Part shown: positions 1 to 64,000 of the stretch, piece by piece
How positions within the stretch are numbered: position 1 is the stretch's first letter
Layout: every line of letters starts with the position of its first letter
Source of the DNA: Thermoplasmata archaeon
Lineage (GTDB): Archaea; Thermoplasmatota; E2; JACPAO01; JAHFTW01
DNA: 64,000 nucleotides
Direction of reading: 5' to 3'
Assembly (NCBI GenBank): GCA_034667725.1
Contig: JAXDQS010000010.1
Span: 217,937 to 281,936 of the forward strand
Position numbers and translations under genes: made by a program
Notes under the pieces: model-generated
The model's database searches: none
Seen by the model: only the letters and a program-made list of their open reading frames with translations
What the model was told of the DNA's origin: nothing

Positions 1-1
1 C

Positions 2-2008
2 GGCGTGACCGGCCCCTGGAGCAACGCCCTGTCGGTCGCGACCTGGATCGCGCCGCCGGGCCCGGTCACGAACGCCGTCGCCTACAGCAAGAGCATGGCG
101 ACCGGCCGCGTCGAGCACGGGCTCACCGGCATCGTGGACTGGGACGTGCCCACCGCGAACAACTGCCCCGTCGTGGACTACAAGATCTACAAGACGGACA
201 ACACGTTCGCGCCGCTCGGCATCGACCTCTACAACGACCCGCACGCGGTGGTCCCCCACCCGACGACGGTGCTGGAGGACACGCCCAACGTGGTGTGCGT
301 CCGCTACACCTACGACATCCAGGCCGACAACACCGCCCTCGGCGGCGGCCTTGGCCCGGCCGTCCAGGTGAGCTACGTCCACATGATCTACGTCGATGCC
401 GACACCTACGCCGGCGACGCAGAGGCCATCACGGGCCTGCCCATCGCGGCCACCCGCGGCACCGCCTCGGGCGCGACCGGCCTGCCCCTCTCGGACGTGC
501 CCATGGTGGCGCTGCCCGTCTGCGGCCTGCCGTGCATGCCCTTGGACATCGAGCTGTGGGACACCGACGAAGGCCTCGCGTACCACGTCGACCTGGACGA
601 CTTCCCGTTCTACGAGAAGCGCGACCCGGCCGGCTACCCCGCGGGCATCGGCTACGACCTCCTGCTGGAGTCGCAGTGCGTCCCGGACCCGCCGTGCATG
701 AGCCAGCGCGGCGACTACCTCTACGACAACCCGTTCACCGGCACCAGCCTGTGGCTTGAGCTGGCCGGCGCGCCCAAGGTGCACTTCCACCAAGGCGTCC
801 CCGACCCGAACGGGGCCGTGACCCTGCCCACGGAGCCCGTGGGCACCGGCAAGGCCGTCGTCGTGGAGTGCGTCCCCGCCCTCCCCTGCCTGTGGGCCAA
901 CGCCGGCTACACCAACCAGGTGCTCGGCTTCGGCGGCTGGGCCTCGGCGCCGGGCTCCCTCGGGGCCTACGTCCACCAGCCGACCCTCGGCGGCCCCAAC
1001 CCGCTGGGCACGTACTACGCCGGCGCGGCCCTCGGCTGCATCCCGGACGTCCCATGCCTGCGGGGCGGCGGCGGGTACCTCGGCGTCCGCCCGCTCGACG
1101 CCGACGTCTACTGGCCCGGCGCCGACGGCGGCTCGCTGGTGGTGTTCGCGTACACGCCCGACTCGCCCACGGCGACCCCGGGCATCACGAGCACCTCGAC
1201 GCTGCCGACGGTGGACCGCAACTGCGTCGTCGACTGCAGGAGCATCCCGTCCAACACGCTGGTCAACCCGTGCGACCCCTGCCCGGACATGCCCAACCCT
1301 GGCCCGCTGCCGTGCGGCGTCTGCACGCGCGTGCAGGCCCAGGTCGTGTGCGACCCGGTCTGCCCCAACCAGGAATGCATCCCCGACTGCGAGGACCTCG
1401 GCACCTGCCCTCCCCCGTGCGACCCGCGGGACCCGAAGGCGGAGTGCTGCGAGTCGGCCCTCTCGGCCGACTGCCTGGTGCCGACCTGCGAAGACCTCCT
1501 GGGCCGGCCTTGCACGTGCGACAACCTGCTCGGGCGGTCCTGCACCTGCGACAGCCTGGCCGGGCGGTCCTGCACGGTGACGTGCCATGACGTCCCGCGG
1601 CCGAACCCCTCCGTGGACCCGTGCAATCCCTGCCCGCCGTCCACCACAGGCCCGGTCCCGTGCGACGTCTGCCCGCCCGCCCCCCCGCAGGTGTGCAGCC
1701 CGCCGGACTGCGACGACGTGACCAACCCCGTGGCCGGCCACGACCCATGCCGGCCGCCTTGCAGCGTGCCCATCAATGTGAACACCTGCCTGCCGTGCGA
1801 CCCGACACCGATCCAGGGATGCACGGGGACGCTGCCTTGCGTCAACAACCTGGATGACTGCCTGCCGGTGACGACGTGCGACCCCACGCCCATCCAGAAC
1901 TGCATTCCGGAGCTCCCGTGCGGGACCATCCAGGAGTGCATCGTCCGGCAGGAGCCCATCTGCGTCACCGTGGGTGGCCGGAACCCCATCTGCGTCACCA
2001 ACGCCTGA
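2..2008 (+). CDS. Cys-rich secreted repeat protein, 5'-partial (continues upstream of window)
   Basis: Open frame runs from the window edge to the stop at 2006-2008. C-terminal third is dense in Cys with repeated CDPTPIQ and TC(D/E)xL(L/A)GR(P/S)C modules; no C-terminal TM. Confidence 0.5.
   Translation, partial: GVTGPWSNALSVATWIAPPGPVTNAVAYSKSMATGRVEHGLTGIVDWDVPTANNCPVVDYKIYKTDNTFAPLGIDLYNDPHAVVPHPTTVLEDTPNVVCVRYTYDIQADNTALGGGLGPAVQVSYVHMIYVDADTYAGDAEAITGLPIAATRGTASGATGLPLSDVPMVALPVCGLPCMPLDIELWDTDEGLAYHVDLDDFPFYEKRDPAGYPAGIGYDLLLESQCVPDPPCMSQRGDYLYDNPFTGTSLWLELAGAPKVHFHQGVPDPNGAVTLPTEPVGTGKAVVVECVPALPCLWANAGYTNQVLGFGGWASAPGSLGAYVHQPTLGGPNPLGTYYAGAALGCIPDVPCLRGGGGYLGVRPLDADVYWPGADGGSLVVFAYTPDSPTATPGITSTSTLPTVDRNCVVDCRSIPSNTLVNPCDPCPDMPNPGPLPCGVCTRVQAQVVCDPVCPNQECIPDCEDLGTCPPPCDPRDPKAECCESALSADCLVPTCEDLLGRPCTCDNLLGRSCTCDSLAGRSCTVTCHDVPRPNPSVDPCNPCPPSTTGPVPCDVCPPAPPQVCSPPDCDDVTNPVAGHDPCRPPCSVPINVNTCLPCDPTPIQGCTGTLPCVNNLDDCLPVTTCDPTPIQNCIPELPCGTIQECIVRQEPICVTVGGRNPICVTNA
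1484..1573 (+). repeat. Three tandem 30-bp in-frame repeats encoding TC(E/D)xLxGR(P/S)C
   Basis: Units 1484-1513, 1514-1543 and 1544-1573 are near-identical (acctgcga..ggccggccttgc / acgtgcgac..cgggcggtcctgc / acctgcgac..cgggcggtcctgc). Confidence 0.7.
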
Positions 2009-2013
2009 CGGGC

Positions 2014-2064
2014 ATCTTCCCCCTTCGCCCCTCTTTCCCTCCTCCTTTTTCCTTCCCTTTTCGC
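2014..2064 (+). terminator. Pyrimidine-rich tract with T5/T4 runs directly after the stop; putative archaeal intrinsic terminator
   Basis: cttcccccttcgcccctctttccctcctcctttttccttcccttttcgc follows the stop; the CTCCTTTTTCC core recurs after two other genes in the window. Confidence 0.3.
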
Positions 2065-2092
2065 GCCGGGGAGCCTAAGTAGCATCGGCCGG

Positions 2093-3661
2093 GTGCGCGC
2101 AAGCGTGAGCGTCGAGGCGAAGGTCGCGGACCTCCGGCGGAAGAAGGCCGAGTCGCTGGCGGGCGGCGGCGCGGAGCGCGTCGAGAAGCAGCACCAGGCG
2201 GGCAAGCACACGGCCCGCGAGCGCGTCGACCTCTTGCTGGACGCCGGCACCTTCGTCGAGCTGGACGCGCTGCGGGTCCACGAGTCGCACGACTTCGGCA
2301 TGGACAAGAAGCACTACCTCGGCGACGGCGTCGTCACCGGCTGGGGCCACGTCGACGGCCGACTGGTGTACGTGTTCGCGCAGGACTTCACCGTCCTTGG
2401 CGGCTCGCTCGGTGGCGTCTACGCCGAGAAGATCTGCAAGGTGATGGACCTCGCCGTCCAGAACGGCGCGCCCGTGGTTGGCCTCAACGACTCCGGCGGC
2501 GCGCGCATCCAGGAGGGCGTCGTGGCGCTCGGGGGCTACGCGGAAATCTTCTGGCGCAACACGCGGGCCTCCGGCGTCGTGCCGCAGATCTCGGCCATCC
2601 TTGGGCCGTGCGCGGGCGGCGCCGTCTACTCCCCCGCCATCACCGACTTCGTGCTCATGGTGCAGGACACCAGCCACATGTTCATCACCGGCCCCGAGGT
2701 CATCAAGACCGTCACTGGCGAGACCGTCACCTTCGACGAGCTGGGCGGCGCGCACACCCACATGGCCACCTCGGGCGTCGCGCACATGAGCTACGAGGAC
2801 GAGGAGGCCTGCATCAAGGGCATCCGCGAACTCTTGTCCTACCTGCCGTCCAACAACCTCAGCGAGCCGCCGCAGCTCACCCCCACCGACGACCCGTCCC
2901 GCATGGACGAGGCCCTGCTGCGCCTGGTGCCCGACTCGCCCGACAAGCCCTACGACATGCTTGCGGTCATCCGCGCCATCGTCGACGGCGGCCGCTTCCT
3001 CGAGGTCCAGCCCGAGTTCGCCAAGAACATCGTGTGCGGCCTCGCCCGCCTCAACGGCCGCAGCGTCGGCGTCGTCGCCAACCAGCCCGCCAACCTCGCC
3101 GGCGTCCTAGACATCGACGCCTCCACCAAGGCCGCCCGCTTCGTGCGCACCTGCGACGCCTTCAACCTCCCGCTCGTGACCTTCGTCGACGTCCCCGGCT
3201 TCCTGCCCGGCGTCGGCCAGGAGCACCGCGGCATCATCCGCCACGGCGCCAAGCTGCTGTACGCCTACGCCGAAGCCACCGTGCCCAAGCTCACCGTCAT
3301 CACCCGCAAGGCCTACGGCGGCGCCTACGACGTGATGTGCAGCAAGCACGTCCGCGCCGACTACAACGTGGCGTGGCCGACGGCGGAGATCGCGGTCATG
3401 GGCCCCGAGGGCGCGGTCAACATCGTGTTCCGCAACGAGCTCAAGGGCCTGGAGGGCAAGGCGCTCGCCGACCGCCGCTCGCAACTGGTGGCCGAGTACC
3501 GCGCCAAGTTCGCAAGCCCCTACGTCGCCGCCCGCAAGGGCTACATCGACGACGTCATCGAGCCGCAGGAGACCCGCCCCGCCTTGATCCGCGCCCTGGA
3601 GACCTTGGTCAACAAGCGGGCGGACGGGCCGAAGCGGAAGCACGGCAACATCCCGCTCTGA
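2093..3661 (+). CDS. pccB: Acyl-CoA (propionyl-CoA/acetyl-CoA) carboxylase carboxyltransferase beta subunit
   Basis: 522 aa, GTG start. Full-length match to the PccB / methylmalonyl-CoA decarboxylase alpha family (N-terminal [42 protein letters not shown] and carboxyltransferase core). Confidence 0.8.
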
Positions 3662-3748
3662 CAGGGACACGCCTGGTTGCCCCCGGCGCCCGCATTATCC
3701 CGCCCCCGCATTTCGTGGGCCGGGGCGTGGTGGGCGCCCGCAAGGACG

Positions 3749-4954
3749 ATGCGCATGCACCCGCGACCGACATTGAAGCTCCGCCTGCCCTCTGCTGCCC
3801 TGCCGCTGCTGCTCCTGCTGTCCTCCGTGGGCCTGGCCGCCCCCGTCGCTGCGGAGGAATCGCCCCCGGCCGGCTGCGCCCCCACCGGCCTCAGCGGCTT
3901 CTACCAGGACGACGTCGTGTACCTGCAATGGGACGCGACCGCGGGCGCCACGGCCTACGACCTCTACCACGACCCCGGCGACGGCGAACTGGTGTACTTC
4001 ACCACCGTCTATGCGCCCGAGACGCAGACCTACGACCCCACCGTCGTGGCCGGGCGCACCTACCGCTACCTTGCCACCGCCTACGTGGACGGCATCGAGA
4101 CCCAGAGCTGCGGCCCCATCTCCGTGACGACCACGGCGCCGCCCTGCGCTCCCCAGGACTTCACCGCCACGGGCCAAAGCGACGGCATCCTGCTCCAGTG
4201 GACCGCGACGGAGGGCGCGACCCAGTACGACATCTACCGGTGGGACGACACCGACCCCGGCGGGCAGCTGCTGGCGAGCGTGCAGCCGCCCGCCACCCAG
4301 TACTTCGACGGGCAGACCGTCCCGGACGTCTGGTACTGGTACGGCGCGGTGGCCATCGTCGACGGCGCCACGACCGACGGCTGCGGCAGCGTGGTCGCCA
4401 AGATGGACACGTCCGAGACGGGGCCGGCCCCTGACCCGAACGTCTGCGCCCCCGCCGACTTCACGGCGACCCCCATCGGCAGCTTCGTGCAACTCTCCTG
4501 GACCGCCACCGTCAACGCCTCGCAGTACAACATCTACCGCGCCCGCGAGGACGGCGCGTTCCGCCTCGTCATCCTGGGCGACGCCAGCACCACCTCCACC
4601 ATCGACACCCAGGTCGAGGCGCAGACGACGTACCACTACTACGCGACCGCGGAAGGCGGCGGCGTCGTGACCCCGAGCTGCGGCATCGTGACCGTGACGA
4701 CCCAGGGCGAATGCTCCCCGATGCTCACCGTCACGCGCGGCGACGGCGTCAACCACCTGGAGTGGGGCTTCCTGCCCGCGGCGGAGCACTACAACGTGTA
4801 CGTGGGCAAGAACCCGCGGCACATGACGCTCCTGGCCTCGGTGTTCAACGGCAACGAATACCACCACACGGTTCACGACCCCAAGGCCAAGCTCCACTAC
4901 GAGGTGCGCGCGGTGGTGGACGGCGAGGAGAGGCCGGCCTGCAACACCGCCTGA
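3749..4954 (+). CDS. Secreted protein with four FN3/Ig-like ~85-aa repeats
   Basis: Signal peptide (MRMHPRPTLKLRLPSAALPLLLLLSSVGLAAPVAA). Four repeats each start CAP/CSP and contain an aromatic (Y/W)-(D/N)-(I/L/V)-Y-(H/R/V) motif. Start codon approximate. Confidence 0.55.
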   Translation: MRMHPRPTLKLRLPSAALPLLLLLSSVGLAAPVAAEESPPAGCAPTGLSGFYQDDVVYLQWDATAGATAYDLYHDPGDGELVYFTTVYAPETQTYDPTVVAGRTYRYLATAYVDGIETQSCGPISVTTTAPPCAPQDFTATGQSDGILLQWTATEGATQYDIYRWDDTDPGGQLLASVQPPATQYFDGQTVPDVWYWYGAVAIVDGATTDGCGSVVAKMDTSETGPAPDPNVCAPADFTATPIGSFVQLSWTATVNASQYNIYRAREDGAFRLVILGDASTTSTIDTQVEAQTTYHYYATAEGGGVVTPSCGIVTVTTQGECSPMLTVTRGDGVNHLEWGFLPAAEHYNVYVGKNPRHMTLLASVFNGNEYHHTVHDPKAKLHYEVRAVVDGEERPACNTA

Positions 4955-4984
4955 GGCCTCCACGCGCAGCCAAGGCCCTCGGGC

Positions 4985-5110
4985 CCGCCGGCCTTTCCGG
5001 TGCAGCCACTTGTTTTCCGCTCATCGGAAGCTGCGCGACGGCCCCGCCCCCAAGGGCAGGGTTCCACCGGAAGCAAGGGGGTCTCTGAAGGGGGCGGATA
5101 CCTATATTTC
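4985..5110. other. Candidate replication origin region with ORB-like elements upstream of orc1
   Basis: gttccaccggaagcaagggggtc at 5061-5083 resembles the archaeal origin recognition box (TTCCA-N-GGAA dyad plus G-string). A second G-string and partial dyads (ttccggtg at 4994, ttttccgctcatcggaagc) lie nearby. No strongly AT-rich unwinding element is visible. Confidence 0.35.
5102..5109 (+). promoter_or_regulatory. TATA-box-like element upstream of orc1
   Basis: ctatattt is an AT-rich octamer in a ~70% GC background, ~45 nt upstream of the in-frame ATG at 5153. Confidence 0.3.
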
Positions 5111-5152
5111 CCATGCCCGTCTTGGCACGAATCCCGCGGGGGTCCAGGACCC

Positions 5153-6523
5153 ATGGAACCCGTGCAGCCGCTGGGAGGCGGAGGCGCGGCGGAGGGTCCA
5201 CGGCACCGAGCTGGGAGGTTTCCTTCGTTGGCTGTCAATGACTTGTTTGGCCAGTTGCTCCAGGTCGAGCCCCTCTTCGTGAACAAGGAGGTCATGCGGG
5301 CCTCCTACACGCCCGACGACCTGCCGCACCGGGACACGGAGATCCGCTCGCTCGGCAGCCTGCTGGTCCCCGCCCTGCGCGGCGAGACCCCGTCGAACGT
5401 CTTCATCTACGGCAAGACCGGCACGGGCAAGACCGCCTGCGTCAAGTACGTCGGCAAGGAGCTCAGCCACAAGGGCGTCGAGCTCGGCAAGCGCGTCAAC
5501 CTCATCTACATCAACTGCGAGATCGTCGACACCCAGTACCGCGTCCTGCAGAACATCGCCAACGCCTTCGTCCCCGCAGAGAACTGGAACCACCGCATCC
5601 CCTTCACCGGCTGGCCCACGGACGAAGTGTACGAGGCGCTGCGGCGCTACGTCGACGGCTGGATGAAGGCCGACGACACCCAATGGGTCCGCGACCCCAG
5701 CCGCGTCGGCGGCGAGGTCACCATCATCGTGCTCGACGAGGTGGACAAGCTCAAGGGCGACGAGGTCCTCTACAACCTCACCCGCATCAACGGCGACCTG
5801 GCCCAGAACAAGGTCAGCGTCATCGGCATCTCGAACGACCTCAAGTTCACCGAGTTCCTCGACCCCCGCGTCAAGTCGTCCCTCGGCGAGGAATCGATGA
5901 TCTTCGCGCCCTACGACGCCAAGCAGCTCGAGGACATCCTGATGCAGCGCGCCACCATGGCGCTCAAGCTGAACGTCGTCCAGGACGGCGTCGTGCCCCT
6001 GTGCGCCGCCCTGGCCGCCCGCGAGCACGGCGACGCCCGCCGCGCCCTCGACCTCCTCCGCGTCGCCGCCGAATTGGCCGAGCGCGACCGCGCCCCCAAG
6101 GTCACCGACGCCCACGTCCGCATGGCCCAGAACAAGATCGAGCTGGACCGCATCAGCGAGGTCGTGCGCACCCTGCCCACCCAGAGCAAGCTCGTCCTGC
6201 TGGCCACCATCCTCGGCGAGGAGGCCAACCGCGACCAAGGCGTCCACACCCTCACCACCGGCGAGGTGTTCGACGTCTACAAGGACCTCTGCAAGCACAC
6301 CGGCAGCGACGTGCTGACCCAGCGCCGCATCACCGACCTCATCAGCGAGCTCGACATGCTCGGCATCTTCACGGCCCGCGTCATCTCGAAGGGCCGCTAC
6401 GGCCGCACCCGCGAGATCCAGATGAGCTGCCCCATCGACAGCACCAAGCGCGTGCTGGAGGAGGACGAGCTCATCCGGACGGTCGTGCAGCACAAGCCGA
6501 AGAAGCAGCATCGTCTGACTTGA
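5153..6523 (+). CDS. orc1: Orc1/Cdc6 replication initiator (AAA+ ATPase with C-terminal winged helix)
   Basis: Walker A GKTGTGKT, Walker B IIVLDEVD, and the conserved N-terminal YTPDDLPHRDTEI motif. Start uncertain: in-frame ATG at 5153 or TTG near 5228; the ORF-track start at 5000 is probably too far upstream. Confidence 0.85.
   Translation: MEPVQPLGGGGAAEGPRHRAGRFPSLAVNDLFGQLLQVEPLFVNKEVMRASYTPDDLPHRDTEIRSLGSLLVPALRGETPSNVFIYGKTGTGKTACVKYVGKELSHKGVELGKRVNLIYINCEIVDTQYRVLQNIANAFVPAENWNHRIPFTGWPTDEVYEALRRYVDGWMKADDTQWVRDPSRVGGEVTIIVLDEVDKLKGDEVLYNLTRINGDLAQNKVSVIGISNDLKFTEFLDPRVKSSLGEESMIFAPYDAKQLEDILMQRATMALKLNVVQDGVVPLCAALAAREHGDARRALDLLRVAAELAERDRAPKVTDAHVRMAQNKIELDRISEVVRTLPTQSKLVLLATILGEEANRDQGVHTLTTGEVFDVYKDLCKHTGSDVLTQRRITDLISELDMLGIFTARVISKGRYGRTREIQMSCPIDSTKRVLEEDELIRTVVQHKPKKQHRLT
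6485..6519 (+). repeat. Direct repeat copy 1 (last 35 nt of the orc1 coding sequence)
   Basis: gtgcagcacaagccgaagaagcagcatcgtctgac recurs 96 bp downstream. Confidence 0.7.
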
Positions 6524-6580
6524 CCTGGCCGGGGGGCCGCAGGCCTTGCCGCGGGGCGACCCTCGGGGCGGAGCCCCCGG

Positions 6581-6620
6581 GTGCAGCACAAGCCGAAGAA
6601 GCAGCATCGCATCGTCTGAC
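6581..6620 (+). repeat. Direct repeat copy 2 (duplicate of orc1 3' end with a 5-nt insertion)
   Basis: gtgcagcacaagccgaagaagcagcatcgCATCGtctgac; identical to copy 1 except for the inserted catcg. Confidence 0.7.
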
Positions 6621-6626
6621 GCCATC

Positions 6627-6668
6627 CACCGAGGACACCGAGACCACCGAAGTTCGGTGTCCTCGGTG
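6627..6668. terminator. Perfect 14-bp-stem hairpin between convergent orc1 and nob1
   Basis: caccgaggacaccg (6627-6640), 14-nt loop, cggtgtcctcggtg (6655-6668). Lies between two convergent stop codons. Confidence 0.4.
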
Positions 6669-6682
6669 CGCTCGGCGGATGG

Positions 6683-7201
6683 TCAGTCGTTGCCCCGCAT
6701 CGCCGGCTTGTGGGCTCCGCCCTGCACCGGCTTCGCCTTCACCGGCGACCCGCACACGATGCACTCCTCGCGCTTCGGCATCGTGTCGAACCAGCGGCCG
6801 CACCCGATGCAGCGCGGCCGGAAGTCCAGCGTCGCCGCGATGCCTTCGGTGTTGACCGTCTGCGTGCGCACGCCCAGGCGGCGCGCCACATCGAGGAGCG
6901 TGTAGTCGTCCGTGACCAGCGTGCCCGCCAGGTCGACGGCGAGGGCCGCGAGGCTCAGGTCGGCCGCGGACAGGCGGACCAGGTTGCCGGCCGCGGTGGC
7001 GACGTCGCGCACCCGCTCGACGGCCTCGGGTGTTGCGTCGCGGACCTGGAGGCCGGTGGCGATCCAGTTGTCGTAGCGGCGCGCGTCGCGGCCCCCCGTG
7101 GAGATTTCGGCGGCGGCCTCCGGCGTCGTGGCCCAGTTGGCAGAGCGGGGCGGGTCTTTGCCGCCAAGGAGCAGGCTGGTGTCCAGGACGAGCCAGGGCA
7201 C
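6683..7201 (-). CDS. nob1: Nob1-like PIN-domain endonuclease with C-terminal zinc ribbon
   Basis: 172 aa. N-terminal PIN-like acidic residues (VLDTS..., TDDYTLLDVA) and C-terminal CIGCGRWF...ECIVCG zinc ribbon, the archaeal Nob1 architecture. Confidence 0.6.
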   Translation of the reverse strand: MPWLVLDTSLLLGGKDPPRSANWATTPEAAAEISTGGRDARRYDNWIATGLQVRDATPEAVERVRDVATAAGNLVRLSAADLSLAALAVDLAGTLVTDDYTLLDVARRLGVRTQTVNTEGIAATLDFRPRCIGCGRWFDTMPKREECIVCGSPVKAKPVQGGAHKPAMRGND

Positions 7202-7290
7202 GGCGCGGGATTCAGCCCTCGCGGTGATGAGGCTGCCGGGTCGCGTGCCGCCGCGGCGCCCTTTTCAACTTCCCTCCGGTCGCCGCGCCC

Positions 7291-8208
7291 ATGGCCAAAG
7301 TCGGATTCGTCGGCGCGGGCACCATCGGCGCGAACTCCATCTATGCGACGCTGGCGCTCACCGACCGCATCTCCGAGATCGCCGTCGTGGACGTCAACGA
7401 GGCCGCCGCCGTCGGCCGGGCCCTCGACCTCAACACCGCGTCGGTCGCCTTCGGCCGCCGCACCCGAGTCCACGGCGCCACCGATTACGCGATCCTCAAG
7501 GGCAGCCAGGTCGTCGTGGTGTCGGCGGGGATGCCCCGCAAGCCCGGCATGACGCGCGCGGACCTTCTGGGCATCAACATCAAGATCCTCAAGTCGGTGT
7601 GCGCCGAGGTCAAGAAGCACGCCCCCGACTGCATCTTCCTCCTGGTCACGAACCCCGTCGACATCCTGCTCTACGTCTGCTGGAAGGAGCTCGGCTTCCC
7701 CCGCGAGCGCGTCCTCGGCATGACCAGCCTGCACGACTCGGCCCGCCTCACCGACATCGTCCGCGACGCCACCGGCGATCGCGAGCTGCGCGCCACCATC
7801 CTCGGCGAGCACGGCGAGACCATGTTCGTCGCCCCCAGCCTCAGCAGCCCCGAGATCAAGGCCGCCGACTGGGAGGCGCTGGAGAAGAAGACCCGCGGCC
7901 GCGCCATGGAGATCATCGAGCGCGTCGGCGCCACCGCCTACGCCCCCGGCGCCTGCACCGGCCGCATGGTCAAGGCGTTCATCGAGGACACCCACGAGGA
8001 GATTCCCACCGGCGTCATCCTCACCGGCGAGTACGGCCACCGCGATGTTGCCACCGGCGTCCCCGCCGTCCTGGGCCGCGGCGGCCTGGTGCGCGTTGTC
8101 CAGTACGAGCTGCGCCCCGACGAGAAGCAGAAGCTCGAGGTCACGGTCCAGGCGGTCAAGGACAAGATCGCCGAGGGCATGGCGATGCTGGCGGCGCCTG
8201 CGAACTGA
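7291..8208 (+). CDS. mdh: Malate dehydrogenase (LDH-like family)
   Basis: 305 aa. Rossmann GFVGAGTIG; substrate loop GMPRKPGMTR carries Arg at the discriminating position, which points to malate rather than lactate. Confidence 0.8.
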   Translation: MAKVGFVGAGTIGANSIYATLALTDRISEIAVVDVNEAAAVGRALDLNTASVAFGRRTRVHGATDYAILKGSQVVVVSAGMPRKPGMTRADLLGINIKILKSVCAEVKKHAPDCIFLLVTNPVDILLYVCWKELGFPRERVLGMTSLHDSARLTDIVRDATGDRELRATILGEHGETMFVAPSLSSPEIKAADWEALEKKTRGRAMEIIERVGATAYAPGACTGRMVKAFIEDTHEEIPTGVILTGEYGHRDVATGVPAVLGRGGLVRVVQYELRPDEKQKLEVTVQAVKDKIAEGMAMLAAPAN

Positions 8209-8391
8209 GCGGGAAGGGTCGCGCGTCAGCGCGCGCGGCCGCACGCGCAGCCGTGCGCCGCGGCCGTGATGGTCCCTGGCGCCCGCTCAGCCCGCCCGTC
8301 TTCTCGTCAAGATTCGGCCACGGGTTTCTTCATCACTGCGGGCAGGCCCGCCACGCCGGCCCGCTTTAAGCCGTCGCGCCTTCGGGGGACC

Positions 8392-8865
8392 ATGGACGAC
8401 ATCCCGGTCGTGGCCGTGCGCGACACCAAGGACCTGGCGGCGGCGCGGCAGGCGCTCGAGGACGCGGACGGCCCGGTGCTGGTGCGCATCCAGCGCGAGG
8501 GCTTGGCCGTCGTGAAGGCGCTGGCCGACGACGGCGAGCTGTGGGCGGACGCCAAGGACGTCCATGCCGACGAGGCGCTGGACATGGCGGTGGCGGGCGC
8601 GTCGCGCATCGTGCTGCACGCCGACTCCGTCGCGCCGGACATGCTGGACGAGATGGGCGACGTCCTGGGCCCGAGCCTGGCGGTGGTGGCGCGCAAGGCC
8701 GACGCCGCGCTGGCCGAGAAGCTCATGGGCTGGGGCGCGGCCTTGATCGTGCAGGAGCGCGGCGACGCCGGCGACGTCGAGTGCTACCTCGACCACGGCA
8801 GCCGCCTGGAGACGCTGCACGCCGCCGGCGACGGCGACGACGCCGCCGGCGACGCCGAAGAGTGA
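8392..8865 (+). CDS. Hypothetical acidic protein
   Basis: ORF with GC3-biased codon usage; 157 aa from the internal ATG. No family recognised. Confidence 0.4.
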   Translation: MDDIPVVAVRDTKDLAAARQALEDADGPVLVRIQREGLAVVKALADDGELWADAKDVHADEALDMAVAGASRIVLHADSVAPDMLDEMGDVLGPSLAVVARKADAALAEKLMGWGAALIVQERGDAGDVECYLDHGSRLETLHAAGDGDDAAGDAEE

Positions 8866-8867
8866 GC

Positions 8868-9320
8868 ATGGGCGACCTGGAGACGGCGCTCGCCTTCGTG
8901 GCGCGCCGCGCCGGCGCCCGCGCGATGCCGCCGGCGGCGTGGGTCCACCACCTCAGCCTGGAGCTGGCGTGGATGGCCCCCGCGCAGGCGCGCGCGTTCG
9001 TCGAGCGCGCCATGGCCGCCGGCGTGCTGCGGCTGGCTGGCGACGACGCGGAGCTGGCGTTCGACCCGCGCGCGGTCGAGGCGCCGCGCGGCTTCCGCCC
9101 GAACCCCGACACGGGCGCCGCCCCGCCGGAGGACCCGTTCGTGGCGTGGCTCGGCCGCGTGGGCGCCGCCACCGGCAAGGACCGGGCCGCCGTGCTGGCC
9201 GACGTGGCCGCGCGCCAGCAGGCCATGGGCGGGATGCTGACGGCGTGGGCGGCGCTGCTGTGGGCGGCGGCGGACGCGGGCCTCGACGTCAGGTCGGCGG
9301 CGCAAGCGTCCGCAGGATGA
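8868..9320 (+). CDS. Hypothetical protein
   Basis: ATG 3 nt after the upstream stop (operon-like spacing). Ala-rich helical protein; no family recognised. Confidence 0.4.
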   Translation: MGDLETALAFVARRAGARAMPPAAWVHHLSLELAWMAPAQARAFVERAMAAGVLRLAGDDAELAFDPRAVEAPRGFRPNPDTGAAPPEDPFVAWLGRVGAATGKDRAAVLADVAARQQAMGGMLTAWAALLWAAADAGLDVRSAAQASAG

Positions 9321-10518
9321 TGGGCACCGCCAGCGCGCCCACCAAGTGGATGCGGCGCACGCCCCACGCGATTGGCAGCAGGCCGACGAGGGCCGCCGCC
9401 ACCAGGATGGCCAGCCCGAGCGGCCCGGCCAGCACGCCGACGAGCGCCACCAGCAACGCGAGGGCGGCGAGCGGCACGCGGCGCGGGTCCCACTGATGGA
9501 CGCGCGCCGCCACCAGGCGGTCGAGCCCGCGCACCGCGGCCCAGCCGAGCACGGCGGCGGCCACGGTCGCGGCCAAGGCGTCGAGCATGGCCGTCGGCGG
9601 GCGGCCCGCCGTCCACGGCTGCGCCTGGCCTTGCGCGACGACGGCGAGCGCGATGCCGGTGCGTGCCTGGCCGGTCGTCCAAAGCAGCCCGAGCGACAGC
9701 GCGTGGTGGGCGGCGCCCACGGCCGCCAGCGCGGCGGCGGAGGCGCGCGCGTCGCCGCGTCCGTAGGCGAGGGTTGCGCCCATGGCTGGGGTGGCGCCCG
9801 GCGTCACCGCGGTCCAGAGGGCGGCCGCGCTGCCGCGCAGCGTCGCGGCCCAGCCGGCCAGGAAGGCGTGCCGGCTCCAGCGGCGCGGCGCCGGCTGCTG
9901 CGGCGGCAGCCGCGCCGCGCGCAGGCTGGCCAGCAGGCCGGCGGCGCCGAACAGGCCGGACAGCAGCGGCAGCAGTGGGCTGGCCGGGATTGGCAGCAGG
10001 CCGGCGGGGCGCAGGCCGAGGCAGGCCCAGCCGAGGGCGGCGCTGGCGGCCAGGACGGCGGCGGCGCGCAGCCGCTGCTGCTCGCGGGCGAGGACCCACG
10101 CGAGGGCGGCAAGGACGGTCCAGGGCGCCGCGGCCGCCGCCACGCCGCGCAGGTTGCCGGGCTCCAGCAGCAGCCACTTCAGCAGCCATCCGAGCGGGAC
10201 CGCGACCAGGGTCGCCGCCAGCGTGGCGTCGGCGGCCGCGCGCACCGCCTCGCGGCCGCGGCCGGCGAGCACGAGGCGGTGGGCCGGCAGCGCGCCCAGG
10301 TCGTCGTCGGGCACGCCGAGGTAGGTGCCGGGCAGCAGGCTCGCGAACGATTGGGTGGCGGCCATCGCGGCGAGGCCCGGGACGAGCGCTTCGTGCGGCG
10401 CGAGCGTGGCGGTCGCGACGGCGGCGAGCGTGTTGGCGTGCAGGCCCGGCAGCAGGCCGAGCAGCCCGGCGGCTGCACCGACGAGGGTGGCGGCCGCCAG
10501 GGTCGCAAGGTCGATCAT
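9289..10518 (-). CDS. Polytopic membrane protein, possibly TctA/DUF112-like transporter
   Basis: ~409 aa with many Gly/Ala-rich TM helices. Start overlaps the upstream stop by ATGA at 10515-10518. The long ORF-track frame 9289..12582 is a run-on through the upstream genes. Confidence 0.45.
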   Translation of the reverse strand: MIDLATLAAATLVGAAAGLLGLLPGLHANTLAAVATATLAPHEALVPGLAAMAATQSFASLLPGTYLGVPDDDLGALPAHRLVLAGRGREAVRAAADATLAATLVAVPLGWLLKWLLLEPGNLRGVAAAAAPWTVLAALAWVLAREQQRLRAAAVLAASAALGWACLGLRPAGLLPIPASPLLPLLSGLFGAAGLLASLRAARLPPQQPAPRRWSRHAFLAGWAATLRGSAAALWTAVTPGATPAMGATLAYGRGDARASAAALAAVGAAHHALSLGLLWTTGQARTGIALAVVAQGQAQPWTAGRPPTAMLDALAATVAAAVLGWAAVRGLDRLVAARVHQWDPRRVPLAALALLVALVGVLAGPLGLAILVAAALVGLLPIAWGVRRIHLVGALAVPIILRTLAPPT

Positions 10519-11057
10519 GGGACGGGCGCGAAGGTGTGGCAGAGGCAGGCGGGCGCGTAGCGCACGAGGCCGGCGCCCCGGAACGGCCCAGCCGGCGCGG
10601 CGCCCGCGAGCCGGATGCGGTGGCCTTCCTGGTCGCGCAGCTGGTCGCCTTGCACGACGCCGGCCAGCACGACGGGCCGGCCGGCCCATGCGTCGGGGTC
10701 GGCGGCGAGGGCGTGCCAGCCGGGCTCGGGCAGGGCCGTGGGCGCGGCGGCGTCGACGTCGAGGGCGTCGGCCCACAGCACCAGGCTGCCGCCGAGGCGG
10801 AGGACCCGGCCCGTCGCCGTGGCCTGCGCGCCCACGGGGACCTCGGCGGCGCGCACGGCCAGCTCGACGCCGTCGCGCGCCAGCCAGACGGTGCCGTCGC
10901 GGGCGCGGACGACCGTGCCCGTCACCTGGATGGCGCCTTGGCCTTCGTAAAGCGCCGCGTCGCGCGGGTGGACCTCCGGCGGCGGGGCGTGGGCTAGCAC
11001 CGAGAGCGTGCCGGCAAGCAGGAGGCCGAGGGCGGGCAGGAGGCGGGGTCCGAGCAC
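10515..11057 (-). CDS. Secreted hypothetical protein
   Basis: 180 aa with N-terminal signal peptide (MLGPRLLPALGLLLAGTLSVLAHA); operon-like with the flanking genes. Confidence 0.45.
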   Translation of the reverse strand: MLGPRLLPALGLLLAGTLSVLAHAPPPEVHPRDAALYEGQGAIQVTGTVVRARDGTVWLARDGVELAVRAAEVPVGAQATATGRVLRLGGSLVLWADALDVDAAAPTALPEPGWHALAADPDAWAGRPVVLAGVVQGDQLRDQEGHRIRLAGAAPAGPFRGAGLVRYAPACLCHTFAPVP

Positions 11058-11108
11058 GGGCGGGCAAGGGGCGCGTGCGGGGTTGGCCGGGAACGGACGG
11101 GCCTTGGC

Positions 11109-12563
11109 TCAGGCGAGGCGGGCCACGACGGCCGGGATGGCCTCGGCCACGTCGGTGGCAAGCGCCCCGTCGCCGCGCAAGGCGGCCGCGATCTCCCCGG
11201 CGGCCCCGAGGAGGTAGGCCGCTGCTGCTGCCGCCTCGAACGGCTTGGAGCCCACCGCGAGAAGCTGGGCGGTGATGCCCGCGAGCACGTCGCCCGTGCC
11301 GCCGACCGTGAGCGTCGGGTGGCCGCGGCGGCAGAAGCGGGCGCGGGCGCCGTCGGTGACCAGGTTGGCATGGCCCTTCCCGAGGACGCCCTTGCACATC
11401 ACCACGACGCCGTGGCGGCGGGCGTAGGCTTGCACGTTCGCTGGTGTCGCCTCCCTCCCGGAAAGGTCCAGGAACTCGCGGGCGTGGGGGGTCAGCACCA
11501 TGCGCCGGCCGTGGCTGCGGAACAAGGCGGGCGAGAGGGCGTCGAGGCCGTCGGCGTCCACCACGGTCGGCTTGCGGGCCTGGGCGGCGGTGGCGAGCGC
11601 GCCGTGGGCGAGCGCGATGCTCTCCGGGTCGTGGCCGAGGCCGGGGCCCAGCAGCAGGGCGGTGGACTTCGGGAGCAGGCGGCGCAGCGGCTGGAGCGCG
11701 GTCGGCGTGAGGTGGCGGCCCGGGTTGCCGTCGTGGACGATGGCGTGCGGGCCCCAGTTGCGCATCACGGCGGCGGCGTCGGCGGGGGCCACGCAGTGGA
11801 CGAGGTCCGCCCCGGTGCGGTAGGCCGCCATCGCACTGTAGTAGGGCGCCCCCACCAACGGGAGCGAGCCGCCCACCACCAGCACGACGCCGTTGTCGCC
11901 CTTGTGCGAGTCGGCGCGGCGCGCGATCCAGCCTTCGTGCAGGTCGCCGACCCCGACGTCCGCGGCGGCCGGCGGGACGCCGATGTCCGCCACCACGATG
12001 CGCCCGGCGTTCGCGGCCGCCATGCCCTCCTTCGGGGCGTGGAACGTCACGGTCGCGTCCGGCCGGACCGCCATCGCGGTGCCCAGCCCGCTCGGCAGGT
12101 CGCAGGCGACCCGGACCGCGTCCTTGCGCGCCTTGAGCCAGCGCAGCATCGACGCGTACGGCCCGCGCGGCACGCCCTTCAGGCCGGAGCCCAGGAGGCA
12201 ATCGACGACCGTCGGCGCCGCGGCCCACGCCGGGTCCGGCTTGCCGGCCCAGGTCACGACCGTGTCCTCCTGCAGGTGCCCGAGGTAGCCGGCGCCCGGC
12301 CCCTGGAACGCGGCGCGCGGCTCGGCCAGCACGGCCCAGGCGCGGCGCCCTTGGCGTTGCAGCAGCGCCGCGGCGGCCAGGCCGTCGCCGCCGTTGTTGC
12401 CCTTGCCGCACAACAGCACGATGTCGCCGGGCGGCGCGATGCGCAGCACCTCGGCCGCCAGCGCCTTGCCGGCCCGCGCCATCAGGTCGGCAACAGGGAC
12501 GCCAAGCTCCGCCGCGTTGCGGTCCAGGCGCCGCGCCTCTGCCCACGGGATGGCCTTCGGCAC
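11109..12563 (-). CDS. nnr: Bifunctional NAD(P)H-hydrate repair enzyme (epimerase plus ADP-dependent dehydratase)
   Basis: 484 aa. N-terminal YjeF-N domain (LLCGKGNNGGDG) and C-terminal carbohydrate-kinase-like domain (GKGHANLV...GGTGDVLAG). Confidence 0.8.
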   Translation of the reverse strand: MPKAIPWAEARRLDRNAAELGVPVADLMARAGKALAAEVLRIAPPGDIVLLCGKGNNGGDGLAAAALLQRQGRRAWAVLAEPRAAFQGPGAGYLGHLQEDTVVTWAGKPDPAWAAAPTVVDCLLGSGLKGVPRGPYASMLRWLKARKDAVRVACDLPSGLGTAMAVRPDATVTFHAPKEGMAAANAGRIVVADIGVPPAAADVGVGDLHEGWIARRADSHKGDNGVVLVVGGSLPLVGAPYYSAMAAYRTGADLVHCVAPADAAAVMRNWGPHAIVHDGNPGRHLTPTALQPLRRLLPKSTALLLGPGLGHDPESIALAHGALATAAQARKPTVVDADGLDALSPALFRSHGRRMVLTPHAREFLDLSGREATPANVQAYARRHGVVVMCKGVLGKGHANLVTDGARARFCRRGHPTLTVGGTGDVLAGITAQLLAVGSKPFEAAAAAAYLLGAAGEIAAALRGDGALATDVAEAIPAVVARLA

Positions 12564-12608
12564 CCAGCCTGCAAAGGGTCAAGCGCCATTCAAGCTTCGC
12601 CCTGGCCG

Positions 12609-13004
12609 ATGATGCCTGGAATGGGCGACACCCGCCAGATGGCCGCCATGATGAAGCGCATGGGCATCGAGATGCGCGACGTCGAGCAGGTCGAGGAGGT
12701 CGTGGTGCGCACCGCCACCAAGGAGTACCGCTTCAAGCGGCCCGAGGTGTCGATCATGAAGGCCCAAGGCCAGGAGACCTGGCAGATTCAGGGCAAGGCC
12801 GTCGCGTCCGACCGGGCCGGCGCCGCCGTGCCCCCGCCCGCCGTGCCTTCCGTGTCCTCCGCTCCTGCCGCGCCTTACGCCCCCTCGCCCGACGACGTCA
12901 AGGTCGTCATGGAGGCAGCCAAGGTCCCCGAGGCGAAGGCCTGCGAGGCGCTCCTGGCCACCGGCGGCGACCTGGCCGAGGCCATCCTGCGGCTGTCCGC
13001 CTAG
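12609..13004 (+). CDS. nac: Nascent polypeptide-associated complex protein (archaeal NAC alpha) with C-terminal UBA-like domain
   Basis: MMPGMGDTRQMAAMMKRMGIEMRDVEQVEEVV... matches the archaeal NAC N-terminus; C-terminal tail has the UBA-like AKACEALLATGGDLAEAILRL. Confidence 0.8.
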   Translation: MMPGMGDTRQMAAMMKRMGIEMRDVEQVEEVVVRTATKEYRFKRPEVSIMKAQGQETWQIQGKAVASDRAGAAVPPPAVPSVSSAPAAPYAPSPDDVKVVMEAAKVPEAKACEALLATGGDLAEAILRLSA

Positions 13005-13008
13005 AGAC

Positions 13009-13223
13009 GATTTCAAAATTCCAAGTGGCCTGCGCGCGCCGGTTTGCAAGGAGTGCAAGGAAGGCCGCAATCCGCCGCAAAGCGGCGCGCCCTTCGGGGC
13101 GGTTTGCCGCCCCCCAATACGGCGTCAGGGGGTCCTTGGCGGGCCTCCAGCCCGCCGGCGGACCCCCTTCCTTGGACTGCGATGGCCGGAAACCGCCGCA
13201 GGCCTTCTTGGAATTTTGAAATC
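13009..13223. repeat. ~215-bp imperfect palindromic element with AT-rich 17-bp terminal inverted repeats (MITE-like or structured RNA)
   Basis: GATTTCAAAATTCCAAG at 13009-13025 is the exact reverse complement of CTTGGAATTTTGAAATC at 13207-13223. Further arm pairing GGCCTGCG/CGCAGGCC, CGGTTT/AAACCG, CAAGGAAGG/CCTTCCTTG; internal hairpins GCCGCaaaGCGGC and CGCCCttcgGGGCG. Confidence 0.5.
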
Positions 13224-13228
13224 ATCTC

Positions 13229-14752
13229 TTAGGCCGTTTCGGCCTGGTCCGCCGCCAGCTGCCGGTCCCGGCTGCGCTGCACGAAGAACATCGGCACGCC
13301 GGCCAGGATCAGGCCGGACGCGATCAGCGCCTGCGCGAGGAACTTGAAGTAGATGATGCCGACCACGAACGCCGAGGCCGCCATGAACAGCAGCGGCACG
13401 AACGGGTAGAGCGGCGTCTTGAACGGGCGCTCGACGTCGGCGTGGGTGCCCTTGATCCCCAGCCATGGGACGCCGCGCATCCGGACGTGGGCCCACGAGG
13501 TCGGCACGTAGAACAGGAAGATGGCGAACACCACCATGATGACGAGCTGCTCGTAGCCGCCGGTCATCACGAGCAGGCTGGCCCAGATGGCGGTGAAGTA
13601 GATGGCCCACCCCGGGACCGAGTGCTTGTTGAGCGTGCCCATCGAGCCTAGCAGGCTGCCGTCGCGGCTGAAGGCGTAGAACACGCGGGGCCCCGTCAGC
13701 AGGAAGCCGTTGACCGTGCCGAACACCGACACGAGGGCGACGGCGCTGATGAAGTCGTAGCCGCCGATCCCCAGCACGGCGCCTGCCGCCTCGGGGGCGA
13801 TGCGCTGGTTGGCGACCCCAAGCTCGACCGCCCGGTCGATGGGGATGACGTGGAAGTAGCTCGACGCCAGCGCGATGTAGATGGCGCTCGTGATGAGCGG
13901 GCCGACGATGAGTGCCACGGGCAGGTTGCGCCGGGCGTTGCGGACCTCGGAGGCGACGTAGGTGGCCTGCGGCCAGCCGTCGAACGCGAACAGCGACAAC
14001 GCAAGGGCGCCGCCGAACGCGGCCACGAGGGCGCCGCCGCCCATGCCCTCCGGCGCGAAGCCGCCGCCTTGGGCCTGGTAGGCCTGCGGGTGGGCGGTGC
14101 CGAACACGAACACGATGACGACCAGGCTGGCCAGGCCCAGCACCTTGGCGATGGTGCTGACGTTCTGGATGCGGCCGGCGATGGCGGCGCCGCGCGAGTT
14201 GATGAACGCCAACAGCAGGATGACGGCGATGGCCAAGAACGCAGGCCCGTAGGCGGGGATCGTGATGGGGTCGATGTGGACCAGCTTGCGGGTGCAGGCG
14301 CCGGCGAGGCTCTCCTCGACGCAGGGGCCGGTGTCCACGAGGCTCGTGAGGGCGAACTTCGTGCCCGGCATCGTGCCGCCCATACGCTCGACGAAGTAGG
14401 TGGCGAACCGGCTGAACGCCACCGCGACGCCGGCGATGATGCCGCTCTGGATGACCCAGAACTGCGACCACCCGAACAGGTAGGCGCTGAACCGGCCGAT
14501 GCCCTCCTTGAGGAAGTGGTACTGGCCGCCGGCGCGCGGGAACATGCTCGACAGCTCCGCGAACGTCAAGGCACCCAGCACCGTCAGCACCGCGCCGGCC
14601 ACCATCACCAAGAGGATGAGGCCCGGGCTCGGCAGCACCTCCGCCATGTCCGCGGGCAGCAGCAGGATGCCGGAGCCGATCATCGAGCCGACGATGATCG
14701 TGATGGCCTCGAACAGCCGCAGGTTCTGCTTGAACTTGATAGGCCCGCCCAT
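13229..14752 (-). CDS. Amino acid permease (APC superfamily transporter)
   Basis: 507 aa, ~12 TM segments, typical APC N-terminal region (ITIIVGSMIGSGILLLP...FAELSSMFPRAGGQYHFL). Confidence 0.75.
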   Translation of the reverse strand: MGGPIKFKQNLRLFEAITIIVGSMIGSGILLLPADMAEVLPSPGLILLVMVAGAVLTVLGALTFAELSSMFPRAGGQYHFLKEGIGRFSAYLFGWSQFWVIQSGIIAGVAVAFSRFATYFVERMGGTMPGTKFALTSLVDTGPCVEESLAGACTRKLVHIDPITIPAYGPAFLAIAVILLLAFINSRGAAIAGRIQNVSTIAKVLGLASLVVIVFVFGTAHPQAYQAQGGGFAPEGMGGGALVAAFGGALALSLFAFDGWPQATYVASEVRNARRNLPVALIVGPLITSAIYIALASSYFHVIPIDRAVELGVANQRIAPEAAGAVLGIGGYDFISAVALVSVFGTVNGFLLTGPRVFYAFSRDGSLLGSMGTLNKHSVPGWAIYFTAIWASLLVMTGGYEQLVIMVVFAIFLFYVPTSWAHVRMRGVPWLGIKGTHADVERPFKTPLYPFVPLLFMAASAFVVGIIYFKFLAQALIASGLILAGVPMFFVQRSRDRQLAADQAETA

Positions 14753-14776
14753 GGACGCGGCGCCACCGCCAGGCTT

Positions 14777-14785
14777 GCATAAAGG
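14777..14785 (-). promoter_or_regulatory. TATA-like box for the permease gene (leaderless spacing)
   Basis: Minus-strand CCTTTATGC centred ~29 nt upstream of the ATG at 14752. Confidence 0.3.
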
Positions 14786-14852
14786 CTGGCTGAACTTGCA
14801 CGTTCACTTGGGCCTGGCCAGGGCCTAAGGGCTGCACCAAAGGTGCGAGCGC

Positions 14853-15152
14853 ATGGCCGATCCACGGCTCGACCCTGCCATCTTGGAGTTCCTGAACCTT
14901 CCAAGCAACCGAGGGCGTTGGCACTACACCCGCGACATCGCCCAGCAACTGTTTGGCACGGACTGGGCATCTCCGGAGGAGATCGTGCGGGTCCGGGCAG
15001 CCCTGAAACGCCTGGAACGGGATGAGAAGGTGGCCGGGTTCGGCTACTTCCGCGAATGGCGGTCCACCCAGCATCCTGAGGCCGAAGCCCCCGAGGCGGT
15101 TCGGGCGGTCCTTGCCATCATGCGCGAGCAGAGGACAACCCGGCCTTCGTAG
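14853..15152 (+). CDS. Hypothetical small protein
   Basis: 99-aa ORF; no family recognised. Confidence 0.35.
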   Translation: MADPRLDPAILEFLNLPSNRGRWHYTRDIAQQLFGTDWASPEEIVRVRAALKRLERDEKVAGFGYFREWRSTQHPEAEAPEAVRAVLAIMREQRTTRPS

Positions 15153-15192
15153 CTGCGAAACCCTCCTGAAGGGGTGCCTCCTCGCCGCTTCC

Positions 15193-16002
15193 ATGGACCG
15201 CGGCCGCCTTCTCTGGGAGTACCGCCCGCCGCGCGCCCATCCCATCCTCTACGCCGGCCTGCTGGTGTTCAGCTTCGTGTTCGCCACCGGCTCGCTGGAG
15301 AACCTTGCCCGCGACAACGTGCCGCGCCTGTACGCGGTCTACGCCGCCCCCGTCGCCGCCGTCCTCGTCCTCATGGCCGCCCTCTGGCCGACCCCCGTGC
15401 GCATCCACGAGAACGGTGTCGCCCCCAGCCGCGCCCTGGTGCTGCGGTGGTGGCGCCCGTTCGTCCCGTGGCCCCAGGTCGCCGCCTGCTACGCTGTCTC
15501 CTACGACGTGACCGGCGCCTTCGTGTCGCCGTTCGCCTCCTCCGACGGCAAGGTCACCCAGACCGGCATCGGGCTGGAGCTGCACGGCGGCGCCCTCGAG
15601 ACGCTGCGCTTCACGCCCACCCGCTTCGCCCTCACGAGCCGCCGCAGCCGCGGCTACCGCGAGGCCATCGAGGTGGTGCGCGAGCGCTTCGCCCTGCTTG
15701 GCCGCCCGCTCGTGGCCCAGGCCGAGCGGCTCGCCCCGGCCGACCGCGAGACCCTGCTGGCCGAGGCGCGCAAGCCGTTCCTGCCGTTCTTCGCCATCGT
15801 GTTCCTGTTCGCGAGCGCCGCGCCCGTGGTGTGGCTCCTGATGGAGACGCTGCGCTGGGAGCCGCCGGGCGCCATCGCCGCCGCCCTGCTGCTGCCACTT
15901 GGCACCAGCCTCCGGAGCTACCTGCAGAGCCGGCGCCGCAACGCCATCCTCAACCGCCTCAGCAAGGCCGCCGAGTTCGAGCGCCGCACGGGGCCGGCAT
16001 GA
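15193..16002 (+). CDS. Hypothetical membrane protein
   Basis: Internal ATG followed by several hydrophobic helices; stop overlaps the next start (ATGA at 15999-16002). Confidence 0.4.
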   Translation: MDRGRLLWEYRPPRAHPILYAGLLVFSFVFATGSLENLARDNVPRLYAVYAAPVAAVLVLMAALWPTPVRIHENGVAPSRALVLRWWRPFVPWPQVAACYAVSYDVTGAFVSPFASSDGKVTQTGIGLELHGGALETLRFTPTRFALTSRRSRGYREAIEVVRERFALLGRPLVAQAERLAPADRETLLAEARKPFLPFFAIVFLFASAAPVVWLLMETLRWEPPGAIAAALLLPLGTSLRSYLQSRRRNAILNRLSKAAEFERRTGPA

Positions 16003-16346
16003 GCAAGGTGTCGATGCCGCGGCCGCGCTACCTCGCCTTCGAGGTGGCGGCGGGCGCCCCCGTCCCGCGCAAGGCCTTCGCCAGCGCCCTGCGCGCCGCG
16101 GCGCGCGCGGGCGGCTGGGCCGAATCCGACGCGCCGCAGCTCACGCGCTACGCCTGGCCGCACGGCGTCGTGCGCGTCGAGCACCTGCACGCGGCGCGGG
16201 CGCGCGGCCTGCTGGCGGGCATCACGTGGGCGCAGGACGGGGCGGGGCCGCGCGCCGAGGTGCGGGTGCGGACGTTGGCGACGTCGGGGACCCTCAAGGC
16301 GCTCGCGGCGCGCACGGGCGTGCTGGGAAGCCGGGACGCCTCCTGA
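15999..16346 (+). CDS. RNase P protein component Pop5-like
   Basis: ~115 aa. RPRYLAFEV near the N-terminus, VVRVEH in the middle and a C-terminal TLATSGTLKAL fit the archaeal Pop5 pattern as I recall it (RYIAFEI ... HTLGVSGTIK). Confidence 0.55.
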   Translation: MSKVSMPRPRYLAFEVAAGAPVPRKAFASALRAAARAGGWAESDAPQLTRYAWPHGVVRVEHLHAARARGLLAGITWAQDGAGPRAEVRVRTLATSGTLKALAARTGVLGSRDAS

Positions 16347-16356
16347 GCCCGGCCGG

Positions 16357-17721
16357 TCAGGCCTTCCGCTTCGCCGCCGGCTTGGCGGGCACGACCATCT
16401 CCGACTCCTTCTCGAACCGGTCCTGCGCCCGCTCCTGCCGCCACACCACCAGCCCCGAGGCCGCCACCGTCAGCAGCACCAAGAGCAGGCTGAGATTGGT
16501 GAAGGCGGCCTCCCACGGGCTGAACAGGTCGTGGAAGGCGCTGCCGGGGACGTACGCGGGCGCCACGAACGGCAGGGTCGCAAGCACGGCGGTGTCGAGG
16601 CCGCGGCCGAACACGCCGAACAGGTCGGCCTGGGCGGGGTCGCGGATGGAGGCGAGGCGGACGCTGAGGTAGCGGGCGGCGACGATGACGGCGAGGAACA
16701 GGAACGCCGCCGCCAGGAACAGGGCGCCGGGGCTGAGGCCTTGGAAGAACGCGACGGGGGTGGCGGGCCAGAGGCCGCCCTCGAAGGTGAAGCTGGCGCC
16801 CAGGAACAGGAAGAACATCGTGCGCACCAGGAACGTGATCTCGTCGTGGAACGCGACCACCTTGCCGTGCTCGTGGTCGTCCTCGCGCACGCGGGCGAAG
16901 CGGCGCAGGATGGCGGTGCGGTTGCCGACCAGGATGCCGAACAGCAGGATGCTCAAGGCGCCGGAGCCGCCCAGGAGCTCGGAGGCGCCGTAGACGCCGA
17001 TCATGGTGGCGAACGTGAGCATGTAGGAGTGCGGGTGGCCGCTCAGGGTCCGGAGCGCGAACAGCCACGGGATGCCCGCCGCCAGGCCGACGGCGAGCGA
17101 CACGGACAAGAGGACGGCGAACTGGCGGACGAACAGCGCGGGCGTCCCGGTGCCGTCGGCGAACGCCAACAGCGACACGATGAGCGGGATGCACACCAGG
17201 TCGTACACCGCCATCTCGATGGTGTAGATGGCGCGTTGGCGGTCGGGGATGCGCAGGTCCCGGAGAACGCCGCTGGAGACCACCTGGTCGACGTTGGTCA
17301 GGGCGACCGCGAGGATGGCGGCGACCAGGGGCGGCATCCCCAACAGCAGGACGCCGACGCCGGCGATGCCGAGGGCGGTCAGGAAGAAGATCGGGAGGGT
17401 GTGCAGCAGCGCCGGGCGCAGGCCTTTGCGGAACGGCCCGAAGTCGAGCTGCAACCCGGCGTCGAACACCAGCACGACCAAGGCGATGCCGGCGAGCACC
17501 GGCGTGGCGGCGCGCAGGATGGCCGGGTCCAGGGCGGCGGCAAGCTGGTCGGAGCCCCAGCCGCGGCCCGCCAGCACGCGGTTGACCGGGCCCAACATCA
17601 GCCCGAGGCCCAAGAGCAGCAGGACGTCGGGGACGCGGGTGCGCTGGAAGATGCGGCCCGCCACGAAGCCGGCGAACGTCAGCAACGCGATGGCGAGGAA
17701 CCCGGCCGCCACGTCCGCCAT
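16357..17721 (-). CDS. Cation:proton antiporter (Na+/H+ exchanger family)
   Basis: 454 aa, ~12 TM helices, CPA1-like composition; C-terminal cytoplasmic tail. Confidence 0.7.
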   Translation of the reverse strand: MADVAAGFLAIALLTFAGFVAGRIFQRTRVPDVLLLLGLGLMLGPVNRVLAGRGWGSDQLAAALDPAILRAATPVLAGIALVVLVFDAGLQLDFGPFRKGLRPALLHTLPIFFLTALGIAGVGVLLLGMPPLVAAILAVALTNVDQVVSSGVLRDLRIPDRQRAIYTIEMAVYDLVCIPLIVSLLAFADGTGTPALFVRQFAVLLSVSLAVGLAAGIPWLFALRTLSGHPHSYMLTFATMIGVYGASELLGGSGALSILLFGILVGNRTAILRRFARVREDDHEHGKVVAFHDEITFLVRTMFFLFLGASFTFEGGLWPATPVAFFQGLSPGALFLAAAFLFLAVIVAARYLSVRLASIRDPAQADLFGVFGRGLDTAVLATLPFVAPAYVPGSAFHDLFSPWEAAFTNLSLLLVLLTVAASGLVVWRQERAQDRFEKESEMVVPAKPAAKRKA

Positions 17722-17744
17722 CGCGGGACGACAGCCGGATGGCC

Positions 17745-17750
17745 ATTATA
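17745..17750 (-). promoter_or_regulatory. TATA-like element in the divergent intergenic region
   Basis: attata/tataat lies 27 nt from the antiporter start (17721) and ~46 nt from the plus-strand start (17794). Confidence 0.3.
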
Positions 17751-17793
17751 GCCCCGCCACAACGCTTACAGGCGCCCGGCCTGCGTCCCGGCC

Positions 17794-19233
17794 ATGCGCG
17801 TGCTTGCCGTCCTCCTCCTTGCCCTCCTGGTCCTGGTCCCCGCGGCCGACGCCCAGCACGCCCACGAGGAGGGCGGCAGCGTGCGCATCCTTGCGGAGGG
17901 GCCGGTCCACGCCGGCGTCCTGGCCGGCTTCGCCGCCTTGGCCTTGGGCGACGACGACGCGCCGGACTTCCACCAGCAGAACCACCTGCGCGTGACGCAG
18001 GGCGGCCTGGTGCTGTTCGAGACCACGCCCGACTCCGGCCACGACTACGACGGTGTTGCCCGCTTCGCGCTCGCCTTCCCCGCCCCTGGGCCGTACCGCG
18101 TCGAGGCGCTGGACGACGCCGGCGCGGTCCTCGGCGCGCTGGAGGGCGAAGCGTTGCCCGTCCCCACCGAGGCCGGGACCTTGGCCGTCGCCCACAGCCT
18201 GGTCGACGGCATGGTGCGCTTCGACGCCATCGTGTCCGTCGGCGGCGTCCAGGTGCCGTCCCGGCTGCAGCTCGAGGCGATGGCGGACGGGAAGCCCGCG
18301 GCCCGCCTCGCGACCGTGGCCGTCGCGCACGTGGTGGAGCTTGGGCTCGACCCCGGCGTGACCTACCGGTTCCGCCTGCTCGCGACCCCGCTCGACGCGC
18401 CGTTCGCGCCCGTCGTCCACGAGGAGACGTTCGCTGTCGAGGCCGCCCCGCGCGCCGACCCGCCCGCCCTGCCGTCCCCCAGCCCCATGCCGGGCAACGC
18501 CGTGGTGCGCGCCGGCGCGGGCAACGCCACCCTGCTCGGCACCTACGACCCCTGGACCGCGGTCGGCCCGGACACCCGCGCCCGCTTCGCCGCCGTCGGC
18601 CCCGCCGGCCCCATCGCCGTCCGGATGCACGACGCCGCCGGCCGGGTCCTGCTGGCCACCGACCAGCTCGCCGGCCCCGTCGCCGAGGTCACGACCACCC
18701 GCCCGCCCGGCGCCTACACCATCGCGTACACCGCCGGCGGCGAAACCGTCGAGCTGCCGTGGACCGTGCTGCCGCCCAGCGACCCGTCCGCCGTCGGCCC
18801 GCAGGACCTCGTCTTCACCGCCCCCGCCGCCCAGGCCGGCGTCCCGTTCGACCTCGCGCTGGCCTCGCACGACCTCGCCGGCCGCCCGTTCGACCACACC
18901 GAGGTCGAGCTCGAGGTCGCCCGCGCCGGCGTCCCCGTCGTCCAGGCCAAGCTGCACACCCACGGCGACGGCAGCTTCCCGCTCCGCCTCGCCCTTCAGG
19001 AAGGGCGCCAGGACGTGCGCGCCCAGGTCTACCCGCTGGAGGCGCGCACCGCCCTGGCCGGCCCCGCCCTGCTGGCAAGCTTCGACGTGGCCCCCGGCGC
19101 CCCCGCCGAGCCCACCCCTGCCCCACAGGACCAAGAGGCCGAGGCGGCGCCCTTGGGCGCGCCCCTGGCCGTGCTGGCCGTGCTGGCGGCGGGCGGGCTG
19201 CGGCGCGGGGGCCGCGGCTGCAAAGGATTTTGA
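17794..19233 (+). CDS. Secreted protein with C-terminal membrane-anchor tail
   Basis: Signal peptide MRVLAVLLLALLVLVPAADA; C-terminus GAPLAVLAVLAAGGLRRGGRGCKGF (short motif, hydrophobic helix, basic end). Confidence 0.5.
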   Translation: MRVLAVLLLALLVLVPAADAQHAHEEGGSVRILAEGPVHAGVLAGFAALALGDDDAPDFHQQNHLRVTQGGLVLFETTPDSGHDYDGVARFALAFPAPGPYRVEALDDAGAVLGALEGEALPVPTEAGTLAVAHSLVDGMVRFDAIVSVGGVQVPSRLQLEAMADGKPAARLATVAVAHVVELGLDPGVTYRFRLLATPLDAPFAPVVHEETFAVEAAPRADPPALPSPSPMPGNAVVRAGAGNATLLGTYDPWTAVGPDTRARFAAVGPAGPIAVRMHDAAGRVLLATDQLAGPVAEVTTTRPPGAYTIAYTAGGETVELPWTVLPPSDPSAVGPQDLVFTAPAAQAGVPFDLALASHDLAGRPFDHTEVELEVARAGVPVVQAKLHTHGDGSFPLRLALQEGRQDVRAQVYPLEARTALAGPALLASFDVAPGAPAEPTPAPQDQEAEAAPLGAPLAVLAVLAAGGLRRGGRGCKGF

Positions 19234-19265
19234 GGCACCAGCGCCGTGGGCCGCTCGGTCTGTCG

Positions 19266-21383
19266 ATGCGTCCAGCGATGCTGCTTCCAGCCTTGGCCCT
19301 GGTGGGCCTGGGGCTTCTCACGATGATCCCGCACGAGGCCCAGGCCCAGGCGGTCATCGACAACGGCTTCGTCCAGGTCGGCGTCCGCGCCGACGGCGCC
19401 CTCATCGCCTCCCCGGTCTCGACCGACGGCGACTGCACCGTCGTCGGCGGCGTCACGGTCTGCACCGGCGGCGCCGGCACGGGCCTGGTCGGCCTGCGCC
19501 ACATGGCCACCGGCTACGAGTCGACGGCCGACGGCTGCGCCTGCGAGACCTGGGGCGTGTCGTACGACGGCGCCGTGTCGGGCTACGCCCGCAGCGGCAG
19601 CGCCGGCCCCGGCTCCGGCCTCACGCCGGTGGCGTTCTCGAACACCGCCAGCACCGCCGTGGCCACCGTGCGCGCCGGCGACCTGCTGGTCACCCACGAC
19701 TTCCACCCGACGGCACTCACCAACGACCTGTACGAGGTCAACGTCACCATCGAGAACACCGGCCCCGCCCACGTCGACCTGCGCTACCGCCGCGCCATGG
19801 ACTGGGACATCCAGCCCACCGCCTTCAGCGAGTTCGTCACCATCGAGGCCAAGAGCCCGCTGCCGACCGCGCTGTCCTGCTCCAGCGACGACGGCTTCGC
19901 CACCGGCAACCCCCTCAGCGGCCTCGGCTCGATCCTGATGTACGGCCCCGGCTGCGGCTCCGACTTCATCGACTCCGGCCCGAGCGACCACGGCGCCGCC
20001 TTCGACTTCCACTTCGGCGTCATCGCGGCCAGCGAGAAGCGCGAGTTCCGCATCTACTACGGCGCCGCCTCCTCCGAGATCGACGCCTACGCCGCCATGG
20101 CCGCGGTGGGCGCCGGCGTCTGGACCTTCGGGCAGTGCAACCCGGGCAGCAACCCCGCCTGCGACACCAGCACGGGCGCGCCGGCCACCTTCATGTTCGG
20201 CTTCGACGACGTCGACATCATCCCGGTCAAGCCCGCCAACATCCCGCCCGTCGCCGCCGGCACCTACCTCGCCCGCACCGCCTGCGAGGACTCCCGCGTC
20301 TCGTTCGACGGGAGCAAGAGCACCGACCCCGACGGCTTCGTCCGCACCCACGCCTGGACCTTCGGCGACGGCGGCAACGCCACCGGCGAGAAGGTCGACC
20401 ACCTCTACAAGGCGCCGGGCCCCTACACCGTGACGCACACTGTGATGGACAACAACGGCGCCCTCACCACCCGCACCTTCACCATCGTGAGCGCCGGCGA
20501 CCCCGACTGCTGCCTCAACCTCAACCCGGTCCCGCCCATCGACGCGATGGAGTTCGACGCCGTCGGCTTCCTGCCCATCGTCTGGGACTTCGAGGACGGC
20601 CCCTACAGCTTCGACCTGTTCCCGCTGCCGACGGGCGCCACCTTCAACCCCGCCACCGGAGAGTTCGGCTGGCCCACCGCGGCCGGCGACGCTGGCGCCT
20701 ACACCCTCACCCTGCTGGCCACGGACGGCGGCGGCTGCACCGTCGGCACCGAGGTCGACATCGCCGTCCGCCCGTACCCGCCGCCGCTGCCGCCCGCCGA
20801 GGACCATGACCTCGACGGCATCGCCAACGCGCAGGACAACTGCCCCGACCGCGTCAACCGCGACCAGGGCGACGCCGACCGCGACGGCCTCGGCGACCTG
20901 TGCGACGACGACCCCGGCCTCACGGGCCCGGAGGCCGAGGCCGCGCGCCGGCTGCGCGCCGGCGGCGCGCGCGACCGCGACCGCGACGGGGTCGCCGACG
21001 TGGCCGACGTCTGCCCCGACGTGGCCGACCGCGACCAGAAGGACCTCGACGGCGACCGCCTCGGCGACCTGTGCGACCCGGACGCCGACGGCGACACGGT
21101 GCGCGACCAGCCCGCCGCCGGCATCCCGGCCGACAACTGCCTCCAACTGGCCAACGCGGACCAGGCCGACGCGGACGGCGACGGCGTCGGCGACGCCTGC
21201 GCCGCCGACCGCCTCGCCGCCGCCCAGGCGCGCAGCAGCGACGCCGAAGGCCGGCCCGCCGTCCTGGCCGCCGAGCAAGGCGGCCTCGGCTCGGGCGCCA
21301 AGGCGTTCATGCTGGCGTTCGCCGCCGCAGGCCTCCTGGGCCTGCTGGTGGTCTTGGCCATCCTGCGCCGCAACGAAGCGTAG
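19266..21383 (+). CDS. Surface protein with PKD domain, Ig-like domain, TSP3 calcium-binding repeats and C-terminal TM anchor
   Basis: Signal peptide; PKD motif (FDGSKSTDPDGFVRTHAWTFGDGGNATGEKVDHLYKAPGPYTVTHTV); Asp-rich DxDxDGxxDxxDNCP repeats; C-terminal AFMLAFAAAGLLGLLVVLAILRRNEA. Paralogous to 57188..59221 and 61203..63659. Confidence 0.6.
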   Translation: MRPAMLLPALALVGLGLLTMIPHEAQAQAVIDNGFVQVGVRADGALIASPVSTDGDCTVVGGVTVCTGGAGTGLVGLRHMATGYESTADGCACETWGVSYDGAVSGYARSGSAGPGSGLTPVAFSNTASTAVATVRAGDLLVTHDFHPTALTNDLYEVNVTIENTGPAHVDLRYRRAMDWDIQPTAFSEFVTIEAKSPLPTALSCSSDDGFATGNPLSGLGSILMYGPGCGSDFIDSGPSDHGAAFDFHFGVIAASEKREFRIYYGAASSEIDAYAAMAAVGAGVWTFGQCNPGSNPACDTSTGAPATFMFGFDDVDIIPVKPANIPPVAAGTYLARTACEDSRVSFDGSKSTDPDGFVRTHAWTFGDGGNATGEKVDHLYKAPGPYTVTHTVMDNNGALTTRTFTIVSAGDPDCCLNLNPVPPIDAMEFDAVGFLPIVWDFEDGPYSFDLFPLPTGATFNPATGEFGWPTAAGDAGAYTLTLLATDGGGCTVGTEVDIAVRPYPPPLPPAEDHDLDGIANAQDNCPDRVNRDQGDADRDGLGDLCDDDPGLTGPEAEAARRLRAGGARDRDRDGVADVADVCPDVADRDQKDLDGDRLGDLCDPDADGDTVRDQPAAGIPADNCLQLANADQADADGDGVGDACAADRLAAAQARSSDAEGRPAVLAAEQGGLGSGAKAFMLAFAAAGLLGLLVVLAILRRNEA

Positions 21384-21438
21384 CCGAAAAAATCGAAGGA
21401 AACGGAAGGAAAAGGGAAGAAGGGAATGTCAGCTTGGC
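21384..21438 (-). terminator. T-rich/pyrimidine-rich tract downstream of the minus-strand gene
   Basis: Minus-strand reading ...cattcccttcttcccttttccttccgtttccttcgattttttcgg directly after the stop of 21439..22041. Confidence 0.3.
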
Positions 21439-22041
21439 TCAGAACAGGCTCGCGACCCCGGACACCATGCCGGAGAAGAACGCCTCGACCTGGCCCATGA
21501 AGCTCGCGTCGGCCTCGACGTCCGCCTGGGCGTCGACCGAGGCGTCCGCCTGCAGGCCCGCGTCGAGCTGGGCGTCGGCCGCGACGTCCGCGTCGACCGC
21601 CGCGTGGGCGTCCGCGGCCACGTTGGCGGCCGCGTCGAGCGCGCCGTCGACCGTGCCGTGGACCGTCGACTGGGCGGTCGCGGTGGCGGTGCCGGCCAGG
21701 CCGAGGCCCGTGCCGAGGGCACCGGTGGCGGTCGCCTGCGCGTCCGCCGTCACGTCGGCCGCGGCGTGGGCCGCGGCGTCGAGCTGGGCGTCGGCGTCGA
21801 CGCTGGCGTCGAGGGCCGCGTCGAGGTTGGCGTCGACGTTGGCGTCAAGGCTGGCGTCCGCATCCGCGGCGGCGTCCAGGCCAGCGTCCGCGGCGGCGTC
21901 GGCGGCAGCGTCCGCCGCGCCGGTCGCGCCGAGGCCGAGCATGGCCGTGCCCGGGATGGCCAGGGCCAGCAGGGCAGTCAGGGCAAGGGCAGCAAGGCCC
22001 GCCTTCTTCCAGGGTTTCTTGGGGGTGTGTTGGGGTTCCAT
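21439..22041 (-). CDS. Ala/Asp-rich low-complexity secreted protein
   Basis: Signal peptide after the internal Met (MEPQHTPKKPWKKAGLAALALTALLALAIPGTA), then ~150 aa of D-A-rich degenerate repeats; hydrophobic C-terminus. Confidence 0.4.
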   Translation of the reverse strand: MEPQHTPKKPWKKAGLAALALTALLALAIPGTAMLGLGATGAADAAADAAADAGLDAAADADASLDANVDANLDAALDASVDADAQLDAAAHAAADVTADAQATATGALGTGLGLAGTATATAQSTVHGTVDGALDAAANVAADAHAAVDADVAADAQLDAGLQADASVDAQADVEADASFMGQVEAFFSGMVSGVASLF

Positions 22042-22252
22042 CGGGGTCACCTTGTCTCCTGGTCCGACGGCGCGGCACATAAGGCGACGCGATACGCCGG
22101 GAAACTCCCAGCACCTCCTCAGGCAGGCTTATCTACGAACCATCCTGAGCCGGCCCCCGACGCCTGTGCCGGGTCCCCCCGGGTCGGTCGTTGAAAGATG
22201 AAGGAGGGCGGGGCGCCACCGCGGCCCAAACTCCCTATGGAGACAGACAACT

Positions 22253-22621
22253 ATGGCAATGTTCGTTCGTTTTGAGACCCCCAAGGAGCTTGGGGCGCAG
22301 ATCTACGAGACCATCGAGAAGGCCCGCAGCACGGGCCGGGTCGCCAAGGGCGCCAACGAGGTCACGAAGCAGGTGGAGCGCGGCGTGGCGAAGTTCGTCG
22401 TCATGGCCGAGGACGTCACCCCCGAGGAGATCCTCGCCCACATCCCGCTTTTGTGCGAGGAGAAGGGCATCCCCTACGGCTACGTCCCCTCCAAGGCCGA
22501 GCTCGGCAACGCCGCCGGCCTCGCCGTCGGCACCGCCGCGGTCGCCATCGTCGACGCCGGCACCGCCGCCGAGTCCGTCGAGGACGTCGCCAAGAAGACC
22601 AGCGCCCTCAAGAGCGCGTAA
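22253..22621 (+). CDS. rpl7ae: Ribosomal protein L7Ae
   Basis: 122 aa; the [37 protein letters not shown] region is the conserved L7Ae/L30e fold signature. Confidence 0.85.
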
Positions 22622-22634
22622 GGAGGCAGTTCCC

Positions 22635-22973
22635 ATGGCTGAAGAAGCGAAGAAGGGCAAGGCCCCCGCCGACGACAAGCCGGCGAAGGCGGCCAAGGCC
22701 CCGAAGGACGCCGACGCGGCACCCGCCTCGGCACCCGCCACGCCCCAGGCCGGCGAGACCGACGCCTTCCCCGCGGAGGTCGTCGAGGTCGTCTCGCGCG
22801 GCGGCATGACCGGCGAGGTCACCCTCGTCAAGGTCCGCGTCCTTGCGGGCCGCGACAAGGGCCGCATCATCGCCCGCAACGCGATGGGCCCCATCCAGAT
22901 GGGCGACATCCTGATGCTGCGCGAGACCGAGCGCGAGGCGCGCACCATCGGCGGCGGGGGTCGGAAGAAGTGA
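22635..22973 (+). CDS. rps28e: Ribosomal protein S28e with Lys/Ala-rich N-terminal extension
   Basis: C-terminal 70 aa ([57 protein letters not shown]) is canonical S28e. AGGAGG at 22621-22626 precedes the ATG. N-terminal ~40 aa is KA-rich. Confidence 0.8.
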
Positions 22974-23281
22974 GCAACTGCTCCTTCTGCGGCAAGCCCG
23001 TCGAGGCCGGCACCGGCAAGATGTACATCAAGCGGGACGCGACCGTGTTCCACTTCTGCAGCAGCAAGTGCCAGCGCAACCAGGTCGAGCTCGGCCGCGT
23101 CAACCGGCACGTCGGCTGGACCAAGGCCTACGCCGAGCACAAGGGCGACCGCCAGACGACGTCCGCCCGCGCCGCCGGCAAGGGCACCGCGACCGGCAAG
23201 GCCGTCGCCGCCGCCAAGCCTGCCAAGCCCGCGAAGCCCGCCAAGGCCGCCAAGAAGACGGCCGAGGCCCAGGCCGAGTAA
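22970..23281 (+). CDS. rpl24e: Ribosomal protein L24e
   Basis: [37 protein letters not shown] zinc-ribbon N-terminus; GTG start overlaps the S28e stop. Confidence 0.85.
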
Positions 23282-23294
23282 GCGCGCGCCAGCG

Positions 23295-23328
23295 CCTCCT
23301 TTTTCCCTCTCCTTCCTCCCCTCTTTTG
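23295..23328 (+). terminator. Pyrimidine-rich T-tract after the ribosomal protein operon
   Basis: cctcctttttccctctccttcctcccctcttttg shares the CTCCTTTTTCC core with the tracts at 2041 and 28070. Confidence 0.3.
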
Positions 23329-23351
23329 AACGCGGCCGGCTTCGGCGCCCC

Positions 23352-23906
23352 GTGGCCCTGACGCCGTCCACGATGGTGGAGCTCGGCACGCCCGCCCCCG
23401 ACTTCGCGCTGCCCGACACCGAGGGCCGCGCCGTCCGCCGCGCCGACTTCGCGGGCCGGCCGCTGCTGGTGATGTTCCTCTGCAACCACTGCCCCTACGT
23501 CAAGCACGTCGCCAAGGGGCTCGCCGACGCCACCGCCAAATACCTCCAGAAGGGGCTCGCCGTGGTCGCCATCAACGCCAACGACGCCGAGCGCTACCCC
23601 GAGGACTCCCCCGCCAACATGCGTCGCGAGGCCCGCGACCGCGGCTACCGCTTCCCCTACCTGTTCGACGAGACCCAGGAAGTGGCCCGCGCCTACCACG
23701 CCGCCTGCACGCCGGACTTCTTCCTCTACGGCCGCGACCACCGCCTGGTCTACCGCGGCCAGTTCGACGACTCGCGCCCAGGCAACGGCAAGCCCGTGAC
23801 CGGCATCGACCTCACGATGGCCGTGGAAGGATTGCTGGCGGGCCGGGCGCCGATCGAGCCGCAGGTGGCGTCGATGGGATGCAACATCAAGTGGAAGGCG
23901 GCCTAG
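23352..23906 (+). CDS. Thioredoxin-fold thiol-disulfide oxidoreductase / peroxiredoxin-like protein
   Basis: CxxC-type motif in FLCNHCPYV within a thioredoxin-like fold signature; start may be the ATG at 23373. Confidence 0.6.
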   Translation: MALTPSTMVELGTPAPDFALPDTEGRAVRRADFAGRPLLVMFLCNHCPYVKHVAKGLADATAKYLQKGLAVVAINANDAERYPEDSPANMRREARDRGYRFPYLFDETQEVARAYHAACTPDFFLYGRDHRLVYRGQFDDSRPGNGKPVTGIDLTMAVEGLLAGRAPIEPQVASMGCNIKWKAA

Positions 23907-23994
23907 CGCGAGGACGAAGCGCCGGTCGTGCCCTTCACACCCCAAAGCCTTGCCGGTCCTTCGCATCGGCACGCCCAAATGACGGGGCCGAATC

Positions 23995-24330
23995 GTGCAG
24001 GCCGTGGTGACGTACCGGGCGGTGGCCTTCGCGCTGGGCGCCCTGGGGCTGCTGGCGTTCGCCGCCGCCGGCGTGCTGGCCCTCACCGCGCAGCCGGACG
24101 CGTCCTGCGGCGCCATCGTCACCTGCAAGCGGGAGTCGCTGGCGAAGCAGGAGTTCCCGGTGGCGCTCGCCGCCGCGTTGGGCGCGGCGCTGATGGCGGC
24201 GGCCGTGCTGTTCCTGTTCCTGCAGTTCCGCCAGGACCGGCGCCGGCCGAAGCGGGCGGCGGCCGCGGCGCCTGCGCGCTCGCATGGGCCCATCGTCACG
24301 ACGACGCGGCCGCGCCCGCCCCGGCCCTGA
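23995..24330 (+). CDS. Hypothetical small membrane protein
   Basis: 111-aa ORF with two hydrophobic helices and a basic C-terminal tail. Confidence 0.3.
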   Translation: MQAVVTYRAVAFALGALGLLAFAAAGVLALTAQPDASCGAIVTCKRESLAKQEFPVALAAALGAALMAAAVLFLFLQFRQDRRRPKRAAAAAPARSHGPIVTTTRPRPPRP

Positions 24331-25839
24331 TCACATCAAGGGCGGGATGTCGCCCGGCAGCCCCGACGCGGAGCCGGGCGCGTCGTCGGAGCCGCGCAGG
24401 CCGCGCTGGCTGCTGGCCCGCTTGCGGTAGCGCCCGTCGATGCGGAGCTGTTGGATCGCGGTCTCGAACGCGGCGGTGACGGCGATGCGCACCGGCGCCG
24501 CGGGGTCGAGCACGCCGTCGGCGTCGGGCAGCAGCGGCTCGACGATCGGGTCGTGGCCGGCGTTGGCCACCAGCAGGTCGGCCAGGCGGGCGAAGCCGTC
24601 GGCGGCGGCGCGCAACGCCCACGGCGTCTTGCCGGGCCCGGCGTCGGCCGCGGCGCGCAAGGCCTTGGCGAGGTGGCGCTGCCAGCGGCCGCCGCCCGGG
24701 ACGCAGGAGGGGTCGCCGAGGTGGGCGCCGGCGGCGCGCAGCAGGCGCTCGGCGTCGTCCTTGGCGCGGTCTTGCGCCATGGCGTTGTGCGCCGGCACGA
24801 CGAGGGTGGCGGACGGGCCGGCGCCCTGCACCATCCAGCCGGCGTGGCCGGGGCGGCGCACCAGGGTGCCTGTGCCCAAGTCGGCGGCCGTGGCCTCCTC
24901 CAGGCGCGGGACGGGGGTCGCGCCGGTGGCGCCGCGCAGGCGGTCGAGCGCGCTGCGCGGGGCGTCGTTCCACACGGTGATGCCGCGGGTGGCGGCGCGC
25001 TCGGCCAGCTCGGGGTTGACCTCGCGGGCGCAGACGACCAGGTTGACGCCGAGCCGCTGGAGGTGGCCGAGGGCCTCCGTGCGCCTGCGGTCCTCCCCGT
25101 CGGTCCAGGCCGCAAGCGCGTGGTCGGCCGTCATGCGGTAGGACATGCGCTCGTTCCATGGGCCGGGCTTCCAGTCGTCGGTCAGGAGCAGCACGCGCAC
25201 CGGCGTCGCGGCGGGCACGTCGCGCGGGAGGTGCTGGGGCGCCACCGCGACGCCGGGCAGCCAGGCGGGGCCGTCGGCCTCGGCCCGCACGTCGACGGCG
25301 TCGAGCCGGATTTCGCCGTCGAGGCTGAGATGGGCGAGGCCGCGCAGCACGGTGGCGGCAAGGTCGGGCTGGCCCGGCAGCACGCTGCGCAGGCTGGCGC
25401 CGGCCGCGTCGCGGCTCGCCATGGCGTTGAGTTCCGCGCGCGCCTGGCGCAGCGCGAGCTGGTAGCCGTCGAGCAGGGCCGCGACCGGGACGCCGGCTTG
25501 CCGGGCGCGGTCGGCGGCCCGCATCAGGTGGGCCGCGAGCAGGATGGCGCCCGTCGCCTGGTCGCCCGCGTGCTCCTGGACGGCGTGCGCGAGGTCGAGG
25601 TACGGCTGCAGGTCGGGATGGCGGATGCCGGCCTCGCGCAGCGCCGAGGCGCCCGACTTGAGGATCCGGCCGGAGCCGTCGCCCTGCTCGATGCACTTGT
25701 CCAGGCCGTGCGGCCCGTAGGTGGGCCCCGCGAAGCCGGCGACCCAGTCCGCGACCCATGCCGTGACGGCCCGCTCCTCGCCCGCTTGGCCTTCCTCCAC
25801 GCGGCGCCGAAGCAAGGGCTTCCCAAAGGCTTTCAGCAA
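24331..25839 (-). CDS. Divergent group II chaperonin (thermosome/TCP-1 family) paralogue, probably ATPase-degenerate
   Basis: 502 aa. GPHGLDK (thermosome GPKGMDK), GASALREAGIRHP, apical-domain region and C-terminal VPGGG...LVANAGHDP...IQQLRID all align to thermosome signatures. The nucleotide-binding GDGTTT is replaced by GDQATG. Confidence 0.55.
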   Translation of the reverse strand: MLKAFGKPLLRRRVEEGQAGEERAVTAWVADWVAGFAGPTYGPHGLDKCIEQGDGSGRILKSGASALREAGIRHPDLQPYLDLAHAVQEHAGDQATGAILLAAHLMRAADRARQAGVPVAALLDGYQLALRQARAELNAMASRDAAGASLRSVLPGQPDLAATVLRGLAHLSLDGEIRLDAVDVRAEADGPAWLPGVAVAPQHLPRDVPAATPVRVLLLTDDWKPGPWNERMSYRMTADHALAAWTDGEDRRRTEALGHLQRLGVNLVVCAREVNPELAERAATRGITVWNDAPRSALDRLRGATGATPVPRLEEATAADLGTGTLVRRPGHAGWMVQGAGPSATLVVPAHNAMAQDRAKDDAERLLRAAGAHLGDPSCVPGGGRWQRHLAKALRAAADAGPGKTPWALRAAADGFARLADLLVANAGHDPIVEPLLPDADGVLDPAAPVRIAVTAAFETAIQQLRIDGRYRKRASSQRGLRGSDDAPGSASGLPGDIPPLM

Positions 25840-25859
25840 GACCTGCCTCGCGCGGCCCG

Positions 25860-26891
25860 ATGCAGCTCGAGGTGGCCCTCCTGGCCGTCGTCGCTGTCGG
25901 GACCGCCATTCTGGTGGTCGCCGCCGCCGGCCTGCTGTTCCGCATGGCCCGCCGCCACGCCGACGTCGTCCCCGCCGCCCGCGCCAAGGCCGTCGGCGCC
26001 CTCGTGGCCAGCCTGGTGCTCGGCGGCGTCGGCATCGTGGCCCTGCACGGCTTCGAGTCCGCCGGCCACGACGGCATCCACGCCACCTTCACCCAGAACC
26101 TCAACAAGACCGTCGGCGAGTCCGACTACCTCGAGGCCCAGAAGGCGCGCGTCAGCAAGACCAACGCCATCGACAACATCCTGCCCGCCAAGATCCTGGC
26201 CGCCCAAGACGCGGTCAACGCGACCCCGGAAGGCACCAAGCAGCGCACCAACGCCGAGGGCAACCTCACCGCCCTCCAGGCCGCCCTCGTCACCGCCCAC
26301 GCCGACCTTGCCGCCGCGGAGGCCACCATGAAGCGCCTCGCCGGCAACCACCTCCTCTGGCTCAAGGTCCAGCCGCACTTGGCCAAGCACACGCCCGAAG
26401 GCGACGCCGAGGCCCACGACCTCATCGAGCGCTCCCTGCACGCCAGCACCGTCGGCGGCGTCCTCTCCATCGGCCCCGACGGCGCCTGCGCCCGCGACGC
26501 CAAGACCGGCGACTGCACCCAGCCCGTCACCGCGGCGGCGCTCGAGCACGACTTCAAGGACTCCCACCAGCAGCCGCTCACCATGGAGCAGGGCTTCGAG
26601 GACGCCTACCACCACAAGGCGGAGTTCACCCACCAGATGGAGAGCCAGATGGCCTGGTTCTTCTACCCCAGCCTGACCGGCCTGTTCCTCGCGCCGTTCG
26701 CCTTCGTCGGCGGCCACTTCCTCAGCCGCGCCTTCGTCCCCAGCGACTCAGTCGGCTTCAAGAAGTACCCCGGCACCAGCGCCGGCTTCTTCCTGCTGCT
26801 GGGCGGGTTTGGCTTGCCGGCGCTGCCCTTCAGTGCATGGCTGCTGCGCGACTTCGCGAAGCGCAGCGCCGAAGGGCAGATCGCGCTGTAG
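25860..26891 (+). CDS. Hypothetical membrane protein
   Basis: 343 aa; N-terminal and C-terminal TM helices flank a soluble middle domain. No family recognised. Confidence 0.4.
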   Translation: MQLEVALLAVVAVGTAILVVAAAGLLFRMARRHADVVPAARAKAVGALVASLVLGGVGIVALHGFESAGHDGIHATFTQNLNKTVGESDYLEAQKARVSKTNAIDNILPAKILAAQDAVNATPEGTKQRTNAEGNLTALQAALVTAHADLAAAEATMKRLAGNHLLWLKVQPHLAKHTPEGDAEAHDLIERSLHASTVGGVLSIGPDGACARDAKTGDCTQPVTAAALEHDFKDSHQQPLTMEQGFEDAYHHKAEFTHQMESQMAWFFYPSLTGLFLAPFAFVGGHFLSRAFVPSDSVGFKKYPGTSAGFFLLLGGFGLPALPFSAWLLRDFAKRSAEGQIAL

Positions 26892-26964
26892 GACACGCGG
26901 GTGTAGCCACATCGGCCGCAAGCCTGAACCCTTGCCTTGCACCTGCCGCCACGGTCGGTCGGAC

Positions 26965-27759
26965 ATGCAAAGCACCCCCATCCTTTCCAGCATCGCAACC
27001 GTCGCCTTGGCGCTCGCCTTGGCGGTGCCGGGCGCCGCGTACCACGTCACGCCGGACGCCTTCAACAACCAGAACGGCCTCGACGCCCAGGAGTGGGGCC
27101 GGTCCCCGAGCGTGTACTTCCCGCTTGGCGACCCGTTCACCGACGACCAGCCCCTCTGCATCACGCTGCGCGCCATCGCGAACTTCGTCCCGGACCCATC
27201 CCTGCGGACCACCCTGAACGCCCTGCTAAGCCTCGTCTGCAAGCCCTACTATGCCTGGAACGCCGCCGACGCCATCTTCGCCTTCCCCGTCTGCGAGGCG
27301 CCGCCTGCCTTCCCGGACCCGGGCCACAGCGGCTTCGGCAAGCTTTGCTTCATGAGCCCCGGCTTCGCGGGCGTCACATGCGCCTTCGTCGGCACCGGCG
27401 TCGACCAAGGCGGCTCGAACGGCTTCTACAACCCCTACACGGGCGGAGCCTGCGCCGCGGCCCCGCCCACCATGGCGCCGATGGGCGGGCCCGCCTGGTT
27501 CAGGATCACCATGCAGTCGACCCATCCCGCTACGCCAGGCAGCGACGTGCAGTTCGTCGCCTCCATCGGCGGGATCTCCTGCCCGCCCGCCACCGCCCTC
27601 GTGTACGACGACCTCTTCGCCCAGACCGTGGCCAACGGCCACGTCACGGGCGTCCCGGACGTCGAGCCGGCGCCCGCCAGCTTCGGCGGCTACACGGTCG
27701 AGAGCGTGGCCGGCCCCGCCGGCCTCACGGCGTGCGGGGCGTCGCCGATGTACGTCTGA
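26965..27759 (+). CDS. Secreted Cys-containing hypothetical protein
   Basis: Signal peptide MQSTPILSSIATVALALALAVPGAA; about 10 Cys residues. Confidence 0.45.
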   Translation: MQSTPILSSIATVALALALAVPGAAYHVTPDAFNNQNGLDAQEWGRSPSVYFPLGDPFTDDQPLCITLRAIANFVPDPSLRTTLNALLSLVCKPYYAWNAADAIFAFPVCEAPPAFPDPGHSGFGKLCFMSPGFAGVTCAFVGTGVDQGGSNGFYNPYTGGACAAAPPTMAPMGGPAWFRITMQSTHPATPGSDVQFVASIGGISCPPATALVYDDLFAQTVANGHVTGVPDVEPAPASFGGYTVESVAGPAGLTACGASPMYV

Positions 27760-27820
27760 CGGCGGCCACGTCGCGCGCCGCTCGCCAGAATAGTCATAAG
27801 CGACCCGCCCGTCGAAGCCC

Positions 27821-28057
27821 TTGATGGTCCTGCGCTTCTTCCGCCGCAAGCCTGCCGCCAAGCCCCAGCCGCCTGCCGACAAGTCGCTCCCGGAGGTCTC
27901 GCGTCCCCAGCCCCCGCCCGTCGTGGCGCCCGAGCTGACCGAGTCCCCCAAGGCCCCTAAGCAGGTCAAGAAGGCCCCCGCCAAGAAGGCGGCCGCGAAG
28001 AAGGCCTCGGCCAAGAAGGCGCCTGCCAAGAAGGCGGCCGCGAAGAAGGCCAAGTAG
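27821..28057 (+). CDS. Small Lys/Ala-rich basic protein (histone H1-like KAAAKK repeats)
   Basis: 78 aa ending KKAPAKKAAAKKASAKKAPAKKAAAKKAK. Confidence 0.4.
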   Translation: MMVLRFFRRKPAAKPQPPADKSLPEVSRPQPPPVVAPELTESPKAPKQVKKAPAKKAAAKKASAKKAPAKKAAAKKAK

Positions 28058-28095
28058 GCCCGTTCCCCCTCCTTTTTCCCCGCTTCGTCTTCCGC
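28058..28095 (+). terminator. Pyrimidine-rich T-tract between the KA-rich gene and uvrB
   Basis: gcccgttccccctcctttttccccgcttcgtcttccgc with the shared CTCCTTTTTCC core. Confidence 0.3.
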
Positions 28096-28100
28096 AGCGC

Positions 28101-30179
28101 GTGGCCTACCAGCTCAAGGCCCCCTTCGAGCCCGCGGGCGACCAGGGGCCCGCCATCGCCGCCATCGTCAAGGCCGTCCGAGCGGGCCAGCGCTTCATCA
28201 CGCTCCAAGGCGTGACCGGCGTCGGCAAGACCTACATCATGGCGCAGGTGGTCTCGCAGGTCCGCAAGCCGACCTTGGTGATCAGCCACAACAAGACCTT
28301 GGCGGCGCAGCTCTACGAGGAGCTGAAGGCGTTCTTCCCCCAGAACGCGGTCGAGTACTTCGTCAGCTACTACGACTACTACCAGCCCGAGGCGTACGTC
28401 CCGCAGTCGGACACCTACATCGCGAAGGAGTCGGACGTCAACAAGGAGATCGAGAAGCTGCGGCACTCGACGACGCAGTCGCTCATGACGCGCGACGACG
28501 TGGTGGTGGTGTCGTCGGTGTCGTGCATCTACGGCCTGGGCTCGCCGGAGAACTACCGCGCCAACAACCTGCTCTTGCACGTGGGCGAGAAGATCGAGCG
28601 CCGCACCTTGACCGGCCGGCTGGTGGACATCTACTACGAGCGCAACGACGCCGAGCTGAAGCCGGGCACGTTCCGGGTCCGCGGCGACACCATCGACATC
28701 CTGCCCCCCGGCGACGAGGACCCGCTGCGCGTGGCGTTGTGGGGCGACGAGGTCGAGTCGATTCGCCGCGTCCACCGCCTCACCGGCGACACCCTGGTGG
28801 ACTACCAAGGCGCGACCGTGTTCCCAGCCAAGCATTTCGTGTTGCCGCCGGACCAGCTCGAGGCCGCCATCCAGCGCATCCAGGAGCAGCTCAAGGACCG
28901 CCTGTCCGAGCTGCGCGGCCAAGGCAAGATCCTGGAGGCGGCGCGGTTGGAGCAGCGCACCCGGTTCGACGTCGAGATGCTGCGGGAAATCGGCTACTGC
29001 AACGGCATCGAGAACTACAGCCAGCCCTTGAGCGGCCGCCCGCGCGGCGACCCCGGCGCCTGCCTGATGGACTACTTCCCCGACGACTACCTGTTGATCA
29101 TGGACGAGTCGCACGTGACGGTCCCCCAGGTGCGCGGCATGTACAACGGCGACCGGATGCGCAAGGAGACGCTCATCGAATACGGCTTCCGCCTGCCCAG
29201 CGCCCTCGACAACCGCCCCCTGAAGTTCCACGAGTTCGAACGCAAGTTCCGCCAAGTGGTGTTCACGAGTGCCACGCCAGGCCCCTACGAGGCGGAGAAG
29301 GAGGAGCTGCGCGTGCAGGCCGTGGTGCGCCCCACCGGCCTCATCGACCCCGAGGTCGAGGTCCGCCCCGTCCAAGGCCAAGTCGATGACCTCTACGGCG
29401 AGATCGTCAAGACCGCCAAGCGCGGCGAGCGCATCCTCATCACGACGCTCACCAAGAAGATGGCCGAGGAGCTCACCAAGCACTACCAAGGCCTCGGCCT
29501 CAAGGTCGCCTACCTGCACTCCGACATCGACACGCTGGAGCGCGTCATCATCCTGGAGAAGCTCCGCAAGGGCGAGCACGACGTCCTCGTCGGCATCAAC
29601 CTGCTGCGCGAAGGCCTCGACCTGCCCGAAGTGAGCCTGGTGGCCATCTTCGACGCCGACAAGATCGGCTTCCTCCGCAGCCACACCAGCCTCATCCAGA
29701 CCATCGGCCGCGCCGCCCGCAACGTCCACGGCCGGGTCCTGATGTACGCCGACCGGATGAGCGACGCCATGAAGGTGGCCATCGACGCCACCAACGAGCG
29801 GCGCGCCAAGCAGGTCGCGTACAACAAGGAGCACGGCATCACCCCGACGAACGCCGTCCGCAGCATGAAGGGCCTCGAGATCGACGGCCGCCGCATCGGC
29901 GAGAAGATCCCCGCCATCCCCAAGGAGGCCATCGCCAAGATGGGCAAGACCGACTTCGACCGCCTCATCCGCGACTTGGAGCACGAGATGCAGGCCGCCG
30001 CCAAGGCGTGGGACTTCGAGAAGGCCGCCCTGCTCCGGGACGAGATCCTGCAGCTCAAGACCGACGCCGGGTCGCACAAGGACGAGCCTTCCGAGCGCCA
30101 GGCCGCGGCGCAGGAGAAGGTGGAGGAGCGGGTCGGGCCGCGGCGTGGGAAGGGGAAGCCGAAGGAGCCGCTGCTTTAG
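28101..30179 (+). CDS. uvrB: Excinuclease ABC subunit B
   Basis: 692 aa, GTG start. Helicase motifs (GVTGVGKTYIMAQV, DESH), beta-hairpin region and C-terminal UvrB/UvrC interaction domain (DFEKAALLRDEILQLK). Confidence 0.9.
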   Translation: MAYQLKAPFEPAGDQGPAIAAIVKAVRAGQRFITLQGVTGVGKTYIMAQVVSQVRKPTLVISHNKTLAAQLYEELKAFFPQNAVEYFVSYYDYYQPEAYVPQSDTYIAKESDVNKEIEKLRHSTTQSLMTRDDVVVVSSVSCIYGLGSPENYRANNLLLHVGEKIERRTLTGRLVDIYYERNDAELKPGTFRVRGDTIDILPPGDEDPLRVALWGDEVESIRRVHRLTGDTLVDYQGATVFPAKHFVLPPDQLEAAIQRIQEQLKDRLSELRGQGKILEAARLEQRTRFDVEMLREIGYCNGIENYSQPLSGRPRGDPGACLMDYFPDDYLLIMDESHVTVPQVRGMYNGDRMRKETLIEYGFRLPSALDNRPLKFHEFERKFRQVVFTSATPGPYEAEKEELRVQAVVRPTGLIDPEVEVRPVQGQVDDLYGEIVKTAKRGERILITTLTKKMAEELTKHYQGLGLKVAYLHSDIDTLERVIILEKLRKGEHDVLVGINLLREGLDLPEVSLVAIFDADKIGFLRSHTSLIQTIGRAARNVHGRVLMYADRMSDAMKVAIDATNERRAKQVAYNKEHGITPTNAVRSMKGLEIDGRRIGEKIPAIPKEAIAKMGKTDFDRLIRDLEHEMQAAAKAWDFEKAALLRDEILQLKTDAGSHKDEPSERQAAAQEKVEERVGPRRGKGKPKEPLL

Positions 30180-30353
30180 CCCAGGCTTGGCCTAGGACAA
30201 CCTGGGCGCAAAGACCGCGGATTCGCCCGCCTAGGCTTGTCCCAGCCCCCCATCCCGCCCGCAACCGCGGAATCCGCGGCGAATCCCGGGGCGCGGCTTC
30301 TGCCCTTGCCGGAGGCGGCCCCGTTCAAGCCCGCCCGCACCCAAGGGGTCGGC

Positions 30354-30539
30354 ATGGCCGACAGCTACGAGCTGCGCAAGGGTGCCCGCACCCTGAATGT
30401 CATCGAGGACGACCTGGCCGCCGAGATCGTGGCCGCCGTGGCCCGCGACCGCCTGGAGGAGGACCTCGCGTCCCAGGCCCGCGTCGAGCGCGACCGCGAG
30501 GCGGCCGAGGCGGACGACAGCCTGGGCTGCGACTGCTGA
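30354..30539 (+). CDS. Hypothetical small acidic protein
   Basis: 61-aa ORF from an internal ATG in a structured intergenic region; weak support. Confidence 0.25.
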   Translation: MADSYELRKGARTLNVIEDDLAAEIVAAVARDRLEEDLASQARVERDREAAEADDSLGCDC

Positions 30540-30573
30540 AGCGTTTTCCCTCGCCCGCCGCTTCGCCGCCGCG

Positions 30574-30966
30574 TTGACCGACGCCACCGTGTGGTTCGAC
30601 GGCGCCTGCAGCGGCAATCCCGGCCCCATGGGCGCCGGCGCCGTGGTCGAGGTCGCCGGCCGGCGCGAATCGTTCAGCCGCAACATGGGCCACGGCACCA
30701 ACAACGAGGCAGAATACCACGCCATCATCCTGGGCCTGTTGCGCGCCCACGCCGCCGGGGCGACCCGGGTGACGATCCGCGGCGACTCCCAACTGGTCCT
30801 GCGGCAACTGGAGGGCCGCTACGCCGTCAAGGCCGCGAACCTCCAGCCCTTGGTGGCCGAGGCCAAGCGCCTGTTGGGGCAGTTCGAGCGCGCCAAGCTG
30901 GAATGGGTCCCGCGGCTCGAGAACGCCGAGGCCGACGCCGCCGCCCGCCACGCCATCGGCATGTGA
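30574..30966 (+). CDS. rnhA: Ribonuclease HI
   Basis: WFDGACSGNPGPMGAGAVV...NNEAEYHAIILGL...EWVPRLENAEADAAARHA matches the RNase H type 1 catalytic residues. Probable TTG start. Confidence 0.7.
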   Translation: MTDATVWFDGACSGNPGPMGAGAVVEVAGRRESFSRNMGHGTNNEAEYHAIILGLLRAHAAGATRVTIRGDSQLVLRQLEGRYAVKAANLQPLVAEAKRLLGQFERAKLEWVPRLENAEADAAARHAIGM

Positions 30967-31037
30967 GCCCTCCTGGGCGCGGACGTCCCGCGGGGCGCAG
31001 CCCCCGGTTGGGGAGAAAACCAACCTCCAACCCTCTC

Positions 31038-31043
31038 TTATAT
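31038..31043 (+). promoter_or_regulatory. TATA-like box, leaderless spacing to the ATG at 31069
   Basis: ttatat in a GC-rich context ~29 nt upstream of the ATG that begins the signal peptide MRPLLLVATALLMF. Confidence 0.3.
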
Positions 31044-31068
31044 GGGGACGGCGCCCATCGACCTACCC

Positions 31069-33003
31069 ATGCGCCCCCTCCTCTTGGTGGCCACCGCCCT
31101 GCTGATGTTCGCGTTCGTGGCCAGCGCCCCGCACGCGGACGCCCAAGGCGCTTCCACACTTACCGTCACCATCTGCGCCCAGCCGACCTATTCCGAGTCC
31201 AAGGACACGGCCCTGTGCGAGGGCCGCGGCTTGGCGGGCGCCACCGTCCGCGTCACCCGCAACGGCCCGCTCGGCAACAACGTCGGCGCCGTCGACCGCA
31301 GCGCGACCACCGACGCCAACGGTGTCGCCGCCTTCGACGCCTTGGCGGACGGCACCTACAACCTCCAGGCGACCCGCGCCGGCTTCGCCGCGCGCACGGC
31401 CACCGTCGAGGTCGCGGGCGCCACCAAGGCGGCCTACACCCTCGCCGGCGTCCCGGTCGAGTTCCAAGGCATCGTCAAGGACGCCGCCGGCAAGCCGGTG
31501 GCCGAGGCCATCGTCACGGTGTGCTGCTCGCGCGACTCCTCGTACCAGCCGCCCGTCGCCACCGGCGAGGACGGCCTGTTCCGGGTCGCGACCACGGGCG
31601 GCTACCAGTCGGTCGGCGCCTACGACGCCCCAGGCTTCGTGCCTTACAACGCCGAGGTGCTGGTGGACGGCAGCCGCCAGGACATCACCCTGGAGCGGGT
31701 CCCCGCCCAGGACGCCGAACTCCACGGCGTCGTGCGCGACCAGGACGGCAAGCCCGTCGCCGGCCTGCGCATCGACGCCAACCCCTCGTGCTGCCACACC
31801 GAGCCGATGCCGGCCGACGAGCCGGGCGCGCCCGCGTCGTCGGTGCCCCCCAGCCCCGGCTACGCCTACTACGGCAACCACACCACGACCGCCAGCGACG
31901 GCTCCTACGCGATCCACGTCTACGGCGGCGCCACCGTCGGCCTGCGCGTCGGCTCCGAGGACTTCGCCCCGCTCTACAAGGACGTCCAGGTCGGCAAGGG
32001 CGCCTCCGTGCGCGCGGACCTCGACGTCAAGCGCTACCCGCCCCGCGACGCCCGCATCGAGGGCCGCGTCACCGACGGCGACGGCCACGGCATCGGCTCG
32101 GTCGCGATCACGGTCAACAACCCCGAGTTCGGCCGCACCGAGCAAGGCGGCCAATGGTGCGCCGCCGCCCCCGTGCCGATGATGGCAGAGGGCGACGCCA
32201 TCGCCAAGCCCGCCATCTGGGCCGGCCCGGAGTGCTCCCTCAGCGTGCAGGCCGACGGCAGCTTCTCCGGCCTCGTGACCCCCGGCTACAGCATCGTCAC
32301 CGTGTACTACGTCTGCATGGAGGGCGACTGCGCCGACGGCTACTACCCGTCCGTCCGCACCCTGGTGCTGCGCTCCGGCACCCAGCGCCTCGACGTCGCC
32401 CTCGTGCCCCGCCCCGGCCCCGACGCCACCCTGTCCGGCTACCTCGTGGACGCCGACCAGCGCGAAGGCATCGCCGGCCCCGACGCCCGCATCGACCTCT
32501 ACAACCTCGACAACGGCGCCTGGGGCAGCGCGGTCGCCGACGCGCAAGGCTCCTACAAGATCCGGCTCCGCAGCGGCCTCCACCAGGTCACCGCCTACGC
32601 CGACGGCCACCTCCACTGGGAAGGCATCGTCAGGGTCGAGCCCGGCGACAACGCGCTCGACATCCTCATGACGGCCGGCCAGGACACCGGCTACGGCGGC
32701 TGCTGCTACCTCGCGCAGGACAGCAAGGGCATGGCCACCACCGCCACCGCCTCCCCGGCCCCGATGACGCCGGGCGACGACGGCGGCAGCCGCGTCGCCG
32801 AGCAGGAGCTGCGCCAGAACCTCGCCGCCAACACGCCCGCCTTCGAGGACCTCAACGGCGGCCTCGGCCCGTACGACCCGGACGAGCGCCCCGCCCCGAA
32901 CAACGGCACCGGCACCCGCGCCAGCCCGGCGCTGGGCCTGCTGACGGTGCTGGGCGTCGCGGCCGCGATGGTCGTGGCGCGGCGCAAGGGCCGCGAATCC
33001 TAG
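31069..33003 (+). CDS. Surface protein with carboxypeptidase-regulatory-like beta-sandwich repeats and C-terminal TM anchor
   Basis: Signal peptide; repeated GxxGAxVxV...DxxGxxxF...DGTYxL modules; C-terminus SPALGLLTVLGVAAAMVVARRKGRES. The ORF-track start at 31042 would begin inside the TATA-like box. Confidence 0.55.
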   Translation: MRPLLLVATALLMFAFVASAPHADAQGASTLTVTICAQPTYSESKDTALCEGRGLAGATVRVTRNGPLGNNVGAVDRSATTDANGVAAFDALADGTYNLQATRAGFAARTATVEVAGATKAAYTLAGVPVEFQGIVKDAAGKPVAEAIVTVCCSRDSSYQPPVATGEDGLFRVATTGGYQSVGAYDAPGFVPYNAEVLVDGSRQDITLERVPAQDAELHGVVRDQDGKPVAGLRIDANPSCCHTEPMPADEPGAPASSVPPSPGYAYYGNHTTTASDGSYAIHVYGGATVGLRVGSEDFAPLYKDVQVGKGASVRADLDVKRYPPRDARIEGRVTDGDGHGIGSVAITVNNPEFGRTEQGGQWCAAAPVPMMAEGDAIAKPAIWAGPECSLSVQADGSFSGLVTPGYSIVTVYYVCMEGDCADGYYPSVRTLVLRSGTQRLDVALVPRPGPDATLSGYLVDADQREGIAGPDARIDLYNLDNGAWGSAVADAQGSYKIRLRSGLHQVTAYADGHLHWEGIVRVEPGDNALDILMTAGQDTGYGGCCYLAQDSKGMATTATASPAPMTPGDDGGSRVAEQELRQNLAANTPAFEDLNGGLGPYDPDERPAPNNGTGTRASPALGLLTVLGVAAAMVVARRKGRES

Positions 33004-33803
33004 CGAAGCGAGGACGCGGCCTTCGCCAGCTCCACGAGCCCCGCCGCCGTGCGCGTGCCGAACCAGGTGAGCGCCTCGCCGTCCACCACCCGCACCCGCC
33101 CGGGCGCGCCGCACGGCCCGAGGCCGGCGGTGTCGACCGGCTTGCGGTGGAACGGGAACGGCTCCGTGGGCAGCAGCGTCCACGCCGCCCCGGCGGCGCG
33201 GACCTCGGCGTCCGTGACCTCGAAGTAGCGCGGCCCCGCGTGGTCCCCGAAGACGTTGCGCAGGCCCGCCGCCGCCAGCATCGCGCTGGGGTAGCTGGTG
33301 CCGTCGAACGTCATCCACGGATGCCAGATCGGGCAGAACACCGGCACCGGCGACGCGGGCCGGGGCAGCGCCGCGACGGCAGCGTCGAAGCCGGCCCGCC
33401 AATGCTGGGCGGCCGCCTCGGCGCCGCCGCCGACCCGCCGCGCCAGGCGCAGCACGAAGGCCGCCGCGTCGTGCGGGGTCGCGATGTCGCTCCACAGCAC
33501 CTCGACGCCGTGGGCTTCCAGCGCGTCCACCAGCGCCTTGGGGTTCTCGTCCTTGTCGGCCACCACGAGCGTGGGCCGCAGCGCGAGGATCTTGTCGAGG
33601 CTGGCGTCCTTGGTGCCGCCCACGTGCGGGACCGTCTTGGCGGCCTCCGGCGCGATGCAGAACCGGGTGCGGCCGACGACCTGGCCGCCGGCGCCGAGGT
33701 CGAACAAGGTCTCGGTGTGGCTCGGCACCAGGCTCACGATGCGCTGCACGGACGGGGCAAGGCGTCGCGCGCTTGGGCCTTCCGTCGCGTCCTCCGACCA
33801 CAA
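33000..33803 (-). CDS. Periplasmic-binding-protein-like (BtuF/TroA-fold) ABC substrate-binding protein
   Basis: 267 aa, class III SBP-like pattern (IVSLVPSHTETLFDLGAGGQVVGRT..., LRPTLVVADKDEN). No obvious signal peptide. Confidence 0.55.
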   Translation of the reverse strand: MWSEDATEGPSARRLAPSVQRIVSLVPSHTETLFDLGAGGQVVGRTRFCIAPEAAKTVPHVGGTKDASLDKILALRPTLVVADKDENPKALVDALEAHGVEVLWSDIATPHDAAAFVLRLARRVGGGAEAAAQHWRAGFDAAVAALPRPASPVPVFCPIWHPWMTFDGTSYPSAMLAAAGLRNVFGDHAGPRYFEVTDAEVRAAGAAWTLLPTEPFPFHRKPVDTAGLGPCGAPGRVRVVDGEALTWFGTRTAAGLVELAKAASSLR

Positions 33804-33835
33804 CCGTTCTAAGGGTGGGGGAAGTGAGAACCGCG

Positions 33836-35119
33836 ATGGAGGAGGCGGCGCCCACCGAGAGCCCCTTGCCGGGCGCCGGCGCCAAGGGCAAGCCGGTGCG
33901 CGTCCACCCCTACGCGCTCGAGCTGTCCACGGCCGCCGAGCTGCGCCGCGACCCGCGCATGGTCACCCTGTTCTGGGCCGGCCTGGGCACGGCGCTGGTG
34001 CTGCTGGGATTGGGGCTCGCCAACCGCTTCAGCCCCTGCCTGAACGGCGTCGGCCCCGAGCCCTGCGCCACCCCCGCGGCATGGACCAGCTGGGTCCAGC
34101 TTCCCCTGTTCGGCGGCCTTGCCCTGCTGGGCTTCGGCTTCGTGCAGCGCCAATGGGCCCGCCGCGTCACGCTTGCCGGCTGGCTGCTGTTCGGGTTCTA
34201 CTGGGCGCTCACCGCGCAGGACCTGTTCGTGGCCGAGGGCGGCGACATCGTCAACCTCTGCTTCGCCATCGTCGGCGTCTACTTCTTCGTCTACCTGGCC
34301 TACCACCAATGGCTCTCCGAGGCGCGCGGCATCGAGAACCTCACCGTCCGGTTCCTCAACATCGCCACCTTCGTCGCCGCCGGCTCCTACTTCGTCATCG
34401 ACAAGATCGAGCCGGTCCGCAAATGGCTCATCCTCACCGTCAGCCGCCACACCGAATGGATGCTGGGGCTGTTCGGGCAAGGCGCCGACGCCGGCCTCCG
34501 GGCCGTCTACAACCCCGCCGGCAGCACGAGCGACTTCCAGGCCGACCTGGCCCGCTTCTACTACGAGGGCCACCTCAACCACTGCCCCTCGCAGCCGAGC
34601 GACTGGTTCTCCAGCCTGATGCACTGGGACCCGTTCGCCCGCCAAGCCCTCGACGCCTGCCGCGACTTCTCGGCCCACGAGGCCGTCATCGTCCCCGTCT
34701 CGATCATCCTGGCCTGCACCGCCCTCCAGTCCATCATGCTGTTCGTCGGCCTGTTCATGGGCACCCCGGCCCCATGGAAGCGGCGCCTGCTGGCGTCGGC
34801 CATCGTCGCCGCCGTCGTGTACGTCCTCAACCTGCTGCGGAACACCGGCATCGTGTGGTTCTACGGCCAAGGCGAGGCCTCGTTCTGGATGATGCACGAC
34901 GCCGTCGGCAAGGGCGGCAGCCTGGTCGCCATGATCCTCATCGCGTTCGCCGCCTTCGCCTGGTTCCCCGAGTTCCTCAAGGCGCTCGTCGGCGTGCTGG
35001 ACCTGCCGCACCGCGACGGCCCCATCGAGCGCACGCTGCGCCTTGGCAGGCGGCGGCCCGACCAAGGCGCGCCGCCAGCGGAGCCGCCGGCCGAGACGCC
35101 GGCACCCCCCGTCCACTGA
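33836..35119 (+). CDS. Polytopic membrane protein, candidate exosortase/archaeosortase-family enzyme
   Basis: 427 aa, ~8 TM helices. Cys293 sits in a TM helix (SIILACTAL) and NLLRN lies 42 residues later, reminiscent of the archaeosortase catalytic Cys/Arg arrangement recalled from the literature. Family assignment is tentative. Confidence 0.4.
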   Translation: MEEAAPTESPLPGAGAKGKPVRVHPYALELSTAAELRRDPRMVTLFWAGLGTALVLLGLGLANRFSPCLNGVGPEPCATPAAWTSWVQLPLFGGLALLGFGFVQRQWARRVTLAGWLLFGFYWALTAQDLFVAEGGDIVNLCFAIVGVYFFVYLAYHQWLSEARGIENLTVRFLNIATFVAAGSYFVIDKIEPVRKWLILTVSRHTEWMLGLFGQGADAGLRAVYNPAGSTSDFQADLARFYYEGHLNHCPSQPSDWFSSLMHWDPFARQALDACRDFSAHEAVIVPVSIILACTALQSIMLFVGLFMGTPAPWKRRLLASAIVAAVVYVLNLLRNTGIVWFYGQGEASFWMMHDAVGKGGSLVAMILIAFAAFAWFPEFLKALVGVLDLPHRDGPIERTLRLGRRRPDQGAPPAEPPAETPAPPVH

Positions 35120-35177
35120 AGGCGGGGTCGCGCCCGGCCTCCGATTTAATCATTTGCGCTCTGGGCCAGTGTTGGAC

Positions 35178-38100
35178 ATGGGCTGCAAACGGTCAAGAAG
35201 GCACGGCGGTCGCTGGGCCTTGACAATGGTCGTCCACCGCTTGTCCCCGCTCGCCGCTGCCTTCATCCTGGCAGTCTCCACCCTCGCCGCCGCGCCGGCG
35301 TCGGCCCTCATCGTCGGCCCCGTCGGCCCCATCGACCCCGACCTCATCAACGTAGACTGCGAGGACAGTGCCGCCGTTAGGGCCGCCTGCAACGCGGTGG
35401 CCACCCTCACGGAGGACCCTGGCGAGATCACCGTCGGGTGCGGCGACGGGTACGCCGGCAACGCCTGCCGCGAAGCCTTGGACACCCTCGAGGACCCGCC
35501 CGCGGCCTGCGAGGCCGTCACGTTCGCGATCTGCGAGGCGGTGGCCCGGCTGCTGGCCGACGACGGCGGCGACCCCGTCGGCCAGTGCCTGCACGACCTC
35601 GGCTTCGACACCGTCGTGATGCCCCAGCCCGGCACCAGCATCGTCAACCTGGACTGCTCGCAGCTTGGCGAGACCCTGGCGAGCCTCTACGTCATCCTGG
35701 ACAACCTGGCGGCGCGGGGCGGCGCCACCCTGAACTCCTGCCTGGCGCTGTTGGGCGACGGCATTGCCAACCTGGAGTCGAGCGGCCCGCCACTGGTGGA
35801 TTGCGAAGGCCTCGGCGAGACCGCCCGCGACACCGTCCAGGCCGCCATGGACCTGGTGGACCGCGAAGCCGACGACGCCATGCGCACCGTCGAGGCGTGC
35901 GTCTACGGCGCGCCCCCGCCGTCCGCCGGCGCCGCGCTGTGCCGCTCCCTCTACAACACGCTCGTCCTCTACCTCGCCTTCGCCGTCCAGACCGGCCTCC
36001 AGGCGGCCAACCACCAGCTTGAGTGCCAAGGCCTCGACACCGTCTCCATCACGGCGCCCGCCCCCGAGGGCGACCCGCCCGCCACCTTCGGCCTGCCGGA
36101 GGAGTGCGTGACCGCCCACCTGCTCTTGACCGCCGTCCAGGAGGCCGTCGCCAACGTGCTGCGCATCGCCGGCGACCTCGCGCCCTCCGTCTCGCTCTGT
36201 GTCGCCGAGGTCCCCGGCGGCCCCACCACCGTCACCCTCGACTGCCGCTACGTCGAGCGCGTCGTGCGCACCGTCGGCGACGCCGAGGCCACCGTCATGC
36301 TCGTCGTGCAGCAATACCTCGACGACTGCCAAGGCCGCGGCGCGCCCCCCGAGGGCCTGCCGAGCTGCCGCGAGCAGGTCGAGAACCTGCAGCGCATCGT
36401 GGACCGCAACTTCGCCGGCGCCTGGCGTGCCGCCCAGGAAGCCGCCGCCGACCTGCAGGCCTGCGCCGCGGCCGCCGCCGCGAGCACCTGCGCGGCCACG
36501 CAAGACTGCGCCCTGCTGCCCTGCGTCCTGCCCGGCGCCTGCGACACCGGCTGCGCCAGCAACGGCACCACCTCCTACCCGGCGCGCGCCAACGGCACCG
36601 CCACCGACGCCCGCATCGGCAACGTCTTCGAGTTCGTGGCCCCCGTCACGGGCGCCGCGGTCCCGGTCGACGTCCACGACTACGACGGGGACGGCATCCC
36701 CGACCTGCTGGACCCCGTCAACCTCCCCTCCGAGACCCTGCGCACGACCTCCGGCGCCGACAACCTGACGCTGCTGGACGGCCTCGGCGAGCAAGGCTTC
36801 GTCCTCTTGATCGAGCCCGGCCACCGGGAGGCCCAGCTCGTGGCCGCCGACCCGCTCGGCGTGGCCCTGTCGCTGCTGCCCGTCGAGGTGCTCGACGCCG
36901 CCACCACCCTCCAGCTTTTGGGCCAGACCCACGGCGGCCACGTCGCCGACCTGCTGGCCAGCGCCCTCAACGAGAACATGACGGTGAACGTCACCTGGGT
37001 CGTCCCGCAGCTGCCCACCGTCGTCCCCCTGCATTGGGCCGGCGGCGCCATCCCCGCCGACGGCAGCTGGCTCATGGCCCGCTCCGACCCGACCCGCCGC
37101 GTCACGTTGGCGCTCTCCGGCCTTGACGTCAAGCTGGAGGCCCCCAGCGCCAGCCACGCCAGCACCGACCCCGACCTGTCGTACCGCTGGGAGTTCCTCA
37201 ACCTCTGGGGCAAGAAGGGCTTCTGCTTCGACCCCACCACCTACACCGGCGGCACCGGCCAGTGCGAAGGCAAGGCCGAGCCCGGCTGGCTGCGCGCCTA
37301 CAGCGGCCGCGCCCACTACGCCCTCCAGGCCGTCGCCGAGAACCTGGAGCGCGGCCTGTCCGACCTGGCGGCGACCCCGGCGGGCACCAACGGCACCGCC
37401 CTGGAGCCCATCCTGGCGCCGACCGAGGGCCTGCGCGGCGACGAGGTCCCCGCCGACGCCATCGACCTGTTCGACCCCTCCTCGCTGGTGCACGCCATCG
37501 GCGACAACAGCACCTCGTTCCCGCCCGGCGTCGGCGTCGACTACCAGGTCCCGGCCCGCGAGCCGCGCTCCCTGCCGCGCCCCGCCATCCTGCAAGCCCC
37601 CGACGCCCTGCTCACGACCGACGTGGACCTGTCGGCCTACCGCCCGACGCGCACCTTCCGCTTCGACGCCCAGTTCTACGAGACCCCCGGCACGCCGCGC
37701 GACCTGCAGCTGCTGACGCTGCACATCACGCCGGCCGACGGCAACGACGCCGCCCAGACCTTCGTGCTCGACGGCCGCGCCTTCACGGAGTACCTGCGCC
37801 TGCTGCCCGGCGAGCAGCTCGCCCTCGATATCGACGCCGATCACTTGGACGGCTTCGTCCAGGTCTCCAAGGACGTCAACGCCGACGGCTGGGAGGACCT
37901 CGTCGTGCAGGTGCCCCACTTCAGCACCGTCACCATGGACGTCCACAGCGACAACTCGATCGCCTACCCCATGTGGACCATGGTCAAGATGACCAGCGCC
38001 ACCGAGGGCTGGCTCACCGGCCCTTACGGCGCCATGTACAAGTACAGCGCCGGCCGCGTCTACCGTCACGACATCCCCGGCCTCGCGGGCCAGATGCGCT

Positions 38101-41100
38101 CCATCGCGCTGCACGTCGTCGGCCCCAACGACGTCTGGGTGGCGGGCGACGGCGACTGCAACCTCGCCGACCCGTCGCCGTTCATCGCCCACTACTACTA
38201 CGGCAGCTGGAGCATCTTCCGCACGTCGCAGGTCGGCCCCGGCTGGGCCTGCGAGGGCTTCATCACCATCTGGATGGACCCCACCGGCTCCTTCGGCTAC
38301 GCGGGCGGCACCGACGGCATGTGGTTCAAGTACGCCAGCGGCGCGTGGAACCCCGCCCCCAGCCCCGCGCCCGGCGCCTGCGTCCGCGACATCGCCTTCG
38401 ACAGCAGCGGCCGCGGCTACGTCGGCGCCAACACCGACTTGTGCCTGGCCAGCGGCCGCCCCGCCATCAGTTACTGGGACGGCAGCTCGTGGAGCAGCCA
38501 CAGCACCTACGGCAGCACCGAGATCTGGAGCGTCATGGACGGCTCCGGCCAATGGGCCGCCGCCATTCCCAAGGACCCGGCCACCCACGGCATCCTGCAA
38601 CAGTCCGGCTCGTCCTGGTCCCTCGCCTCCGTCCCCGTTCCGGCGGGCCATTACTACGGCATGACGCGCGCGCCCGACAGCCGCCTCTGGTTCAGCGCCA
38701 CCGACCGCAGCAACCGCGGCTTCCTGGTCGAACGCGACCCGTCCGGCACCTGGACGACGCACTGGTTCCAGACCCGCATCGGCTTCCTGCGCGACGTCTC
38801 GATGTCGTCCAGCACGGCGGGCCTCGTCGTCGGCGACAAGAACATCCTGGCCATCCAGGTCTCGTCGGCCGCCGCCGCCTCCGCCGACTGGATCTGGGAC
38901 AGCCTGTCGCCGACCTCCGGCACCACCAGCACGACGTTCGCCGGCCGCGACTCCGGCACCCGCGACCCCGACAGCGGCAGCGGCACCGTCGCGCACACCT
39001 GGAACTGGGGCGACGGCTCGGCCAACGACCTGGCCGCCAACGCCGACCACGTCTACCAGGCGCCCGGCACCTACGCCGTCACCCACCAGGTGCGTGCCAG
39101 CAGCACCGGCCAGGCCAACGCGCACGGCTGGACCGTCACGGTGAACCCCCAGTCCACCAGCATCGGCCCCAGCACCTCGGACTCGCTGCCCGCCGGCACC
39201 CGCGTGGCCCCGAAGTACTACCAGTACACCAACGCGGCCAGCGACGGCCAGGCGCATGACTTCCGCGTCGTGCTCGGCGGCGCTGCCGGCGTCAAGATGA
39301 CGATCCGCAAGGGCACCGGCATGGGCGACTTCAGCGCCGGCGGCAACTGGCCCAACTACGGCGCCGCCGGCCGCGACCTGTCCGGCCCCATCGCCTACGG
39401 CCAGTCCATCACCATCCGGGTCGAGCAGGACACCAGCGTGAGCCCCTACGGCGGCTCCTACACCCTCACGGTGACGCAGCTGCCGCCCCCGCCCAACCCG
39501 GCCTTGAGCAGCCTGGTGCCGCAGCCGATGGAGGCGCTGACCCGCGGCTACGAGGAGCTGACGTTCCGCGTCACCTGGACCGACACGCAAGGCTACCAGC
39601 CCCGCGACGCCAGCGGCGCCACCAGCCCGCCCACCATCACGCTGGACACCAACGGCGACGGCGCCCTGGAGACCTACTCCATGCACCTGGACCGGCCGCT
39701 GTTCACCGGCTCCACCTACAAGGCGATCTACTCGTACTCGACCTACCTCAAGGAAGGCAGCGGCACCCAGCCGATCTACAAGGCTTGGGACACGCAGCCC
39801 TACCAGCAGGTCGCCACCGGCGCCTGGATCTACGCCCGCGCCACCGTCCTCAAGGCCTACGACTTCGAGGCCGACGCCGTCGACCGCCTCCCGGCAGGCT
39901 TCGCCAACGTCCCGCTGGCCGGCCACCCGGTGAGCTACTGGCACGTCACCGACACCGCCAAGGCGGGCACGCCCGACCGCGTCGCCTTCGGCGCGCACGG
40001 CAAGGCCCTCTGGTTCGGCCAGGAGTCCTCCGGGAACTACGTCGACGCCGACGGCCGCGCCCCGGGCGGCGCCCTCGAGACGCCGGTGCACGACCTGAAC
40101 CGCATGGACAAGCCGGTGCTGTCGTTCGCGTCGCTCTACGAGACCCAGGACGACGGCAGCAGCATCGACGTCAAGCAGGTCCACATCAAGGCCCGCGACC
40201 CCGGCGGCGTCTGGGGCGGCTGGGTGCTGCTGCAGGCCGTCCACGGCCCCGGCTTCCTGCCCGGCCGCTGGAACACCGTGGCCGCCAGCCTCGCCGACTA
40301 CGCCGGCAAGGAGGTCGTGCTGCGCTTCCAGTTCCAGGCCGACAACGCCAACAACGGCTACCTCGGCTGGTACGTCGACGACATCGTGCTCGGCAGCGAC
40401 GCCGACGGCGACCTGATCCCCGACCTGAAGGAGGCCAACCGCGTCATCGGGCTCCGCAACGGCGCCGTCGGCCCCGTCAACGTCGCCCCCGGCCAGACCG
40501 GCGCCAGCTACGTCAACCGCGTCAGCACCTCCGGCTTCCAGGGTGTCGTCGCCGAGGCCGTCCTCTACTCCGAGCGGCCGCAGGACCTGCGCGTCGAGCT
40601 GCTGGTGCCGCCGGCGGGCACGCTCCCCGGCGACTTCCCCGCGCTCACGACCGAATTCCGGCCGTTCAAGCTGAACCCGGCCGCGGCGCCCGCCACCGAC
40701 ACGGTGTGCGGCGTCACCAGCCCGGTGCGCAACTCCCTGTCGCCCTGGTACGCGACCTACCCGAACCTGCTCTTGGACCCCGCCACCGGCTTCGACAACC
40801 CCCGCATCGGCGGCGGCTTCGGCCCCGACTCGCGCCCGACCGTCGTGCCGATCCACGCCCTGGAGTTCAAGCGGGTCGACGGCGTCGGCCTTGCCATCAA
40901 GGCGGACCTCACCGAATGCCTCAAGGCCGCCGGCTTGAGCGAGTTCGGCGTCCACGACGTCGTGCTGCGCGTCCAGAACACCGCCGCCTCCGGCACCGCG
41001 ACCATCGAGTCGTTCGCGGTCACCGGCGTCGGCCGGTCGTCGATGTTCAGCGCCCGCAGCGCCGCCATCGGCATGGGCGACTACCGCGCCAGCGACGGCG

Positions 41101-42806
41101 GCTGGCTGGGCGGCGGCACGCCGCTGGGCCCCGACGCCGACTGGGACGGCATGGCGCGCGGCGAGGACGGCAACGACATGGTGCCGACCTACGTGCCGTT
41201 GGTCTTCGTCGACTACAACAAGCCCGAGGAGGGCCTGCAGTTCGCCCTCGACAGCAAGCGCGTCGTGCTGTCCGTCGACATCCTGGCCACCACCGGCACC
41301 ACCACGCGCGACGTCGCGACCCCGGTGGCCCAGGCCTACGGCGAGTGGCGCAACTACGTCCTGCCGGCCAGCCGGTTCGCCGGCGCCGACAGCCTGCGCA
41401 TCGTCGTCAGCCTGGCCGGCGGCTCGGTCATGACCATCGAGGCGGCCTTCAAGGACCGCCAGCCGCAGCTGGCCAGCCTCACCGAGTCCTTCCTGGCCGA
41501 CCCCGGCAACCCCTCGCCGGAGCCTGGCAGCCACTACCTGACCGACGCCGAGCGCAACCTCGGCTACATCATGGGCGGCGCCAAGGCCCTCTACTGGGTC
41601 TACAAGGCGGGCAAGCTCATCACGGGCGTCGGGGCCGCCGAGACCGCCCTCGAAGGGGCCACCCTGGTCGTCAAGACCGTCGGCAAGTGGGCCATCGTCA
41701 AGGTCGCCAAGGAGGGCCTCAAGTCGGCCTACGCCTCCAGTGGCGAGCTCACCATCTACGAGAAGACCTCGCGCCACAACATCTACAAGGGCCGGACCTC
41801 GCGCGGCGACTACCCCGAGGTCTACGACCTCTTGGACGAGGCCATCACCAACGCCCAAGGCCCGTACCCCACCATCGGCGGCAACAACGTCTGGTTCTAC
41901 GAGAAGGCGGTGGACCCGTCGACGGGCGCCATCGCCAAGCTCTACGTGCTGGAGACCCGCCAGGACGGCGACCTGTTCCGCGGCTGGGGCCACTCGCTTG
42001 CCAGCTGGGGCCAGATGGTGTCGCGGCCCTACACGGCCGGCGCGGACGCCAACACCGTCCACGCCACCGACGTCTCGGACATCCAGAGCATCGAGCGGCT
42101 GGCCAAGGTCGCCGGCCCGTACCCGAGCTTCGGGAGCTTCCTGTGCGCCGTCACTTGCTATGCCGAGGTGGACGGCGACCCCGGCCGCGTCCACCTGCAA
42201 GCCTACGGCGTCAACTGGGACAACCGCCACGACAGCAAGCTCGACGTCGACGCCGGCTGGGTCACGGCGGCGCGCTACGCCGCCTACCGCCCGAACTCGT
42301 GGGTGCCTTCCATCAACGAGGGCCAGCGCGACCTCCAGCTCGCGGGCTGGATCCGGTCGTACCGCTTCATCCACGACAACGGCGTCCACGCCTCGGCCTC
42401 GCAGGACGCGAAGGCCTTCTGGGGCGACGACTACGCCTCGAACCCAGGATGCGCTGCCGAGACCACGCGCCGCTGCCAGGCGCCGACCGCGACCTTCGAC
42501 GGCCACGGCGTCTTCGCCCAGGGCTTCACCCTGCGCTGGACGACCTCGTCGAGCCCCACGGTCCTCAAGACCGACAAGGCGGCCAGCTTCGGCCTCTACA
42601 CCAACTCCGACCGCGGGCCCTGGGATGGCCGCTCCGGCATCGAAAAGAGGCGCGACACCCTGGCGACGTCGCTCGGCACCCCGGGCTCCGGCCATGACGC
42701 GAACCTCATCCTGGCGCTCGACGCCAGCGGCGCCACCTGGGAGGACGACCACTACTACCCAGAGTACGGCCCGCACACCTTGGAGGAGTTCTACGACGTC
42801 CCGTAG
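35178..42806 (+). CDS. Giant secreted multidomain protein (~2540 aa)
   Basis: Single uninterrupted frame. Signal peptide, Cys-rich helical N-terminal ~450 aa, propeller-like W/Y/G-rich repeats, a PKD-like domain (TVAHTWNWGDGSANDLAANADHVYQAPGTYAVTHQV), a GWYVDDIVLG motif and a ~600-aa K/Y/I-rich C-terminal module. The antisense ORF is low-complexity. Confidence 0.7.
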   Translation: MGCKRSRRHGGRWALTMVVHRLSPLAAAFILAVSTLAAAPASALIVGPVGPIDPDLINVDCEDSAAVRAACNAVATLTEDPGEITVGCGDGYAGNACREALDTLEDPPAACEAVTFAICEAVARLLADDGGDPVGQCLHDLGFDTVVMPQPGTSIVNLDCSQLGETLASLYVILDNLAARGGATLNSCLALLGDGIANLESSGPPLVDCEGLGETARDTVQAAMDLVDREADDAMRTVEACVYGAPPPSAGAALCRSLYNTLVLYLAFAVQTGLQAANHQLECQGLDTVSITAPAPEGDPPATFGLPEECVTAHLLLTAVQEAVANVLRIAGDLAPSVSLCVAEVPGGPTTVTLDCRYVERVVRTVGDAEATVMLVVQQYLDDCQGRGAPPEGLPSCREQVENLQRIVDRNFAGAWRAAQEAAADLQACAAAAAASTCAATQDCALLPCVLPGACDTGCASNGTTSYPARANGTATDARIGNVFEFVAPVTGAAVPVDVHDYDGDGIPDLLDPVNLPSETLRTTSGADNLTLLDGLGEQGFVLLIEPGHREAQLVAADPLGVALSLLPVEVLDAATTLQLLGQTHGGHVADLLASALNENMTVNVTWVVPQLPTVVPLHWAGGAIPADGSWLMARSDPTRRVTLALSGLDVKLEAPSASHASTDPDLSYRWEFLNLWGKKGFCFDPTTYTGGTGQCEGKAEPGWLRAYSGRAHYALQAVAENLERGLSDLAATPAGTNGTALEPILAPTEGLRGDEVPADAIDLFDPSSLVHAIGDNSTSFPPGVGVDYQVPAREPRSLPRPAILQAPDALLTTDVDLSAYRPTRTFRFDAQFYETPGTPRDLQLLTLHITPADGNDAAQTFVLDGRAFTEYLRLLPGEQLALDIDADHLDGFVQVSKDVNADGWEDLVVQVPHFSTVTMDVHSDNSIAYPMWTMVKMTSATEGWLTGPYGAMYKYSAGRVYRHDIPGLAGQMRSIALHVVGPNDVWVAGDGDCNLADPSPFIAHYYYGSWSIFRTSQVGPGWACEGFITIWMDPTGSFGYAGGTDGMWFKYASGAWNPAPSPAPGACVRDIAFDSSGRGYVGANTDLCLASGRPAISYWDGSSWSSHSTYGSTEIWSVMDGSGQWAAAIPKDPATHGILQQSGSSWSLASVPVPAGHYYGMTRAPDSRLWFSATDRSNRGFLVERDPSGTWTTHWFQTRIGFLRDVSMSSSTAGLVVGDKNILAIQVSSAAAASADWIWDSLSPTSGTTSTTFAGRDSGTRDPDSGSGTVAHTWNWGDGSANDLAANADHVYQAPGTYAVTHQVRASSTGQANAHGWTVTVNPQSTSIGPSTSDSLPAGTRVAPKYYQYTNAASDGQAHDFRVVLGGAAGVKMTIRKGTGMGDFSAGGNWPNYGAAGRDLSGPIAYGQSITIRVEQDTSVSPYGGSYTLTVTQLPPPPNPALSSLVPQPMEALTRGYEELTFRVTWTDTQGYQPRDASGATSPPTITLDTNGDGALETYSMHLDRPLFTGSTYKAIYSYSTYLKEGSGTQPIYKAWDTQPYQQVATGAWIYARATVLKAYDFEADAVDRLPAGFANVPLAGHPVSYWHVTDTAKAGTPDRVAFGAHGKALWFGQESSGNYVDADGRAPGGALETPVHDLNRMDKPVLSFASLYETQDDGSSIDVKQVHIKARDPGGVWGGWVLLQAVHGPGFLPGRWNTVAASLADYAGKEVVLRFQFQADNANNGYLGWYVDDIVLGSDADGDLIPDLKEANRVIGLRNGAVGPVNVAPGQTGASYVNRVSTSGFQGVVAEAVLYSERPQDLRVELLVPPAGTLPGDFPALTTEFRPFKLNPAAAPATDTVCGVTSPVRNSLSPWYATYPNLLLDPATGFDNPRIGGGFGPDSRPTVVPIHALEFKRVDGVGLAIKADLTECLKAAGLSEFGVHDVVLRVQNTAASGTATIESFAVTGVGRSSMFSARSAAIGMGDYRASDGGWLGGGTPLGPDADWDGMARGEDGNDMVPTYVPLVFVDYNKPEEGLQFALDSKRVVLSVDILATTGTTTRDVATPVAQAYGEWRNYVLPASRFAGADSLRIVVSLAGGSVMTIEAAFKDRQPQLASLTESFLADPGNPSPEPGSHYLTDAERNLGYIMGGAKALYWVYKAGKLITGVGAAETALEGATLVVKTVGKWAIVKVAKEGLKSAYASSGELTIYEKTSRHNIYKGRTSRGDYPEVYDLLDEAITNAQGPYPTIGGNNVWFYEKAVDPSTGAIAKLYVLETRQDGDLFRGWGHSLASWGQMVSRPYTAGADANTVHATDVSDIQSIERLAKVAGPYPSFGSFLCAVTCYAEVDGDPGRVHLQAYGVNWDNRHDSKLDVDAGWVTAARYAAYRPNSWVPSINEGQRDLQLAGWIRSYRFIHDNGVHASASQDAKAFWGDDYASNPGCAAETTRRCQAPTATFDGHGVFAQGFTLRWTTSSSPTVLKTDKAASFGLYTNSDRGPWDGRSGIEKRRDTLATSLGTPGSGHDANLILALDASGATWEDDHYYPEYGPHTLEEFYDVP

Positions 42807-43938
42807 CCGCGCCCTCTTGGCCGTCGCGGCGGCGCTGCTGCTGGCCGGCTGCCTGGGGTCGGTGGACGACGGCAGCCAGGCCCCGCCGCCGGACGCCTGC
42901 GCGGACGGCGTGCCGCCGTGCGTCCGCAACGCCGACGCCGAGCTGCTGGAGGCCAAGTACGGCTTCCGGCAACTCAGCAACGGCACCGGCCGGCCGCTCC
43001 AGCCGTGGGTCACGAACGGCTTCGCCGGCTGGTCGGTGTTCTACTCGGACGCCTCCCCCCGCGTGGACCTCGCGGCGCGGACCCTGGCGGAAGATGACGA
43101 CGACGGCGCGGCCCGCGGGCTCACGCTGGCGGCCGGCGGCAAGGTCGCCTACACCTTGACGCCGCTGGCCAACGACGCGCTCGACCACGCCCACGCCCGC
43201 CTGCTGCTGCAGGACGCCGCCACCGGCGAGGCCACGCCCCTCGTGGAGGACCGCGGGCTGTATCCTCGCGCCTTCGGCCCGCCGTGGCTGCTGCTGCAAG
43301 AAGACAAGGGCGACGGCGCGCCGCGCGACCTCTGGGCCCTCCACGTCGAGACGCGGGCGCTGCAACTGGTCTCCGACCGCAGCGGCGAGGCCCACGGCGG
43401 CCCCGTCGTGACCGGCCACGCCGTCGCCGGCCACCACGCCGTCTGGGCCGAGGCCGAGCCCCAGCCGGACGGAAGCTTCGCCTACTCGGTGCGCACCCGC
43501 GACCTGGAGGCCCAAGCCGACGGCCCGACGTTCCGCGTCGCCGGCGGCGGCGAGGTCGACTGGATCGCCAGCACCGGCGCCGCCGCGGCCATCCTGGTCG
43601 GCCACGACGCGGGCGCCGACCTTTTGCTCTTCGACCCCGCCACCGGCCAGGCACGCCCGCTGGGCCCCGAGCCCGGCTGGAACGCGGTGCTCGCCGCCGC
43701 GGGCGGCGGCGCCGTCGTCGTGGCCGAGCGCCGCGGCGACGACGAGGCCCGGCTGCGCCTCATCCGCGCCGACGGCACGTCGGAGGCGCTGGCGGACCTG
43801 GAGGAGCTGGCGGTGGCGTCGATGGCCACCGACGGCCACGACCTCGTGCTGGTGGCCTACGCGTCGCCAAGCCGCGGCCTGCGCTACGAAGGCACCCAGG
43901 TCTACTGGAAGCCGCTCGACCTCGGCAATCGCGCTTAA
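42693..43938 (+). CDS. Putative lipoprotein (beta-rich), start uncertain
   Basis: Lipobox LLLAGC after a basic n-region (TSRSRALLAVAAALLLAGCLG). The only upstream in-frame ATG (42693) overlaps the giant gene's 3' end by 113 nt in another frame; a TTG at 42816 is the alternative. Confidence 0.45.
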
Positions 43939-43941
43939 GAG

Positions 43942-44598
43942 TTGCACCTCCGTCGCGCCGCCGTGGCGCGCTTTGCGCGGGGGTCCGCCCCCTGGCTGCT
44001 GGCCCCCGTGACCCTCGCGGTCGTGCTGGTGGCCTACGGTCTGCAGTCGAAGGACGTCTGGCCGTTCGTCGCCGCGGTCCTGCCGCTCTTGGTGTTCGCG
44101 TTCTTCATCGTGTTCTTCCGCGACCCCGACCGCCTGGCCTCGGAAGGCATCGCGAGCCCCGCCGACGGCACCGTGAGCTTCATCGACGAGGTGGACGACC
44201 CCGACCTCGGCCGGGTCGAGCGCTTCTCGATCTTCATGTCGCCTAAGGACGTCCACGTCAACCGCTACCCGGTGGACGGCACCGTCGTGTCGGTGCTGCA
44301 CAAGCCCGGCGGCCACGTGCCCGCCTTCAACAAGGAGGCCGAGCGCAACGAGCGGGTCGAGACCCTGCTGGCCACCGCCCACGGCCGCGTCAAGGTCATC
44401 CAGATCGCCGGCACCGTGGCCCGCCGCATCGTGCCCTACCACAAGGCCGGCGAGGCCGCCGTCAAGGGCGAGCGCTTCGGCCTCATCCGCCTCGGCTCGC
44501 GCTGCGACATCCTGGTCGCGCCCGGCACGGTGCGCTGGACCGTCCCGCCCGGCACCCAGGTCTACGCCGGCACCACCAGCCTGGGGGCGTTCAAGTGA
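43942..44598 (+). CDS. psd: Archaetidylserine (phosphatidylserine) decarboxylase proenzyme, short form
   Basis: 218 aa; N-terminal membrane helices, Psd-like core and a near-C-terminal GTTS motif consistent with the self-cleavage site of short PSDs. Confidence 0.65.
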   Translation: MHLRRAAVARFARGSAPWLLAPVTLAVVLVAYGLQSKDVWPFVAAVLPLLVFAFFIVFFRDPDRLASEGIASPADGTVSFIDEVDDPDLGRVERFSIFMSPKDVHVNRYPVDGTVVSVLHKPGGHVPAFNKEAERNERVETLLATAHGRVKVIQIAGTVARRIVPYHKAGEAAVKGERFGLIRLGSRCDILVAPGTVRWTVPPGTQVYAGTTSLGAFK

Positions 44599-45443
44599 CC
44601 CAGCCGCCGCCCGGCGCCCCTGGCGCCCCCGCCGCGGGCGACGGCGACACCTGGCGCGGCTACTTCCGCGCCGCCCTGCGCGACGAGTGGGACGGCCTCG
44701 ACCGCATCAACCGCGACCTCCGGCTGGCGGACCTGTTCACGCTCACCAACGCCCTCATGGGCCTCGCCGCGCTGCTGCTGATCGCCACCGCGCCCTACGA
44801 GGCCCGCTGGGACCGCATCCACCTCGCCATCGAGCTGGTCCTGGTCGGCGTCATCATGGACGGCGTCGACGGCGCCGTGTCCCGCATGGGCAAAGGCAAC
44901 GGCCCGCTCGGCGCCGTCCTCGACACGCTCGCCGACGCCTTGACCTTCGTCGCCACCAGCGCCGTCGTCACCTTCGTCTTCATCGACACCGCCCGCGGCG
45001 GCGAGACCGACCCGTTCCTCGACCGCTGGGGCAGCCTGCTCGCCCTCGGCTTCTACGTCGTGTGCGGCCTGCTGCGCCTGGCCCGCTTCGAGTCGCTCCG
45101 GGACACCGGCAAGCCCCGCGACTACTTCTCCGGCATCCCGACGCCCGCCGCCGCCCTCATGCTGCTGGCCATGGTGCTGGTCGAGTCGCCCGACTGGCTG
45201 CTGCTGTCGGCCGCGTTCGTGCTCGGCATCCTCATGACGACCCGCGCCCGCTACCCGAAGATCCGCGGCTGGATCGCCGTCGGCACCGTCGCCATCCTGC
45301 TCGCCATCCTCGTGAGCTTCAGCAACCCCGACTTCCAGGCGTGGCTCGCGCGCGGCCTCCTGGCCCTCATGGCGCTCTACGTCCTTGCCGGCCCCTTCGT
45401 CGTGCTCGCCCGCCACGGCGCCAACTTCCCGGGGTCCCGGTAG
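44595..45443 (+). CDS. pssA: CDP-alcohol phosphatidyltransferase (archaetidylserine synthase-like)
   Basis: DGxxAR...G...G...D...D signature in DGVDGAVSRMGKGNGPLGAVLDTLADALTF; multiple TM helices. Start overlaps the psd stop. Confidence 0.75.
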   Translation: MTQPPPGAPGAPAAGDGDTWRGYFRAALRDEWDGLDRINRDLRLADLFTLTNALMGLAALLLIATAPYEARWDRIHLAIELVLVGVIMDGVDGAVSRMGKGNGPLGAVLDTLADALTFVATSAVVTFVFIDTARGGETDPFLDRWGSLLALGFYVVCGLLRLARFESLRDTGKPRDYFSGIPTPAAALMLLAMVLVESPDWLLLSAAFVLGILMTTRARYPKIRGWIAVGTVAILLAILVSFSNPDFQAWLARGLLALMALYVLAGPFVVLARHGANFPGSR

Positions 45444-45444
45444 G

Positions 45445-46896
45445 ATGCCCAAGGCCCCGCGCCAACGACGCACCAGCATCCGCACCGCCAGCGACGCCGT
45501 CCAAGACCAGTACGTCGCCCGCATCCGCGCCCTCGCCGACGACCCCACCGTCGTGCTCCCCGAGCCCGTCGGCCCCGAGCACCCCGTCCTTGCCAAGCTG
45601 CGCCGCCGCCTAAAGGCCGGCAAGCTCCCCGTCACCGCCCGCTTCGACAAAGGCCTCGTCGGCGCCGTCCGCGTCGCCCTGTCCCTCGCCGACGTCGACT
45701 CGGCGCCCCGCATGGTGGACGCCCGCGTCGACGGCAACCGCCGCTTCTACCTCCAGCGCGGCCACGTCGTCCGCCTGTGCAACCTCGGCGTCCAGAACTG
45801 GGACGACCCCCTCAGCCTGATGCTCGCCTACGGCCGCCTCGCCCCCAAGCACGGCCTCCACCTGTTCGCCGGCGACAAGCTCTGGTGCAGCGGCGCCAAG
45901 CCCAACCCCCCGCCCGAATGGTTCGCCGCCCTGGCCCGCCGCACCGGCGTCCCCCTCACCCCCAACGACGACGGCGCCGCCTGCCCGCACGGCGACCGCC
46001 CCCGCCTCGAGCTCCGTATGCGCAACGGCCCCGCCCTCCTCGTGTGCGGCCCCTGCGGCGCCAAGTCCGCCAGCGGCGGCATGAACCTCCACGGCCACCT
46101 CCTGCAACGCTACCTCAGCGACCGCCCCGCCCGCCCCGTCGAGCTCGCCGTCCGCCTCCCCGACGGCAAACGCCACGACCTGCCCGACACCCTCCAGGCC
46201 AGCTACCGCGCCGGCCGCGCCGACGAAGCCGCCATCCTCGAGGTCGCCCTCCAGGCGTTCCACGGCTCGCGCGCCGACGGCGGCTACGTCGCCGCCGGCC
46301 GCACCTACCCCACCCAGTCCGCCTTCCTCGACGCCCTCGGCCTCGCGCCCTGGGAAATGGAGGCCGTCCGCCGCATGACCGCCGACGGCCACATCGGGCC
46401 CAGCCTCGACGTGCCCGTGGTGCTGGCGGCGCACGCCGACAAGCTGCCCGAGGCCGTCGAGGCGCTGCTGCCCGGCGACGGCGCCGCGTTCGCAAGGAAG
46501 CACGCCGGCACCGAGGCGCGGACTTTGCTGCGGATGGCGCACGACGAGGCGCAACGGCGGGCGCGGACCCGCGACTTGCCTGTGCTGGAGGGCGTGGGCC
46601 CGTTGGGGCAGTGGATGGACGCGTTCGTCCGGCAGGCGCGGACTTTGGACCGCGGCGAGCTGCTGCAACAAGTCCGCAAGGAGATCGGCAACCCACGGCA
46701 CCCGGCGCACCTGTACGCTTTTTTGTGCGCGGCGGGATTGGAAAGCGAGGGGGAACGGAGCTTCACCTTGGACCAAAGGGAGGCCGGCAAGCACTGGTCA
46801 GGCGCTGCGGCGAAGGTGATGGCTTCCACTGGTGAAGGGTATCGGCTGGCCGTGCTGGAGTATCTCAGGGAGACGGGGGCGGGGGAGGGGGCGTAG
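45445..46896 (+). CDS. Hypothetical protein with Cys cluster
   Basis: 483 aa; CSGAKP...CPHGDRP...LVCGPCG suggests a metal-binding site. No family recognised. Confidence 0.45.
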   Translation: MPKAPRQRRTSIRTASDAVQDQYVARIRALADDPTVVLPEPVGPEHPVLAKLRRRLKAGKLPVTARFDKGLVGAVRVALSLADVDSAPRMVDARVDGNRRFYLQRGHVVRLCNLGVQNWDDPLSLMLAYGRLAPKHGLHLFAGDKLWCSGAKPNPPPEWFAALARRTGVPLTPNDDGAACPHGDRPRLELRMRNGPALLVCGPCGAKSASGGMNLHGHLLQRYLSDRPARPVELAVRLPDGKRHDLPDTLQASYRAGRADEAAILEVALQAFHGSRADGGYVAAGRTYPTQSAFLDALGLAPWEMEAVRRMTADGHIGPSLDVPVVLAAHADKLPEAVEALLPGDGAAFARKHAGTEARTLLRMAHDEAQRRARTRDLPVLEGVGPLGQWMDAFVRQARTLDRGELLQQVRKEIGNPRHPAHLYAFLCAAGLESEGERSFTLDQREAGKHWSGAAAKVMASTGEGYRLAVLEYLRETGAGEGA

Positions 46897-46958
46897 TCCC
46901 CTCCGCTTCGACGGCCTCTCCCCTCCCCTTCAAATCCCGTTCCCCCCTCAAGCCCGCC

Positions 46959-48311
46959 ATGGTCATGGAAGGCCTCGGCGAGTCCCTGAGGTCCACCCTT
47001 CGCAAGCTCGCCAACGCCGGCCGCATCGACGCCGAGCTGATCAAGGAGGTCACGCGCGACATCCAGCGGGCGCTCATCCAGGCCGACATGAACGTCCGCC
47101 TCGTCCTAAGCCTCTCCAAGACCATCGAGCGGCGGGCGCTTGAGGAAAAGCCCCTGTCCGGGATGTCGAACCGGGAGCACGTGGTCCGCATCGTCCACGA
47201 CGAGCTGGTCAAGCTCCTGGGCGAGCCGCGCACCATCCCGCTCAAGAAGCAGGTCATCATGATGGTCGGCCTCTACGGCCAGGGCAAGACGACGACCACG
47301 GGCAAGCTGGCGCTTCACTTCAAGAAAAAGGGGATGCGGGTGGGCGTCATCGCCGCCGACGTCCATCGGCCTGCGGCGCACGCGCAGCTCAAGACGCTTG
47401 CCGACAAGGTGCAGGTCATGTTCTACGGCGAGGAGGGGGCGCGCGACGCCGCCGGCATCGTGACCCGCGGCTTGGCCGAGTTGCGCAAGAAGAACGACAT
47501 CCTCATCGTGGACACGGCCGGCCGCGACAAGCTGGAGGCCTCGCTCATCGACGAGATGAAGGACATCTTCGAGGCGGCCAAGCCGGACGAGAAGTTCCTC
47601 GTCATGGACGCCGCCGTCGGCCAGCAGGCGGAGTCGCAGGCCAAGGCGTTCCACGACGCCGTGCAGGTCACGGGCGTCATCATCACGAAGCTCGACGGCA
47701 CGGCCAAGGGCGGCGGCGCGCTGTCGGCGGTCGCGGTCACGAAAGCCCCCGTGGTCTTCATCGGCACCGGCGAGCATGTCGACGAGCTGGAGCCCCTCGA
47801 CCCGAAGCGCTTCATCGGCCGCCTCCTGGGCATGGGCGACCTGGAGGCGCTCTTGGAGAAGGCGAACGCCGCCATGGAGGGCAAGGACGCGGAGAAGGTG
47901 GCGCGCAAGATGCTCACCGGCCGCTTCACCCTCAACGACATGATGGCGCAGATGGAGATGGTCAACAAGATGGGGCCGCTCGGGAAGGTCGCCCAGATGC
48001 TGCCCGGCAACCTCGGCCAGGCATTGCAAGGCCGCGACATGGAAGGGACCCAGAAGAAGCTCGCCACCTACAAGACCATCATGACCTCGATGACGGACGA
48101 CGAGCGCGAGGACCCCAACCTCCTCAAGGCGCCCCGCATCGGCCGCATCGCGCGCGGCTCCGGCCGCACCACCAACGAGGTCCGCGAGCTCTTGAAGTAC
48201 TACGAGGCGACGAAGGGCATGATGAAGGGCATCGGCAGCAACCGCAAGATGCAGCGCAACCTGATGCGCCAGATGGGCCAGAAGGGCGGCGGCCGCGGCG
48301 GGAAGGCCTAG
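46959..48311 (+). CDS. srp54: Signal recognition particle protein SRP54
   Basis: 450 aa. N domain, GTPase motifs (GLYGQGKTTTTGKLA, DTAGR, TKLDG) and Met-rich M domain (MMAQMEMVNKMGPLGKVAQMLPG). Confidence 0.9.
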   Translation: MVMEGLGESLRSTLRKLANAGRIDAELIKEVTRDIQRALIQADMNVRLVLSLSKTIERRALEEKPLSGMSNREHVVRIVHDELVKLLGEPRTIPLKKQVIMMVGLYGQGKTTTTGKLALHFKKKGMRVGVIAADVHRPAAHAQLKTLADKVQVMFYGEEGARDAAGIVTRGLAELRKKNDILIVDTAGRDKLEASLIDEMKDIFEAAKPDEKFLVMDAAVGQQAESQAKAFHDAVQVTGVIITKLDGTAKGGGALSAVAVTKAPVVFIGTGEHVDELEPLDPKRFIGRLLGMGDLEALLEKANAAMEGKDAEKVARKMLTGRFTLNDMMAQMEMVNKMGPLGKVAQMLPGNLGQALQGRDMEGTQKKLATYKTIMTSMTDDEREDPNLLKAPRIGRIARGSGRTTNEVRELLKYYEATKGMMKGIGSNRKMQRNLMRQMGQKGGGRGGKA

Positions 48312-48934
48312 TGCGCCGCTTCGTCTTCGTCTCGCACACCGGCGACTCCAGCGGCGACTGGCACCTCAACGACCTGTCCGCCGGCGCCGGCCGCGTCGAC
48401 TTGCTGTGCCGCAACGTCCAGTCGGCGTTCTTCCTCAGCCATGGCTTGCGGGAGGACGTCGAGGCCTACCTCGTGTTCGCGGCCAGCCCCGTGCGCCAGA
48501 AGGTCGTCCGCATCCAAGGCAACGCCATCCAGATGCTGCATCCCGACGAGCGCAGCACGGCGGCCCGCATCCAGCAGGCGCTCAAGGTGCAGTGGTCCGT
48601 GCCCGACTGGAAGGAGGTCCAGCGCGGCTTGGCGGTCGCGCGCTTCGGGCTGGAGGAACTGCTGGAGGAGCTGAAGGGGAAGGGCACGCTCGTCCTCTTG
48701 GACCCGCAGGGGCAGCCGGTGCAGGAGTGGAGCCCGCCGGCGGACCCGATCCTGCTGCTGTCCGACCATGTGCCGTTCACCAAGGCCGAGTACCAACTGC
48801 TGGACGGCATGGGCGCGCAACGGGTGAGCCTCGGCCCCTACTGGTATCATGGCAACCATGCGGCGGCGGTCGTGCAGTGGCGCATCGACCAGGTGGTGGC
48901 GCCGGTGTCCAGCGATCCCCGCAACGCCAAGTAG
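48311..48934 (+). CDS. trmY: tRNA pseudouridine(54) N1-methyltransferase TrmY-like (SPOUT family)
   Basis: GRVDLLCR, SAFFLSHGLREDV, PDERS and C-terminal VSLGPYWYHGNHAAAVVQWRID match my recollection of TrmY/DUF358. GTG start overlaps the SRP54 stop. Confidence 0.6.
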   Translation: MRRFVFVSHTGDSSGDWHLNDLSAGAGRVDLLCRNVQSAFFLSHGLREDVEAYLVFAASPVRQKVVRIQGNAIQMLHPDERSTAARIQQALKVQWSVPDWKEVQRGLAVARFGLEELLEELKGKGTLVLLDPQGQPVQEWSPPADPILLLSDHVPFTKAEYQLLDGMGAQRVSLGPYWYHGNHAAAVVQWRIDQVVAPVSSDPRNAK

Positions 48935-48955
48935 CGCAACTTCGTCCTGCCCCTC

Positions 48956-49579
48956 GTGGGCACCGAGGTCCAAGGCACCGTCACCGTCGGCGGCCAGAAG
49001 GTGCAGGTCAAGGCCGACTTCGCGAGCGACCACGTCACGTTCAGCGGCGGCCGGCGCGGCGAGGTGCCCTACAGCAAGATCCAGGTGGTGGGCACCGGGA
49101 AGGGCGTGCTGCGGCTGCGGGTCGACGACGCGCTCATGGAGTTCCCGCTCGGCGAGAAGGTCGACCGGATGGCGAACAAGATCCGCTCGCCGCCCACGCT
49201 GGTCGAGAAGCTCGGCGTCAAGCCAGGCATGAAGGTCGCGGGCCTCGACCTGCCGTCCGCCCTCGTGAAGCAGCTCAAGACGGCCGCGACGTTCTCCGAG
49301 CGCGAGCCGGCGCAGCCGGTGCAGATGATGTTCCTGGGCATCAAGGGCGTCGAGGGGTTGGAGCGGCTCGAAGGGCTTGTGCGCAGAATCCATCCGGACG
49401 GCGCCATCTGGGTGGTCTACCCGAAGGGCAAGCGCGACATCCGCGAGTCGGACGTGCTGGCGGCGGGGCGCGCCGTGGGCCTCAAGGACGTCAAGGTGGC
49501 GCGCATCTCGACCAACCACACGGCGCTCAAGTTCATGATCCCGGTCGCAGACCGCCAGGCGCCGCCCGCCGAGGCATGA
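48956..49579 (+). CDS. Hypothetical protein
   Basis: 207 aa, GTG start, coding-like composition. No family recognised. Confidence 0.4.
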   Translation: MGTEVQGTVTVGGQKVQVKADFASDHVTFSGGRRGEVPYSKIQVVGTGKGVLRLRVDDALMEFPLGEKVDRMANKIRSPPTLVEKLGVKPGMKVAGLDLPSALVKQLKTAATFSEREPAQPVQMMFLGIKGVEGLERLEGLVRRIHPDGAIWVVYPKGKRDIRESDVLAAGRAVGLKDVKVARISTNHTALKFMIPVADRQAPPAEA

Positions 49580-49866
49580 CGGTCCGCTGCGCCTGCCTGC
49601 ATTGGACCTCGCCGCTCGACCTCGTGTCGTTCCGGTTCGCCTGCTGCGCGCCGTGGTGGCCATGCGATTTGTGCCACCAGGAGGCCGCCGGCCATCCGGC
49701 CGAACCGTGGCCGAGCGCCCGGTTCCACGAGCCGAGCGTCTTGTGCGGCGCCTGCGGCAACGCCATGACGGCGCCGGCCTACGTCGCGTCGGGGTCGCGG
49801 TGCCCGTCGTGCGCCGCGCCGTTCAACCCGGGCTGCCGGCCGCATTGGCCGCGCTATTTTCAGTAG
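49576..49866 (+). CDS. Small Cys/His-rich protein, CHY zinc-finger-like
   Basis: 96 aa with ~12 Cys and several His in CxxC/CxH spacing; ATG overlaps the upstream stop. Confidence 0.4.
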   Translation: MTVRCACLHWTSPLDLVSFRFACCAPWWPCDLCHQEAAGHPAEPWPSARFHEPSVLCGACGNAMTAPAYVASGSRCPSCAAPFNPGCRPHWPRYFQ

Positions 49867-51011
49867 ACCTCGAACAGGATGGCGAAGCCTTGGCCGCCGC
49901 CGACGCACATGGTCTCGACGGCGAGGCCGCCCCCCTTCTTGCCGAGGGCGTCGAAGATGTGCGCCGCGATGCGCGCGCCGGAGGCGCCGAGGGGGTGCCC
50001 GAGCGCGATGGCGCCGCCGTCCGGGTTGACGATCTCCTCGGGGACTTGCAGTTCGCGGATGCAGGCGAGCACTTGGCTGGCGAACGCCTCGTTGATCTCG
50101 AAGTGGTCGAGGTCGGACACCTTGGTGTTGGTCTGGGCGAGGAGCTTGCGGACGGCGGGGACGGGGCCGATGCCCATGACCTCCGGCGCGACGCCGGCGA
50201 CCGCGGCGCCCAGGATGCGGCCCTTGGGTTCCAGGCTGTGCTGCTCGGCGAACTTGCTGCTCGTGATGAGGCTCATGGCGGCGCCGTCGCTCATCTGGCT
50301 GGCGTTGCCGGCGGTGACGACGCCGTCCGGGCGGAACGCGGGCTTCAGGGCCGCGGTGGCCTCGTAGGTCGAGCCGTAGCGGATGCCTTCGTCCTTGGAC
50401 ACCACCGTGCCGTTCACCGTGACGGGGACGATCTCGCCGTCGAACCGGCCCGCCTTCTGGGCGGCCTCGGCGCGGGTGTGGCTGCGCACGCCCCAGCGGT
50501 CCATGTCCTCGCGGCTGACCTTGTAGCGCGACGCGACCTCCTCCGCGGTGATGCCCATTGCGTTGTAGTAGGATTTGCGGACCTCGACCATGCGCGGGTT
50601 GAGGTAGAGCTCCGGGGTCATGCCGACCATCGGGATGAGGCTCATGGTCTCGACGCCGCCGGCGACGATGCAGTCGTTCCAGCCCGACTCGATGGTCGAG
50701 TGCGCGACGGCCATCGCGTAGGCGCTGCTGGAGCAGAAGCGGTTGATGGTCGCGGCGCCCGCCGTGTCCGGCAGGCCGCCGAGCAACGCGACTTGGCGGG
50801 CGACGTTGTAACCTTGCGGCCCCTCCGTCATGGCGCACCCGACCAAGACGTCCTCGACGGTGTTGGGGTCGAGCTTGGTGCGGCGCATCAGGCCCTCGAT
50901 GCACCAGGCGCCCAGGTCGTCGCTGCGGGTCTTGGCGAACGCGCCCTTGAACGCGCGTCCGATCGGCGTGCGGCAGGCGTCGATGACGACGGCGTCCGGC
51001 TTCACGGCCAT
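49860..51011 (-). CDS. Acetyl-CoA C-acetyltransferase (thiolase)
   Basis: Thiolase N-terminus VIDACRTPIGRAF, active-site Cys region NRFCSSSAYAM, C-terminal catalytic His/Cys (GHPLGASGARI, CVGGGQG). Start taken at the internal Met (MAVKPDAVV). Confidence 0.85.
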   Translation of the reverse strand: MAVKPDAVVIDACRTPIGRAFKGAFAKTRSDDLGAWCIEGLMRRTKLDPNTVEDVLVGCAMTEGPQGYNVARQVALLGGLPDTAGAATINRFCSSSAYAMAVAHSTIESGWNDCIVAGGVETMSLIPMVGMTPELYLNPRMVEVRKSYYNAMGITAEEVASRYKVSREDMDRWGVRSHTRAEAAQKAGRFDGEIVPVTVNGTVVSKDEGIRYGSTYEATAALKPAFRPDGVVTAGNASQMSDGAAMSLITSSKFAEQHSLEPKGRILGAAVAGVAPEVMGIGPVPAVRKLLAQTNTKVSDLDHFEINEAFASQVLACIRELQVPEEIVNPDGGAIALGHPLGASGARIAAHIFDALGKKGGGLAVETMCVGGGQGFAILFEVY

Positions 51012-51094
51012 CGCAACCCGGGCTTGCACATGGTCGCTTCGGCTGGGGAGAGAGCCTTCAACCCCCAAGCGGTTGGGCCGCCTGGAGCCGCCCG

Positions 51095-52084
51095 ATGGTG
51101 GACCTCAACGACCAGCGCGCGCCGGAGCTTACGGACATCCATGTCGGGCAGTTCCGGCTGAGCGATTCCGGCTCCGGATGGGTTCCACCGGGCGACGGCA
51201 GCAGCCCGTCCGACTGGACGCCGGGCGCCCAGGCCTTGTTCTACACGGGGGTCGTCGTCATGGTCGGCGGCTTTGGGGTCGGGCTGATGACGGAGGCGTT
51301 CGAGATGCTCTTGGTCGGCATGTTCGGCGGCCCGCTCCTCATCCTTGCCGGCGGCATCGTGAACAAGAACTCCACCCGGCCCCGCGCGCCCAAGCCCGCC
51401 CGCGCGGCCCGTCCCTCCCCGCCGCCTGGCCCGTCCCCCGAGGAGCGGGCGCGGCAGCGGCGCCGCGCGCGGGAGCGGCGGCAAGAGGCGCGGCGGGAGC
51501 GGCAGGCCAAGCGGGTCTTGCGGATGCAGCGCCAGACGCCGCCCGAGGCGATCCTTCGGCTGCACCGCGAACCCCGCCTGCCGCTCGTGCCCAAGGTGGC
51601 GCGCTACCGCGTCGCGATCAAGCCGTTGGGGTCGCTGCGCGCGATGCGGCAGGCCGCCGCGGCGTTGCGGCCGGAAGAAGACGCCCGCCTGCCGTTGGAA
51701 ACGCTCCGGGAAGAATCGGGCCGCACGTTCGTCAACCCGGGCGACGCCGACGTCCCCGTCATGGCCGTGCCCGACGCCGGCCTTGCCCCGTTGCCGCCCG
51801 CCGTCGCCAACGACCCGGTGTACCTCCACTTGGCGGAGAAGGACCGCGCCCTGCAAGCCGAGGCGGCCCGCCTGGACGCGGCGGTCGTCACGGCCCGTGC
51901 GCTGGCGGCGGCGCGGCCCGGCGGCCGGGCGGACGTCGAGCTGGCGCAGGCCAAGCAGGCGCGGAGCCAGGCCGAGTACCTGCACAAGGTCAACCGCAAG
52001 GAGCTGGAGGCGCGCCACGAAGTGCTGCGCAAGAGCTTCACCGCGAAGACCCTGCCGATCGACGGTCCCGGGACGCCGCGATGA
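51095..52084 (+). CDS. Hypothetical membrane-anchored protein with basic/coiled-coil region
   Basis: 329 aa; one TM region (FYTGVVVMVGGFGVGLMTEAFEMLLVGMFGGPLLILAGGIV) followed by an Arg-rich helical stretch. Confidence 0.4.
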   Translation: MVDLNDQRAPELTDIHVGQFRLSDSGSGWVPPGDGSSPSDWTPGAQALFYTGVVVMVGGFGVGLMTEAFEMLLVGMFGGPLLILAGGIVNKNSTRPRAPKPARAARPSPPPGPSPEERARQRRRARERRQEARRERQAKRVLRMQRQTPPEAILRLHREPRLPLVPKVARYRVAIKPLGSLRAMRQAAAALRPEEDARLPLETLREESGRTFVNPGDADVPVMAVPDAGLAPLPPAVANDPVYLHLAEKDRALQAEAARLDAAVVTARALAAARPGGRADVELAQAKQARSQAEYLHKVNRKELEARHEVLRKSFTAKTLPIDGPGTPR

Positions 52085-53025
52085 GCGCCGAGCCGCCGCC
52101 CCTGCCCCAGGTGCCCGCGACCTTGGCGGACCCGCCGCGCGCCGCCTTGGCCGCCCAGCGCGCCGGCTTGGCGCAAGAGTACCTCGCCCTCAACCGGCGG
52201 GTCGAGGCGTTCGTGTCCCGTTGCGCCGACGTCGAGGTGGGCTCGGCGCGGGACGTGGAGTGCACCGTGGAGGACGGCGCCATCGCGCAGGCGAAAGCCG
52301 GCGTCGCCGCCCGGGCGTGGGCCTTCGTCGCGACGCTGGACGCGGCCTTGCAAGCAGAGCGGGCCCGCCGGCGCCGGGCGTTGGAGGTCGAGATGGAAGG
52401 GCTGCGCACGAGGGGCCTGGCGACGCGCGCGGCGGAGTTCGAGGCCTGGGCCGAGCTGGCAAGCGACGCCAAGGACGACCTGGCCCGCGACGCGGTCGGC
52501 AAGGCCATCCGGTTGACCCTCGCGGCCGCGCAGGCTGGCGCCGCGGCGTTGCCGGCCTTCACGCCCGCGCAGGCGGCCCGCCTCGAGCTGCTTCTGATGG
52601 AGCACGAGGTCGCGGCGCCCGAGACCATCGCCCTCCTCAACGCGGTGGCGGACAACGCGAAGGGCCGGGAGGCGGTCGCGCGCGCCGCGCAGCAGCTTCT
52701 TCCCCAGATGCCCGCGGTGCTGGACAAGCTGCTGGCCAAGCCCTCCTCGCATCCGGGGCTCGACGCCTTGCTGGCGCTGGCCCAAGTGGTCGGCGGCATC
52801 TGGGGCGGCCCCGCCGCCGCCGTCGTGATGGTGGTCGGCCCGACGGTCGGCGCCTGGCTTCCGGCCGCCTACGTCCTGGCCGTGGACGCGCCCCGCCTGG
52901 CCGCACTTGAGAAGGCGACCGAGGCGGACCTGGGGCGGGTGCGCCGCCACGCGGCCCGCATCGAGGCGGAGGTCCACGGCCTGCGCGACGCCGAGGCCGC
53001 GCTGCACGCGTTGCCGGCGCGCTGA
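52081..53025 (+). CDS. Hypothetical helical protein with C-terminal hydrophobic segment
   Basis: ATG overlaps the upstream stop; Ala-rich helical sequence with a hydrophobic stretch near the C-terminus. Confidence 0.4.
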   Translation: MSAEPPPLPQVPATLADPPRAALAAQRAGLAQEYLALNRRVEAFVSRCADVEVGSARDVECTVEDGAIAQAKAGVAARAWAFVATLDAALQAERARRRRALEVEMEGLRTRGLATRAAEFEAWAELASDAKDDLARDAVGKAIRLTLAAAQAGAAALPAFTPAQAARLELLLMEHEVAAPETIALLNAVADNAKGREAVARAAQQLLPQMPAVLDKLLAKPSSHPGLDALLALAQVVGGIWGGPAAAVVMVVGPTVGAWLPAAYVLAVDAPRLAALEKATEADLGRVRRHAARIEAEVHGLRDAEAALHALPAR

Positions 53026-53027
53026 CG

Positions 53028-54362
53028 CTAGCCGGCCGGGCGCACCTGGTCGGGGTCGAGCGGCACGAAGACCACGGCGGGCCGGCCCCGCCCGCCCGTG
53101 GCGGCGGCCAGCAGCCCGGTCGGGACCACGCCGGCCTTGAGCGTGGCGGCGGGGTTCCGCACCGTGCGCTCCACGGTTCGGCGCAGGCGGGGCGACAGCG
53201 GCTCGTCCAGCAAGGGCGAATGGGATTGGTTGTGGCCGACGAAGGCGACGAACAGGCGCACGTCGCGGACGGGCCGGCCCCAGCGGTTGCGCACGCGGGC
53301 CGTGAGGGTGCCGTCCTGGAGGTCGCCGTCCAAGCGGAGGTCGAGGCGCAGCCGGCTTGCCGGCAGCAGGAAGCGGCCACCCAGCCAGCCGGCCAGCGCC
53401 GCCAGGGGCGCGAGGTTGGTGGCATCGGCCCAGTCGCCGCCTCCGACGACGAACAGCGAGCCGTGCAGGAACAGCTCGTCGGCCTGGATCGGGGCGCGCA
53501 ACAGCGCCGACACCGCGTCGGAGCCGAGCAGGATGCCGAGGAAGGCCGCGAGCATCGCGGCCAGCGCGGCGCCGAGGCCCTGCGAGCGGTTGCCGGTCCA
53601 GGCGCCGGCGGCGAACGCCGCCAGCAGCAAGGGCCGCGTGTCGGGATACGCCGACGGGGCCAGCAGCCACGCCCCAAGCGTGTACGCCCCGGCGACGGCC
53701 GCGACCCCAAGCAGCGGCCGGAGGAACGGCGCCCGGCTGCGCCCCGCCGGCCAAGCCAAGGCGAGCGCGGCGGCGGCCAGCACGATGGTGATGCCGCTGA
53801 CGGCGTAGCCGATGAGGCCGGGCAGCTCGTAGAACGGAGCCTGCCGGAGGACTGCGGCGCGCAGGTCGTCGGGGCTGCTGGCGAAGCCCGGCGTGAACAG
53901 GTCCGTGAGGGTGAACGCCAAGGTCGCGTTGGCGTGGGCGCGGACGCCGGCGGACGGGAAATCCGAGTTGTCCAGGACGAGGACATAGTCGCCGGCGGGG
54001 AGCATGGTGAAGCGCGCGTCCAGGCTGCGCACGTTCAGGTGGCCATCGACCCATGGGACGCTGGCGCCCGCGCTGAAGTCGGCGAACTGACCCGCGGTGA
54101 GCAAGAGCACGTCGATGGGGACGTCCGACACCAGCGTCAGGTCGAACCGCTCGATGCCCTCGGTCGCGTTGTAGTAGAAGTATTCGAAGAAGTTGTCCGG
54201 CAACACGTCGTCGTGCGGCCACTCATGCACCCCCGCCGCGTGCGCGGGCAGGGCGGCCAGCGGCAGCCCCGCAAGCGGCGCCAGCAGCACGGCGGCCGCG
54301 ATGGACGCGTGCCAGCGGCGGGGCTTCACGCCGGCCCATCCGCCCGCGGCGTCTTCAACCAT
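53028..54362 (-). CDS. Hypothetical membrane protein with N-terminal signal peptide
   Basis: Internal Met start (MVEDAAGG...); signal-like segment, soluble beta-rich domain, then several TM helices. Confidence 0.45.
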   Translation of the reverse strand: MVEDAAGGWAGVKPRRWHASIAAAVLLAPLAGLPLAALPAHAAGVHEWPHDDVLPDNFFEYFYYNATEGIERFDLTLVSDVPIDVLLLTAGQFADFSAGASVPWVDGHLNVRSLDARFTMLPAGDYVLVLDNSDFPSAGVRAHANATLAFTLTDLFTPGFASSPDDLRAAVLRQAPFYELPGLIGYAVSGITIVLAAAALALAWPAGRSRAPFLRPLLGVAAVAGAYTLGAWLLAPSAYPDTRPLLLAAFAAGAWTGNRSQGLGAALAAMLAAFLGILLGSDAVSALLRAPIQADELFLHGSLFVVGGGDWADATNLAPLAALAGWLGGRFLLPASRLRLDLRLDGDLQDGTLTARVRNRWGRPVRDVRLFVAFVGHNQSHSPLLDEPLSPRLRRTVERTVRNPAATLKAGVVPTGLLAAATGGRGRPAVVFVPLDPDQVRPAG

Positions 54363-55321
54363 TCCCGCGCAGCACGCACGCCTTGCACGCGGCGCCGCTG
54401 GTGGGCTCGCCGCATTCGGGGCAGGACCGCATCGTCTCGCGCGGCAGGGCGGCGGCAAGGATCGGCTTGAGGCGCTCCTGCGCCTTGACGAGGGCGTGCC
54501 TTGTGCCTGGCGTGCGCTCCTCCAACCCGGCCAGCACGTCGCGCAACGCGAACCGGCCGCTGCGCACGGCGTACGGACACTCGGCCTCGTGGTGCAGTGG
54601 CAGCCCGTGCAGCACCGCGTACAGCAGCACCTCCTTCTCCGGGATGGTCCGGAACGGCATCAGGCGCGGCACCAGCCCCTCCACCGGGTCGCGGGGGTCG
54701 TGCGGCGCCAGCCGGGCCAGCCGCTCCAGGTCGCCCTTGAGGTGGTTCATCAGGATGGTCTGCGCCTGGTCGTCGAGGTTGTGGCCCGTCACGATGGCCG
54801 TGCAGCCCAGGTCGCGGGCGAGGCGGTTCATCCCAAGCCGCCGGTACACGCCGCACGGCCCGCACGCCGGCCGCGGCACGCCCGCCTTGGCTTCGCCGGC
54901 GGGGCCATCGGTGCCGGCCGCGTAGCCGTCGATGTCGTAGCCGGCCAGGTCGCGGACCTTGACGACGTGCCACGGCACGTCGAGGTCGCGCGTCACCTGC
55001 CGGCAGATCTCCAGCGCGCCGTCGCGGTAATTGGCGATGCCCTCGTCCACCGACACGGCGGCCAATTCGATGCGCGGGTGGTCCTTGGTCAGATGGCGCA
55101 GGAAATGCAGCGCGCTCACCGAGTCCTTGCCGCCCGACAACGCGACGGCGATGCGGCCTTCGGGCAGGCGGCCCTGGCGGGACAACTCCAGCTTGGCGCG
55201 GCGGCCGAACCCCTCCAGGAAGTGCCGGTCGCACAACGACGTGCCGGCGTAGCGCAGGCGGACGACGGCGGGCCGGTCGCACTTGGCGCAGCCGGCCGGC
55301 GCCGGCGCCATCAAAGTTCCC
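54355..55321 (-). CDS. tRNA 2-thiolation PP-loop ATPase (TtuA/NcsA family)
   Basis: N-terminal zinc finger CAKCDRPAVV...CDRHF, PP-loop ALSGGKDS, C-terminal CPECGEP...CKAC. Confidence 0.65.
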
Positions 55322-55679
55322 GCGCCGTCTCGTGGGCGTGCGGCCGCGGCTTGGTCACGAGGTACAGCTCGCGCGCCACCAGGATCGCCATCACGTACGC
55401 CAAGATGGCGGCGCCGATGCGCAGGTAGATGGCCCAGGCTTGCGCCGACAGCGGCCAGCGGGCAAGCTGCTCCAGGTCGCCGGTCAGCCACGAAGCCGCC
55501 AGCACGCCGAGGTAGTACACGAAGATGGCCCACGCCATGAAGCGCAGGTTGCGCGCCGCGCGCCGCAGGTGCCCGAACGCCTCGCGCTGGAAGCTGCGCA
55601 CCTGCCGGTCGACGACGAACGCCAGCGCCAACGGCGCGGCGGCGACCACCGATGCCACCGCCGCCAGGACCAGCTGCAT
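55311..55679 (-). CDS. Hypothetical small membrane protein
   Basis: 122 aa with three hydrophobic helices; overlaps the ttuA-like start by 11 nt. Confidence 0.35.
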   Translation of the reverse strand: MQLVLAAVASVVAAAPLALAFVVDRQVRSFQREAFGHLRRAARNLRFMAWAIFVYYLGVLAASWLTGDLEQLARWPLSAQAWAIYLRIGAAILAYVMAILVARELYLVTKPRPHAHETAREL

Positions 55680-55681
55680 CC

Positions 55682-56671
55682 CTAGAGCAGGCCCGCCTTC
55701 TGCAGCGTCAGCAGGTCCTCGGTGGAGAGCTTCTCGCCCTTCTTGAAGCGCTGGAACACCATCTCCGCCGCCGCCTCGTTCTTGGCCTGGGTGGCCGCCG
55801 AGGGCTGCCCGCCGCCGTGCTGGCCGGTGGCGTCCTCGATCTCGTGGATGGCGTTGACGAACTGGATGTACGTCTTGTGAATCTCGTCCGCCTCCATCTT
55901 GGCGACGACGAACTTCTCCTGGAGCTTGTCCGCCTTCTTGCGGAGCTTGTCGGACTCCTTGTAGAGCTTGATCATGGCGTCGTGCTCCGACTGGGCCTTC
56001 TCCGCCATCTCGCCGACCTTGGCGTGCGCCTTCTCGGCCTTCTCCTTGAGCTCCTCCGCCTTCTCCAGGCTGGCCTTCAGCTCGGGGTCGGCGCGCAGCA
56101 GCTTCTCCTTCTCGCGGATGAGCTTGCCGATCTCCTTGAGGCGCTCCATCAGCGCCTTCTCCTTGGCGACCGTCAGCACCGAGGTCATCTGCTGGAACTC
56201 GAGCTGCTTGGCCTCCTTCTTGAGCTTCGCGACCGTCAGGGTGGCGTCGCCCTCGGGCATCCGGGTGCGCCGCAGCACCTCCGCGGACTTCTGCGCCTCG
56301 TCGGCCGCCCGGTTGGCCTCGTCCCGCAGCTCCTTCGAGCGCTTGACGCCCTCGTTCATCTCGTCGCGGCGCTTCTTGTGCTCGTTGGCCTGGTTCACGA
56401 GCCCGCGGACCTCTGCGTTGTAGGTGTCGCGCTCCTCGGCGTGCTTGCGCGCCTCGTCGTTGAGGCGGTCGCGCTCGCGCCGGAGCATGTTGGCGCGGCT
56501 CTGGAGGTCCTCCTTCTTCATGCCGGGCTTGGGCCCGTTGGGGTTCGGCTTGGGAGGCTCGGGGGTCGCCTCGACGGGGGCGGCCGCGGTCTCGGTCTCA
56601 GGGGCTTCGGGCGCGGGGGGCGACTCGGGCGCCGGCGGCGCCGCCGAGGCCACATCGGTGGTCTCACTCAT
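55682..56671 (-). CDS. Archaeal coiled-coil protein
   Basis: ~330 aa. Pro/Ala-rich N-terminus, long K/E/R-rich heptad region, conserved-looking C-terminus (VFQRFKKGEKLSTEDLLTLQKAGLL). The ORF-track frame extends antisense through the next gene and is a run-on. Confidence 0.55.
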   Translation of the reverse strand: MSETTDVASAAPPAPESPPAPEAPETETAAAPVEATPEPPKPNPNGPKPGMKKEDLQSRANMLRRERDRLNDEARKHAEERDTYNAEVRGLVNQANEHKKRRDEMNEGVKRSKELRDEANRAADEAQKSAEVLRRTRMPEGDATLTVAKLKKEAKQLEFQQMTSVLTVAKEKALMERLKEIGKLIREKEKLLRADPELKASLEKAEELKEKAEKAHAKVGEMAEKAQSEHDAMIKLYKESDKLRKKADKLQEKFVVAKMEADEIHKTYIQFVNAIHEIEDATGQHGGGQPSAATQAKNEAAAEMVFQRFKKGEKLSTEDLLTLQKAGLL

Positions 56672-56832
56672 GGTCCAGTCACCAGGATGGGCGTTCGCAC
56701 AAGGGCCCCCTAGATAACGGGTGCGGCTGAGGAGGGCACCATAATCCCCGCGCCCTAACGGTGCATGAGGGGACAGAAGGAGGATGTAGGCGGCAAAAAG
56801 GTGGCCAAAATGTGCTACGGTGCCGCCGATTC

Positions 56833-56897
56833 CCACAGAACTCTGTGGAATTTTGGCTAGGCCTGCCAAATCAATGTCGAGGTCTGTGGAATCTGTG
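56833..56897. promoter_or_regulatory. Cluster of TCTGTG/CACAGA hexamers (dyad plus direct repeats) in a divergent promoter region
   Basis: CCACAGAacTCTGTGG palindrome at 56833-56848 and TCTGTGgaaTCTGTG at 56883-56897, in a relatively AT-rich island. Confidence 0.3.
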
Positions 56898-57154
56898 TCC
56901 AGTCGGCGGTGCGCGACGGGCCAGCGGCTCCAGGCGACCTGCACGGCCTTCGGTCCAACCCCCCTCGTGCCGCGCCACCGTCTCCGCGTACAGCTCCAGC
57001 TGCCGCAACAGCCGCCCGGCCGTGCCATGCGACAGGCCGCCCCGTTCGCGCCCCGCCCCCCCAACCTCGCGCGTGGCCCCAGCAACGGGAACCCCAAGCC
57101 CAAGGCCGAAAGTCGTAGCCGGCCCGCTGTCCGCCCAGGACGCCGCCTGCAATG

Positions 57155-57162
57155 CTTTATTT
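57155..57162 (+). promoter_or_regulatory. TATA-like box (within hairpin CCTGCAAtgctttatTTGCAGG), leaderless spacing to the ATG at 57188
   Basis: ctttattt centred ~30 nt upstream of the ATG that begins the signal peptide. Confidence 0.35.
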
Positions 57163-57187
57163 GCAGGACAGGGTGGTGACGCCCAGA

Positions 57188-59221
57188 ATGACATCGTCTG
57201 CCGCCTGGGCCGCCTTCGGCGTCCTGGCCGCCCTTGCCGCCACCGGCATCGTCCTGTTGGCGACCCCCGCCGAGGCCGCGGTCATCCTGGAGCCGGCCGG
57301 CCCGCTGGAGCAAATCCACATCTCGCGCTCCAAGACGCTCGACTGCCAGGTGATGTACATCGGCACGGTGTACAGCTTCCCCGGCAGCGAGGCGGACGGC
57401 GAGTTCTGGGGCGTCGGCTCGGGCTCGTGCGGCACTTTCCTGCACGTGGTGGGCGACCAGACCTACGGCCCGCCGGTCGAAGGCTACGGCCCGCCCTACA
57501 TGGCGGGCGGCATCCCGCCCACGCCCTACACGCCCGTCAGCCAGGTCGGCCCCACCGGCACCGGCACCGTCGCGGACCCGTGGACCATCGACACGGTGGC
57601 GCGCGCCGTCGGCCCCGGCACCTTGGTCGAGCTGCACCAGGTGGACGAGTACGTCAAGGGCGACGAGTACTACACCACCACCGTCACCGTCAGCAACCTC
57701 GGCGCCGCCGCGGTGGACCTCATCCTCTACCGCGCCGGCGACTGCTACCTCACCACCACGAGCGCGGACCCCGACTCGGGCTACGGCTACCTCGACGTCG
57801 CCAACCACACCGTGGCCTGCACCGAGACGCCCGGCGGCGCCACCGGCCGCATCATCGAGTGGGTGCCCCTCACGCCCGGCGCGCACGCCGAGCACAACGA
57901 GTGGGACGACATCTGGATGCGCCCGATGTACGGCGACGAGATGGCCGACACCTGCCTGTGCGCCACGTTCCTCGACAACGGCGCCGGCCTGAGCTGGGCG
58001 TTCAGCCTCGGCGTGGGCCAGGACAAGACCTACGCCAACAACAACGTGTTCTCGCCGACCGGCGTCCCGCCGCCCCCCGACCCGGACGTCCCGCCCGTCG
58101 CCCGCGCCACCGCCGCCCCCGGCGAGCGCACCTGCTTCTCGGCGCCGTTCTTCTTCAGCGGCACGGCCTCCACCGACTCCGACGGCACCATCGTCTCCTA
58201 CCTGTGGGACTTCGGCGACGGCTCCCCCGTCGGCGCGGGCGCCACCACCAGCCACGACTACCCCGCCGCCGGCACCTACACCGTGCGCCTCACGGTGACC
58301 GACGACGACAAGCTTGCGCACACGGTCACCTTCACCATCACGAGCCTCGGCGACACCGACTGCCCGTTCACGCTGCGGGTGTTCGACTCGACGGTGCGCG
58401 AGGGCGCCCTGCTGCGCTTCTGCATCCAGGCCGAGGACCTCGACGGCGGCGCGTTCACCTACGCCGCGACCTACCCCGGCGGCCTGCCGGCCGGCCTCGA
58501 GTTCGATGTCGCCGGCTGCCTCGACTGGACCCCCGCCCAAGGCCAGGCCGGCAAGTACGACTGCCTCACCTTCACGGCCATGCAGGGCGGCGGCCCCACC
58601 GGGGCGCCGTTCCAGACCGCCACCGACTGCGCCACCATCACCGTCGTGGCCGTCCCGCCCGTCCAGGCGACCGACGACACCGACATGGACGGGGTCGCCG
58701 ACGAGGCCGACAACTGCCCGTCGCACGTCAACCGCGACCAGGCCGACAGCGACCGCGACGGCCCCGGCGACGCCTGCGACCCCGTGGCGCCGCAGGCCCG
58801 CGACCCCAGCGTCCCGACGCGCAACCTCGCCGGCCCCGGCGACCAGGACGGCGACCGCGTCGCCGACCGCCTCGACAACTGCCCGGAGCGCCCGAACGCC
58901 TCGCAGGACGACCGCGACCGCGACGGCCTCGGCGACGGCTGCGACCCCGACGAGGACGGCGACGGCATCATCGTCGGCGGCCCCTTCACCGACAACTGCC
59001 CGCTCGCGGCGAACCGCGACCAGGCCGACGCCGACCGCGACGGCGTCGGCGACGCCTGCGACCTGGCCGGCGTGACGGCCGCGTTCGTGCCCGCGCGCGG
59101 CAACGAGCCCGCCCTGCACTCCGCCCGCGCCGGCCCCTCCGTGTGGCCGTGGGTCGCGGCGGCGGCGCTGGGCGCGCTGGCCGCGGCGGCCTTGGTGGCG
59201 GTCGTGCGCCGGCGGGCCTAG
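57188..59221 (+). CDS. Surface protein with PKD domain, Ig-like domain, TSP3 repeats and C-terminal TM anchor (paralogue 2)
   Basis: Signal peptide MTSSAAWAAFGVLAALAATGIVLLATPAEA; PKD motif (YLWDFGDGSPVGAGATTSHDYPAAGTYTVRLTV); CPxT...RFC Ig-like region; DxDxDGxxDxxDNCP repeats; C-terminus GPSVWPWVAAAALGALAAAALVAVVRRRA. Confidence 0.6.
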   Translation: MTSSAAWAAFGVLAALAATGIVLLATPAEAAVILEPAGPLEQIHISRSKTLDCQVMYIGTVYSFPGSEADGEFWGVGSGSCGTFLHVVGDQTYGPPVEGYGPPYMAGGIPPTPYTPVSQVGPTGTGTVADPWTIDTVARAVGPGTLVELHQVDEYVKGDEYYTTTVTVSNLGAAAVDLILYRAGDCYLTTTSADPDSGYGYLDVANHTVACTETPGGATGRIIEWVPLTPGAHAEHNEWDDIWMRPMYGDEMADTCLCATFLDNGAGLSWAFSLGVGQDKTYANNNVFSPTGVPPPPDPDVPPVARATAAPGERTCFSAPFFFSGTASTDSDGTIVSYLWDFGDGSPVGAGATTSHDYPAAGTYTVRLTVTDDDKLAHTVTFTITSLGDTDCPFTLRVFDSTVREGALLRFCIQAEDLDGGAFTYAATYPGGLPAGLEFDVAGCLDWTPAQGQAGKYDCLTFTAMQGGGPTGAPFQTATDCATITVVAVPPVQATDDTDMDGVADEADNCPSHVNRDQADSDRDGPGDACDPVAPQARDPSVPTRNLAGPGDQDGDRVADRLDNCPERPNASQDDRDRDGLGDGCDPDEDGDGIIVGGPFTDNCPLAANRDQADADRDGVGDACDLAGVTAAFVPARGNEPALHSARAGPSVWPWVAAAALGALAAAALVAVVRRRA

Positions 59222-59274
59222 GCCGGCAGCCCCCGGCGACAACCGTTAAGGGCGAAGGCCGCCGTCGGCCGCAT

Positions 59275-61125
59275 ATGCGCCTTGGCGCCATCCTTCCCGT
59301 CGCCCTCCTGGGCCTTGCCCTTCTCGCCGGCTGCACGCAGCCCGAAGCCGAGCCGCCCGTCGCCCAGGACGAGCCCCGCCTGGTGCCCGTCGCCGAGCGC
59401 AACGGCCTGCCGTACAACGTCACCGGCTACTACTCGCGCACCTTGGTGGACGGCGTCCTCGGGATGCTGCCCGTGGAGTCGGTGTTCGTCGACGTCGAGC
59501 TGCCCGCCACCGAGGGCGGCGCCGCCTTGATGGGCGGGGCCCGCGTCCACATGGGCCTGTGGCGCCCGAACGTGCCCGCCGGTACCAAGGTCCCCGTCAT
59601 CGCGGACATCGGCCCGTACTACGGCGACTCCGACGACCCCGCCGTGAGTCCGGCGCACCGCCTGGGCGGCTTCCTGATCGAGAACTTCGTCCCGCACGGC
59701 TACGCGGTGGCCCAAGTGTCGGTGTTCGGCTCCGGCCTCTCCAACCACTGCATGGACCTCATGGGCAACGCCGAGCAGCTCGGCATCGACGCCGCCGTCA
59801 CCTGGCTCGGCACCCAGGAGTGGTCCAACGGCAAGGTCGGCCTCGTCGGCCGCAGCTACGACGGCTCCACCCCATGGGAGGCCGCCACCTTCGGCAACGA
59901 GCACCTGGCCACCATCGTCCCGATCTCCGGCCTCATCGGCATGCACGACCTGATGTGGCGCAACGGCAGCGCCGAGACCCGCGGCCCCATCATGCACAAC
60001 GTCGTCTACGGCACCTTCGGCATCGACACGCCCGACCCCACCGGCCCCGAGGGCCCGCAGGTGGACGACGGCGAGATGGTGGAGAACCTCCAGACCCTCT
60101 GCCCCGACTACGTCGCCGGCCTGCCCGAGGGCGCTGGCGCCACCGTCACCGGCGACCAGGTCGTCCCCGCCGTCAACCCGTACTGGGCCGAGCGCAGCTT
60201 CCTGCCGCGCGCCCTTGCCAACTACAAGGGCTCGGTGTACCTCATCCACGGCCTGCAGGACTGGAACGTCGACCCGCACATGGCGTTCCCGACCTACCAG
60301 AAGCTAGAGGCCGCCGGCCTGGAGGTCAAGGGGCTGTTCGGCCAATGGAACCACATGTACCCCGACCGCCCCAGCGAGCACGTCAGCACCCCTGACGGCG
60401 AGGGCCACGAGGCCTACCCCGCCTCGGTGCGCTACGACTGGGCCCAGGACCTGCTGGAGTGGTTCGACCACTACCTCATGGGCGACCCGCTGGCGCCTGC
60501 CCTCCACGCCGAGGTGCAGGACAACCACGGCGCCTGGCGCGTCGAGGCCACCTACCCGCCCGCCGACGCCACCCCGCTGGCCATCGGCCTCGACGCCGCG
60601 ACCAGTGTTGCGCCCAATGGCGCCGCCGCCCCCGCCGGCCAGCCCATCGTCAGCCCGAACGACGGCATGGCCCTCGCGTTCGCGCCGCTTGCCGCCGACA
60701 CCCGCATCGCCGGCCTGCCCACCTTGCACGTCCAGGTCACACCCACCGGCCCCGGCGGCCAAATCTACGCCGAGCTGACCGACGTGGCGCCCGACGGCAA
60801 GACGCTGCGCCTCGGCCACGCCATCATGGATCTTCGGTTCGCCGCCGGCGGCACCGAGGCCCAGCCCGTCACCCCCGGCATGCCGCTCGTGGCCCGCATG
60901 GAGTTCGAGGCGTTCGACGCCGTCGTGCCCGCCGGCCACAGCCTCCGCCTGGAGCTGGCCGGCTTCGGCCGCGACTACCTGCCGAGCGCGGTGTCGGCGC
61001 CGGTGCTGGTGGACCTGTCGGCCGCCAGCGTGCTGACCCTGCCCACCATCGAGCGCGGCGCGGAGGCGTTCTTCACGCCGCCGGCGTGGTCGGGCGAGGC
61101 CGAGGCGACCGCGCAGGAACCGTAG
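59275..61125 (+). CDS. S15-family (CocE/NonD, X-Pro dipeptidyl-peptidase-like) hydrolase lipoprotein
   Basis: Lipobox LLAGC; GRSYDG nucleophile elbow (GxSYxG) in an alpha/beta-hydrolase context; C-terminal beta-sandwich region. Confidence 0.6.
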   Translation: MRLGAILPVALLGLALLAGCTQPEAEPPVAQDEPRLVPVAERNGLPYNVTGYYSRTLVDGVLGMLPVESVFVDVELPATEGGAALMGGARVHMGLWRPNVPAGTKVPVIADIGPYYGDSDDPAVSPAHRLGGFLIENFVPHGYAVAQVSVFGSGLSNHCMDLMGNAEQLGIDAAVTWLGTQEWSNGKVGLVGRSYDGSTPWEAATFGNEHLATIVPISGLIGMHDLMWRNGSAETRGPIMHNVVYGTFGIDTPDPTGPEGPQVDDGEMVENLQTLCPDYVAGLPEGAGATVTGDQVVPAVNPYWAERSFLPRALANYKGSVYLIHGLQDWNVDPHMAFPTYQKLEAAGLEVKGLFGQWNHMYPDRPSEHVSTPDGEGHEAYPASVRYDWAQDLLEWFDHYLMGDPLAPALHAEVQDNHGAWRVEATYPPADATPLAIGLDAATSVAPNGAAAPAGQPIVSPNDGMALAFAPLAADTRIAGLPTLHVQVTPTGPGGQIYAELTDVAPDGKTLRLGHAIMDLRFAAGGTEAQPVTPGMPLVARMEFEAFDAVVPAGHSLRLELAGFGRDYLPSAVSAPVLVDLSAASVLTLPTIERGAEAFFTPPAWSGEAEATAQEP

Positions 61126-61202
61126 CAAAAGGCAACGTTCTCGCAGGGTGCGCCGTCGCCTGCCTGCCAAGGTTCAAGAGCCGGAATCAAAATCCGGGGC
61201 TG

Positions 61203-63659
61203 TTGTCGCTTGGTCGGTGGCTGCTTGCCCTTGGGCTCGTGCTGCTCGGCGTCGCCGTGGCCGTCGAGGCGCGCGAGTACTGGACGGCCGACCTGCCGAC
61301 CTTCTGCGGCACCAAGGGCCCCACCATCGACCTCCTGAACCCGTCCCCCACGATCGCCACCGCCACCGTCACCACGGAAGGCATCTCGACGGTCTACGTG
61401 GTGCTGCCCGACTCGGCCTTCGTGATCAAGCCCGCGTCCCCGATCCCAGGCAGCGGCATCGGGGTCGCGGGCGTCTACCACATCGACACCGGGACGGGCC
61501 CTGTCGTGCCCCTGCTGGCCGGCGACGAGGTGCCGTCGTGCGGCGACGCCAACCGCATCCTGCCCACCGACGCCTTGGGCACCAACCACGTCCTCCACAC
61601 CTTCCCCGCGACCACCTACGCCACCGACCGCTCGTTCTTCACGGTCATCGCCACCGAGGACGACACCACCGTCGGCATCTTCCTGCAAGGCACCCCGACG
61701 ACGCCGGGCGGCGGCCTGCCTCCCATGGTCCCCGGCGTCAGCTACTCCTACGTCCTTGCCCGCGGCGTCGCGCTCACCGCAGTCTCCGGCCCCTCCACGG
61801 TGCTGGCGATGGCGGCGTTCGACGGCACCAACATCGTCTCCGACAAGCCCGTGAGCGTCTGGTCCGGCAACTTCCACAGCACCTACGGCATGGCCTCCGG
61901 CGGCGCGGACCAGATCTGGAACCAGCACCCGCCCACGCGGCTGTGGGGCACCGAGTACGTCGCCTGCTCCACCCTGGACCCGATGGTGCGCGCCAGCGGC
62001 ACCGAGCGGCTCCGGTTCGGCAACGCGTTCGTCCCGGCCACCGTCACCTTGGACCCGCCTCCCGTGGGCGCGGCAAGCGGCGTCTACGCCCTCGCCGCCA
62101 ACGCGTGGCTGGAGGTCAACGTCGACAGCAACACCCGCATCACCTCGACCGAGCCGATCCAGGCGCTGCACATCATGGTCCCCGACTCGCCGCCGCCGCT
62201 CGGCGACGTCGACATCCTGCCGCTGGCGCCGACCTCGCTCTGGACCGAGGAGCACCTGCTCTACGCCTCGCCCAACTACCCCGTGCGCCACCTCGCCATG
62301 GTGGTCCCGGCCGGCGGCGCCGCGGCGCTCGACGGCACCCTGGTCACGGGCGGCACCCCGGTCGGCGCCTCCGGCTACCGGTGCGCGCTCCAGCCGGTGG
62401 CGGCCGGCCTGCACCGCGTCACCGGCACCCAGCCGCTCGGCAACTGGATGATGGGCCAGACCCCGTTCTCCGGCTCCTACTGGTACGAGGACGCCGGCCT
62501 CCCCAAGGTGCTGCCGCCTCCGCCGCCGCCCCCGCCGCCCCGCCCGCCGGTGGCGGTGCCGGCCGTGGCCGGCGCGGGCACGAGCTGCGTGGACAGCGCC
62601 GTGCTGCTCACCGGCATCGCCTCGTTCGACCCCGACCTCGGCGGCACGGTCGTGGCGTGGGCGTGGGACTTCGGGGATGGCGTGAAGGGCGCCGGCAAGA
62701 CCGTCGCGCACGAGTACGCGCTCGCCGGCGATTACACCGTCACCCTCACCGTCACCGACAACGACGGCATGACGCACACGGCCACGCTCCTGGTCCACGT
62801 CGCCGTCGACGCCGACTGCCCCGCCACCCTCGTCACCGGCCATTCCTTGGTGCGCGAGCGCGACACCGTCCGGTTCTGTGTTGCCGCCAGCGACCCCGAC
62901 GGCGGCCCCTTCACCTTCACCCTCGCCTGGCCCGACGGCGAGCCCGCCGGCGTCACCTTCACGCCCGACGGCTGCCTCAGTTGGCGCACCTCCGTCGGCC
63001 AGGCCGGCTTCTACCCGTGCCTGCTGTTCACGGCCCTCGGACCCGGCGGCCCCGTGGCCGGCTGCGCCACCGTCGAGGTGCTGCCGTGGCCCCGCCCCGA
63101 TCCGACCCTCGACACCGACCTCGATGGCGTGGCCGACACTCAGGACAACTGTCCTTACGACGCCAACCGCGACCAGGCGGACGACGACCTCGACGGCCTC
63201 GGCGACCTGTGCGACCCGACGCCCCTGCGGCGCGACCTCGCCAATCCCGGTCCCGAACGGCTTGGCCGCGCCCGCGACGCCGACCGCGACGGCATCGCCG
63301 ACCCCGCCGACAACTGCCCGCTGGCGCCCAACACCTCGCAGGCCGACCGCGACCGCGACGGCGCCGGCGACGCCTGCGACCCGGACGCCGACGGCGACGG
63401 CGTCGCGACGGCGGGCGCGTTCCCCGACAACTGCCCCGACGCCGCCAACCCCGACCAGCGCGACGCCGACGCCAACGGCCACGGCGACGCCTGCGACGCC
63501 GCCGCGCCCGCCGCGCCGCGCGCCCTGGCGCGCGGCCGCGAGGCGGCGGCGTCGGTCGGCGGCGGCGCGCCGTGGGCCGTGGCGGCCGTCGGGCTGGGGG
63601 CGGCAGCGCCCCTGCTGGCGTGGGCCGTCGTGCGCCGCAAGTTCGCTGCCAAACCTTAA
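61203..63659 (+). CDS. Surface protein with PKD domain, Ig-like domain, TSP3 repeats and C-terminal TM anchor (paralogue 3)
   Basis: Probable TTG start giving a signal peptide (LSLGRWLLALGLVLLGVAVAVEA); PKD motif (AWAWDFGDGVKGAGKTVAHEYALAGDYTVTLTV); CPATL...RFC region; TSP3 repeats; C-terminus GAPWAVAAVGLGAAAPLLAWAVVRRKFAAKP. Confidence 0.55.
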   Translation: MSLGRWLLALGLVLLGVAVAVEAREYWTADLPTFCGTKGPTIDLLNPSPTIATATVTTEGISTVYVVLPDSAFVIKPASPIPGSGIGVAGVYHIDTGTGPVVPLLAGDEVPSCGDANRILPTDALGTNHVLHTFPATTYATDRSFFTVIATEDDTTVGIFLQGTPTTPGGGLPPMVPGVSYSYVLARGVALTAVSGPSTVLAMAAFDGTNIVSDKPVSVWSGNFHSTYGMASGGADQIWNQHPPTRLWGTEYVACSTLDPMVRASGTERLRFGNAFVPATVTLDPPPVGAASGVYALAANAWLEVNVDSNTRITSTEPIQALHIMVPDSPPPLGDVDILPLAPTSLWTEEHLLYASPNYPVRHLAMVVPAGGAAALDGTLVTGGTPVGASGYRCALQPVAAGLHRVTGTQPLGNWMMGQTPFSGSYWYEDAGLPKVLPPPPPPPPPRPPVAVPAVAGAGTSCVDSAVLLTGIASFDPDLGGTVVAWAWDFGDGVKGAGKTVAHEYALAGDYTVTLTVTDNDGMTHTATLLVHVAVDADCPATLVTGHSLVRERDTVRFCVAASDPDGGPFTFTLAWPDGEPAGVTFTPDGCLSWRTSVGQAGFYPCLLFTALGPGGPVAGCATVEVLPWPRPDPTLDTDLDGVADTQDNCPYDANRDQADDDLDGLGDLCDPTPLRRDLANPGPERLGRARDADRDGIADPADNCPLAPNTSQADRDRDGAGDACDPDADGDGVATAGAFPDNCPDAANPDQRDADANGHGDACDAAAPAAPRALARGREAAASVGGGAPWAVAAVGLGAAAPLLAWAVVRRKFAAKP

Positions 63660-63686
63660 GCCGCCATCAAAGTCGGTAGGGGCGTC

Positions 63687-64000
63687 ATGCGTGCCGCGCT
63701 CCTGGCCTTGCTGTTGAGCCTCCCGTTGGCGACCGCCAGCCTCGTCCCCGTCCTGCCCAGCGCGGTCCCGGACACGCCGCTGGCTTCGGTTGCGCCGCCA
63801 GCGCCCCCGGCCATGCCCACCCTGGCGGACCTGCTGGCCGACCCCAACGTCGGGCCCGTGCTGCGCACGACGCCGGGCGTCCGCGGCCTCGAGCGCCTCC
63901 AGGCCAGCGCGCAGGCGGAAGGCAGCGAGCCCGCCCCCGCGCCCGCCACCGACCTTGGCGCCGACGGCCTCCAGCTCGCCTGGCTCCAGGCGTTCCTTGG
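63687..64000 (+). CDS. Secreted hypothetical protein, 3'-partial (continues beyond window)
   Basis: ATG followed by signal peptide MRAALLALLLSLPLATASLVP; frame stays open to the window end. Confidence 0.3.
   Translation, partial: MRAALLALLLSLPLATASLVPVLPSAVPDTPLASVAPPAPPAMPTLADLLADPNVGPVLRTTPGVRGLERLQASAQAEGSEPAPAPATDLGADGLQLAWLQAFL

Follow-up and report, generated by a model that had tools for sequence, protein, structure and literature searches.

The 64-kb stretch of DNA analysed here (the window) carries four polypyrimidine tracts, each lying close behind the stop codon of a gene and on the sense strand of that gene. From their sequence and position we consider that they are probably archaeal oligo-T (T5C) transcription terminators, a signal of a known kind. 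Tract 1 is proposed to be the terminator of the gene for a Cys-rich protein which precedes it.

Host and gene content

The GC content of the window is 72.2%, close to the ~70% given in a first-pass annotation of this DNA. From a codon-bias gene map and the translations, an L7Ae-S28e-L24e operon was located at 22259–23281, with internal gaps of 13 and -4 nt; we regard such an operon as a hallmark of archaea. The L24e protein matches MEA3191250.1, from the MAG of a Thermoplasmata archaeon (487-kb contig), at 100% identity. JGI contig L104 is nearly the same as the window, with seven mismatches in 13.6 kb, and in it PolD DP2 and Orc1/Cdc6 are seen to adjoin the left end of the window. Judged by the ribosomal operon, Orc1/Cdc6, PolD DP2, the L24e identity and an A/T peak at about -27 from start codons, the host is an archaeon with archaeal transcription machinery, and the first four of these features bear out the archaeal genome that the first-pass annotation had assumed.

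Exact-sequence look-up of the UvrB and L24e proteins of the window returned no record, and a UvrB search of genome contigs gave, among the matches listed, no closer relatives than bacteria and distantly related archaea, all with ≤58% identity. The search of metagenome contigs with L24e was dominated by low-complexity KPAKAAKK matches, and the five distant low-GC loci that it produced were set aside. The homolog search with the Cys-rich protein encoded at the left end of the window gave no match.

Of the seven positions at which L104 differs from the window, six fall in a 14-nt patch at 13106–13119, and the seventh, at 13205, is in the same convergent gap (13005–13228). In this gap the 17-mer GATTTCAAAATTCCAAG stands right after both stop codons, at 13009 (+) and 13207 (-). 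Another gap, of 288 nt (4955–5242), lies upstream of the Orc1/Cdc6 gene (5255–6523; Pfam) and contains an inverted repeat, TTCCGGTGCAGCC (4995–5007) and GGTTCCACCGGAA (5060–5072), together with direct CAYCGGAAGC repeats which are followed by a G run. These repeats resemble origin recognition boxes, and the gap may be a replication origin.

Polypyrimidine tracts of the window

Tracts were defined in the window as stretches of at least 90% pyrimidine. Only four in the whole 64 kb have a length of at least 30 nt, and each of them lies between genes (Table 1). The three on the plus strand share CTCCTTTTTCC, at 2042–2052, 23296–23306 and 28069–28079. Their full common core is the 12-mer CCTCCTTTTTCC, of which the window has exactly three copies, beginning at 2041, 23295 and 28068, each inside a tract of 36–55 nt that starts 0–10 nt past a plus-strand stop codon. 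This recurrent CTCCTTTTTCC motif with its T5 run had been reported after at least three plus-strand genes in the first-pass annotation, and it is indeed present there, the positions given being off by no more than 1 nt. The T-rich tract reported after the minus-strand gene ending at 21439 was likewise found, as tract 4, with a T4 run (21410–21413) 25 nt and a T6 run (21387–21392) 46 nt past the stop codon on the strand of that gene. T5CC thus occurs three times on the plus strand, and T4CC and T6C on the minus strand. In tract 1 the T5 run (2046–2050) is accompanied by a T4 run at 2058–2061, and tract 3 takes up most of the 43-nt gap between the gene before it and uvrB (GTG at 28101), its T5 lying 15 nt past the stop codon. 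The plus-strand gene of the convergent pair at tract 4 (19293–21383) has a 3' flank of purines, not pyrimidines.

Table 1. Polypyrimidine tracts of the window, the genes that precede them and neighbouring TATA-like boxes
Feature	Position	Strand	Remarks
3' part of gene for 1359-aa Cys/Pro-rich secreted-type protein	2–2008	+	Gene before tract 1; full length in L104
Tract 1, 55 nt (29 C, 22 T, 3 G, 1 A)	2013–2067	+	4 nt after TGA (2006–2008) of the Cys-rich gene
CCTCCTTTTTCC copy 1, T5 then CC	2041–2052	+	Within tract 1
CCTAAGTAG, TATA-like box	2074–2082	+	About -27 from carboxyltransferase GTG start (2105)
Tract 4, C/T on minus strand	21386–21432	-	In 55-nt convergent gap, after stop codon 21439–21441 of the D/A-rich gene
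Gene for D/A-rich protein, weak sub-threshold bactofilin match	21439–22050	-	Gene before tract 4
Gene for ribosomal protein L24e, last in L7Ae-S28e-L24e operon	22970–23281	+	Gene before tract 2
Tract 2, 38 nt	23292–23329	+	10 nt after L24e TAA; 12-mer 23295–23306, T5 23300–23304
CTCTTTTGAAC, TATA-like box	23321–23331	+	-27 from GTG at 23352; overlaps 3' end of tract 2
Gene for small conserved basic protein (MVLRFFRRK...) with Lys/Ala-rich tail	27824–28057	+	Gene before tract 3; ortholog upstream of uvrB in L103
Tract 3, 36 nt	28058–28093	+	0 nt after stop codon; 12-mer 28068–28079, T5 28073–28077

The recurrence of the core goes beyond chance or composition. With up to two mismatches allowed, CCTCCTTTTTCC has 10 matches against 1.7 expected, a number reached in none of 100 shuffles. 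When each of the four tracts was shuffled internally, three of them shared an 11-mer in 0.04% of trials, and three fixed T5 runs had the same six flanking bases in 0.025% of trials. No further copy of CCTCCTTTTTCC was found in the additional 7.9 kb of this genome that L104 covers.

Distribution of the tracts in related genomes

Nine relatives (66–74% GC) were assembled through homolog searches with L24e and the carboxyltransferase and through contig look-ups, giving, with the window, 224.8 kb and ~210 genes in which intergenic tracts of at least 27 nt were counted. All 15 such tracts, which are not all independent and stand for about eight gene families (six are orthologous, downstream of L24e, and there are two further orthologous pairs), follow a stop codon and have the sense orientation. 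Fourteen of them begin 0–17 nt past the stop codon and the remaining one 63 nt past it, and the distance from tract to next gene ranges from 4 to 451 nt. All 13 tracts in tandem gaps have the sense orientation (p = 2.4e-4). Per 3' end, tracts are found at 13 of 82 in tandem and 2 of 24 in convergent gaps, which do not differ significantly, and at none of 62 promoters in divergent gaps (Fisher p = 6e-4 against the tandem gaps). Such a distribution would be expected if the tracts mark 3' ends, but not if they were promoter elements.

When 96 3' flanks were compared by their maximum pyrimidine fraction, two groups separated: 15 flanks reach ≥0.92, and the rest cluster near 0.64. The tracts therefore form a discrete class, present at ~15% of gene ends, and since only this share of the 3' flanks has one, transcription of most genes must be terminated by other means. 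No tRNA genes were found in the window or the relatives. Runs of four or more T are about seven times denser in intergenic DNA (57 in 24.3 kb) than in coding sequence (68 in 200.5 kb). Taken alone, they show a modest bias to 3' ends (32 vs 21, p = 0.011), and we attribute its being only modest to T runs also serving as TATA boxes.

RNA structure and proposed termination

The folding z-scores of the four 3' flanks of the window are -0.95, -0.29, -0.16 and +1.96; no significant hairpin was found in any of the four, and hairpin-plus-T sites are not enriched over shuffled sequence (4 vs 5.5). Bacterial intrinsic terminators, in which a GC-rich stem-loop precedes the T run, were rejected on these folding and hairpin scans: a U run at the 3' end is common to both, but the GC-rich hairpin is missing here. 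The predicted unpaired fraction of the tract RNA is 0.45–0.75 compared with ~0.3 for coding RNA, and is above that of most other 3' flanks. In a calculation with nearest-neighbour values after Sugimoto 1995 and SantaLucia 1998, the 9-bp RNA:DNA hybrids at the T5/T6 sites rank with the ~10 weakest of the window on their strand and deviate from the mean by more than 3.5 SD.

The weakest hybrid on the plus strand is formed at a T6 run, 46719–46724, which is on the sense strand in the predicted coding region 45445–46896, ~175 nt before its stop codon. This run could be an internal terminator or a sign of a wrong gene call.

If the tracts are terminators, RNA polymerase moving past the stop codon would transcribe a G-poor C/U stretch of 30–55 nt that is unable to fold on itself, would there meet four to six U and then C, a site with an RNA:DNA hybrid predicted to be among the weakest in the genome, and the transcript would end at the U run and C. 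Release might be intrinsic, as for T5–T6 with other archaeal polymerases; five to six T are sufficient for the Pyrococcus polymerase in vitro (PMC2253867). Alternatively, the universal archaeal factor aCPSF1/FttA might bind the U tract and cut at the CC/CA just downstream. aCPSF1 binds the U tracts of terminators (PMC8716108), and reportedly cleaves at CA/CC a short way downstream when the RNA has lost the protection of translation (PMC8501993). Here too, as read from the sequence, a U tract is followed by CC and would be exposed right after the translation stop. That transcripts end at the tracts, by an intrinsic or a factor-assisted route, is what we infer from these features. At copy 3, and at the 3' end of copy 2, the next gene is close by, and there the same or a neighbouring T run would double as TATA box.

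The order CCUCC-UUUUU-CC directly after a stop codon fits the published termination signals of archaea. In the GC-rich Haloferax volcanii, the 3' ends that map between genes come after a T stretch, at a C, and insertion of T5C led to termination of 95% of transcripts (PMC7237163); a pentaU motif was also found before the ends of haloarchaeal transcripts (Brenneis et al. 2007, PMC2151090). The window resembles these haloarchaeal systems (PMC2151090; Berkemer et al. 2020, PMC7237163) in its GC-rich, apparently mostly leaderless genome with about T5 and then C in the 3' flank, in the several T runs that one 3' flank may hold, and in the accommodation of terminator and next promoter within gaps of ~40–100 nt. 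It differs in that the T run is set inside a G-poor polypyrimidine tract of 30–55 nt which starts at the stop codon. Moreover, the haloarchaeal studies describe the surroundings of the U run as not conserved in sequence, and they often found a stem-loop before it, which is not predicted for the present tracts. The oligo-pyrimidine terminators described for thermophilic archaea in the 1980s, stable-RNA genes included, are, as far as they are cited in PMC2151090, T-dominated and from AT-rich hosts, whereas in the present tracts C equals or exceeds T at 72% GC.

Since the T5-then-C signal is already well established, the finding is confirmatory, and what is distinctive is the polypyrimidine setting and the new lineage. 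If the terminator reading is true, the tracts would mark the ends of transcription units in uncultured GC-rich Thermoplasmata and so aid the annotation of operons and gene starts; together with the TATA-like boxes at -27 they would amount to a haloarchaeon-like leaderless architecture in a different class. They would also be natural test substrates for the role of the surroundings of the U tract, and of C/U-rich unstructured RNA, in factor-dependent termination.

Conservation of the tracts

Eight relatives containing L24e were examined. As in the window, a C/T tract lies downstream of L24e in L087, L089, L091, L092 and L094; it is absent in L086 and L095. The L24e-downstream tracts have a mean column identity of 34% and show no alignment beyond their C/T composition, and their longest T run varies, being T5 in the window and L092, T4 in L094, T3 in L087 and L091, and missing in L089. 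A T run of at least four is present in only about two thirds of the tracts of the relatives, those without it including that of L089, the second tract of L092 and two in L094. Neither CCTCCTTTTTCC nor the relaxed YYYYYTTTTTCY occurs in ~160 kb of the nine high-GC relatives. A lineage-wide sequence consensus, as put forward in the first-pass annotation for the terminators, was therefore rejected, composition alone being kept. Since the core is absent and the composition retained in the relatives, the shared core is a preference of one genome, while the lineage keeps a polypyrimidine tract.

A plain oligo-U model leaves two things unexplained: some tracts have no T run that reaches four, and what is conserved is the composition, not the sequence. 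Perhaps the terminator is defined by its composition, as a G-free C/U tract running from the stop codon of which the T5C core is only the strongest variant, although we regard this extension as rather unlikely. It is also a tentative idea, and not one that we would favour, that such a compositional tract acts through a weak pyrimidine-RNA:purine-DNA hybrid and/or as an unfolded landing pad for aCPSF1/FttA, as an analogue of the bacterial rut site that works without Rho. To our knowledge, Archaea do not possess Rho. The likeness to rut sites is one of analogy only: both are C-rich, G-poor and unstructured RNA downstream of a stop codon, but rut sites measure 70–80 nt and the tracts described here 30–55 nt, with T runs inside them.

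By the same analogy, the G-poor C/U tract itself, and not the T run, might be the unstructured platform on which aCPSF1/FttA loads when it is exposed at the translation stop. This is doubtful in our opinion. The conserved composition downstream of L24e, the tracts without a T run of four or more, the start within 0–17 nt of the stop codon and a predicted unpaired state unusual for a transcriptome of 72% GC would all agree with such a platform, as would the proposal that aCPSF1 acts upon the uncoupling of translation and transcription and cuts at CC/CA (PMC8501993); however, the published binding of aCPSF1 is specific for U tracts, not C/U (PMC8716108), T4–T6 is present in all four tracts of the window, and the tracts are shorter than rut sites.

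Two pyrimidine tracts in L094, at 10283–10330 and 15528–15600, both have copies of a CCTGGAATTCCAG(C/T)GATTG-like element behind them, and one of these sites also has T7/T5 runs after the pyrimidine tract. This may be a small repeated intergenic element.

Promoters and T runs as TATA boxes

In 130 upstream regions the A/T fraction peaks at -28 to -26 from the start codon, at 0.45–0.53 compared with a background of ~0.29, and T/A-rich TATA-like boxes are found at about -27 in many individual genes. The Shine-Dalgarno-like GGAGG was confined to sites within operons, such as that at 22622 ahead of S28e. These sequence features indicate that the mRNAs of this Thermoplasmata lineage are mostly leaderless, with a TATA box at about -27, which is also the haloarchaeal pattern (PMC2151090). 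With a TATA box at this distance from leaderless genes, T runs can be promoter elements as well as terminators.

We therefore weighed the reading of the tracts as promoter elements, that is, as a TATA box with a pyrimidine-rich upstream region, of the mostly leaderless genes downstream. The A/T peak and the individual boxes at about -27 agree with it, and so do two of the plus-strand tracts. The T5 of copy 3 lies at -28 to -24 of uvrB, the TATA position of this lineage, and in the syntenic relative L103 a T4 run is at -29 to -26 from the homologous uvrB start, so this T5 is probably the uvrB TATA box, also or instead of a terminator. At tract 2 the overlapping box CTCTTTTGAAC includes a T4 run (23324–23327) at -28 to -25 from the next start, from which the T5 of copy 2 is 47 nt distant. 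The other sites do not agree. The T5 of copy 1 is 54 nt upstream of the next start, and the CCTAAGTAG box, to which an AAGTAG box at the same distance in L097 is similar, makes tract 1 separate from the downstream promoter. In L097 a tract follows the gene upstream of uvrB, and a T4 run of this relative was considered as the uvrB TATA box and rejected: the homologous start, at 13338, comes 94 nt after the tract, with a separate CCTTATCTG box, and the tract therefore belongs to the upstream gene. At tract 4 no promoter is expected, since the gap is convergent. Taken together with the lack of tracts at divergent promoters, their presence in convergent gaps, and their anchoring to the preceding stop codon rather than to the widely varying next start, this makes the promoter reading improbable as a general account.

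The oligo-T termination signals proposed in the first-pass annotation are indirectly supported by T5C sequence, 3'-end position and sense strand, and need qualifying at copy 3, where the T5 is also at the TATA position of uvrB. The CCUCC core was considered too as an anti-Shine-Dalgarno mimic pairing with GGAGG; this was dropped, the genes being mostly leaderless and the tracts tied to stops, not starts.

The L7Ae gene appears to differ from most genes here in having a leader of ~100 nt (22128–22258), with a conserved TATA-like CTTATCTAC at 22128 and then conserved GTTGAAAGATGA at 22190 and, close ahead of the ATG, GGAGACAGAC at 22239. These elements recur in L086 (~9180–9292) and L087 (~6230–6334). 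The leader looks like an autoregulatory leader of the k-turn type bound by L7Ae itself; it has no Rfam match.

Other readings of the tracts

Elements of the 3' UTR which bind a protein (e.g. Sm-like) or an RNA, and so control mRNA stability or translation, would suit the sense-strand position and single-stranded character of the tracts. We consider this very unlikely: nothing specific favours it, no conserved sequence or structure was found, and the transcript would have to pass T5C/T6C, which are efficient terminators in other archaea (PMC7237163, PMC2253867). There is also no Rfam match, the whole window giving none at gathering thresholds and permissive thresholds around tracts 2 and 4 giving a chance miRNA match only.

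Finally, a DNA-level structure (triplex, or i-motif/G-quadruplex on the template strand) could draw on the pure homopurine/homopyrimidine stretches and the several C3–5 runs of tract 1, but this, like a mutational or compositional by-product without function, is extremely unlikely, given that the sense orientation of all 15 tracts and their anchoring to stop codons would be unexpected, that by inspection tracts 2–4 lack four closely spaced C runs and the spacing is inconsistent, and that the shared 12-mer goes beyond what composition predicts.

One divergent gap of the window, 534 nt long (56654–57187), includes a low-GC stretch at 56829–56898, with CTGTGGAAT at 56843 and 56884 and the inverted CCACAGAA nearby. 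From these repeats, the gap may contain binding sites of a regulator or encode a small RNA.

Follow-up and report, generated by a model that had tools for sequence, protein, structure and literature searches.

The question raised by this locus is whether the intergenic region upstream of an orc1/cdc6 gene is a replication origin. A preliminary description had proposed a candidate oriC here, on the grounds that an element resembling an archaeal origin recognition box (ORB) lies next to orc1. We examined the window, which is the whole 64 kb stretch of DNA that was analysed, together with related loci. The elements at the centre of the question are the following.

5061-5083, plus strand: ORB, GTTCCACCGGAAGCAAGGGGGTC, with a TTCCA-CC-GGAAGC core (5062-5074) and a G-string (5077-5081)
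5096-5109, plus strand: BRE-like GGATAC and TATA box (5102-5109), CTATATTT, conserved in relatives as AACCTATATTTCC
5132-5227, plus strand: predicted orc1 5' leader (TSS predicted near 5132), containing conserved blocks
5228-6523, plus strand: orc1/cdc6, 431 aa, TTG start, with Pfam matches to Cdc6_C, Cdc6_lid and AAA

ORBs are defined by TTCC and GAA motifs accompanied by a G-string (PMC1904270, PMC1868953), for which the consensus is GGGG(G)T (PMC1868953, PMC4153887). The element at 5061-5083 includes a TTCC...GGAA dyad (5062-5072) within the core TTCCACCGGAAGC (5062-5074), which has the partial dyad of a mini-ORB, and GGGGGT (5077-5082; G-run 5077-5081) follows a few nucleotides 3' of the core. 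It is identical to the Methanomassiliicoccales ORB consensus at 15 of 23 ungapped positions and to the pan-archaeal consensus at 14 of 23 (both consensus sequences from PMC4153887). Judged by its sequence, it is a canonical archaeal ORB, a site of an already-known type that is of the expected kind and in the expected place.

The ORB is rare. Its 23-mer occurs once in 64 kb even when up to three mismatches are allowed, and none of 100 shuffles gave a match. When the window was scored as 21-mers with a leave-one-out position matrix, built only from the 17 other orthologous loci, the ORB ranked first of 127,960 with a score of 20.8, and the runner-up scored 10.4. A search for further copies, the check suggested in the preliminary description, showed that the motif is not scattered at random: there is one full ORB in the 64 kb window and one in each of the 17 related loci (one per approximately 6-11 kb), with no other found in the window or within ±5 kb in any relative. 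No ORBs 3' of orc1, as in Methanomassiliicoccales, were found at the window locus or in the relatives. Across the window and the 17 relatives, the motif is thus both rare and concentrated at the orc1 locus.

The ORB is also conserved. Each of the 18 loci has exactly one full copy, in the same orientation and 160-204 nt before the orc1 start (166 nt in the window), while the intergenic sequence flanking it has a mean column identity of only 43% among the 18 genomes. Among 19 aligned loci, the T, C, A and GGGG columns are invariant and those of G.AA are invariant or at least 90% conserved, so that the conserved columns are exactly those that define an ORB (TCCA, GAA and GGGGT); the clade consensus is TTCCACnnGAAATGAAGGGGT. 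The G-string points toward orc1, as it does in the orc1-proximal ORB of canonical origins. Counted from coordinates, in seven of nine metagenomic loci with an ORB within approximately 500 nt upstream of an orc1 match, the ORB is on the orc1 strand, as in the window. A chance resemblance without function has only the shortness of the motif to recommend it, and we give it a negligible probability: the shuffles gave no match, the top rank was obtained with an independent matrix, and a position and orientation held in 18 genomes whose intergenic DNA has diverged effectively refute it. The element noted at 5061-5083 is therefore a true ORB, top-scoring and conserved in relatives, and its boundaries had been placed correctly.

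The gene that the ORB adjoins is a real orc1. The closest solved relatives of its product are S. solfataricus Orc1-1 (2qby_A, 2.9e-105) and A. pernix ORC1 (2v1u_A, 7.2e-98), and the DNA-contact motifs are kept, with TQRR and GRYG in the winged helix (wH) and PFTG in the ISM. From these similarities we assign the product to the Orc1-1 class of initiators; the Pfam matches, solved relatives and motifs together bear out the adjacency to orc1 on which the preliminary description had relied. The ORB thus has beside it a cognate initiator of the Orc1-1/Cdc6-1 class with both wH and ISM contacts. The start codon is TTG, GTG or ATG after GGGAGG in 16 of the 18 aligned loci, and in the window this Shine-Dalgarno sequence is at 5213-5218. 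The Pfam-scanned ORFs, which cover most of the 64 kb, include no other replication genes near orc1, and Rfam and tRNA scans of the window returned no matches. The neighbours of orc1 are housekeeping genes (carboxyltransferase, PIN, malate dehydrogenase, thermosome, UvrB, SRP54 and thiolase).

The presence of this gene bears on whether the conserved box might serve to activate or repress transcription through a different DNA-binding protein and only resemble an ORB. Binding of the ORB is itself a prediction, and two conserved neighbours, a block in the leader (5154-5178) and an element upstream of the ORB (el2, described below), have no assigned binder. However, the conserved columns are precisely the ORB-defining ones, the box adjoins the gene of the cognate initiator class, and the family consensus is near-identical to the ORBs of Methanomassiliicoccales (PMC4153887), which also belong to Thermoplasmatota and have GTTCCAGTGGAAATGG-AGGGGTA. 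We consider a different binder improbable, and 5061-5083 is very probably a docking site for Orc1 within the orc1 promoter.

The promoter itself is readily recognised. The AT-rich ctatattt at 5102-5109 of the preliminary description, which spoke of a TATA box just upstream of orc1, is the conserved orc1 TATA box: an AT-rich octamer upstream of orc1 that follows a purine-rich BRE-like sequence, GGATAC in the window and GGGAAC, GCGAAC or GGAAAC in relatives. The 64 kb contain only 12 octamers with 7/8 A+T or more; this one is among them, is intergenic, and is the only such octamer before position 13,010. As a candidate inverted ORB, the TATA block (minus strand, GGGAAATATAGG) was rejected. It scored 1.2 in the window and -18 to +6.7 in relatives, and since this is no better than the other AT-rich octamers of the window (-12 to +0.6), the score is a composition effect.

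The TATA box starts 20 nt past the end of the ORB. From ORB start to TATA box the offset is 40 or 41 nt in 14 loci and 51 nt in the other four (offsets partly re-registered by eye). These values lie one helical turn apart, and the spacer is unconserved in sequence among relatives. The four loci with the 51 nt offset are not one clade in the Orc1 tree, which is poorly resolved; L011 groups with the window, and L001 and L005 lie apart. Relative to the promoter of the initiator's own gene, the initiator site thus keeps a fixed register. This spacing points at least as strongly to autoregulation of orc1 as to an origin, a role that was absent from the preliminary description. It also favours the view that the ORB is an autoregulatory operator only, where Orc1 on the ORB, and perhaps on el2, would act as a transcription factor for its own promoter, replication would start elsewhere or without a fixed origin, and the box would be a remnant of an ancestral orc1-linked origin. 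In support, Orc1 paralogues act as transcription regulators (Orc1-2; PMC9738581), and DHVE2-like relatives have two ORBs flanking an AT-rich promoter with the G-strings inward, an arrangement that is operator-like and the opposite of origin polarity. On the other side, the centre of the ORB is approximately 60 nt upstream of the predicted TSS, which suits an activator but is unusual for an archaeal repressor, and the position and polarity of the box fit the proximal ORB of canonical origins. We regard a role confined to regulation as possible but somewhat doubtful.

Further conserved sequence lies in the predicted leader. The block at 5154-5178 consists of TGGAACCC, CCCGTGCAGCC and GCTGGGAGG, the last of which occurs twice (5170-5178 and 5210-5218), and its minus strand carries half-sites of the TTCCA/TGCA type. 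In 11 of the 18 loci, a YTCCAYG half-site on the minus strand (+72 to +103) reaches significance. The block was rejected as an N-terminal extension of Orc1, as its frame relative to orc1 is not conserved (it is out of frame in L001) and the would-be start varies between ATG, GTG, CTG and ATA. It was also rejected as a structured RNA, as RNAalifold gave only a four-pair stem (-0.74 kcal/mol) and no consensus fold.

Upstream of the ORB there are weaker sites, and the second G-run lies downstream of it.

4958-4978, plus strand: ORB-like site with a degenerate G-string, CTCCACGCGCAGCCAAGGCCC, 104 nt upstream of the main ORB
4985-5005, minus strand: weak inverted ORB-like site, CTGCACCGGAAAGGCCGGCGG, rank 34 of 127,960
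5019-5031, plus strand: el2, GCTCATCGGAAGC, consensus CGTCAyCGGAAgC, a conserved alignment block with an ORB-core-like CA-N3-GAA(A/G)C
5090-5097, plus strand: second G-run, GGGGGCGG, an inverted repeat of CCGCCCCC at 5044-5051

The site at 4958-4978 starts just past the stop codon of the upstream gene (4952-4954) and is the third-best 21-mer of the window (score 9.7 with the leave-one-out matrix; core score 12.1). Core-like sites at -93 to -113 reach p<0.05 in six of the 18 loci, and a site at exactly -104 is common to the window, L002 and L004. The inverted site at 4985-5005 has a core with an empirical p=0.003 and is turned with its TTCCA-type end toward the main ORB, from which a 56 bp spacer separates it. 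Within it, TTCCGGTG (4995-5002) is the exact reverse complement of CACCGGAA (5065-5072) inside the ORB. However, a minus-strand site at -58 to -71 is significant in only six of 18 loci, and the inverted partner cannot be recognised in L001, L005 and L011, which are the closest relatives. The position of el2 is nearly fixed, 43 or 44 nt before the ORB in 15 of 18 loci and 42-47 nt in the other three. Although its ORB-matrix score is weak, CATCGGAAGC (5022-5031) repeats the ORB core CACCGGAAGC directly with 90% identity, and el2 is a plausible candidate for a low-affinity Orc1 site. The second G-run is probably incidental because it is not conserved in relatives. The secondary features of the preliminary description, namely the two weaker dyads, the second G-string and ctatattt, were all present where it had placed them; the dyads are TTCCGGTG at 4995-5002 and TTCCG-N5-CGGAA at 5015-5029.

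Of all ORB matches in the 64 kb, two of the top three, and three of the top 34, fall in the 273 bp intergenic region. In the 300 nt preceding the ORB, the density of matches to the 13 nt ORB core is 2.3-4.1 per kb, compared with 0.04-0.28 per kb over the remaining 210 kb of the loci, an enrichment of 15-58-fold across relatives, with the positions of the sites turning over between genomes. A simple operator needs no such sites, and their enrichment argues against a solely regulatory role, as does the lack of any other ORB in the 64 kb window and in the ±5 kb covered in each relative.

Whether the region amounts to a complete origin is a separate matter. The minimum for an oriC is an inverted pair of ORBs around an unwinding element (DUE). 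The ORB, its adjacency to orc1 and its orientation support the proposal of a candidate oriC; a second strong ORB and an AT-rich DUE are absent. There is one strong ORB at the locus; the inverted candidate (4985-5005), although of the right polarity, is weak, with the rank given above and significance in six of 18 loci only. A regulator can do with one strong site whereas a canonical origin cannot, which again favours an operator alone. In Sulfolobus and Haloarcula, both inverted ORBs are individually essential (PMC12141716, PMC3936714). Small size alone does not exclude an origin, as a 130 bp ORB3-DUE-ORB2 unit is enough for Sulfolobus oriC1 function (PMC12141716).

The region is placed upstream of orc1/cdc6, as in oriC1-type origins, but lacks their AT-rich unwinding region. 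Both the 273 bp intergenic region and the 56 bp spacer are 70% GC, and no AT-rich unwinding element was found in any of the 18 loci, where the lowest 40 nt GC upstream of the ORB is 0.40-0.60. This absence from all 18 loci also counts in favour of an operator. The canonical origins that were recovered reach 0.125 (L036) and 0.30 (L073, from a 65.6% GC genome). Nowhere in the 64 kb does a 150 nt window fall below 53% GC. The part of the window with the lowest GC (55.7-57.1 kb) was considered as an alternative origin and rejected: it encodes a K/E-rich coiled-coil protein (minus strand), and no ORB matches fall within it.

GC skew is uninformative in the window and weakly suggestive when pooled. 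Within the window, skew correlates with the coding strand (r = -0.67) and does not switch at 5 kb; the sequence to the left of the site is only 5 kb long. With the 18 loci pooled, GC3 skew of the plus strand is higher to the right of the ORB than to the left, for genes on both strands (s_r = +0.022, naive SE 0.011). This shift of two naive SE is in the expected direction but is not independent evidence, as it rests on few orthologous gene families. A metagenome-wide scan with the ORB pattern recovered mostly unrelated low-GC archaea, with approximately 100 chance matches expected by estimate, and no member of the clade with an ORB away from orc1. The high-GC matches with multiple ORBs look haloarchaeal (extended G-strings in L073, an acidic Orc N-terminus in L031).

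The best explanation for these observations appears to be a shrunken oriC1-type module bound by Orc1, formed by the ORB and the weak sites and serving both as an origin and in orc1 feedback, for and against which we find the case evenly balanced. The sequence at 5061-5083 would be the high-affinity docking site for the Orc1-1-type initiator encoded just downstream and the orc1-proximal box of the module. By analogy with solved Orc1-ORB complexes, one Orc1 monomer would occupy it, with the winged helix on TTCCA..GGAA and the AAA+/ISM on the G-string, directed at the orc1 TATA box 20 bp away. The sites at 4958-4978 (plus strand) and 4985-5005 (minus strand) and the fixed-position element at 5019-5031 would be accompanying low-affinity sites. 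The weak inverted site and the ORB would bracket the 56 bp spacer with their G-strings outward, the polarity of a canonical ORB-DUE-ORB unit, and MCM would be loaded at this spacer. Orc1 binding together with MCM loading could as easily prove wrong as right, and that the region fires as an origin is close to an even call. As the helical register between the ORB and the TATA box is rigid, Orc1 on the ORB would also feed back on orc1 transcription. We think such autoregulation fairly likely, and it is at least as well supported as origin firing.

A further variant is that the origin of this clade has been reduced to a single strong ORB without an AT-rich DUE. Either initiation would depend on the promoter, or there would be no orc1-linked firing and the ORB would be kept purely as a phase-locked orc1 operator. 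If initiation were promoter-dependent, TBP bending and the open complex would supply melting of the DUE type, as the TATA box is the only A+T-rich octamer within approximately 8 kb. We consider this variant unlikely.

The module can be compared with known systems. Known oriC1-type origins have at least two strong inverted ORBs around an AT-rich DUE, usually in 0.5-2 kb of intergenic sequence. The window resembles Sulfolobus oriC1, Aeropyrum ori1 and Pyrococcus oriC in having a TTCC...GAA core with a G-string upstream of an orc1-1 orthologue, a proximal-box G-string that points toward the gene, and an Orc1-1-class initiator (relatives 2qby_A and 2v1u_A) with wH and ISM motifs. It differs in having one strong ORB, degenerate partners, 273 bp of intergenic sequence and no AT-rich stretch. 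A complete arrangement at the homologous place is found in the metagenomic locus L036, where Orc1 is approximately 50% identical and the order is an inverted ORB, 170 nt of AT-rich sequence, an ORB, 150 nt of AT-rich sequence, a proximal ORB, a TATA box and orc1. As in the window, its proximal ORB is on the orc1 strand within approximately 100-170 nt of the start codon and is followed by the TATA box. However, L036 has two more ORBs, one of them inverted, its two AT-rich stretches are 150-170 nt long and reach a minimum of 12.5% GC over 40 nt, and its TATA box abuts the G-string, whereas that of the window begins 20 nt after the ORB.

Methanomassiliicoccales have full-strength ORBs, mostly paired, on both sides of orc1 (PMC4153887). 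In one of the pairs described there, lying upstream of orc1, the spacing is 47 (PMC4153887), comparable to the 43 nt between el2 and the ORB here; however, el2 lacks the TTCC half and the G-string, and nothing ORB-like lies downstream of orc1 in the window. There is also a purely functional analogy. DnaA boxes in the dnaA promoter follow an autoregulatory logic. As with these and with the ORB-rich titration region oriC2D of H. hispanica (PMC3936714), an initiator site in or near the initiator's own gene could couple initiator level to expression or availability. Unlike the single upstream ORB described here, oriC2D comprises 11 ORBs downstream of the gene (PMC3936714).

The locus provides a concrete candidate Orc1 site and an orc1 promoter for an uncultured soil and groundwater lineage of Thermoplasmatota with unusually high GC. 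The ORB can anchor the search for origins in MAGs, including contig orientation and coverage-based estimates of growth rate. Haloarchaea of similar GC retain an AT-rich DUE, while the clade of the window is without one. With its single invariant ORB, its strict ORB-TATA register and its lack of an AT-rich DUE, the locus is a natural case for what an archaeal origin minimally needs, and it bears on whether Orc1-1 initiators also regulate their own gene.

The preliminary description had placed a candidate oriC, an ORB-like element with a TATA box, immediately upstream of orc1, and all of the features that it listed, repeats included, were confirmed in place. The relevant features of the window are as follows.

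4955–5227: intergenic region of 273 bp between a plus-strand gene (ending at 4954) and orc1/cdc6
4958–4978, plus strand: ORB-like site, third-best 21-mer of the window
4985–5005, minus strand: ORB-like site, rank 34 among the 21-mers of the window
5019–5031, plus strand: upstream element el2, position conserved, matrix match weak
5061–5083, plus strand: the ORB, GTTCCACCGGAAGCAAGGGGGTC
5102–5109: TATA box of the orc1 promoter, CTATATTT; octamers with seven or more A/T number just 12 in 64 kb, this one included
5228, plus strand: TTG start codon of orc1/cdc6, with the Shine-Dalgarno sequence GGGAGG at 5213–5218

The 23 bp ORB occurs once in the window when up to three mismatches are allowed, and 100 shuffles returned no matches. 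Its TTCC and GAA motifs and its G-string are the defining features of an ORB (PMC1904270; PMC1868953), and it agrees with the archaeal and Methanomassiliicoccales ORB consensus (PMC4153887) at 14–15 of 23 ungapped positions. When genomes were scanned, one for each species, 21 loci encoding Orc1 relatives were returned; the orthologues all belong to MAGs of uncultured Thermoplasmata-phylum archaea (Thermoplasmatota) that come from groundwater, soil and sand. Conservation was assessed in 18 loci, the window included, with Orc1 identities of 81–93%. When the upstream 330 nt were aligned, mean column identity was only 43% and three conserved blocks stood out: the ORB, whose consensus is (T/C)TCCAYnnGAAATGAAGGGGT and whose T, C, A and GGGG columns do not vary; AACCTATATTTCC, approximately 20 nt downstream of it; and el2 (CGTCAyCGGAAgC), 43 nt upstream. 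A 21 nt matrix found exactly one full ORB in each 6–11 kb locus and one in the 64 kb window, in every locus on the orc1 strand and 160–204 nt ahead of the start codon. A matrix built without the site of the window gives its ORB a score of 20.8, the highest among 127,960 21-mers; the next scores 10.4. As the ORB is single in each locus and ranks first, it is not a motif that occurs frequently at random positions, the finding that had been proposed as evidence against an origin. We conclude that the ORB and the TATA box are real, and both look functional.

The orc1 start codon and Shine-Dalgarno sequence are kept in 16/18 relatives. The window Orc1 includes AAA, Cdc6_lid and Cdc6_C domains, and its best solved relatives are Sulfolobus solfataricus Orc1-1 (2qby_A, 2.9e-105) and Aeropyrum pernix ORC1 (2v1u_A, 7.2e-98), which are both ORB-binding initiators; the match to a class-II ORC2 is only 2e-11. 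The motifs TQRR and GRYG in the winged helix and PFTG in the ISM are conserved. Orc1 very probably binds the window ORB. In L018, a related locus, the orc1 orthologue (4998–6065) is open for only 355 aa and then diverges (ending ...SRRARSSTCTRTSAR), which suggests a frameshift, from an assembly error or in a pseudogene.

When the ORB pattern was used to scan metagenomes, the matches were mostly to unrelated archaea, and two textbook origins were gained. The first, L036 (55% GC, Orc1 50% identical), has in order an inverted ORB, 170 nt of approximately 20% GC, a second ORB, 150 nt that are AT-rich, a proximal ORB, a TATA box and orc1. The second, L073 (65.6% GC, with halophile-type extended G-strings), holds four ORBs and AT-rich patches in 800 bp. 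In both, and in Haloarcula hispanica oriC1, the G-strings are directed away from the unwinding region. By this rule the window ORB is oriented as an orc1-proximal box and the unwinding region is expected to its left, where the weak inverted site at 4985–5005 has the right polarity for an origin partner, separated from the ORB by 56 bp. This spacer and the entire intergenic region are both 70% GC, in a window that is 72% GC. Within 400 nt upstream of the ORB, the minimum GC content over 40 nt is 0.40–0.60 in all 18 loci, compared with 0.125 in L036, 0.30 in L073 and 0.18–0.23 in the DHVE2-like loci L020 and L021. No 150 nt stretch below 53% GC was found anywhere in the window, and the 80 nt that are locally poorest in GC (5216–5295, 52.5%) are where translation of orc1 starts. 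Over the window as a whole, GC content is lowest (53% over 150 nt) at 55682–56750; this segment encodes, on the minus strand, a coiled-coil protein that is rich in K/E and has a proline-rich N-terminus, and it is neither non-coding nor origin-like.

While each of the two inverted ORBs is individually essential in Sulfolobus and Haloarcula (PMC12141716; PMC3936714), the window has only one strong ORB. Compactness alone is not disqualifying, as 130 bp is enough for Sulfolobus oriC1 (PMC12141716). In having a single strong ORB and no DUE, the candidate oriC is mildly unusual. In its layout the locus is a shrunken oriC1-type module joined to the orc1 promoter, and we rate the chances that it fires as an origin as about even. 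A different arrangement is found in L020 (4887–4999) and L021 (1086–1199), where Orc1 is 48% identical: ORB(+), approximately 70 nt of AT-rich promoter, ORB(–) and ATG, with the first ORB overlapping the end of the upstream gene. Their inward-facing G-strings are unlike the canonical origin polarity, and this layout resembles that of an operator more than that of an origin.

GC skew in the window tracks the coding strand (r = –0.67). The GC3 skew of plus-strand genes left of the ORB, where there are only three genes, is –0.27 to –0.34, indistinguishable within the window from that of plus-strand genes on the right (mean –0.31). By the usual rule, skew should rise from left to right at an origin. 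A small shift in that direction was seen when ±5 kb around the ORB was pooled from the 18 loci: plus-strand skew moves from –0.288 to –0.250 in plus-strand genes and from +0.188 to +0.246 in minus-strand genes (s_r = +0.022, naive SE 0.011). As the pooled genes are orthologues of few families and inverted skews have been reported for haloarchaea, we weight this lightly, as weak support for an origin at the ORB.

Over the 300 nt that precede the ORB, matches to a 13 nt core matrix reach 2.3–4.1 per kb; their density in the other 210 kb of locus sequence is 0.04–0.28 per kb. El2 excepted, site positions vary from genome to genome: significant sites are present in 6/18 loci on the plus strand (–93 to –113) and in 6/18 on the minus strand (–58 to –71). 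This looks like turnover of sites in which some additional weak binding is selected for. Minus-strand TTCCA/TGCA-type half-sites lie at 5154–5171, and comparable sites are significant in 11/18 loci. They fall in the inferred orc1 leader (5132–5227, approximately 96 nt), which includes conserved blocks, CCCGCTTCGG-like and then CATGGAnCCGCTGGGAGG, with no frame conserved with orc1 and no consensus RNA fold. GCTGGGAGG is present twice (5170–5178 and 5210–5218), and only the second copy is usable as a Shine-Dalgarno sequence.

Upstream of the ORB, most relatives have an archaeosine tRNA-guanine transglycosylase gene (TGT, TGT_C2 and PUA domains). A different gene stands here in the window, encoding a 425 aa protein that includes a GH85_C-like segment; a carboxyltransferase gene precedes it. 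Thus, synteny with the related locus L001 (2546–4594) and its equivalents is broken at about 4955–5005, and the conserved module begins only at about 5005. Downstream, the last approximately 36 nt of orc1 are duplicated 96–101 nt away (6485–6620): 6485–6513 is identical to 6581–6609 (29 nt, 100%) and 6508–6519 to 6609–6620. The second copy would encode VQHKPKKQHRIV-stop, nearer to the C-termini of relatives (...QNRLV-stop) than the actual end (...QHRLT-stop). This duplicate is not present in L001–L015, and might have come from tandem duplication of the end of the gene or be a scar of the att type. In L016 (6186–6470; Orc1 72% identical), the orc1 3′ end also has a duplicate, which lies 125 nt downstream and is 83% identical over 53 nt; the differences over 13 codons are all synonymous, each copy encoding MGVKPRKQLRLI-stop, and there are 36 and 43 nt repeats that include a terminator-like hairpin. 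L016 is of an independent lineage, and duplication of the orc1 end is seen in both. Orc1 converges with a PIN-domain gene (6683–7201, minus strand), and the two are separated by a perfect inverted repeat at 6627–6668 (15 nt arms, CACCGAGGACACCGA and TCGGTGTCCTCGGTG, and a 12 nt loop) that is likely a bidirectional terminator. Further away is a very large plus-strand ORF (34935–42806; 2,623 codons stop-to-stop, GC3 0.97). Its large neighbours at 57152–59221 and 60396–63659 include PKD, thrombospondin type-3 and IgGFc-binding domains, which suggests that genes for secreted or surface proteins are clustered here.

The TATA box is the sole octamer with at least seven A/T in the first 13 kb of the window. 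Ahead of it stands a BRE-like hexamer that is rich in purines and is conserved in relatives as GGGAAC, GCGAAC or GGAAAC. With group-2 loci re-registered by eye on GGTTAT/CTAT, the TATA motif follows the first ORB base by 40 or 41 nt in 14 loci and by 51 nt in four (L001, L005, L011 and L018), which form no single group in an Orc1 neighbour-joining tree that is poorly resolved at this depth. The difference of 10–11 nt is one helical turn. These distances hold although the spacer sequence is unconserved. The distance from el2 to the ORB is 43 or 44 nt in 15/18 loci and 42–47 nt in the remainder. Of the new facts from the analysis this rigid register is the strongest, and it argues that the ORB-bound protein and the transcription machinery would work together. 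The phase-locked spacing of the ORB and TATA box supports a probable autoregulatory role for the ORB at orc1.

Follow-up and report, generated by a model that had tools for sequence, protein, structure and literature searches.

A duplicated orc1 3′ end, its hairpin spacer and a block junction in a Thermoplasmata genome: a possible recombination seam

The orc1–nob1 interval

The window analysed here, a stretch of 64 kb of DNA, comes from a Thermoplasmata metagenome-assembled genome with a G+C content of 72%. It contains an orc1/cdc6 gene whose 3′ end is present twice, the second copy being followed by a perfect hairpin and a convergent nob1-like gene. The features of this interval are as follows:

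5228 to 6523, plus strand: active orc1/cdc6 gene with a TTG start, 431 aa, recognised as an open reading frame and by the Pfam domains Cdc6_C, Cdc6_lid and AAA
6485 to 6519, plus strand: copy 1, the proximal tail, 35 nt
6520 to 6580, plus strand: spacer S, 61 nt, with two GC mini-hairpins
6581 to 6620, plus strand: copy 2, the distal tail, 40 nt, an apparent orc1-terminus relic reading (V)QHKPKKQHRIV and a stop
6622 to 6682, no strand assigned: hairpin H, a perfect 15-bp stem inside 30-nt imperfect arms
6683 to 7201, minus strand: convergent gene for a Nob1-like PIN-domain protein (Pfam PIN_6), the start of the right-hand block

The orc1 product is 100% identical to MEA3191231.1 (431 aa; protein P0001) and has the C-terminus VVQHKPKKQHRLT before its stop codon. 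Copy 1 takes in the last 11 complete codons of the gene together with the first 2 nt of the codon for the final Thr, and the active stop (6521-6523) lies just beyond it, the gene end reading VQHKPKKQHRLT and stop. Copy 2 begins with GTG and translates as VQHKPKKQHRIV, with its stop at 6617-6619. The two copies share the 29-mer GTGCAGCACAAGCCGAAGAAGCAGCATCG (6485-6513 and 6581-6609, 29/29 identical) and the match picks up again in GCATCGTCTGAC (6508-6519 and 6609-6620), the difference between them being confined to the last 10-11 nt. The original prediction, that the orc1 3′ end is repeated 96 nt downstream with a 5-nt insertion, is borne out, with the difference in length between 35 and 40 nt corresponding to a second CATCG in copy 2. 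As the spacing of 96 nt from copy 1 to copy 2 equals 32 codons, copy 2 is in frame with orc1. A third copy of the 29-mer with up to 3 mismatches is absent from the 64 kb, and 0 were obtained in 100 shuffles. An 18-nt repeat at approximately 43844/44021, considered as a second case, proved to be merely a common LVLVAY-coding stretch.

The mini-hairpins of spacer S are GGCC-GCA-GGCC (6535-6545) and GGGGC-GGA-GCCCC (6565-6577). A GGAG in the loop of the second is positioned 7 nt 5′ of the GTG of copy 2 (GGAG-N7-RTG), an arrangement that is likewise present in L003, one of the related loci described below. The ends of S show sub-terminal complementarity only (CCGGGGGGC/GCCCCCGG).

In hairpin H, positions 6627-6641 pair with 6654-6668 around a 12-nt loop, within arms of 30 nt each that are 83% complementary (6622-6682), and the element is composed of three direct and three inverted 9-nt units (CACCGAG..). 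No other perfect stem of at least 12 bp exists in the 64-kb window, where mononucleotide shuffles gave a mean of 0.55 such stems. A perfect hairpin with a 14-bp stem between the convergent orc1 and nob1 stops had been predicted; the hairpin is indeed perfect and in that region, with a stem of 15 bp, and it adjoins the stop of copy 2 rather than that of the active orc1. H takes up exactly the space that separates the stop of copy 2 from that of nob1 (6683-6685, minus strand), and the three together occupy 63 nt, resembling a compact convergent gene pair. There is no T-run after S or H on either strand, so neither has the form of an intrinsic terminator (hairpin plus T-run). With Rfam, the region 6400-6750 returned sub-threshold matches to generic miRNA-type hairpins only and none at the gathering score. 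No other copies of the repeat, of S or of H were found in the 64 kb (up to 3 mismatches; blastn-short).

The same structure is carried by JGI contig Ga0467041_0000015 (L005), an independent assembly of the same species which differs from the window at 7 of 16,523 bases (99.96% identity). This argues against an assembly artefact, a possibility that had been raised together with the prediction.

The origin–orc1–S block and its two orc1 termini

Comparison with related loci places the duplicated tail at the edge of a conserved block:

5060 to 6580, plus strand: origin-recognition-box-like element, promoter, orc1 and S, common to the window and L074

L074 is the closest relative by protein (93% aa identity). 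By blastn, window positions 5060-6587 align with L074 positions 1315-2846 at 86% identity and the homology ends on both sides, on the left at the origin-recognition-box-like element (GGTTCCACCGGAAGCAAGGGGG) and on the right at approximately 6587, at the boundary between S and copy 2. With relatives besides L074 the alignment with the window reaches the orc1 gene end only. In L074, orc1 is followed by the orthologous S and then by a different convergent gene, without a second tail. An orthologous S is also located 3′ of orc1 in L033, and its hairpin 1 shows a paired change between the two loci (GGGGCC/GGCCCC in L033 vs GGAGCC/GGCTCC in L074). In this subclade S is the native flank on the 3′ side of orc1, and since it is orthologous in L074 and L033, the DNA between the two copies is not foreign to the locus.

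The genes flanking orc1 differ on both sides in every relative examined, and neither nob1 nor mdh was found within 6 kb of orc1 in these relatives, except for nob1 in the same-species L005. Given the end of the L074 homology and these differing flanks, position 6580/6581 is where two blocks meet, origin–orc1–S on the left and orc1 tail–H–nob1 on the right.

Copy 2 ends in the codons CAT CGC ATC GTC TGA, which resemble real orc1 termini in L024 and L029; the real gene end of L024 is CAT CGC ATC GTT TAG, while a relic tail in L033 ends in CAC CGC ATC GTC TGA. Among the first 60 homologue tails listed, which include all close relatives, the Orc1 C-terminus takes the form ...Q-x-R/K-[L/I] and the last residue is hydrophobic in all close relatives, the final T of the active Orc1 being found again only in P0055 (...KIT). 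The active end CGT CTG ACT TGA CCT aligns without gaps to CGC CTG GTC TGA CCT of L074. The copies could therefore differ either by a 5-nt indel or as two allelic termini following a common 29 nt. On either view copy 2 has the look of an authentic earlier orc1 terminus, and the relic is probably inert. For annotation purposes, it is the active Orc1 C-terminus of this genome (…HRLT) that is derived. The 29-nt direct repeats also predict a deletion allele ending in …HRIV, in which the 29-mer is joined directly to CATCGTCTGAC-H.

Tail–hairpin–tail layouts at other gene ends

Two unbiased scans, one at the nucleotide level and the other at the protein level (1266 ORF ends), covered approximately 340 kb, made up of the window and non-redundant related loci; the L033 case came from a targeted orc1 scan. 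The layout (tail–hairpin spacer)n–tail was found at seven gene ends, four of them belonging to orc1 (the window, L027, L077 and L033), two to TGT (L003 and L022) and one to another gene (L009). Otherwise the nucleotide scan picked up ordinary repeats within coding sequence, and the protein scan low-complexity stretches in spurious arginine-rich frames. The layout is enriched at the two origin-flanking genes, orc1 and TGT (Fisher P = 5e-5).

Unit lengths outside the window are 77, 91, 97, 125, 133, and 179 nt, and the duplicated tails measure 27-112 nt in the other cases compared to 29-35 nt in the window. The hairpin spacers are 42-86 nt long and each has perfect GC hairpins with GNA, GNRA or similar small loops. 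The spacer following TGT in L003 is closely similar to window S, with 61 nt and both mini-hairpins, and is bordered by copies of the tail of TGT itself. The spacers of L009, L022, L027, and L077 are unrelated in sequence. L003 and L009 are exact two-unit tandem arrays with identical spacers, while L077 and L027 are three-unit arrays with a related spacer after each tail. The sequence CCGGGTG was noticed post hoc at the spacer end in the window, L009 and L022.

In 4/6 cases the distal copy opens on its left with ATG or GTG, and in a fifth with TTG/GTG (P ~1e-6 vs random positions); the in-frame state given such an RTG edge is not significant (P = 0.18). In a pattern scan, the pair of hairpin motifs of S was present in 40 metagenome contigs of diverse taxa. 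One of these, L042, has a flanking duplication of approximately 45 nt, and most of the others have none. As these 40 matches are heterogeneous and none lies beside orc1 or TGT by tblastn, the motif pair alone was discarded as a clade-specific element.

A comparison with relatives had been proposed as a check on the prediction, and the identical duplication proved to be shared with the same-species assembly only, the structures in other lineages being independent and analogous. No description of the tail–hairpin–tail pattern was found, and a literature search on the motif strings gave nothing relevant. What makes the window structure informative is its membership of a pattern that recurs at origin-flanking genes in this archaeal clade.

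Where the distal tails have diverged from their genes, the differences are distributed as follows:

L027: 8 nucleotide differences, 0 amino-acid changes
L077, copy 1 vs 2 and copy 1 vs 3: 9 and 4 nucleotide differences, 0 and 0 amino-acid changes
L033: 17 nucleotide differences, 4 amino-acid changes, all conservative
L022: 9 nucleotide differences, 2 amino-acid changes
L003: 11 nucleotide differences, 2 amino-acid changes

Coding capacity has been kept beyond what random substitution would give in L027, L033, L077, and L003 (P <= 5e-5). Differences that are nearly all synonymous rule out old in-situ duplicates in neutral decay; the pattern fits relics that were functional alleles until recently, or else continuing selection. 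The L033 relic has 87% identity to the functional tail of L074 and 72% to the tail of its own gene, which indicates that the relic there derives from a different allele. GC3 is 0.95 in this relic and 0.70 in L033's own tail, the latter value being the odd one. In L027 and L077, the distal copies have the lineage-specific residues of their own gene while most synonymous sites differ, which hints at continuing selection rather than recent displacement.

Origin of the duplicated tail

The reading tentatively preferred here, with a probability of roughly 0.45, is that the window holds a recombination seam, left when the orc1 once resident there gave way to an incoming origin–orc1–S block. The resident gene would have ended in ...HRIV and stop and continued directly into H, an old 3′ hairpin shared by a convergent gene pair with nob1. 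Replacement by an origin–orc1–S block, either incoming or re-inserted, would then have spared only the last 12 codons of the resident gene, leaving a left block at 5060-6580 and a right block from 6581 that opens with 40 nt of the former orc1 end. The likely route is one homologous crossover inside or upstream of orc1 together with an illegitimate join where the stable hairpin module ends on its outer side. The sequences show the block boundary, the conservation of S, the likeness of copy 2 to an authentic terminus and the recurrence of the layout elsewhere; we infer which way the event ran, how the recombination took place and any gene conversion, the last of these being one way to account for the tails: a displaced foreign allele is expected to differ, yet 29 nt are identical, so that either near-identical donor and recipient strains or later gene conversion between the close repeats has to be assumed. 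This identity is the weakest step of the seam reading.

A mechanism of this kind would resemble homology-facilitated illegitimate recombination, the 'C-terminal displacement' which leaves 'orphan' 3′ ends at rhs, CDI, and T6SS loci (Jackson et al., 2009; Kirchberger et al., 2017, PMC5361080). In those systems, as apparently here, the conserved gene works with a new 3′ end and the old end is left downstream as a fragment, repeated events give rise to arrays, one junction is homologous and the other illegitimate, and the relics resemble recently functional alleles. The scar itself has a comparable make-up, with an intact gene, then non-homologous DNA and then a homologous 3′-end fragment, and with a boundary of blocks and synteny at the junction; a relic from a different allele is seen in L033, while the window copies are identical over 29 nt. 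The present case differs in that the genes concerned are archaeal housekeeping genes (orc1, TGT). Furthermore, the new and old tails encode the same peptide with no function gained, the displaced pieces are just 27-112 nt, and a hairpin module of 42-86 nt lies in between instead of a toxin/immunity cassette.

The left-hand block also recalls mobile origin–orc1 modules, in that origin box and orc1 would act as a unit whose flanks vary between close relatives. Capture and mobility of such modules in archaea are reportedly described in work by Robinson and Bell from 2007 and in comparative studies of haloarchaeal origins. These studies are not known to describe repeated gene tails separated by hairpin spacers at the edges of such modules.

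Against the seam reading stands L077, in which two successive units join at the same position, a feature for which tandem amplification is a better explanation than a pair of independent illegitimate joins. Nor does the seam model account for the ATG/GTG left edges or for the conservation of the relics at the protein level. An S-free relative with orc1–H–nob1, representing the state before the event, was not found in the contigs or in scans of genomes and metagenomes. Should the seam reading be true, such scars would be direct sequence evidence of repeated swaps or re-insertions of origin–initiator modules in uncultured Thermoplasmatota, and a gene tail stranded after a hairpin module would be a cheap marker of them in metagenome-assembled genomes. 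The structure is real, and its consequence is likely ordinary, namely an inert scar and a 3′ hairpin.

Alternatively, S may be a small mobile or insertion-prone hairpin element which inserted in situ at the orc1 end while duplicating a long segment of its target; as it is the copy upstream of S that would keep the gene intact, only insertions of this type would survive. This is unlikely, although a closely similar S stands after a different gene in L003 with copies of that gene's tail on both sides, the motif pair recurs in metagenome contigs including L042 with its flanking duplication, the repeat edges are sharp, and the window copies are identical, as they would be in fresh target duplications. 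As in REP, MITE, and MIRU elements, S is a short GC-rich hairpin module at a gene 3′ end with S-like copies at another gene and in other taxa, and MIRUs additionally are repeat units with small ORFs abutting the stop of the neighbouring gene. Unlike these elements, S has no clear terminal inverted repeats and its flanking duplications are far longer than those of transposons, and MIRU ORFs, in contrast to the relics here, are not copies of the tail of the upstream gene. A transposon or MITE target duplication as such was rejected, the 29-35 nt here comparing with a fixed 2-15 bp. Insertion is further at odds with the vertical conservation of S beside orc1 in L074 without a duplication, with duplication lengths that vary widely and are far outside known transposition mechanisms, and with the lack of a second S in the 64 kb. 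The unrelated spacers of L009, L022, L027, and L077 also speak against it, as do distal copies differing almost only synonymously, which is unexpected of neutral in-situ duplicates; the metagenome motif matches, moreover, could be partly due to chance in GC-rich DNA, by estimate rather than by calculation.

It is rather doubtful that the repeat arose by local tandem duplication through slippage or unequal exchange, with a unit of tail plus a hairpin module of ~61 nt. Here the stable hairpins would promote the event and the copies would then diverge, leaving S and H as diverged hairpin modules. The two unit sizes are similar (35+61 = 96 nt vs 40+62 = 102 nt), the arrays of L003 and L009 are exact and those of L077 and L027 are true three-unit arrays, and GNA or GNRA loop hairpins occur in every spacer. 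However, S and H are not similar in sequence, in contrast to the tails with their 100% identity over the common stretch, and TRF detects no period of 96 nt. The L074 flank is orthologous to S, which belongs to the conserved orc1 block, but not to H, which belongs with copy 2 to a different one. Slippage would also give unit–unit–X and not tail–S–tail–X, and the slipped duplication offered by the original prediction is thus insufficient in its simple form.

The arrays could also constitute a distinct feature that has so far gone undescribed, in which a hairpin module at the ends of origin-flanking genes is accompanied by tail duplications running from ATG/GTG to the stop and selected at the amino-acid level, although this too is considered rather improbable. 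If true, the selected tails would be translated 3′ mini-ORFs or the product of an insertion mechanism with built-in 'gene-end repair'. More generally, relic tails that are selected or made by a dedicated mechanism would represent a new kind of small element or of 3′ mini-ORF.

A functional distal copy is considered very unlikely. It would be a 12-codon mini-ORF (GTG...TGA), predicted from its sequence to be translated from the orc1 3′ UTR and to be under selection, with the GGAG in the loop of hairpin 2 as a Shine-Dalgarno-like element, or alternatively it would be reached by read-through of the in-frame TGA. The proposal draws on the distal copies of L027, L077, L033, L022, and L003, which are conserved in amino acids with changes mainly at third positions, on the start-to-stop extent of the duplicated segment in the same 4/6 cases and the fifth, on the GGAG-N7-RTG common to the window and L003, and on copy 2 being in frame 32 codons downstream. 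The frame relation is not consistent elsewhere, given the unit lengths listed above, and is not significant once the RTG edge is allowed for. The L077 distal copies have ACG at the ATG position and its copy 2 has no in-frame start. There is also no rationale for peptides that simply duplicate the C-termini of proteins unrelated to one another (Orc1, TGT, and another).

Several other systems were rejected as candidates. In the case of a diversity-generating retroelement, no reverse transcriptase (RT) family was present within 10 kb on either side, the window copies match throughout except in their terminal segment, and the differences at other loci are not adenine-specific. A CRISPR-like mini-array was dismissed because there are two repeats only, the 'spacers' of L003 and L009 are identical and no cas family occurs among the neighbours. 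BHB-intron splicing, programmed frameshifting or bypassing and a ribosome-footprint origin were set aside on account of inconsistent unit lengths or missing enzymes or signals.

The least supported rival is an attL/attR-type scar left by an integrase element whose attachment site was the orc1 3′ end and of which almost everything was subsequently deleted: direct repeats of a gene 3′ end with the frame restored at the proximal copy are a classic integration signature, the 29-nt identical core and the hypervariable surroundings of orc1 among relatives agree with it, and it is nonetheless highly improbable, as merely 61 nt of conserved native orc1 flank and no element lie between the repeats, no integrase-family Pfam match is recorded among the genes within 10 kb on either side (L005), neither a tRNA gene nor another copy of the repeat occurs in the window, housekeeping genes (nob1, mdh, NAC) follow downstream, relatives such as L074 have S but lack the repeats, and the TGT and other-gene cases with their unrelated spacers would need many independent near-total deletions. 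The search for att-like copies of the 35-mer and for integrase genes, put forward with the original prediction of a site-specific integration or excision footprint, accordingly leaves an integrase att origin unsupported, and the part of that prediction which stands is a recombination footprint at a gene end.

Probable origin region and hairpin H

Upstream of the replication-initiator gene orc1 (window 5228-6523, + strand), origin-recognition-box-like elements are present in window 4995-5110, a region which is probably the replication origin together with the orc1 promoter. Boxes similar to these were also identified on the related contigs L022, L074, and L024. The elements of the region are:

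4995-5007, partly inverted relative of the box at 5060-5081, TTCCGGTGCAGCC
5060-5081, origin-box-like element, GGTTCCACCGGAAGCAAGGGGG
~5101, TATA-like sequence, CCTATATTT

At the other end of orc1, hairpin H (6622-6682), which lies between the second copy of the duplicated orc1 tail and nob1, is composed of three direct 9-nt units (CACCGAGGA, CACCGAGAC, and CACCGAAGT) followed by three inverted units, and its centre (CCACCGAAGTTCGGTG) bears a loose resemblance to the origin-box core CCACCGGAA. H could be a protein-binding dyad and not only an RNA hairpin.

Repeated gene ends in related loci

Repeated ends of orc1 are found in relatives. L077 possesses three copies of the orc1 tail (1345-1534) with a 77-nt unit, and every copy encodes NVKPRKQLRLV*, with synonymous change in up to 9 of the 11 codons. 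In L027 the orc1 tail occurs twice in full and once in part (7186-7470), with the hairpin GACAAGCCC-GTA-GGGCTTGTC being repeated in the array. With L033 (155-214 compared with 288-347), the active orc1 tail has a third-position G+C of 0.70, which is unusually low against ~0.95 for the genome, while that of the stranded relic, the distal copy of the gene end, is 0.95.

The end of TGT, a second origin-flanking gene, is repeated as well. L003 has two exact repeats of a 97-nt unit (2378-2607), made up of the last 11 TGT codons and a 61-nt spacer like S, the two-hairpin spacer between the orc1 tail copies of the window; these are followed by a diverged third tail (MAVRVREAIPV* vs MAVRVRESIPT*), and the array is located between TGT and orc1. 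The same array occurs in L013 (~5378-5607). In L022 (3306-3603), TGT is followed 179 nt downstream by a second copy of its final ~112 nt, which is 96% identical with mostly synonymous changes, and a canonical origin box (GGATTCCACAGGAAACAAGGGGG) lies directly 3′ of the duplication.

A further gene, ending in ...RRIVSPIEIGA*, has this feature in L009 (1083-1291), ~5 kb from orc1. Its last 8 codons and a 64-nt spacer, containing the hairpin CCGGCCC-GCAA-GGGCCGG, form a 91-nt unit present as two repeats, after which there is a third tail that differs by one synonymous base.

An inverted orc1 end was observed in L001 (4283-4400), where the last 13 nt of the gene including the stop (CCGTCTGGTCTAG) are found inverted 13 nt downstream, giving a hairpin which spans the stop codon. 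A segment of this inverted sequence appears again 58 nt further on, inside a 3-copy 38-nt repeat.

Two-hairpin motif in metagenomes

The motif pair GGCCGCAGGCC ... GGGGCGGAGCCCC was identified in 40 metagenome contigs (L034-L073) with G+C of 0.38 to 0.76, often with a GCGGGGT-like motif between its two parts. The outer stem of hairpin 1 shows covariation, and the pair may represent a widespread two-hairpin intergenic element.

Other repeats in the window

An exact 18-nt repeat (TCGTGCTGGTGGCCTACG) occurs at 43844-43861 and 44021-44038, 177 nt apart and spanning a gene boundary. Both copies code for LVLVAY and a mini-hairpin (GGGGGTCCGCCCCC) sits between them; the repeat is probably due to chance. 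The window also has coding tandem repeats, among which a 115-nt repeat family is common to three distant genes:

20802-21922, coding tandem repeats
21506-21922, array with 12/18-nt period, coding
27964-28051, 15-nt AKKA-type repeat, coding
58676-59072, coding tandem repeats
63111-63507, coding tandem repeats

Follow-up and report, generated by a model that had tools for sequence, protein, structure and literature searches.

A 226-bp palindromic element between convergent NAC and permease genes in a Thermoplasmata archaeon, a candidate non-autonomous transposon

The locus and the anatomy of the element

In the stretch of archaeal DNA analysed here (64 kb, referred to below as the window) the gene for nascent polypeptide-associated complex alpha (NAC) converges with the gene for an amino-acid/polyamine permease of 507 aa, and a palindromic element spanning 13003/13004-13229, i.e. 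226-227 bp, lies between the stop codons of the two. NAC was assigned from its translation, from Pfam PF01849 in the JGI gene call and from homologues, and the permease from PF00324 and PF13520 (the source names it an APA family antiporter); both proteins are also present in the NCBI MAG 'Thermoplasmata archaeon'. The neighbourhood is of a housekeeping character, with Cdc6/Orc1, malate/lactate dehydrogenase, a YjeF-type kinase, NAC, the amino-acid permease, L7Ae/S28e/L24e, thermosome, UvrB and SRP54. The features of the locus are as follows.

12621-13004, plus strand: NAC gene, its stop codon TAG (13002-13004) at the left junction of the insertion
13002-13003: left TA, proposed copy of a TA target-site duplication, read from the sequence
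13003-13025, plus strand: left terminal inverted repeat (TIR), AGAGACGATTTCAAAATTCCAAG, AT-rich, holding a TATA-like TTTCAAAATT box
13027-13064, plus strand: left sub-terminal imperfect repeat, pairing with 13166-13204 (GGCCTGCG/CGCAGGCC; AGTGCAAGGAAGG/CCTTCCTTGGACT)
13065-13165, plus strand: GC-rich core without overall palindromic symmetry, with local hairpins including 13127-13168
13088-13101: possible cUUCGg hairpin in the core, C88-C92 with G97-G101
13106-13119: variable patch, holding six of the seven substitutions relative to the JGI assembly (the remaining one lies at 13205)
13166-13204, plus strand: right sub-terminal imperfect repeat, from the inverted-repeat search
13207-13229, plus strand: right TIR, CTTGGAATTTTGAAATCATCTCT
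13229-14752, minus strand: permease gene, convergent with NAC, its stop codon TAA being T13229-A13231 in the minus-strand reading
13230-13231: right TA, proposed second copy of the target duplication

The locus had been described before from its letters alone (the sequence-only reading), with perfect AT-rich terminal inverted repeats of 17 bp, and these are confirmed: the perfect 17-mer GATTTCAAAATTCCAAG occurs at exactly two sites in the 64 kb, 13009-13025 on the plus and 13207-13223 on the minus strand, and two matches were reached in 0 of 100 dinucleotide shuffles. The inverted repeat grows to 23 nt with 22 of 23 positions complementary (13003-13025 / 13207-13229), encloses the 17-mer and ranks first among all inverted repeats of the window. 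The symmetry said to extend into both flanking stop codons can be seen directly; with one bulged T it passes both of them and reaches G12999 and C13234 (GCCTAGAGA / TCTCTTAGGC). The register of the two ends is shifted by one base (GAGAC... vs AGAGAT...). The window is about 70% GC, with local values between 0.63 and 0.79, and the element ends are its most AT-rich spots. Since they make up two of the six AT-rich 16-nt islands in the 64 kb, the terminal repeats are compositionally foreign.

The long imperfect hairpin that had been proposed is borne out on both strands, with z about -10 on each. Folded as RNA, the 236-nt region reaches -147.2 kcal/mol on the plus strand (z -9.98 vs shuffles) and -151.5 kcal/mol on the minus strand (z -9.91), and folded as DNA -85.7 (z -9.64). 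When the 23-nt ends are removed the interior has a z of -4.65, and the 101-nt core by itself a z of only -2.3. The UUCG-loop stem pointed out by the sequence-only reading exists in the sequence as a cUUCGg hairpin, but it is outcompeted by stronger helices and lies outside the predicted minimum-energy fold.

The element is non-coding, because its GC3 is below that of the genes (0.61-0.70 across all six frames vs 0.84-1.0 in the genes of the window) and no frame has a protein homologue. A search with the 70-aa minus-strand ORF returned none, the fully open plus frame had no match among 1.84 billion representative proteins, and five of the six frames, searched as a concatenate (the sixth being the 70-aa ORF, searched separately), matched no protein either. 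The JGI annotation calls no gene within the element.

Comparison with relatives and the insertion site

Five loci of related Thermoplasmatota were picked by NAC homology; they belong to other species, not to strains of the same one. In the closest of them (L122, NAC 86% identical) a spacer of 6 nt is followed by a convergent gene which aligns with the permease of the window. In L124 (NAC 71%) the spacer is 13 nt and a convergent permease (Pfam AA_permease) follows, in L139 (NAC 60%) it is 34 nt and the convergent gene is unannotated, and in L138 (NAC 58%) the 75 nt between NAC and the contig end hold no trace of the element. The downstream DNA of the fifth locus (L123, NAC 77%) is wholly different. 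About 360 nt of much lower GC content (621-979 of L123) follow NAC there, and then a different gene starts (MKRHLNPAGG...), so that the NAC end of this locus is either a synteny break or foreign DNA. In the alignment with the relatives a clean gap of about 220 nt falls at the element, and the empty sites of these species are too diverged for base-exact breakpoints. Because the spacers measure only 6, 13 and 34 nt in three relatives, the roughly 226 bp are a lineage-specific insertion and not a conserved or ancestral RNA gene or terminator of the locus.

The flanks read GCC-TA-(GAGACGATTTC...GAAATCATCTCT)-TA-GGC. If the element and one TA are taken out, the reconstructed empty site is GCCTAGGC (GC-CTAG-GC), in which NAC and the permease, each ending in GCC TAG on its own strand, would overlap by CTAG. 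Such a site is realistic, since another convergent pair in the window, 31042-33003 (plus) and 33000-33803 (minus), overlaps by exactly CTAG at 33000-33003. GCC on both flanks needs no special explanation because it is the last sense codon in 8 of the 44 called genes. The stops are TAG (NAC) and TAA (permease) here and mostly TGA for both genes in the relatives. Both TA and CTAG are scarce in the window (564 observed vs 1229 expected, and 15 observed vs about 67 expected, respectively), and at least 4 of the 15 CTAG occurrences fall on the stop codon of a called gene.

It has been described that IS630/Tc1-mariner elements insert at TA with TA duplication and that the family occurs in Archaea (PMC2170065). 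A preference for TA within CTAG is given for IS630 in the same source, citing Tenzen & Ohtsubo 1991. A TA duplication inside CTAG would be the signature of IS630/Tc1-mariner elements. The geometry of the locus is consistent with it and not diagnostic of it, as the TA found on both sides (13002-13003 and 13230-13231) is two bases long and may be part of the repeat or chance.

Searches for further copies and for a source of mobility gave negative results over the following ranges. No second copy was found in the window or in a further 5.2 kb of the contig (about 69 kb altogether, a small fraction of the genome), the same 69 kb hold no transposase or integrase, and no copy is present in the five related loci. 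The exact 20-mer, searched in one genome per GTDB species (the source genome not being included), gave one chance match in a Cytophagia MAG. Among the matches listed for the exact 17-mer in metagenome contigs (at least 120 stretches) none was element-like; these were single chance matches in unrelated, mostly AT-rich contigs. Viral contigs yielded 12 single chance matches, none element-like, and distant blastn against plasmids and phages yielded only GC-rich chance matches of 30-50 nt. Within the window the element is not an inverted copy of neighbouring DNA.

A second assembly and the rival explanations

A second assembly of the locus is available in contig Ga0467041_0000015 of the JGI metagenome 3300044738, which is collinear with the window and identical to it throughout the roughly 48.3 kb that the two share beside the element. 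Seven substitutions separate the two, every one inside the element: six in 13106-13119 and one at 13205. With the JGI bases at 13106, 13108 and 13112, the 15 nt of 13098-13112 match the reverse complement of 13183-13197 without a mismatch. Five of the seven variant bases are paired in the long hairpin of the JGI version (-163 kcal/mol), whereas the same five are unpaired in the window version (-147 kcal/mol), where a local 7-bp hairpin (13096-13102 / 13107-13113) forms instead. The changes are not compensatory and therefore lend no support to a conserved RNA fold.

Two origins of the differences fit: quasi-palindrome template switching, that is homogenisation of the arms, or assemblers which chose different paralogous or variant branches. 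The concept of quasi-palindrome template switching comes from PMC8604942 and PMC8794818. Like the hotspots of that process, the element carries clustered substitutions in an imperfect inverted repeat, and one variant perfects 15 nt against the other arm. In contrast to them, the template accounts for only three of the seven changes, and mixing of paralogues by the assembler explains the data equally well. Confinement of all differences to the element is expected if paralogous copies or variant alleles exist, and the paralogue or variant-copy explanation would be indirect evidence for further copies. The element flags a repeat or variant hotspot at which two assemblies disagree.

An explanation without mobility is that a quasi-palindromic spacer evolved locally, either to terminate transcription in both directions or to stabilise the RNAs of both genes by a 3' hairpin. 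The element occupies precisely the gap between convergent genes and has a strong fold on either strand, a U4 run stands in the descending arm of each strand, at about 13216 on the plus and about 13016 on the minus strand, and the convergent cdc6/PIN pair of the same window also has a perfect intergenic hairpin of 15 bp. Moreover, template switching can build and perfect hairpins (PMC8794818), and the JGI variant resembles arm homogenisation. We regard this explanation as unlikely all the same, given that four relatives lack the element and three of these have spacers of only 6-34 nt, that the AT-rich ends resemble nothing local, and that the apparent local terminators are T5 runs of the CCTCCTTTTTCC type while the element has no T5 and the terminator scan was empty. 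The scan for bacterial-style terminator patterns found nothing inside the element; T5 or A5 runs are lacking in it, T4 and A4 occurring only within the stem arms, and the element has neither the hairpin plus U-tract of an intrinsic terminator nor an archaeal oligo-T terminator. The few T5 runs that trail genes in the window (2046, 23300, 28073) lie in pyrimidine-rich CCTCCTTTTTCC contexts and are probably the oligo-T terminators of this archaeon. As an account of origin, the bidirectional terminator suggested by the sequence-only reading is not supported, in view of the short spacers of the relatives (6-34 nt) and the different look of the apparent local terminators. A role as spacer and an origin by insertion are compatible, as an inserted element could have gained a terminator or hairpin role, and such a secondary role is possible.

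It is also conceivable that the element is a self-contained small non-coding RNA gene, perhaps a mobile one, whose ends would combine an inward BRE/TATA-like promoter with a T-run terminator of the opposite strand. The modest AT boxes that local genes carry some 30 nt ahead of their start codons (Mdh CTTTTCAAC; SRP54 CTTCAAATC; NAC ATTCAAGCTT) look similar to the TTTCAAAATT box in the ends, for which reason the ends could act as archaeal TATA-like boxes. A TTCAANWT-like pattern occurs seven times in the window, twice at promoter positions and twice in the ends, and structure is also found in the interior when the ends are left aside (z -4.65). The promoter resemblance comes from very few examples and its orientation is ambiguous. 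An RNA which began about 25 nt inside the TATA box would be without the outer stem, and the terminal symmetry would therefore serve no purpose at the RNA level. The element lacks conservation at the locus, the two versions differ at five paired positions with no compensation and with different local folds, and Rfam offers no match (15.7 bits vs a gathering score of 37). With these points against it, an RNA gene appears quite improbable, and the small structured RNA of the sequence-only reading, having no Rfam match, no counterpart at the locus in relatives and no fold common to its two versions, is not sustained.

The Rfam result is uniform. At the gathering threshold no family was detected anywhere in the window, the permissive scan of the element region returned noise only (the 15.7 bits mentioned above), and the JGI version of the element likewise had no match. 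No tRNA or tmRNA was found in the 64 kb; the window is thus without tRNA or gathering-level Rfam family, though genes of SRP54 and ribosomal proteins are present. Specific classes of RNA and DNA elements were considered separately. Weak matches to Pyrobaculum sRNA (17.8 and 13.7 bits) pointed to an H/ACA sRNA, which was rejected as the scores lie far under the threshold and inspection revealed no correctly placed ACA box and no K-turn. C/D box sRNA, SRP RNA, RNase P RNA and a BHB processing stem were rejected on anatomy or context, as were a replication origin (ORB) and a DGR. For a retron msr/msd or an integron attC no reverse transcriptase or integrase was found among the Pfam-annotated genes within 10 kb on either side, the neighbours being the NAC, YjeF-type and permease genes.

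As regards promoters in general, many genes of the window show a modest AT box roughly 30 nt before the start codon (CTTTTCAA, CTTCAAAT, GCTATAAT, TTTATGCA; e.g. at 7264, 12589 and about 46928), which suggests TATA boxes and leaderless mRNAs.

An assembly artefact, either a chimera or a hairpin-derived palindrome, is highly improbable: palindromes are error-prone in assembly and the sole differences between the two assemblies sit inside the element, but it is present in two independent assemblies (contigs of 369 kb from JGI and 487 kb from the NCBI MAG) whose versions agree at the ends and in 220 of 227 bases, it is not an inverted copy of neighbouring DNA, and both flanking genes end cleanly in stops at its edges.

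The transposon reading and known elements

The palindrome of 215 bp exists as described, and the element is of an ordinary kind with two minor curiosities. The explanation we favour, with a probability of roughly 0.55, is that it is a non-autonomous TIR transposon, i.e. a copy of a miniature inverted-repeat element (MITE) or a deletion derivative of an insertion sequence. It is probably of the TA-duplicating IS630/Tc1-mariner kind, placed in the overlapping stop codons of convergent genes. The match with MITEs is drawn because the size of the element, its repeats, its intergenic location and its hairpin fit the general description of prokaryotic MITEs, in which size, repeats, intergenic site and a stable hairpin transcript are named (PMC10969869). 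The element is shorter than 500 bp without coding capacity, carries TIRs and has empty sites in other species. Of the possibilities raised by the sequence-only reading the MITE-like one is best supported, by the insertion, the TIRs, the non-coding interior and the TA flanks, and what it lacks is a second copy in about 69 kb. The element is a candidate and is not yet to be filed as a member of a MITE family.

Beyond the directly observed repeats, fold, lack of coding capacity, absence from relatives and TA/CTAG geometry, we infer the transposase family, the mobility and any role at the RNA level, and the course of events proposed is the following. In one lineage of Thermoplasmata, a DDE transposase of the IS630/Tc1-mariner type, working by cut and paste, would have recognised the AT-rich 23-nt ends. 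It would have integrated the element where NAC and the permease gene converge, into the TA of the CTAG at the overlapping stops (GCC-TA-GGC), duplicating the TA. The first base of the element would keep the TAG of NAC and the last would turn the permease stop into TAA. Alternatively, within the same transposon reading, the element may be an insertion sequence whose interior was deleted in situ. The transcripts of NAC and of the permease gene would enter the element, each being able to fold a hairpin of about 230 nt, and read-through transcripts of both would carry the full hairpin with its U4 run. Both genes may share the hairpin as a structure at their 3' ends, or it may keep convergent transcription from the two sides apart.

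MITEs mobilised by IS630/Tc1-mariner elements include RUP of pneumococci and Nezha of cyanobacteria. With the insertion sequences and MITEs of this group the element shares TIRs of about 20-30 nt, and its flanks, which reconstruct GC-CTAG-GC, would fit their TA insertion with duplication and the CTAG preference of IS630. It differs from them in that about 69 kb yielded neither a transposase nor an insertion sequence whose ends match, that one copy is known, that the TA is 2 nt and that the ends are shifted in register by one base. TA duplication is also a feature of the Correia elements of Neisseria. These repeat-enclosed elements are palindromic MITEs, an example of 204 bp being cited, which are co-transcribed with their neighbours as a long hairpin, have promoter-like sequences in their ends and affect mRNA processing (PMC10969869). 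The size is similar, both are palindromic and the ends of both are promoter-like, although in the element here this is a prediction. The Correia elements are bacterial, exceed 100 per genome, have an IHF site and are cleaved by RNase III, whereas the element described here is archaeal, solitary so far and GC-rich inside, by which it also differs from most MITEs. RNase III is generally missing from Archaea.

Archaeal MITEs have been described as non-autonomous TIR elements in intergenic DNA, namely SM1-SM4 of Sulfolobus and elements of Halobacterium and Haloquadratum (PMC10969869). The element is likened to them as a non-autonomous TIR element in archaeal intergenic DNA, by description and not by sequence; in contrast to it, those families have 25-44 copies and recognisable parent insertion sequences. 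In the literature searched no MITE family has been described in Thermoplasmata.

A bolder proposal, which we hold to be improbable, is that the element belongs to an undescribed family of miniature transposons of Thermoplasmata which targets CTAG/TA. Their AT-rich ends would serve both as TATA-like boxes and as T-run terminators, they would land at gene ends, rebuild the stops and provide a bidirectional hairpin 3' end, and their arms would mutate in bursts by template switching. Landing at gene ends would follow because TA and CTAG are scarce in a GC-rich genome and concentrated in stop codons.

If the element is mobile, it would be one of the early MITEs known from uncultured Thermoplasmata of high GC content, and it would show how, in GC-rich genomes, elements that target TA/CTAG are directed to stop codons and can donate both stops and 3' structure to two genes at once. 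It also cautions that lineage-specific palindromes should not be annotated as conserved RNAs. The practical value is modest and no long-standing question hinges on the element.

Some minor observations concern other parts of the window. A very large ORF (about 2,530-2,590 aa, 35043-42806) has only a weak PKD-domain match and belongs to several PKD/TSP3/He_PIG surface-protein genes in the window. About 35 nt at the end of cdc6/orc1 (stop 6521-6523) recur 96 nt further on, together with a CATCG duplication of 5 nt. The direct repeat is exact over 29 nt (6485-6513 and 6581-6609), and its copies flank a GC-rich segment of about 60 nt. A tandem duplication, a small insertion or the scar of an integration may account for this arrangement. 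Shortly past it, between the convergent cdc6 and PIN genes, lies a perfect hairpin of 15 bp (6627-6641 / 6654-6668).
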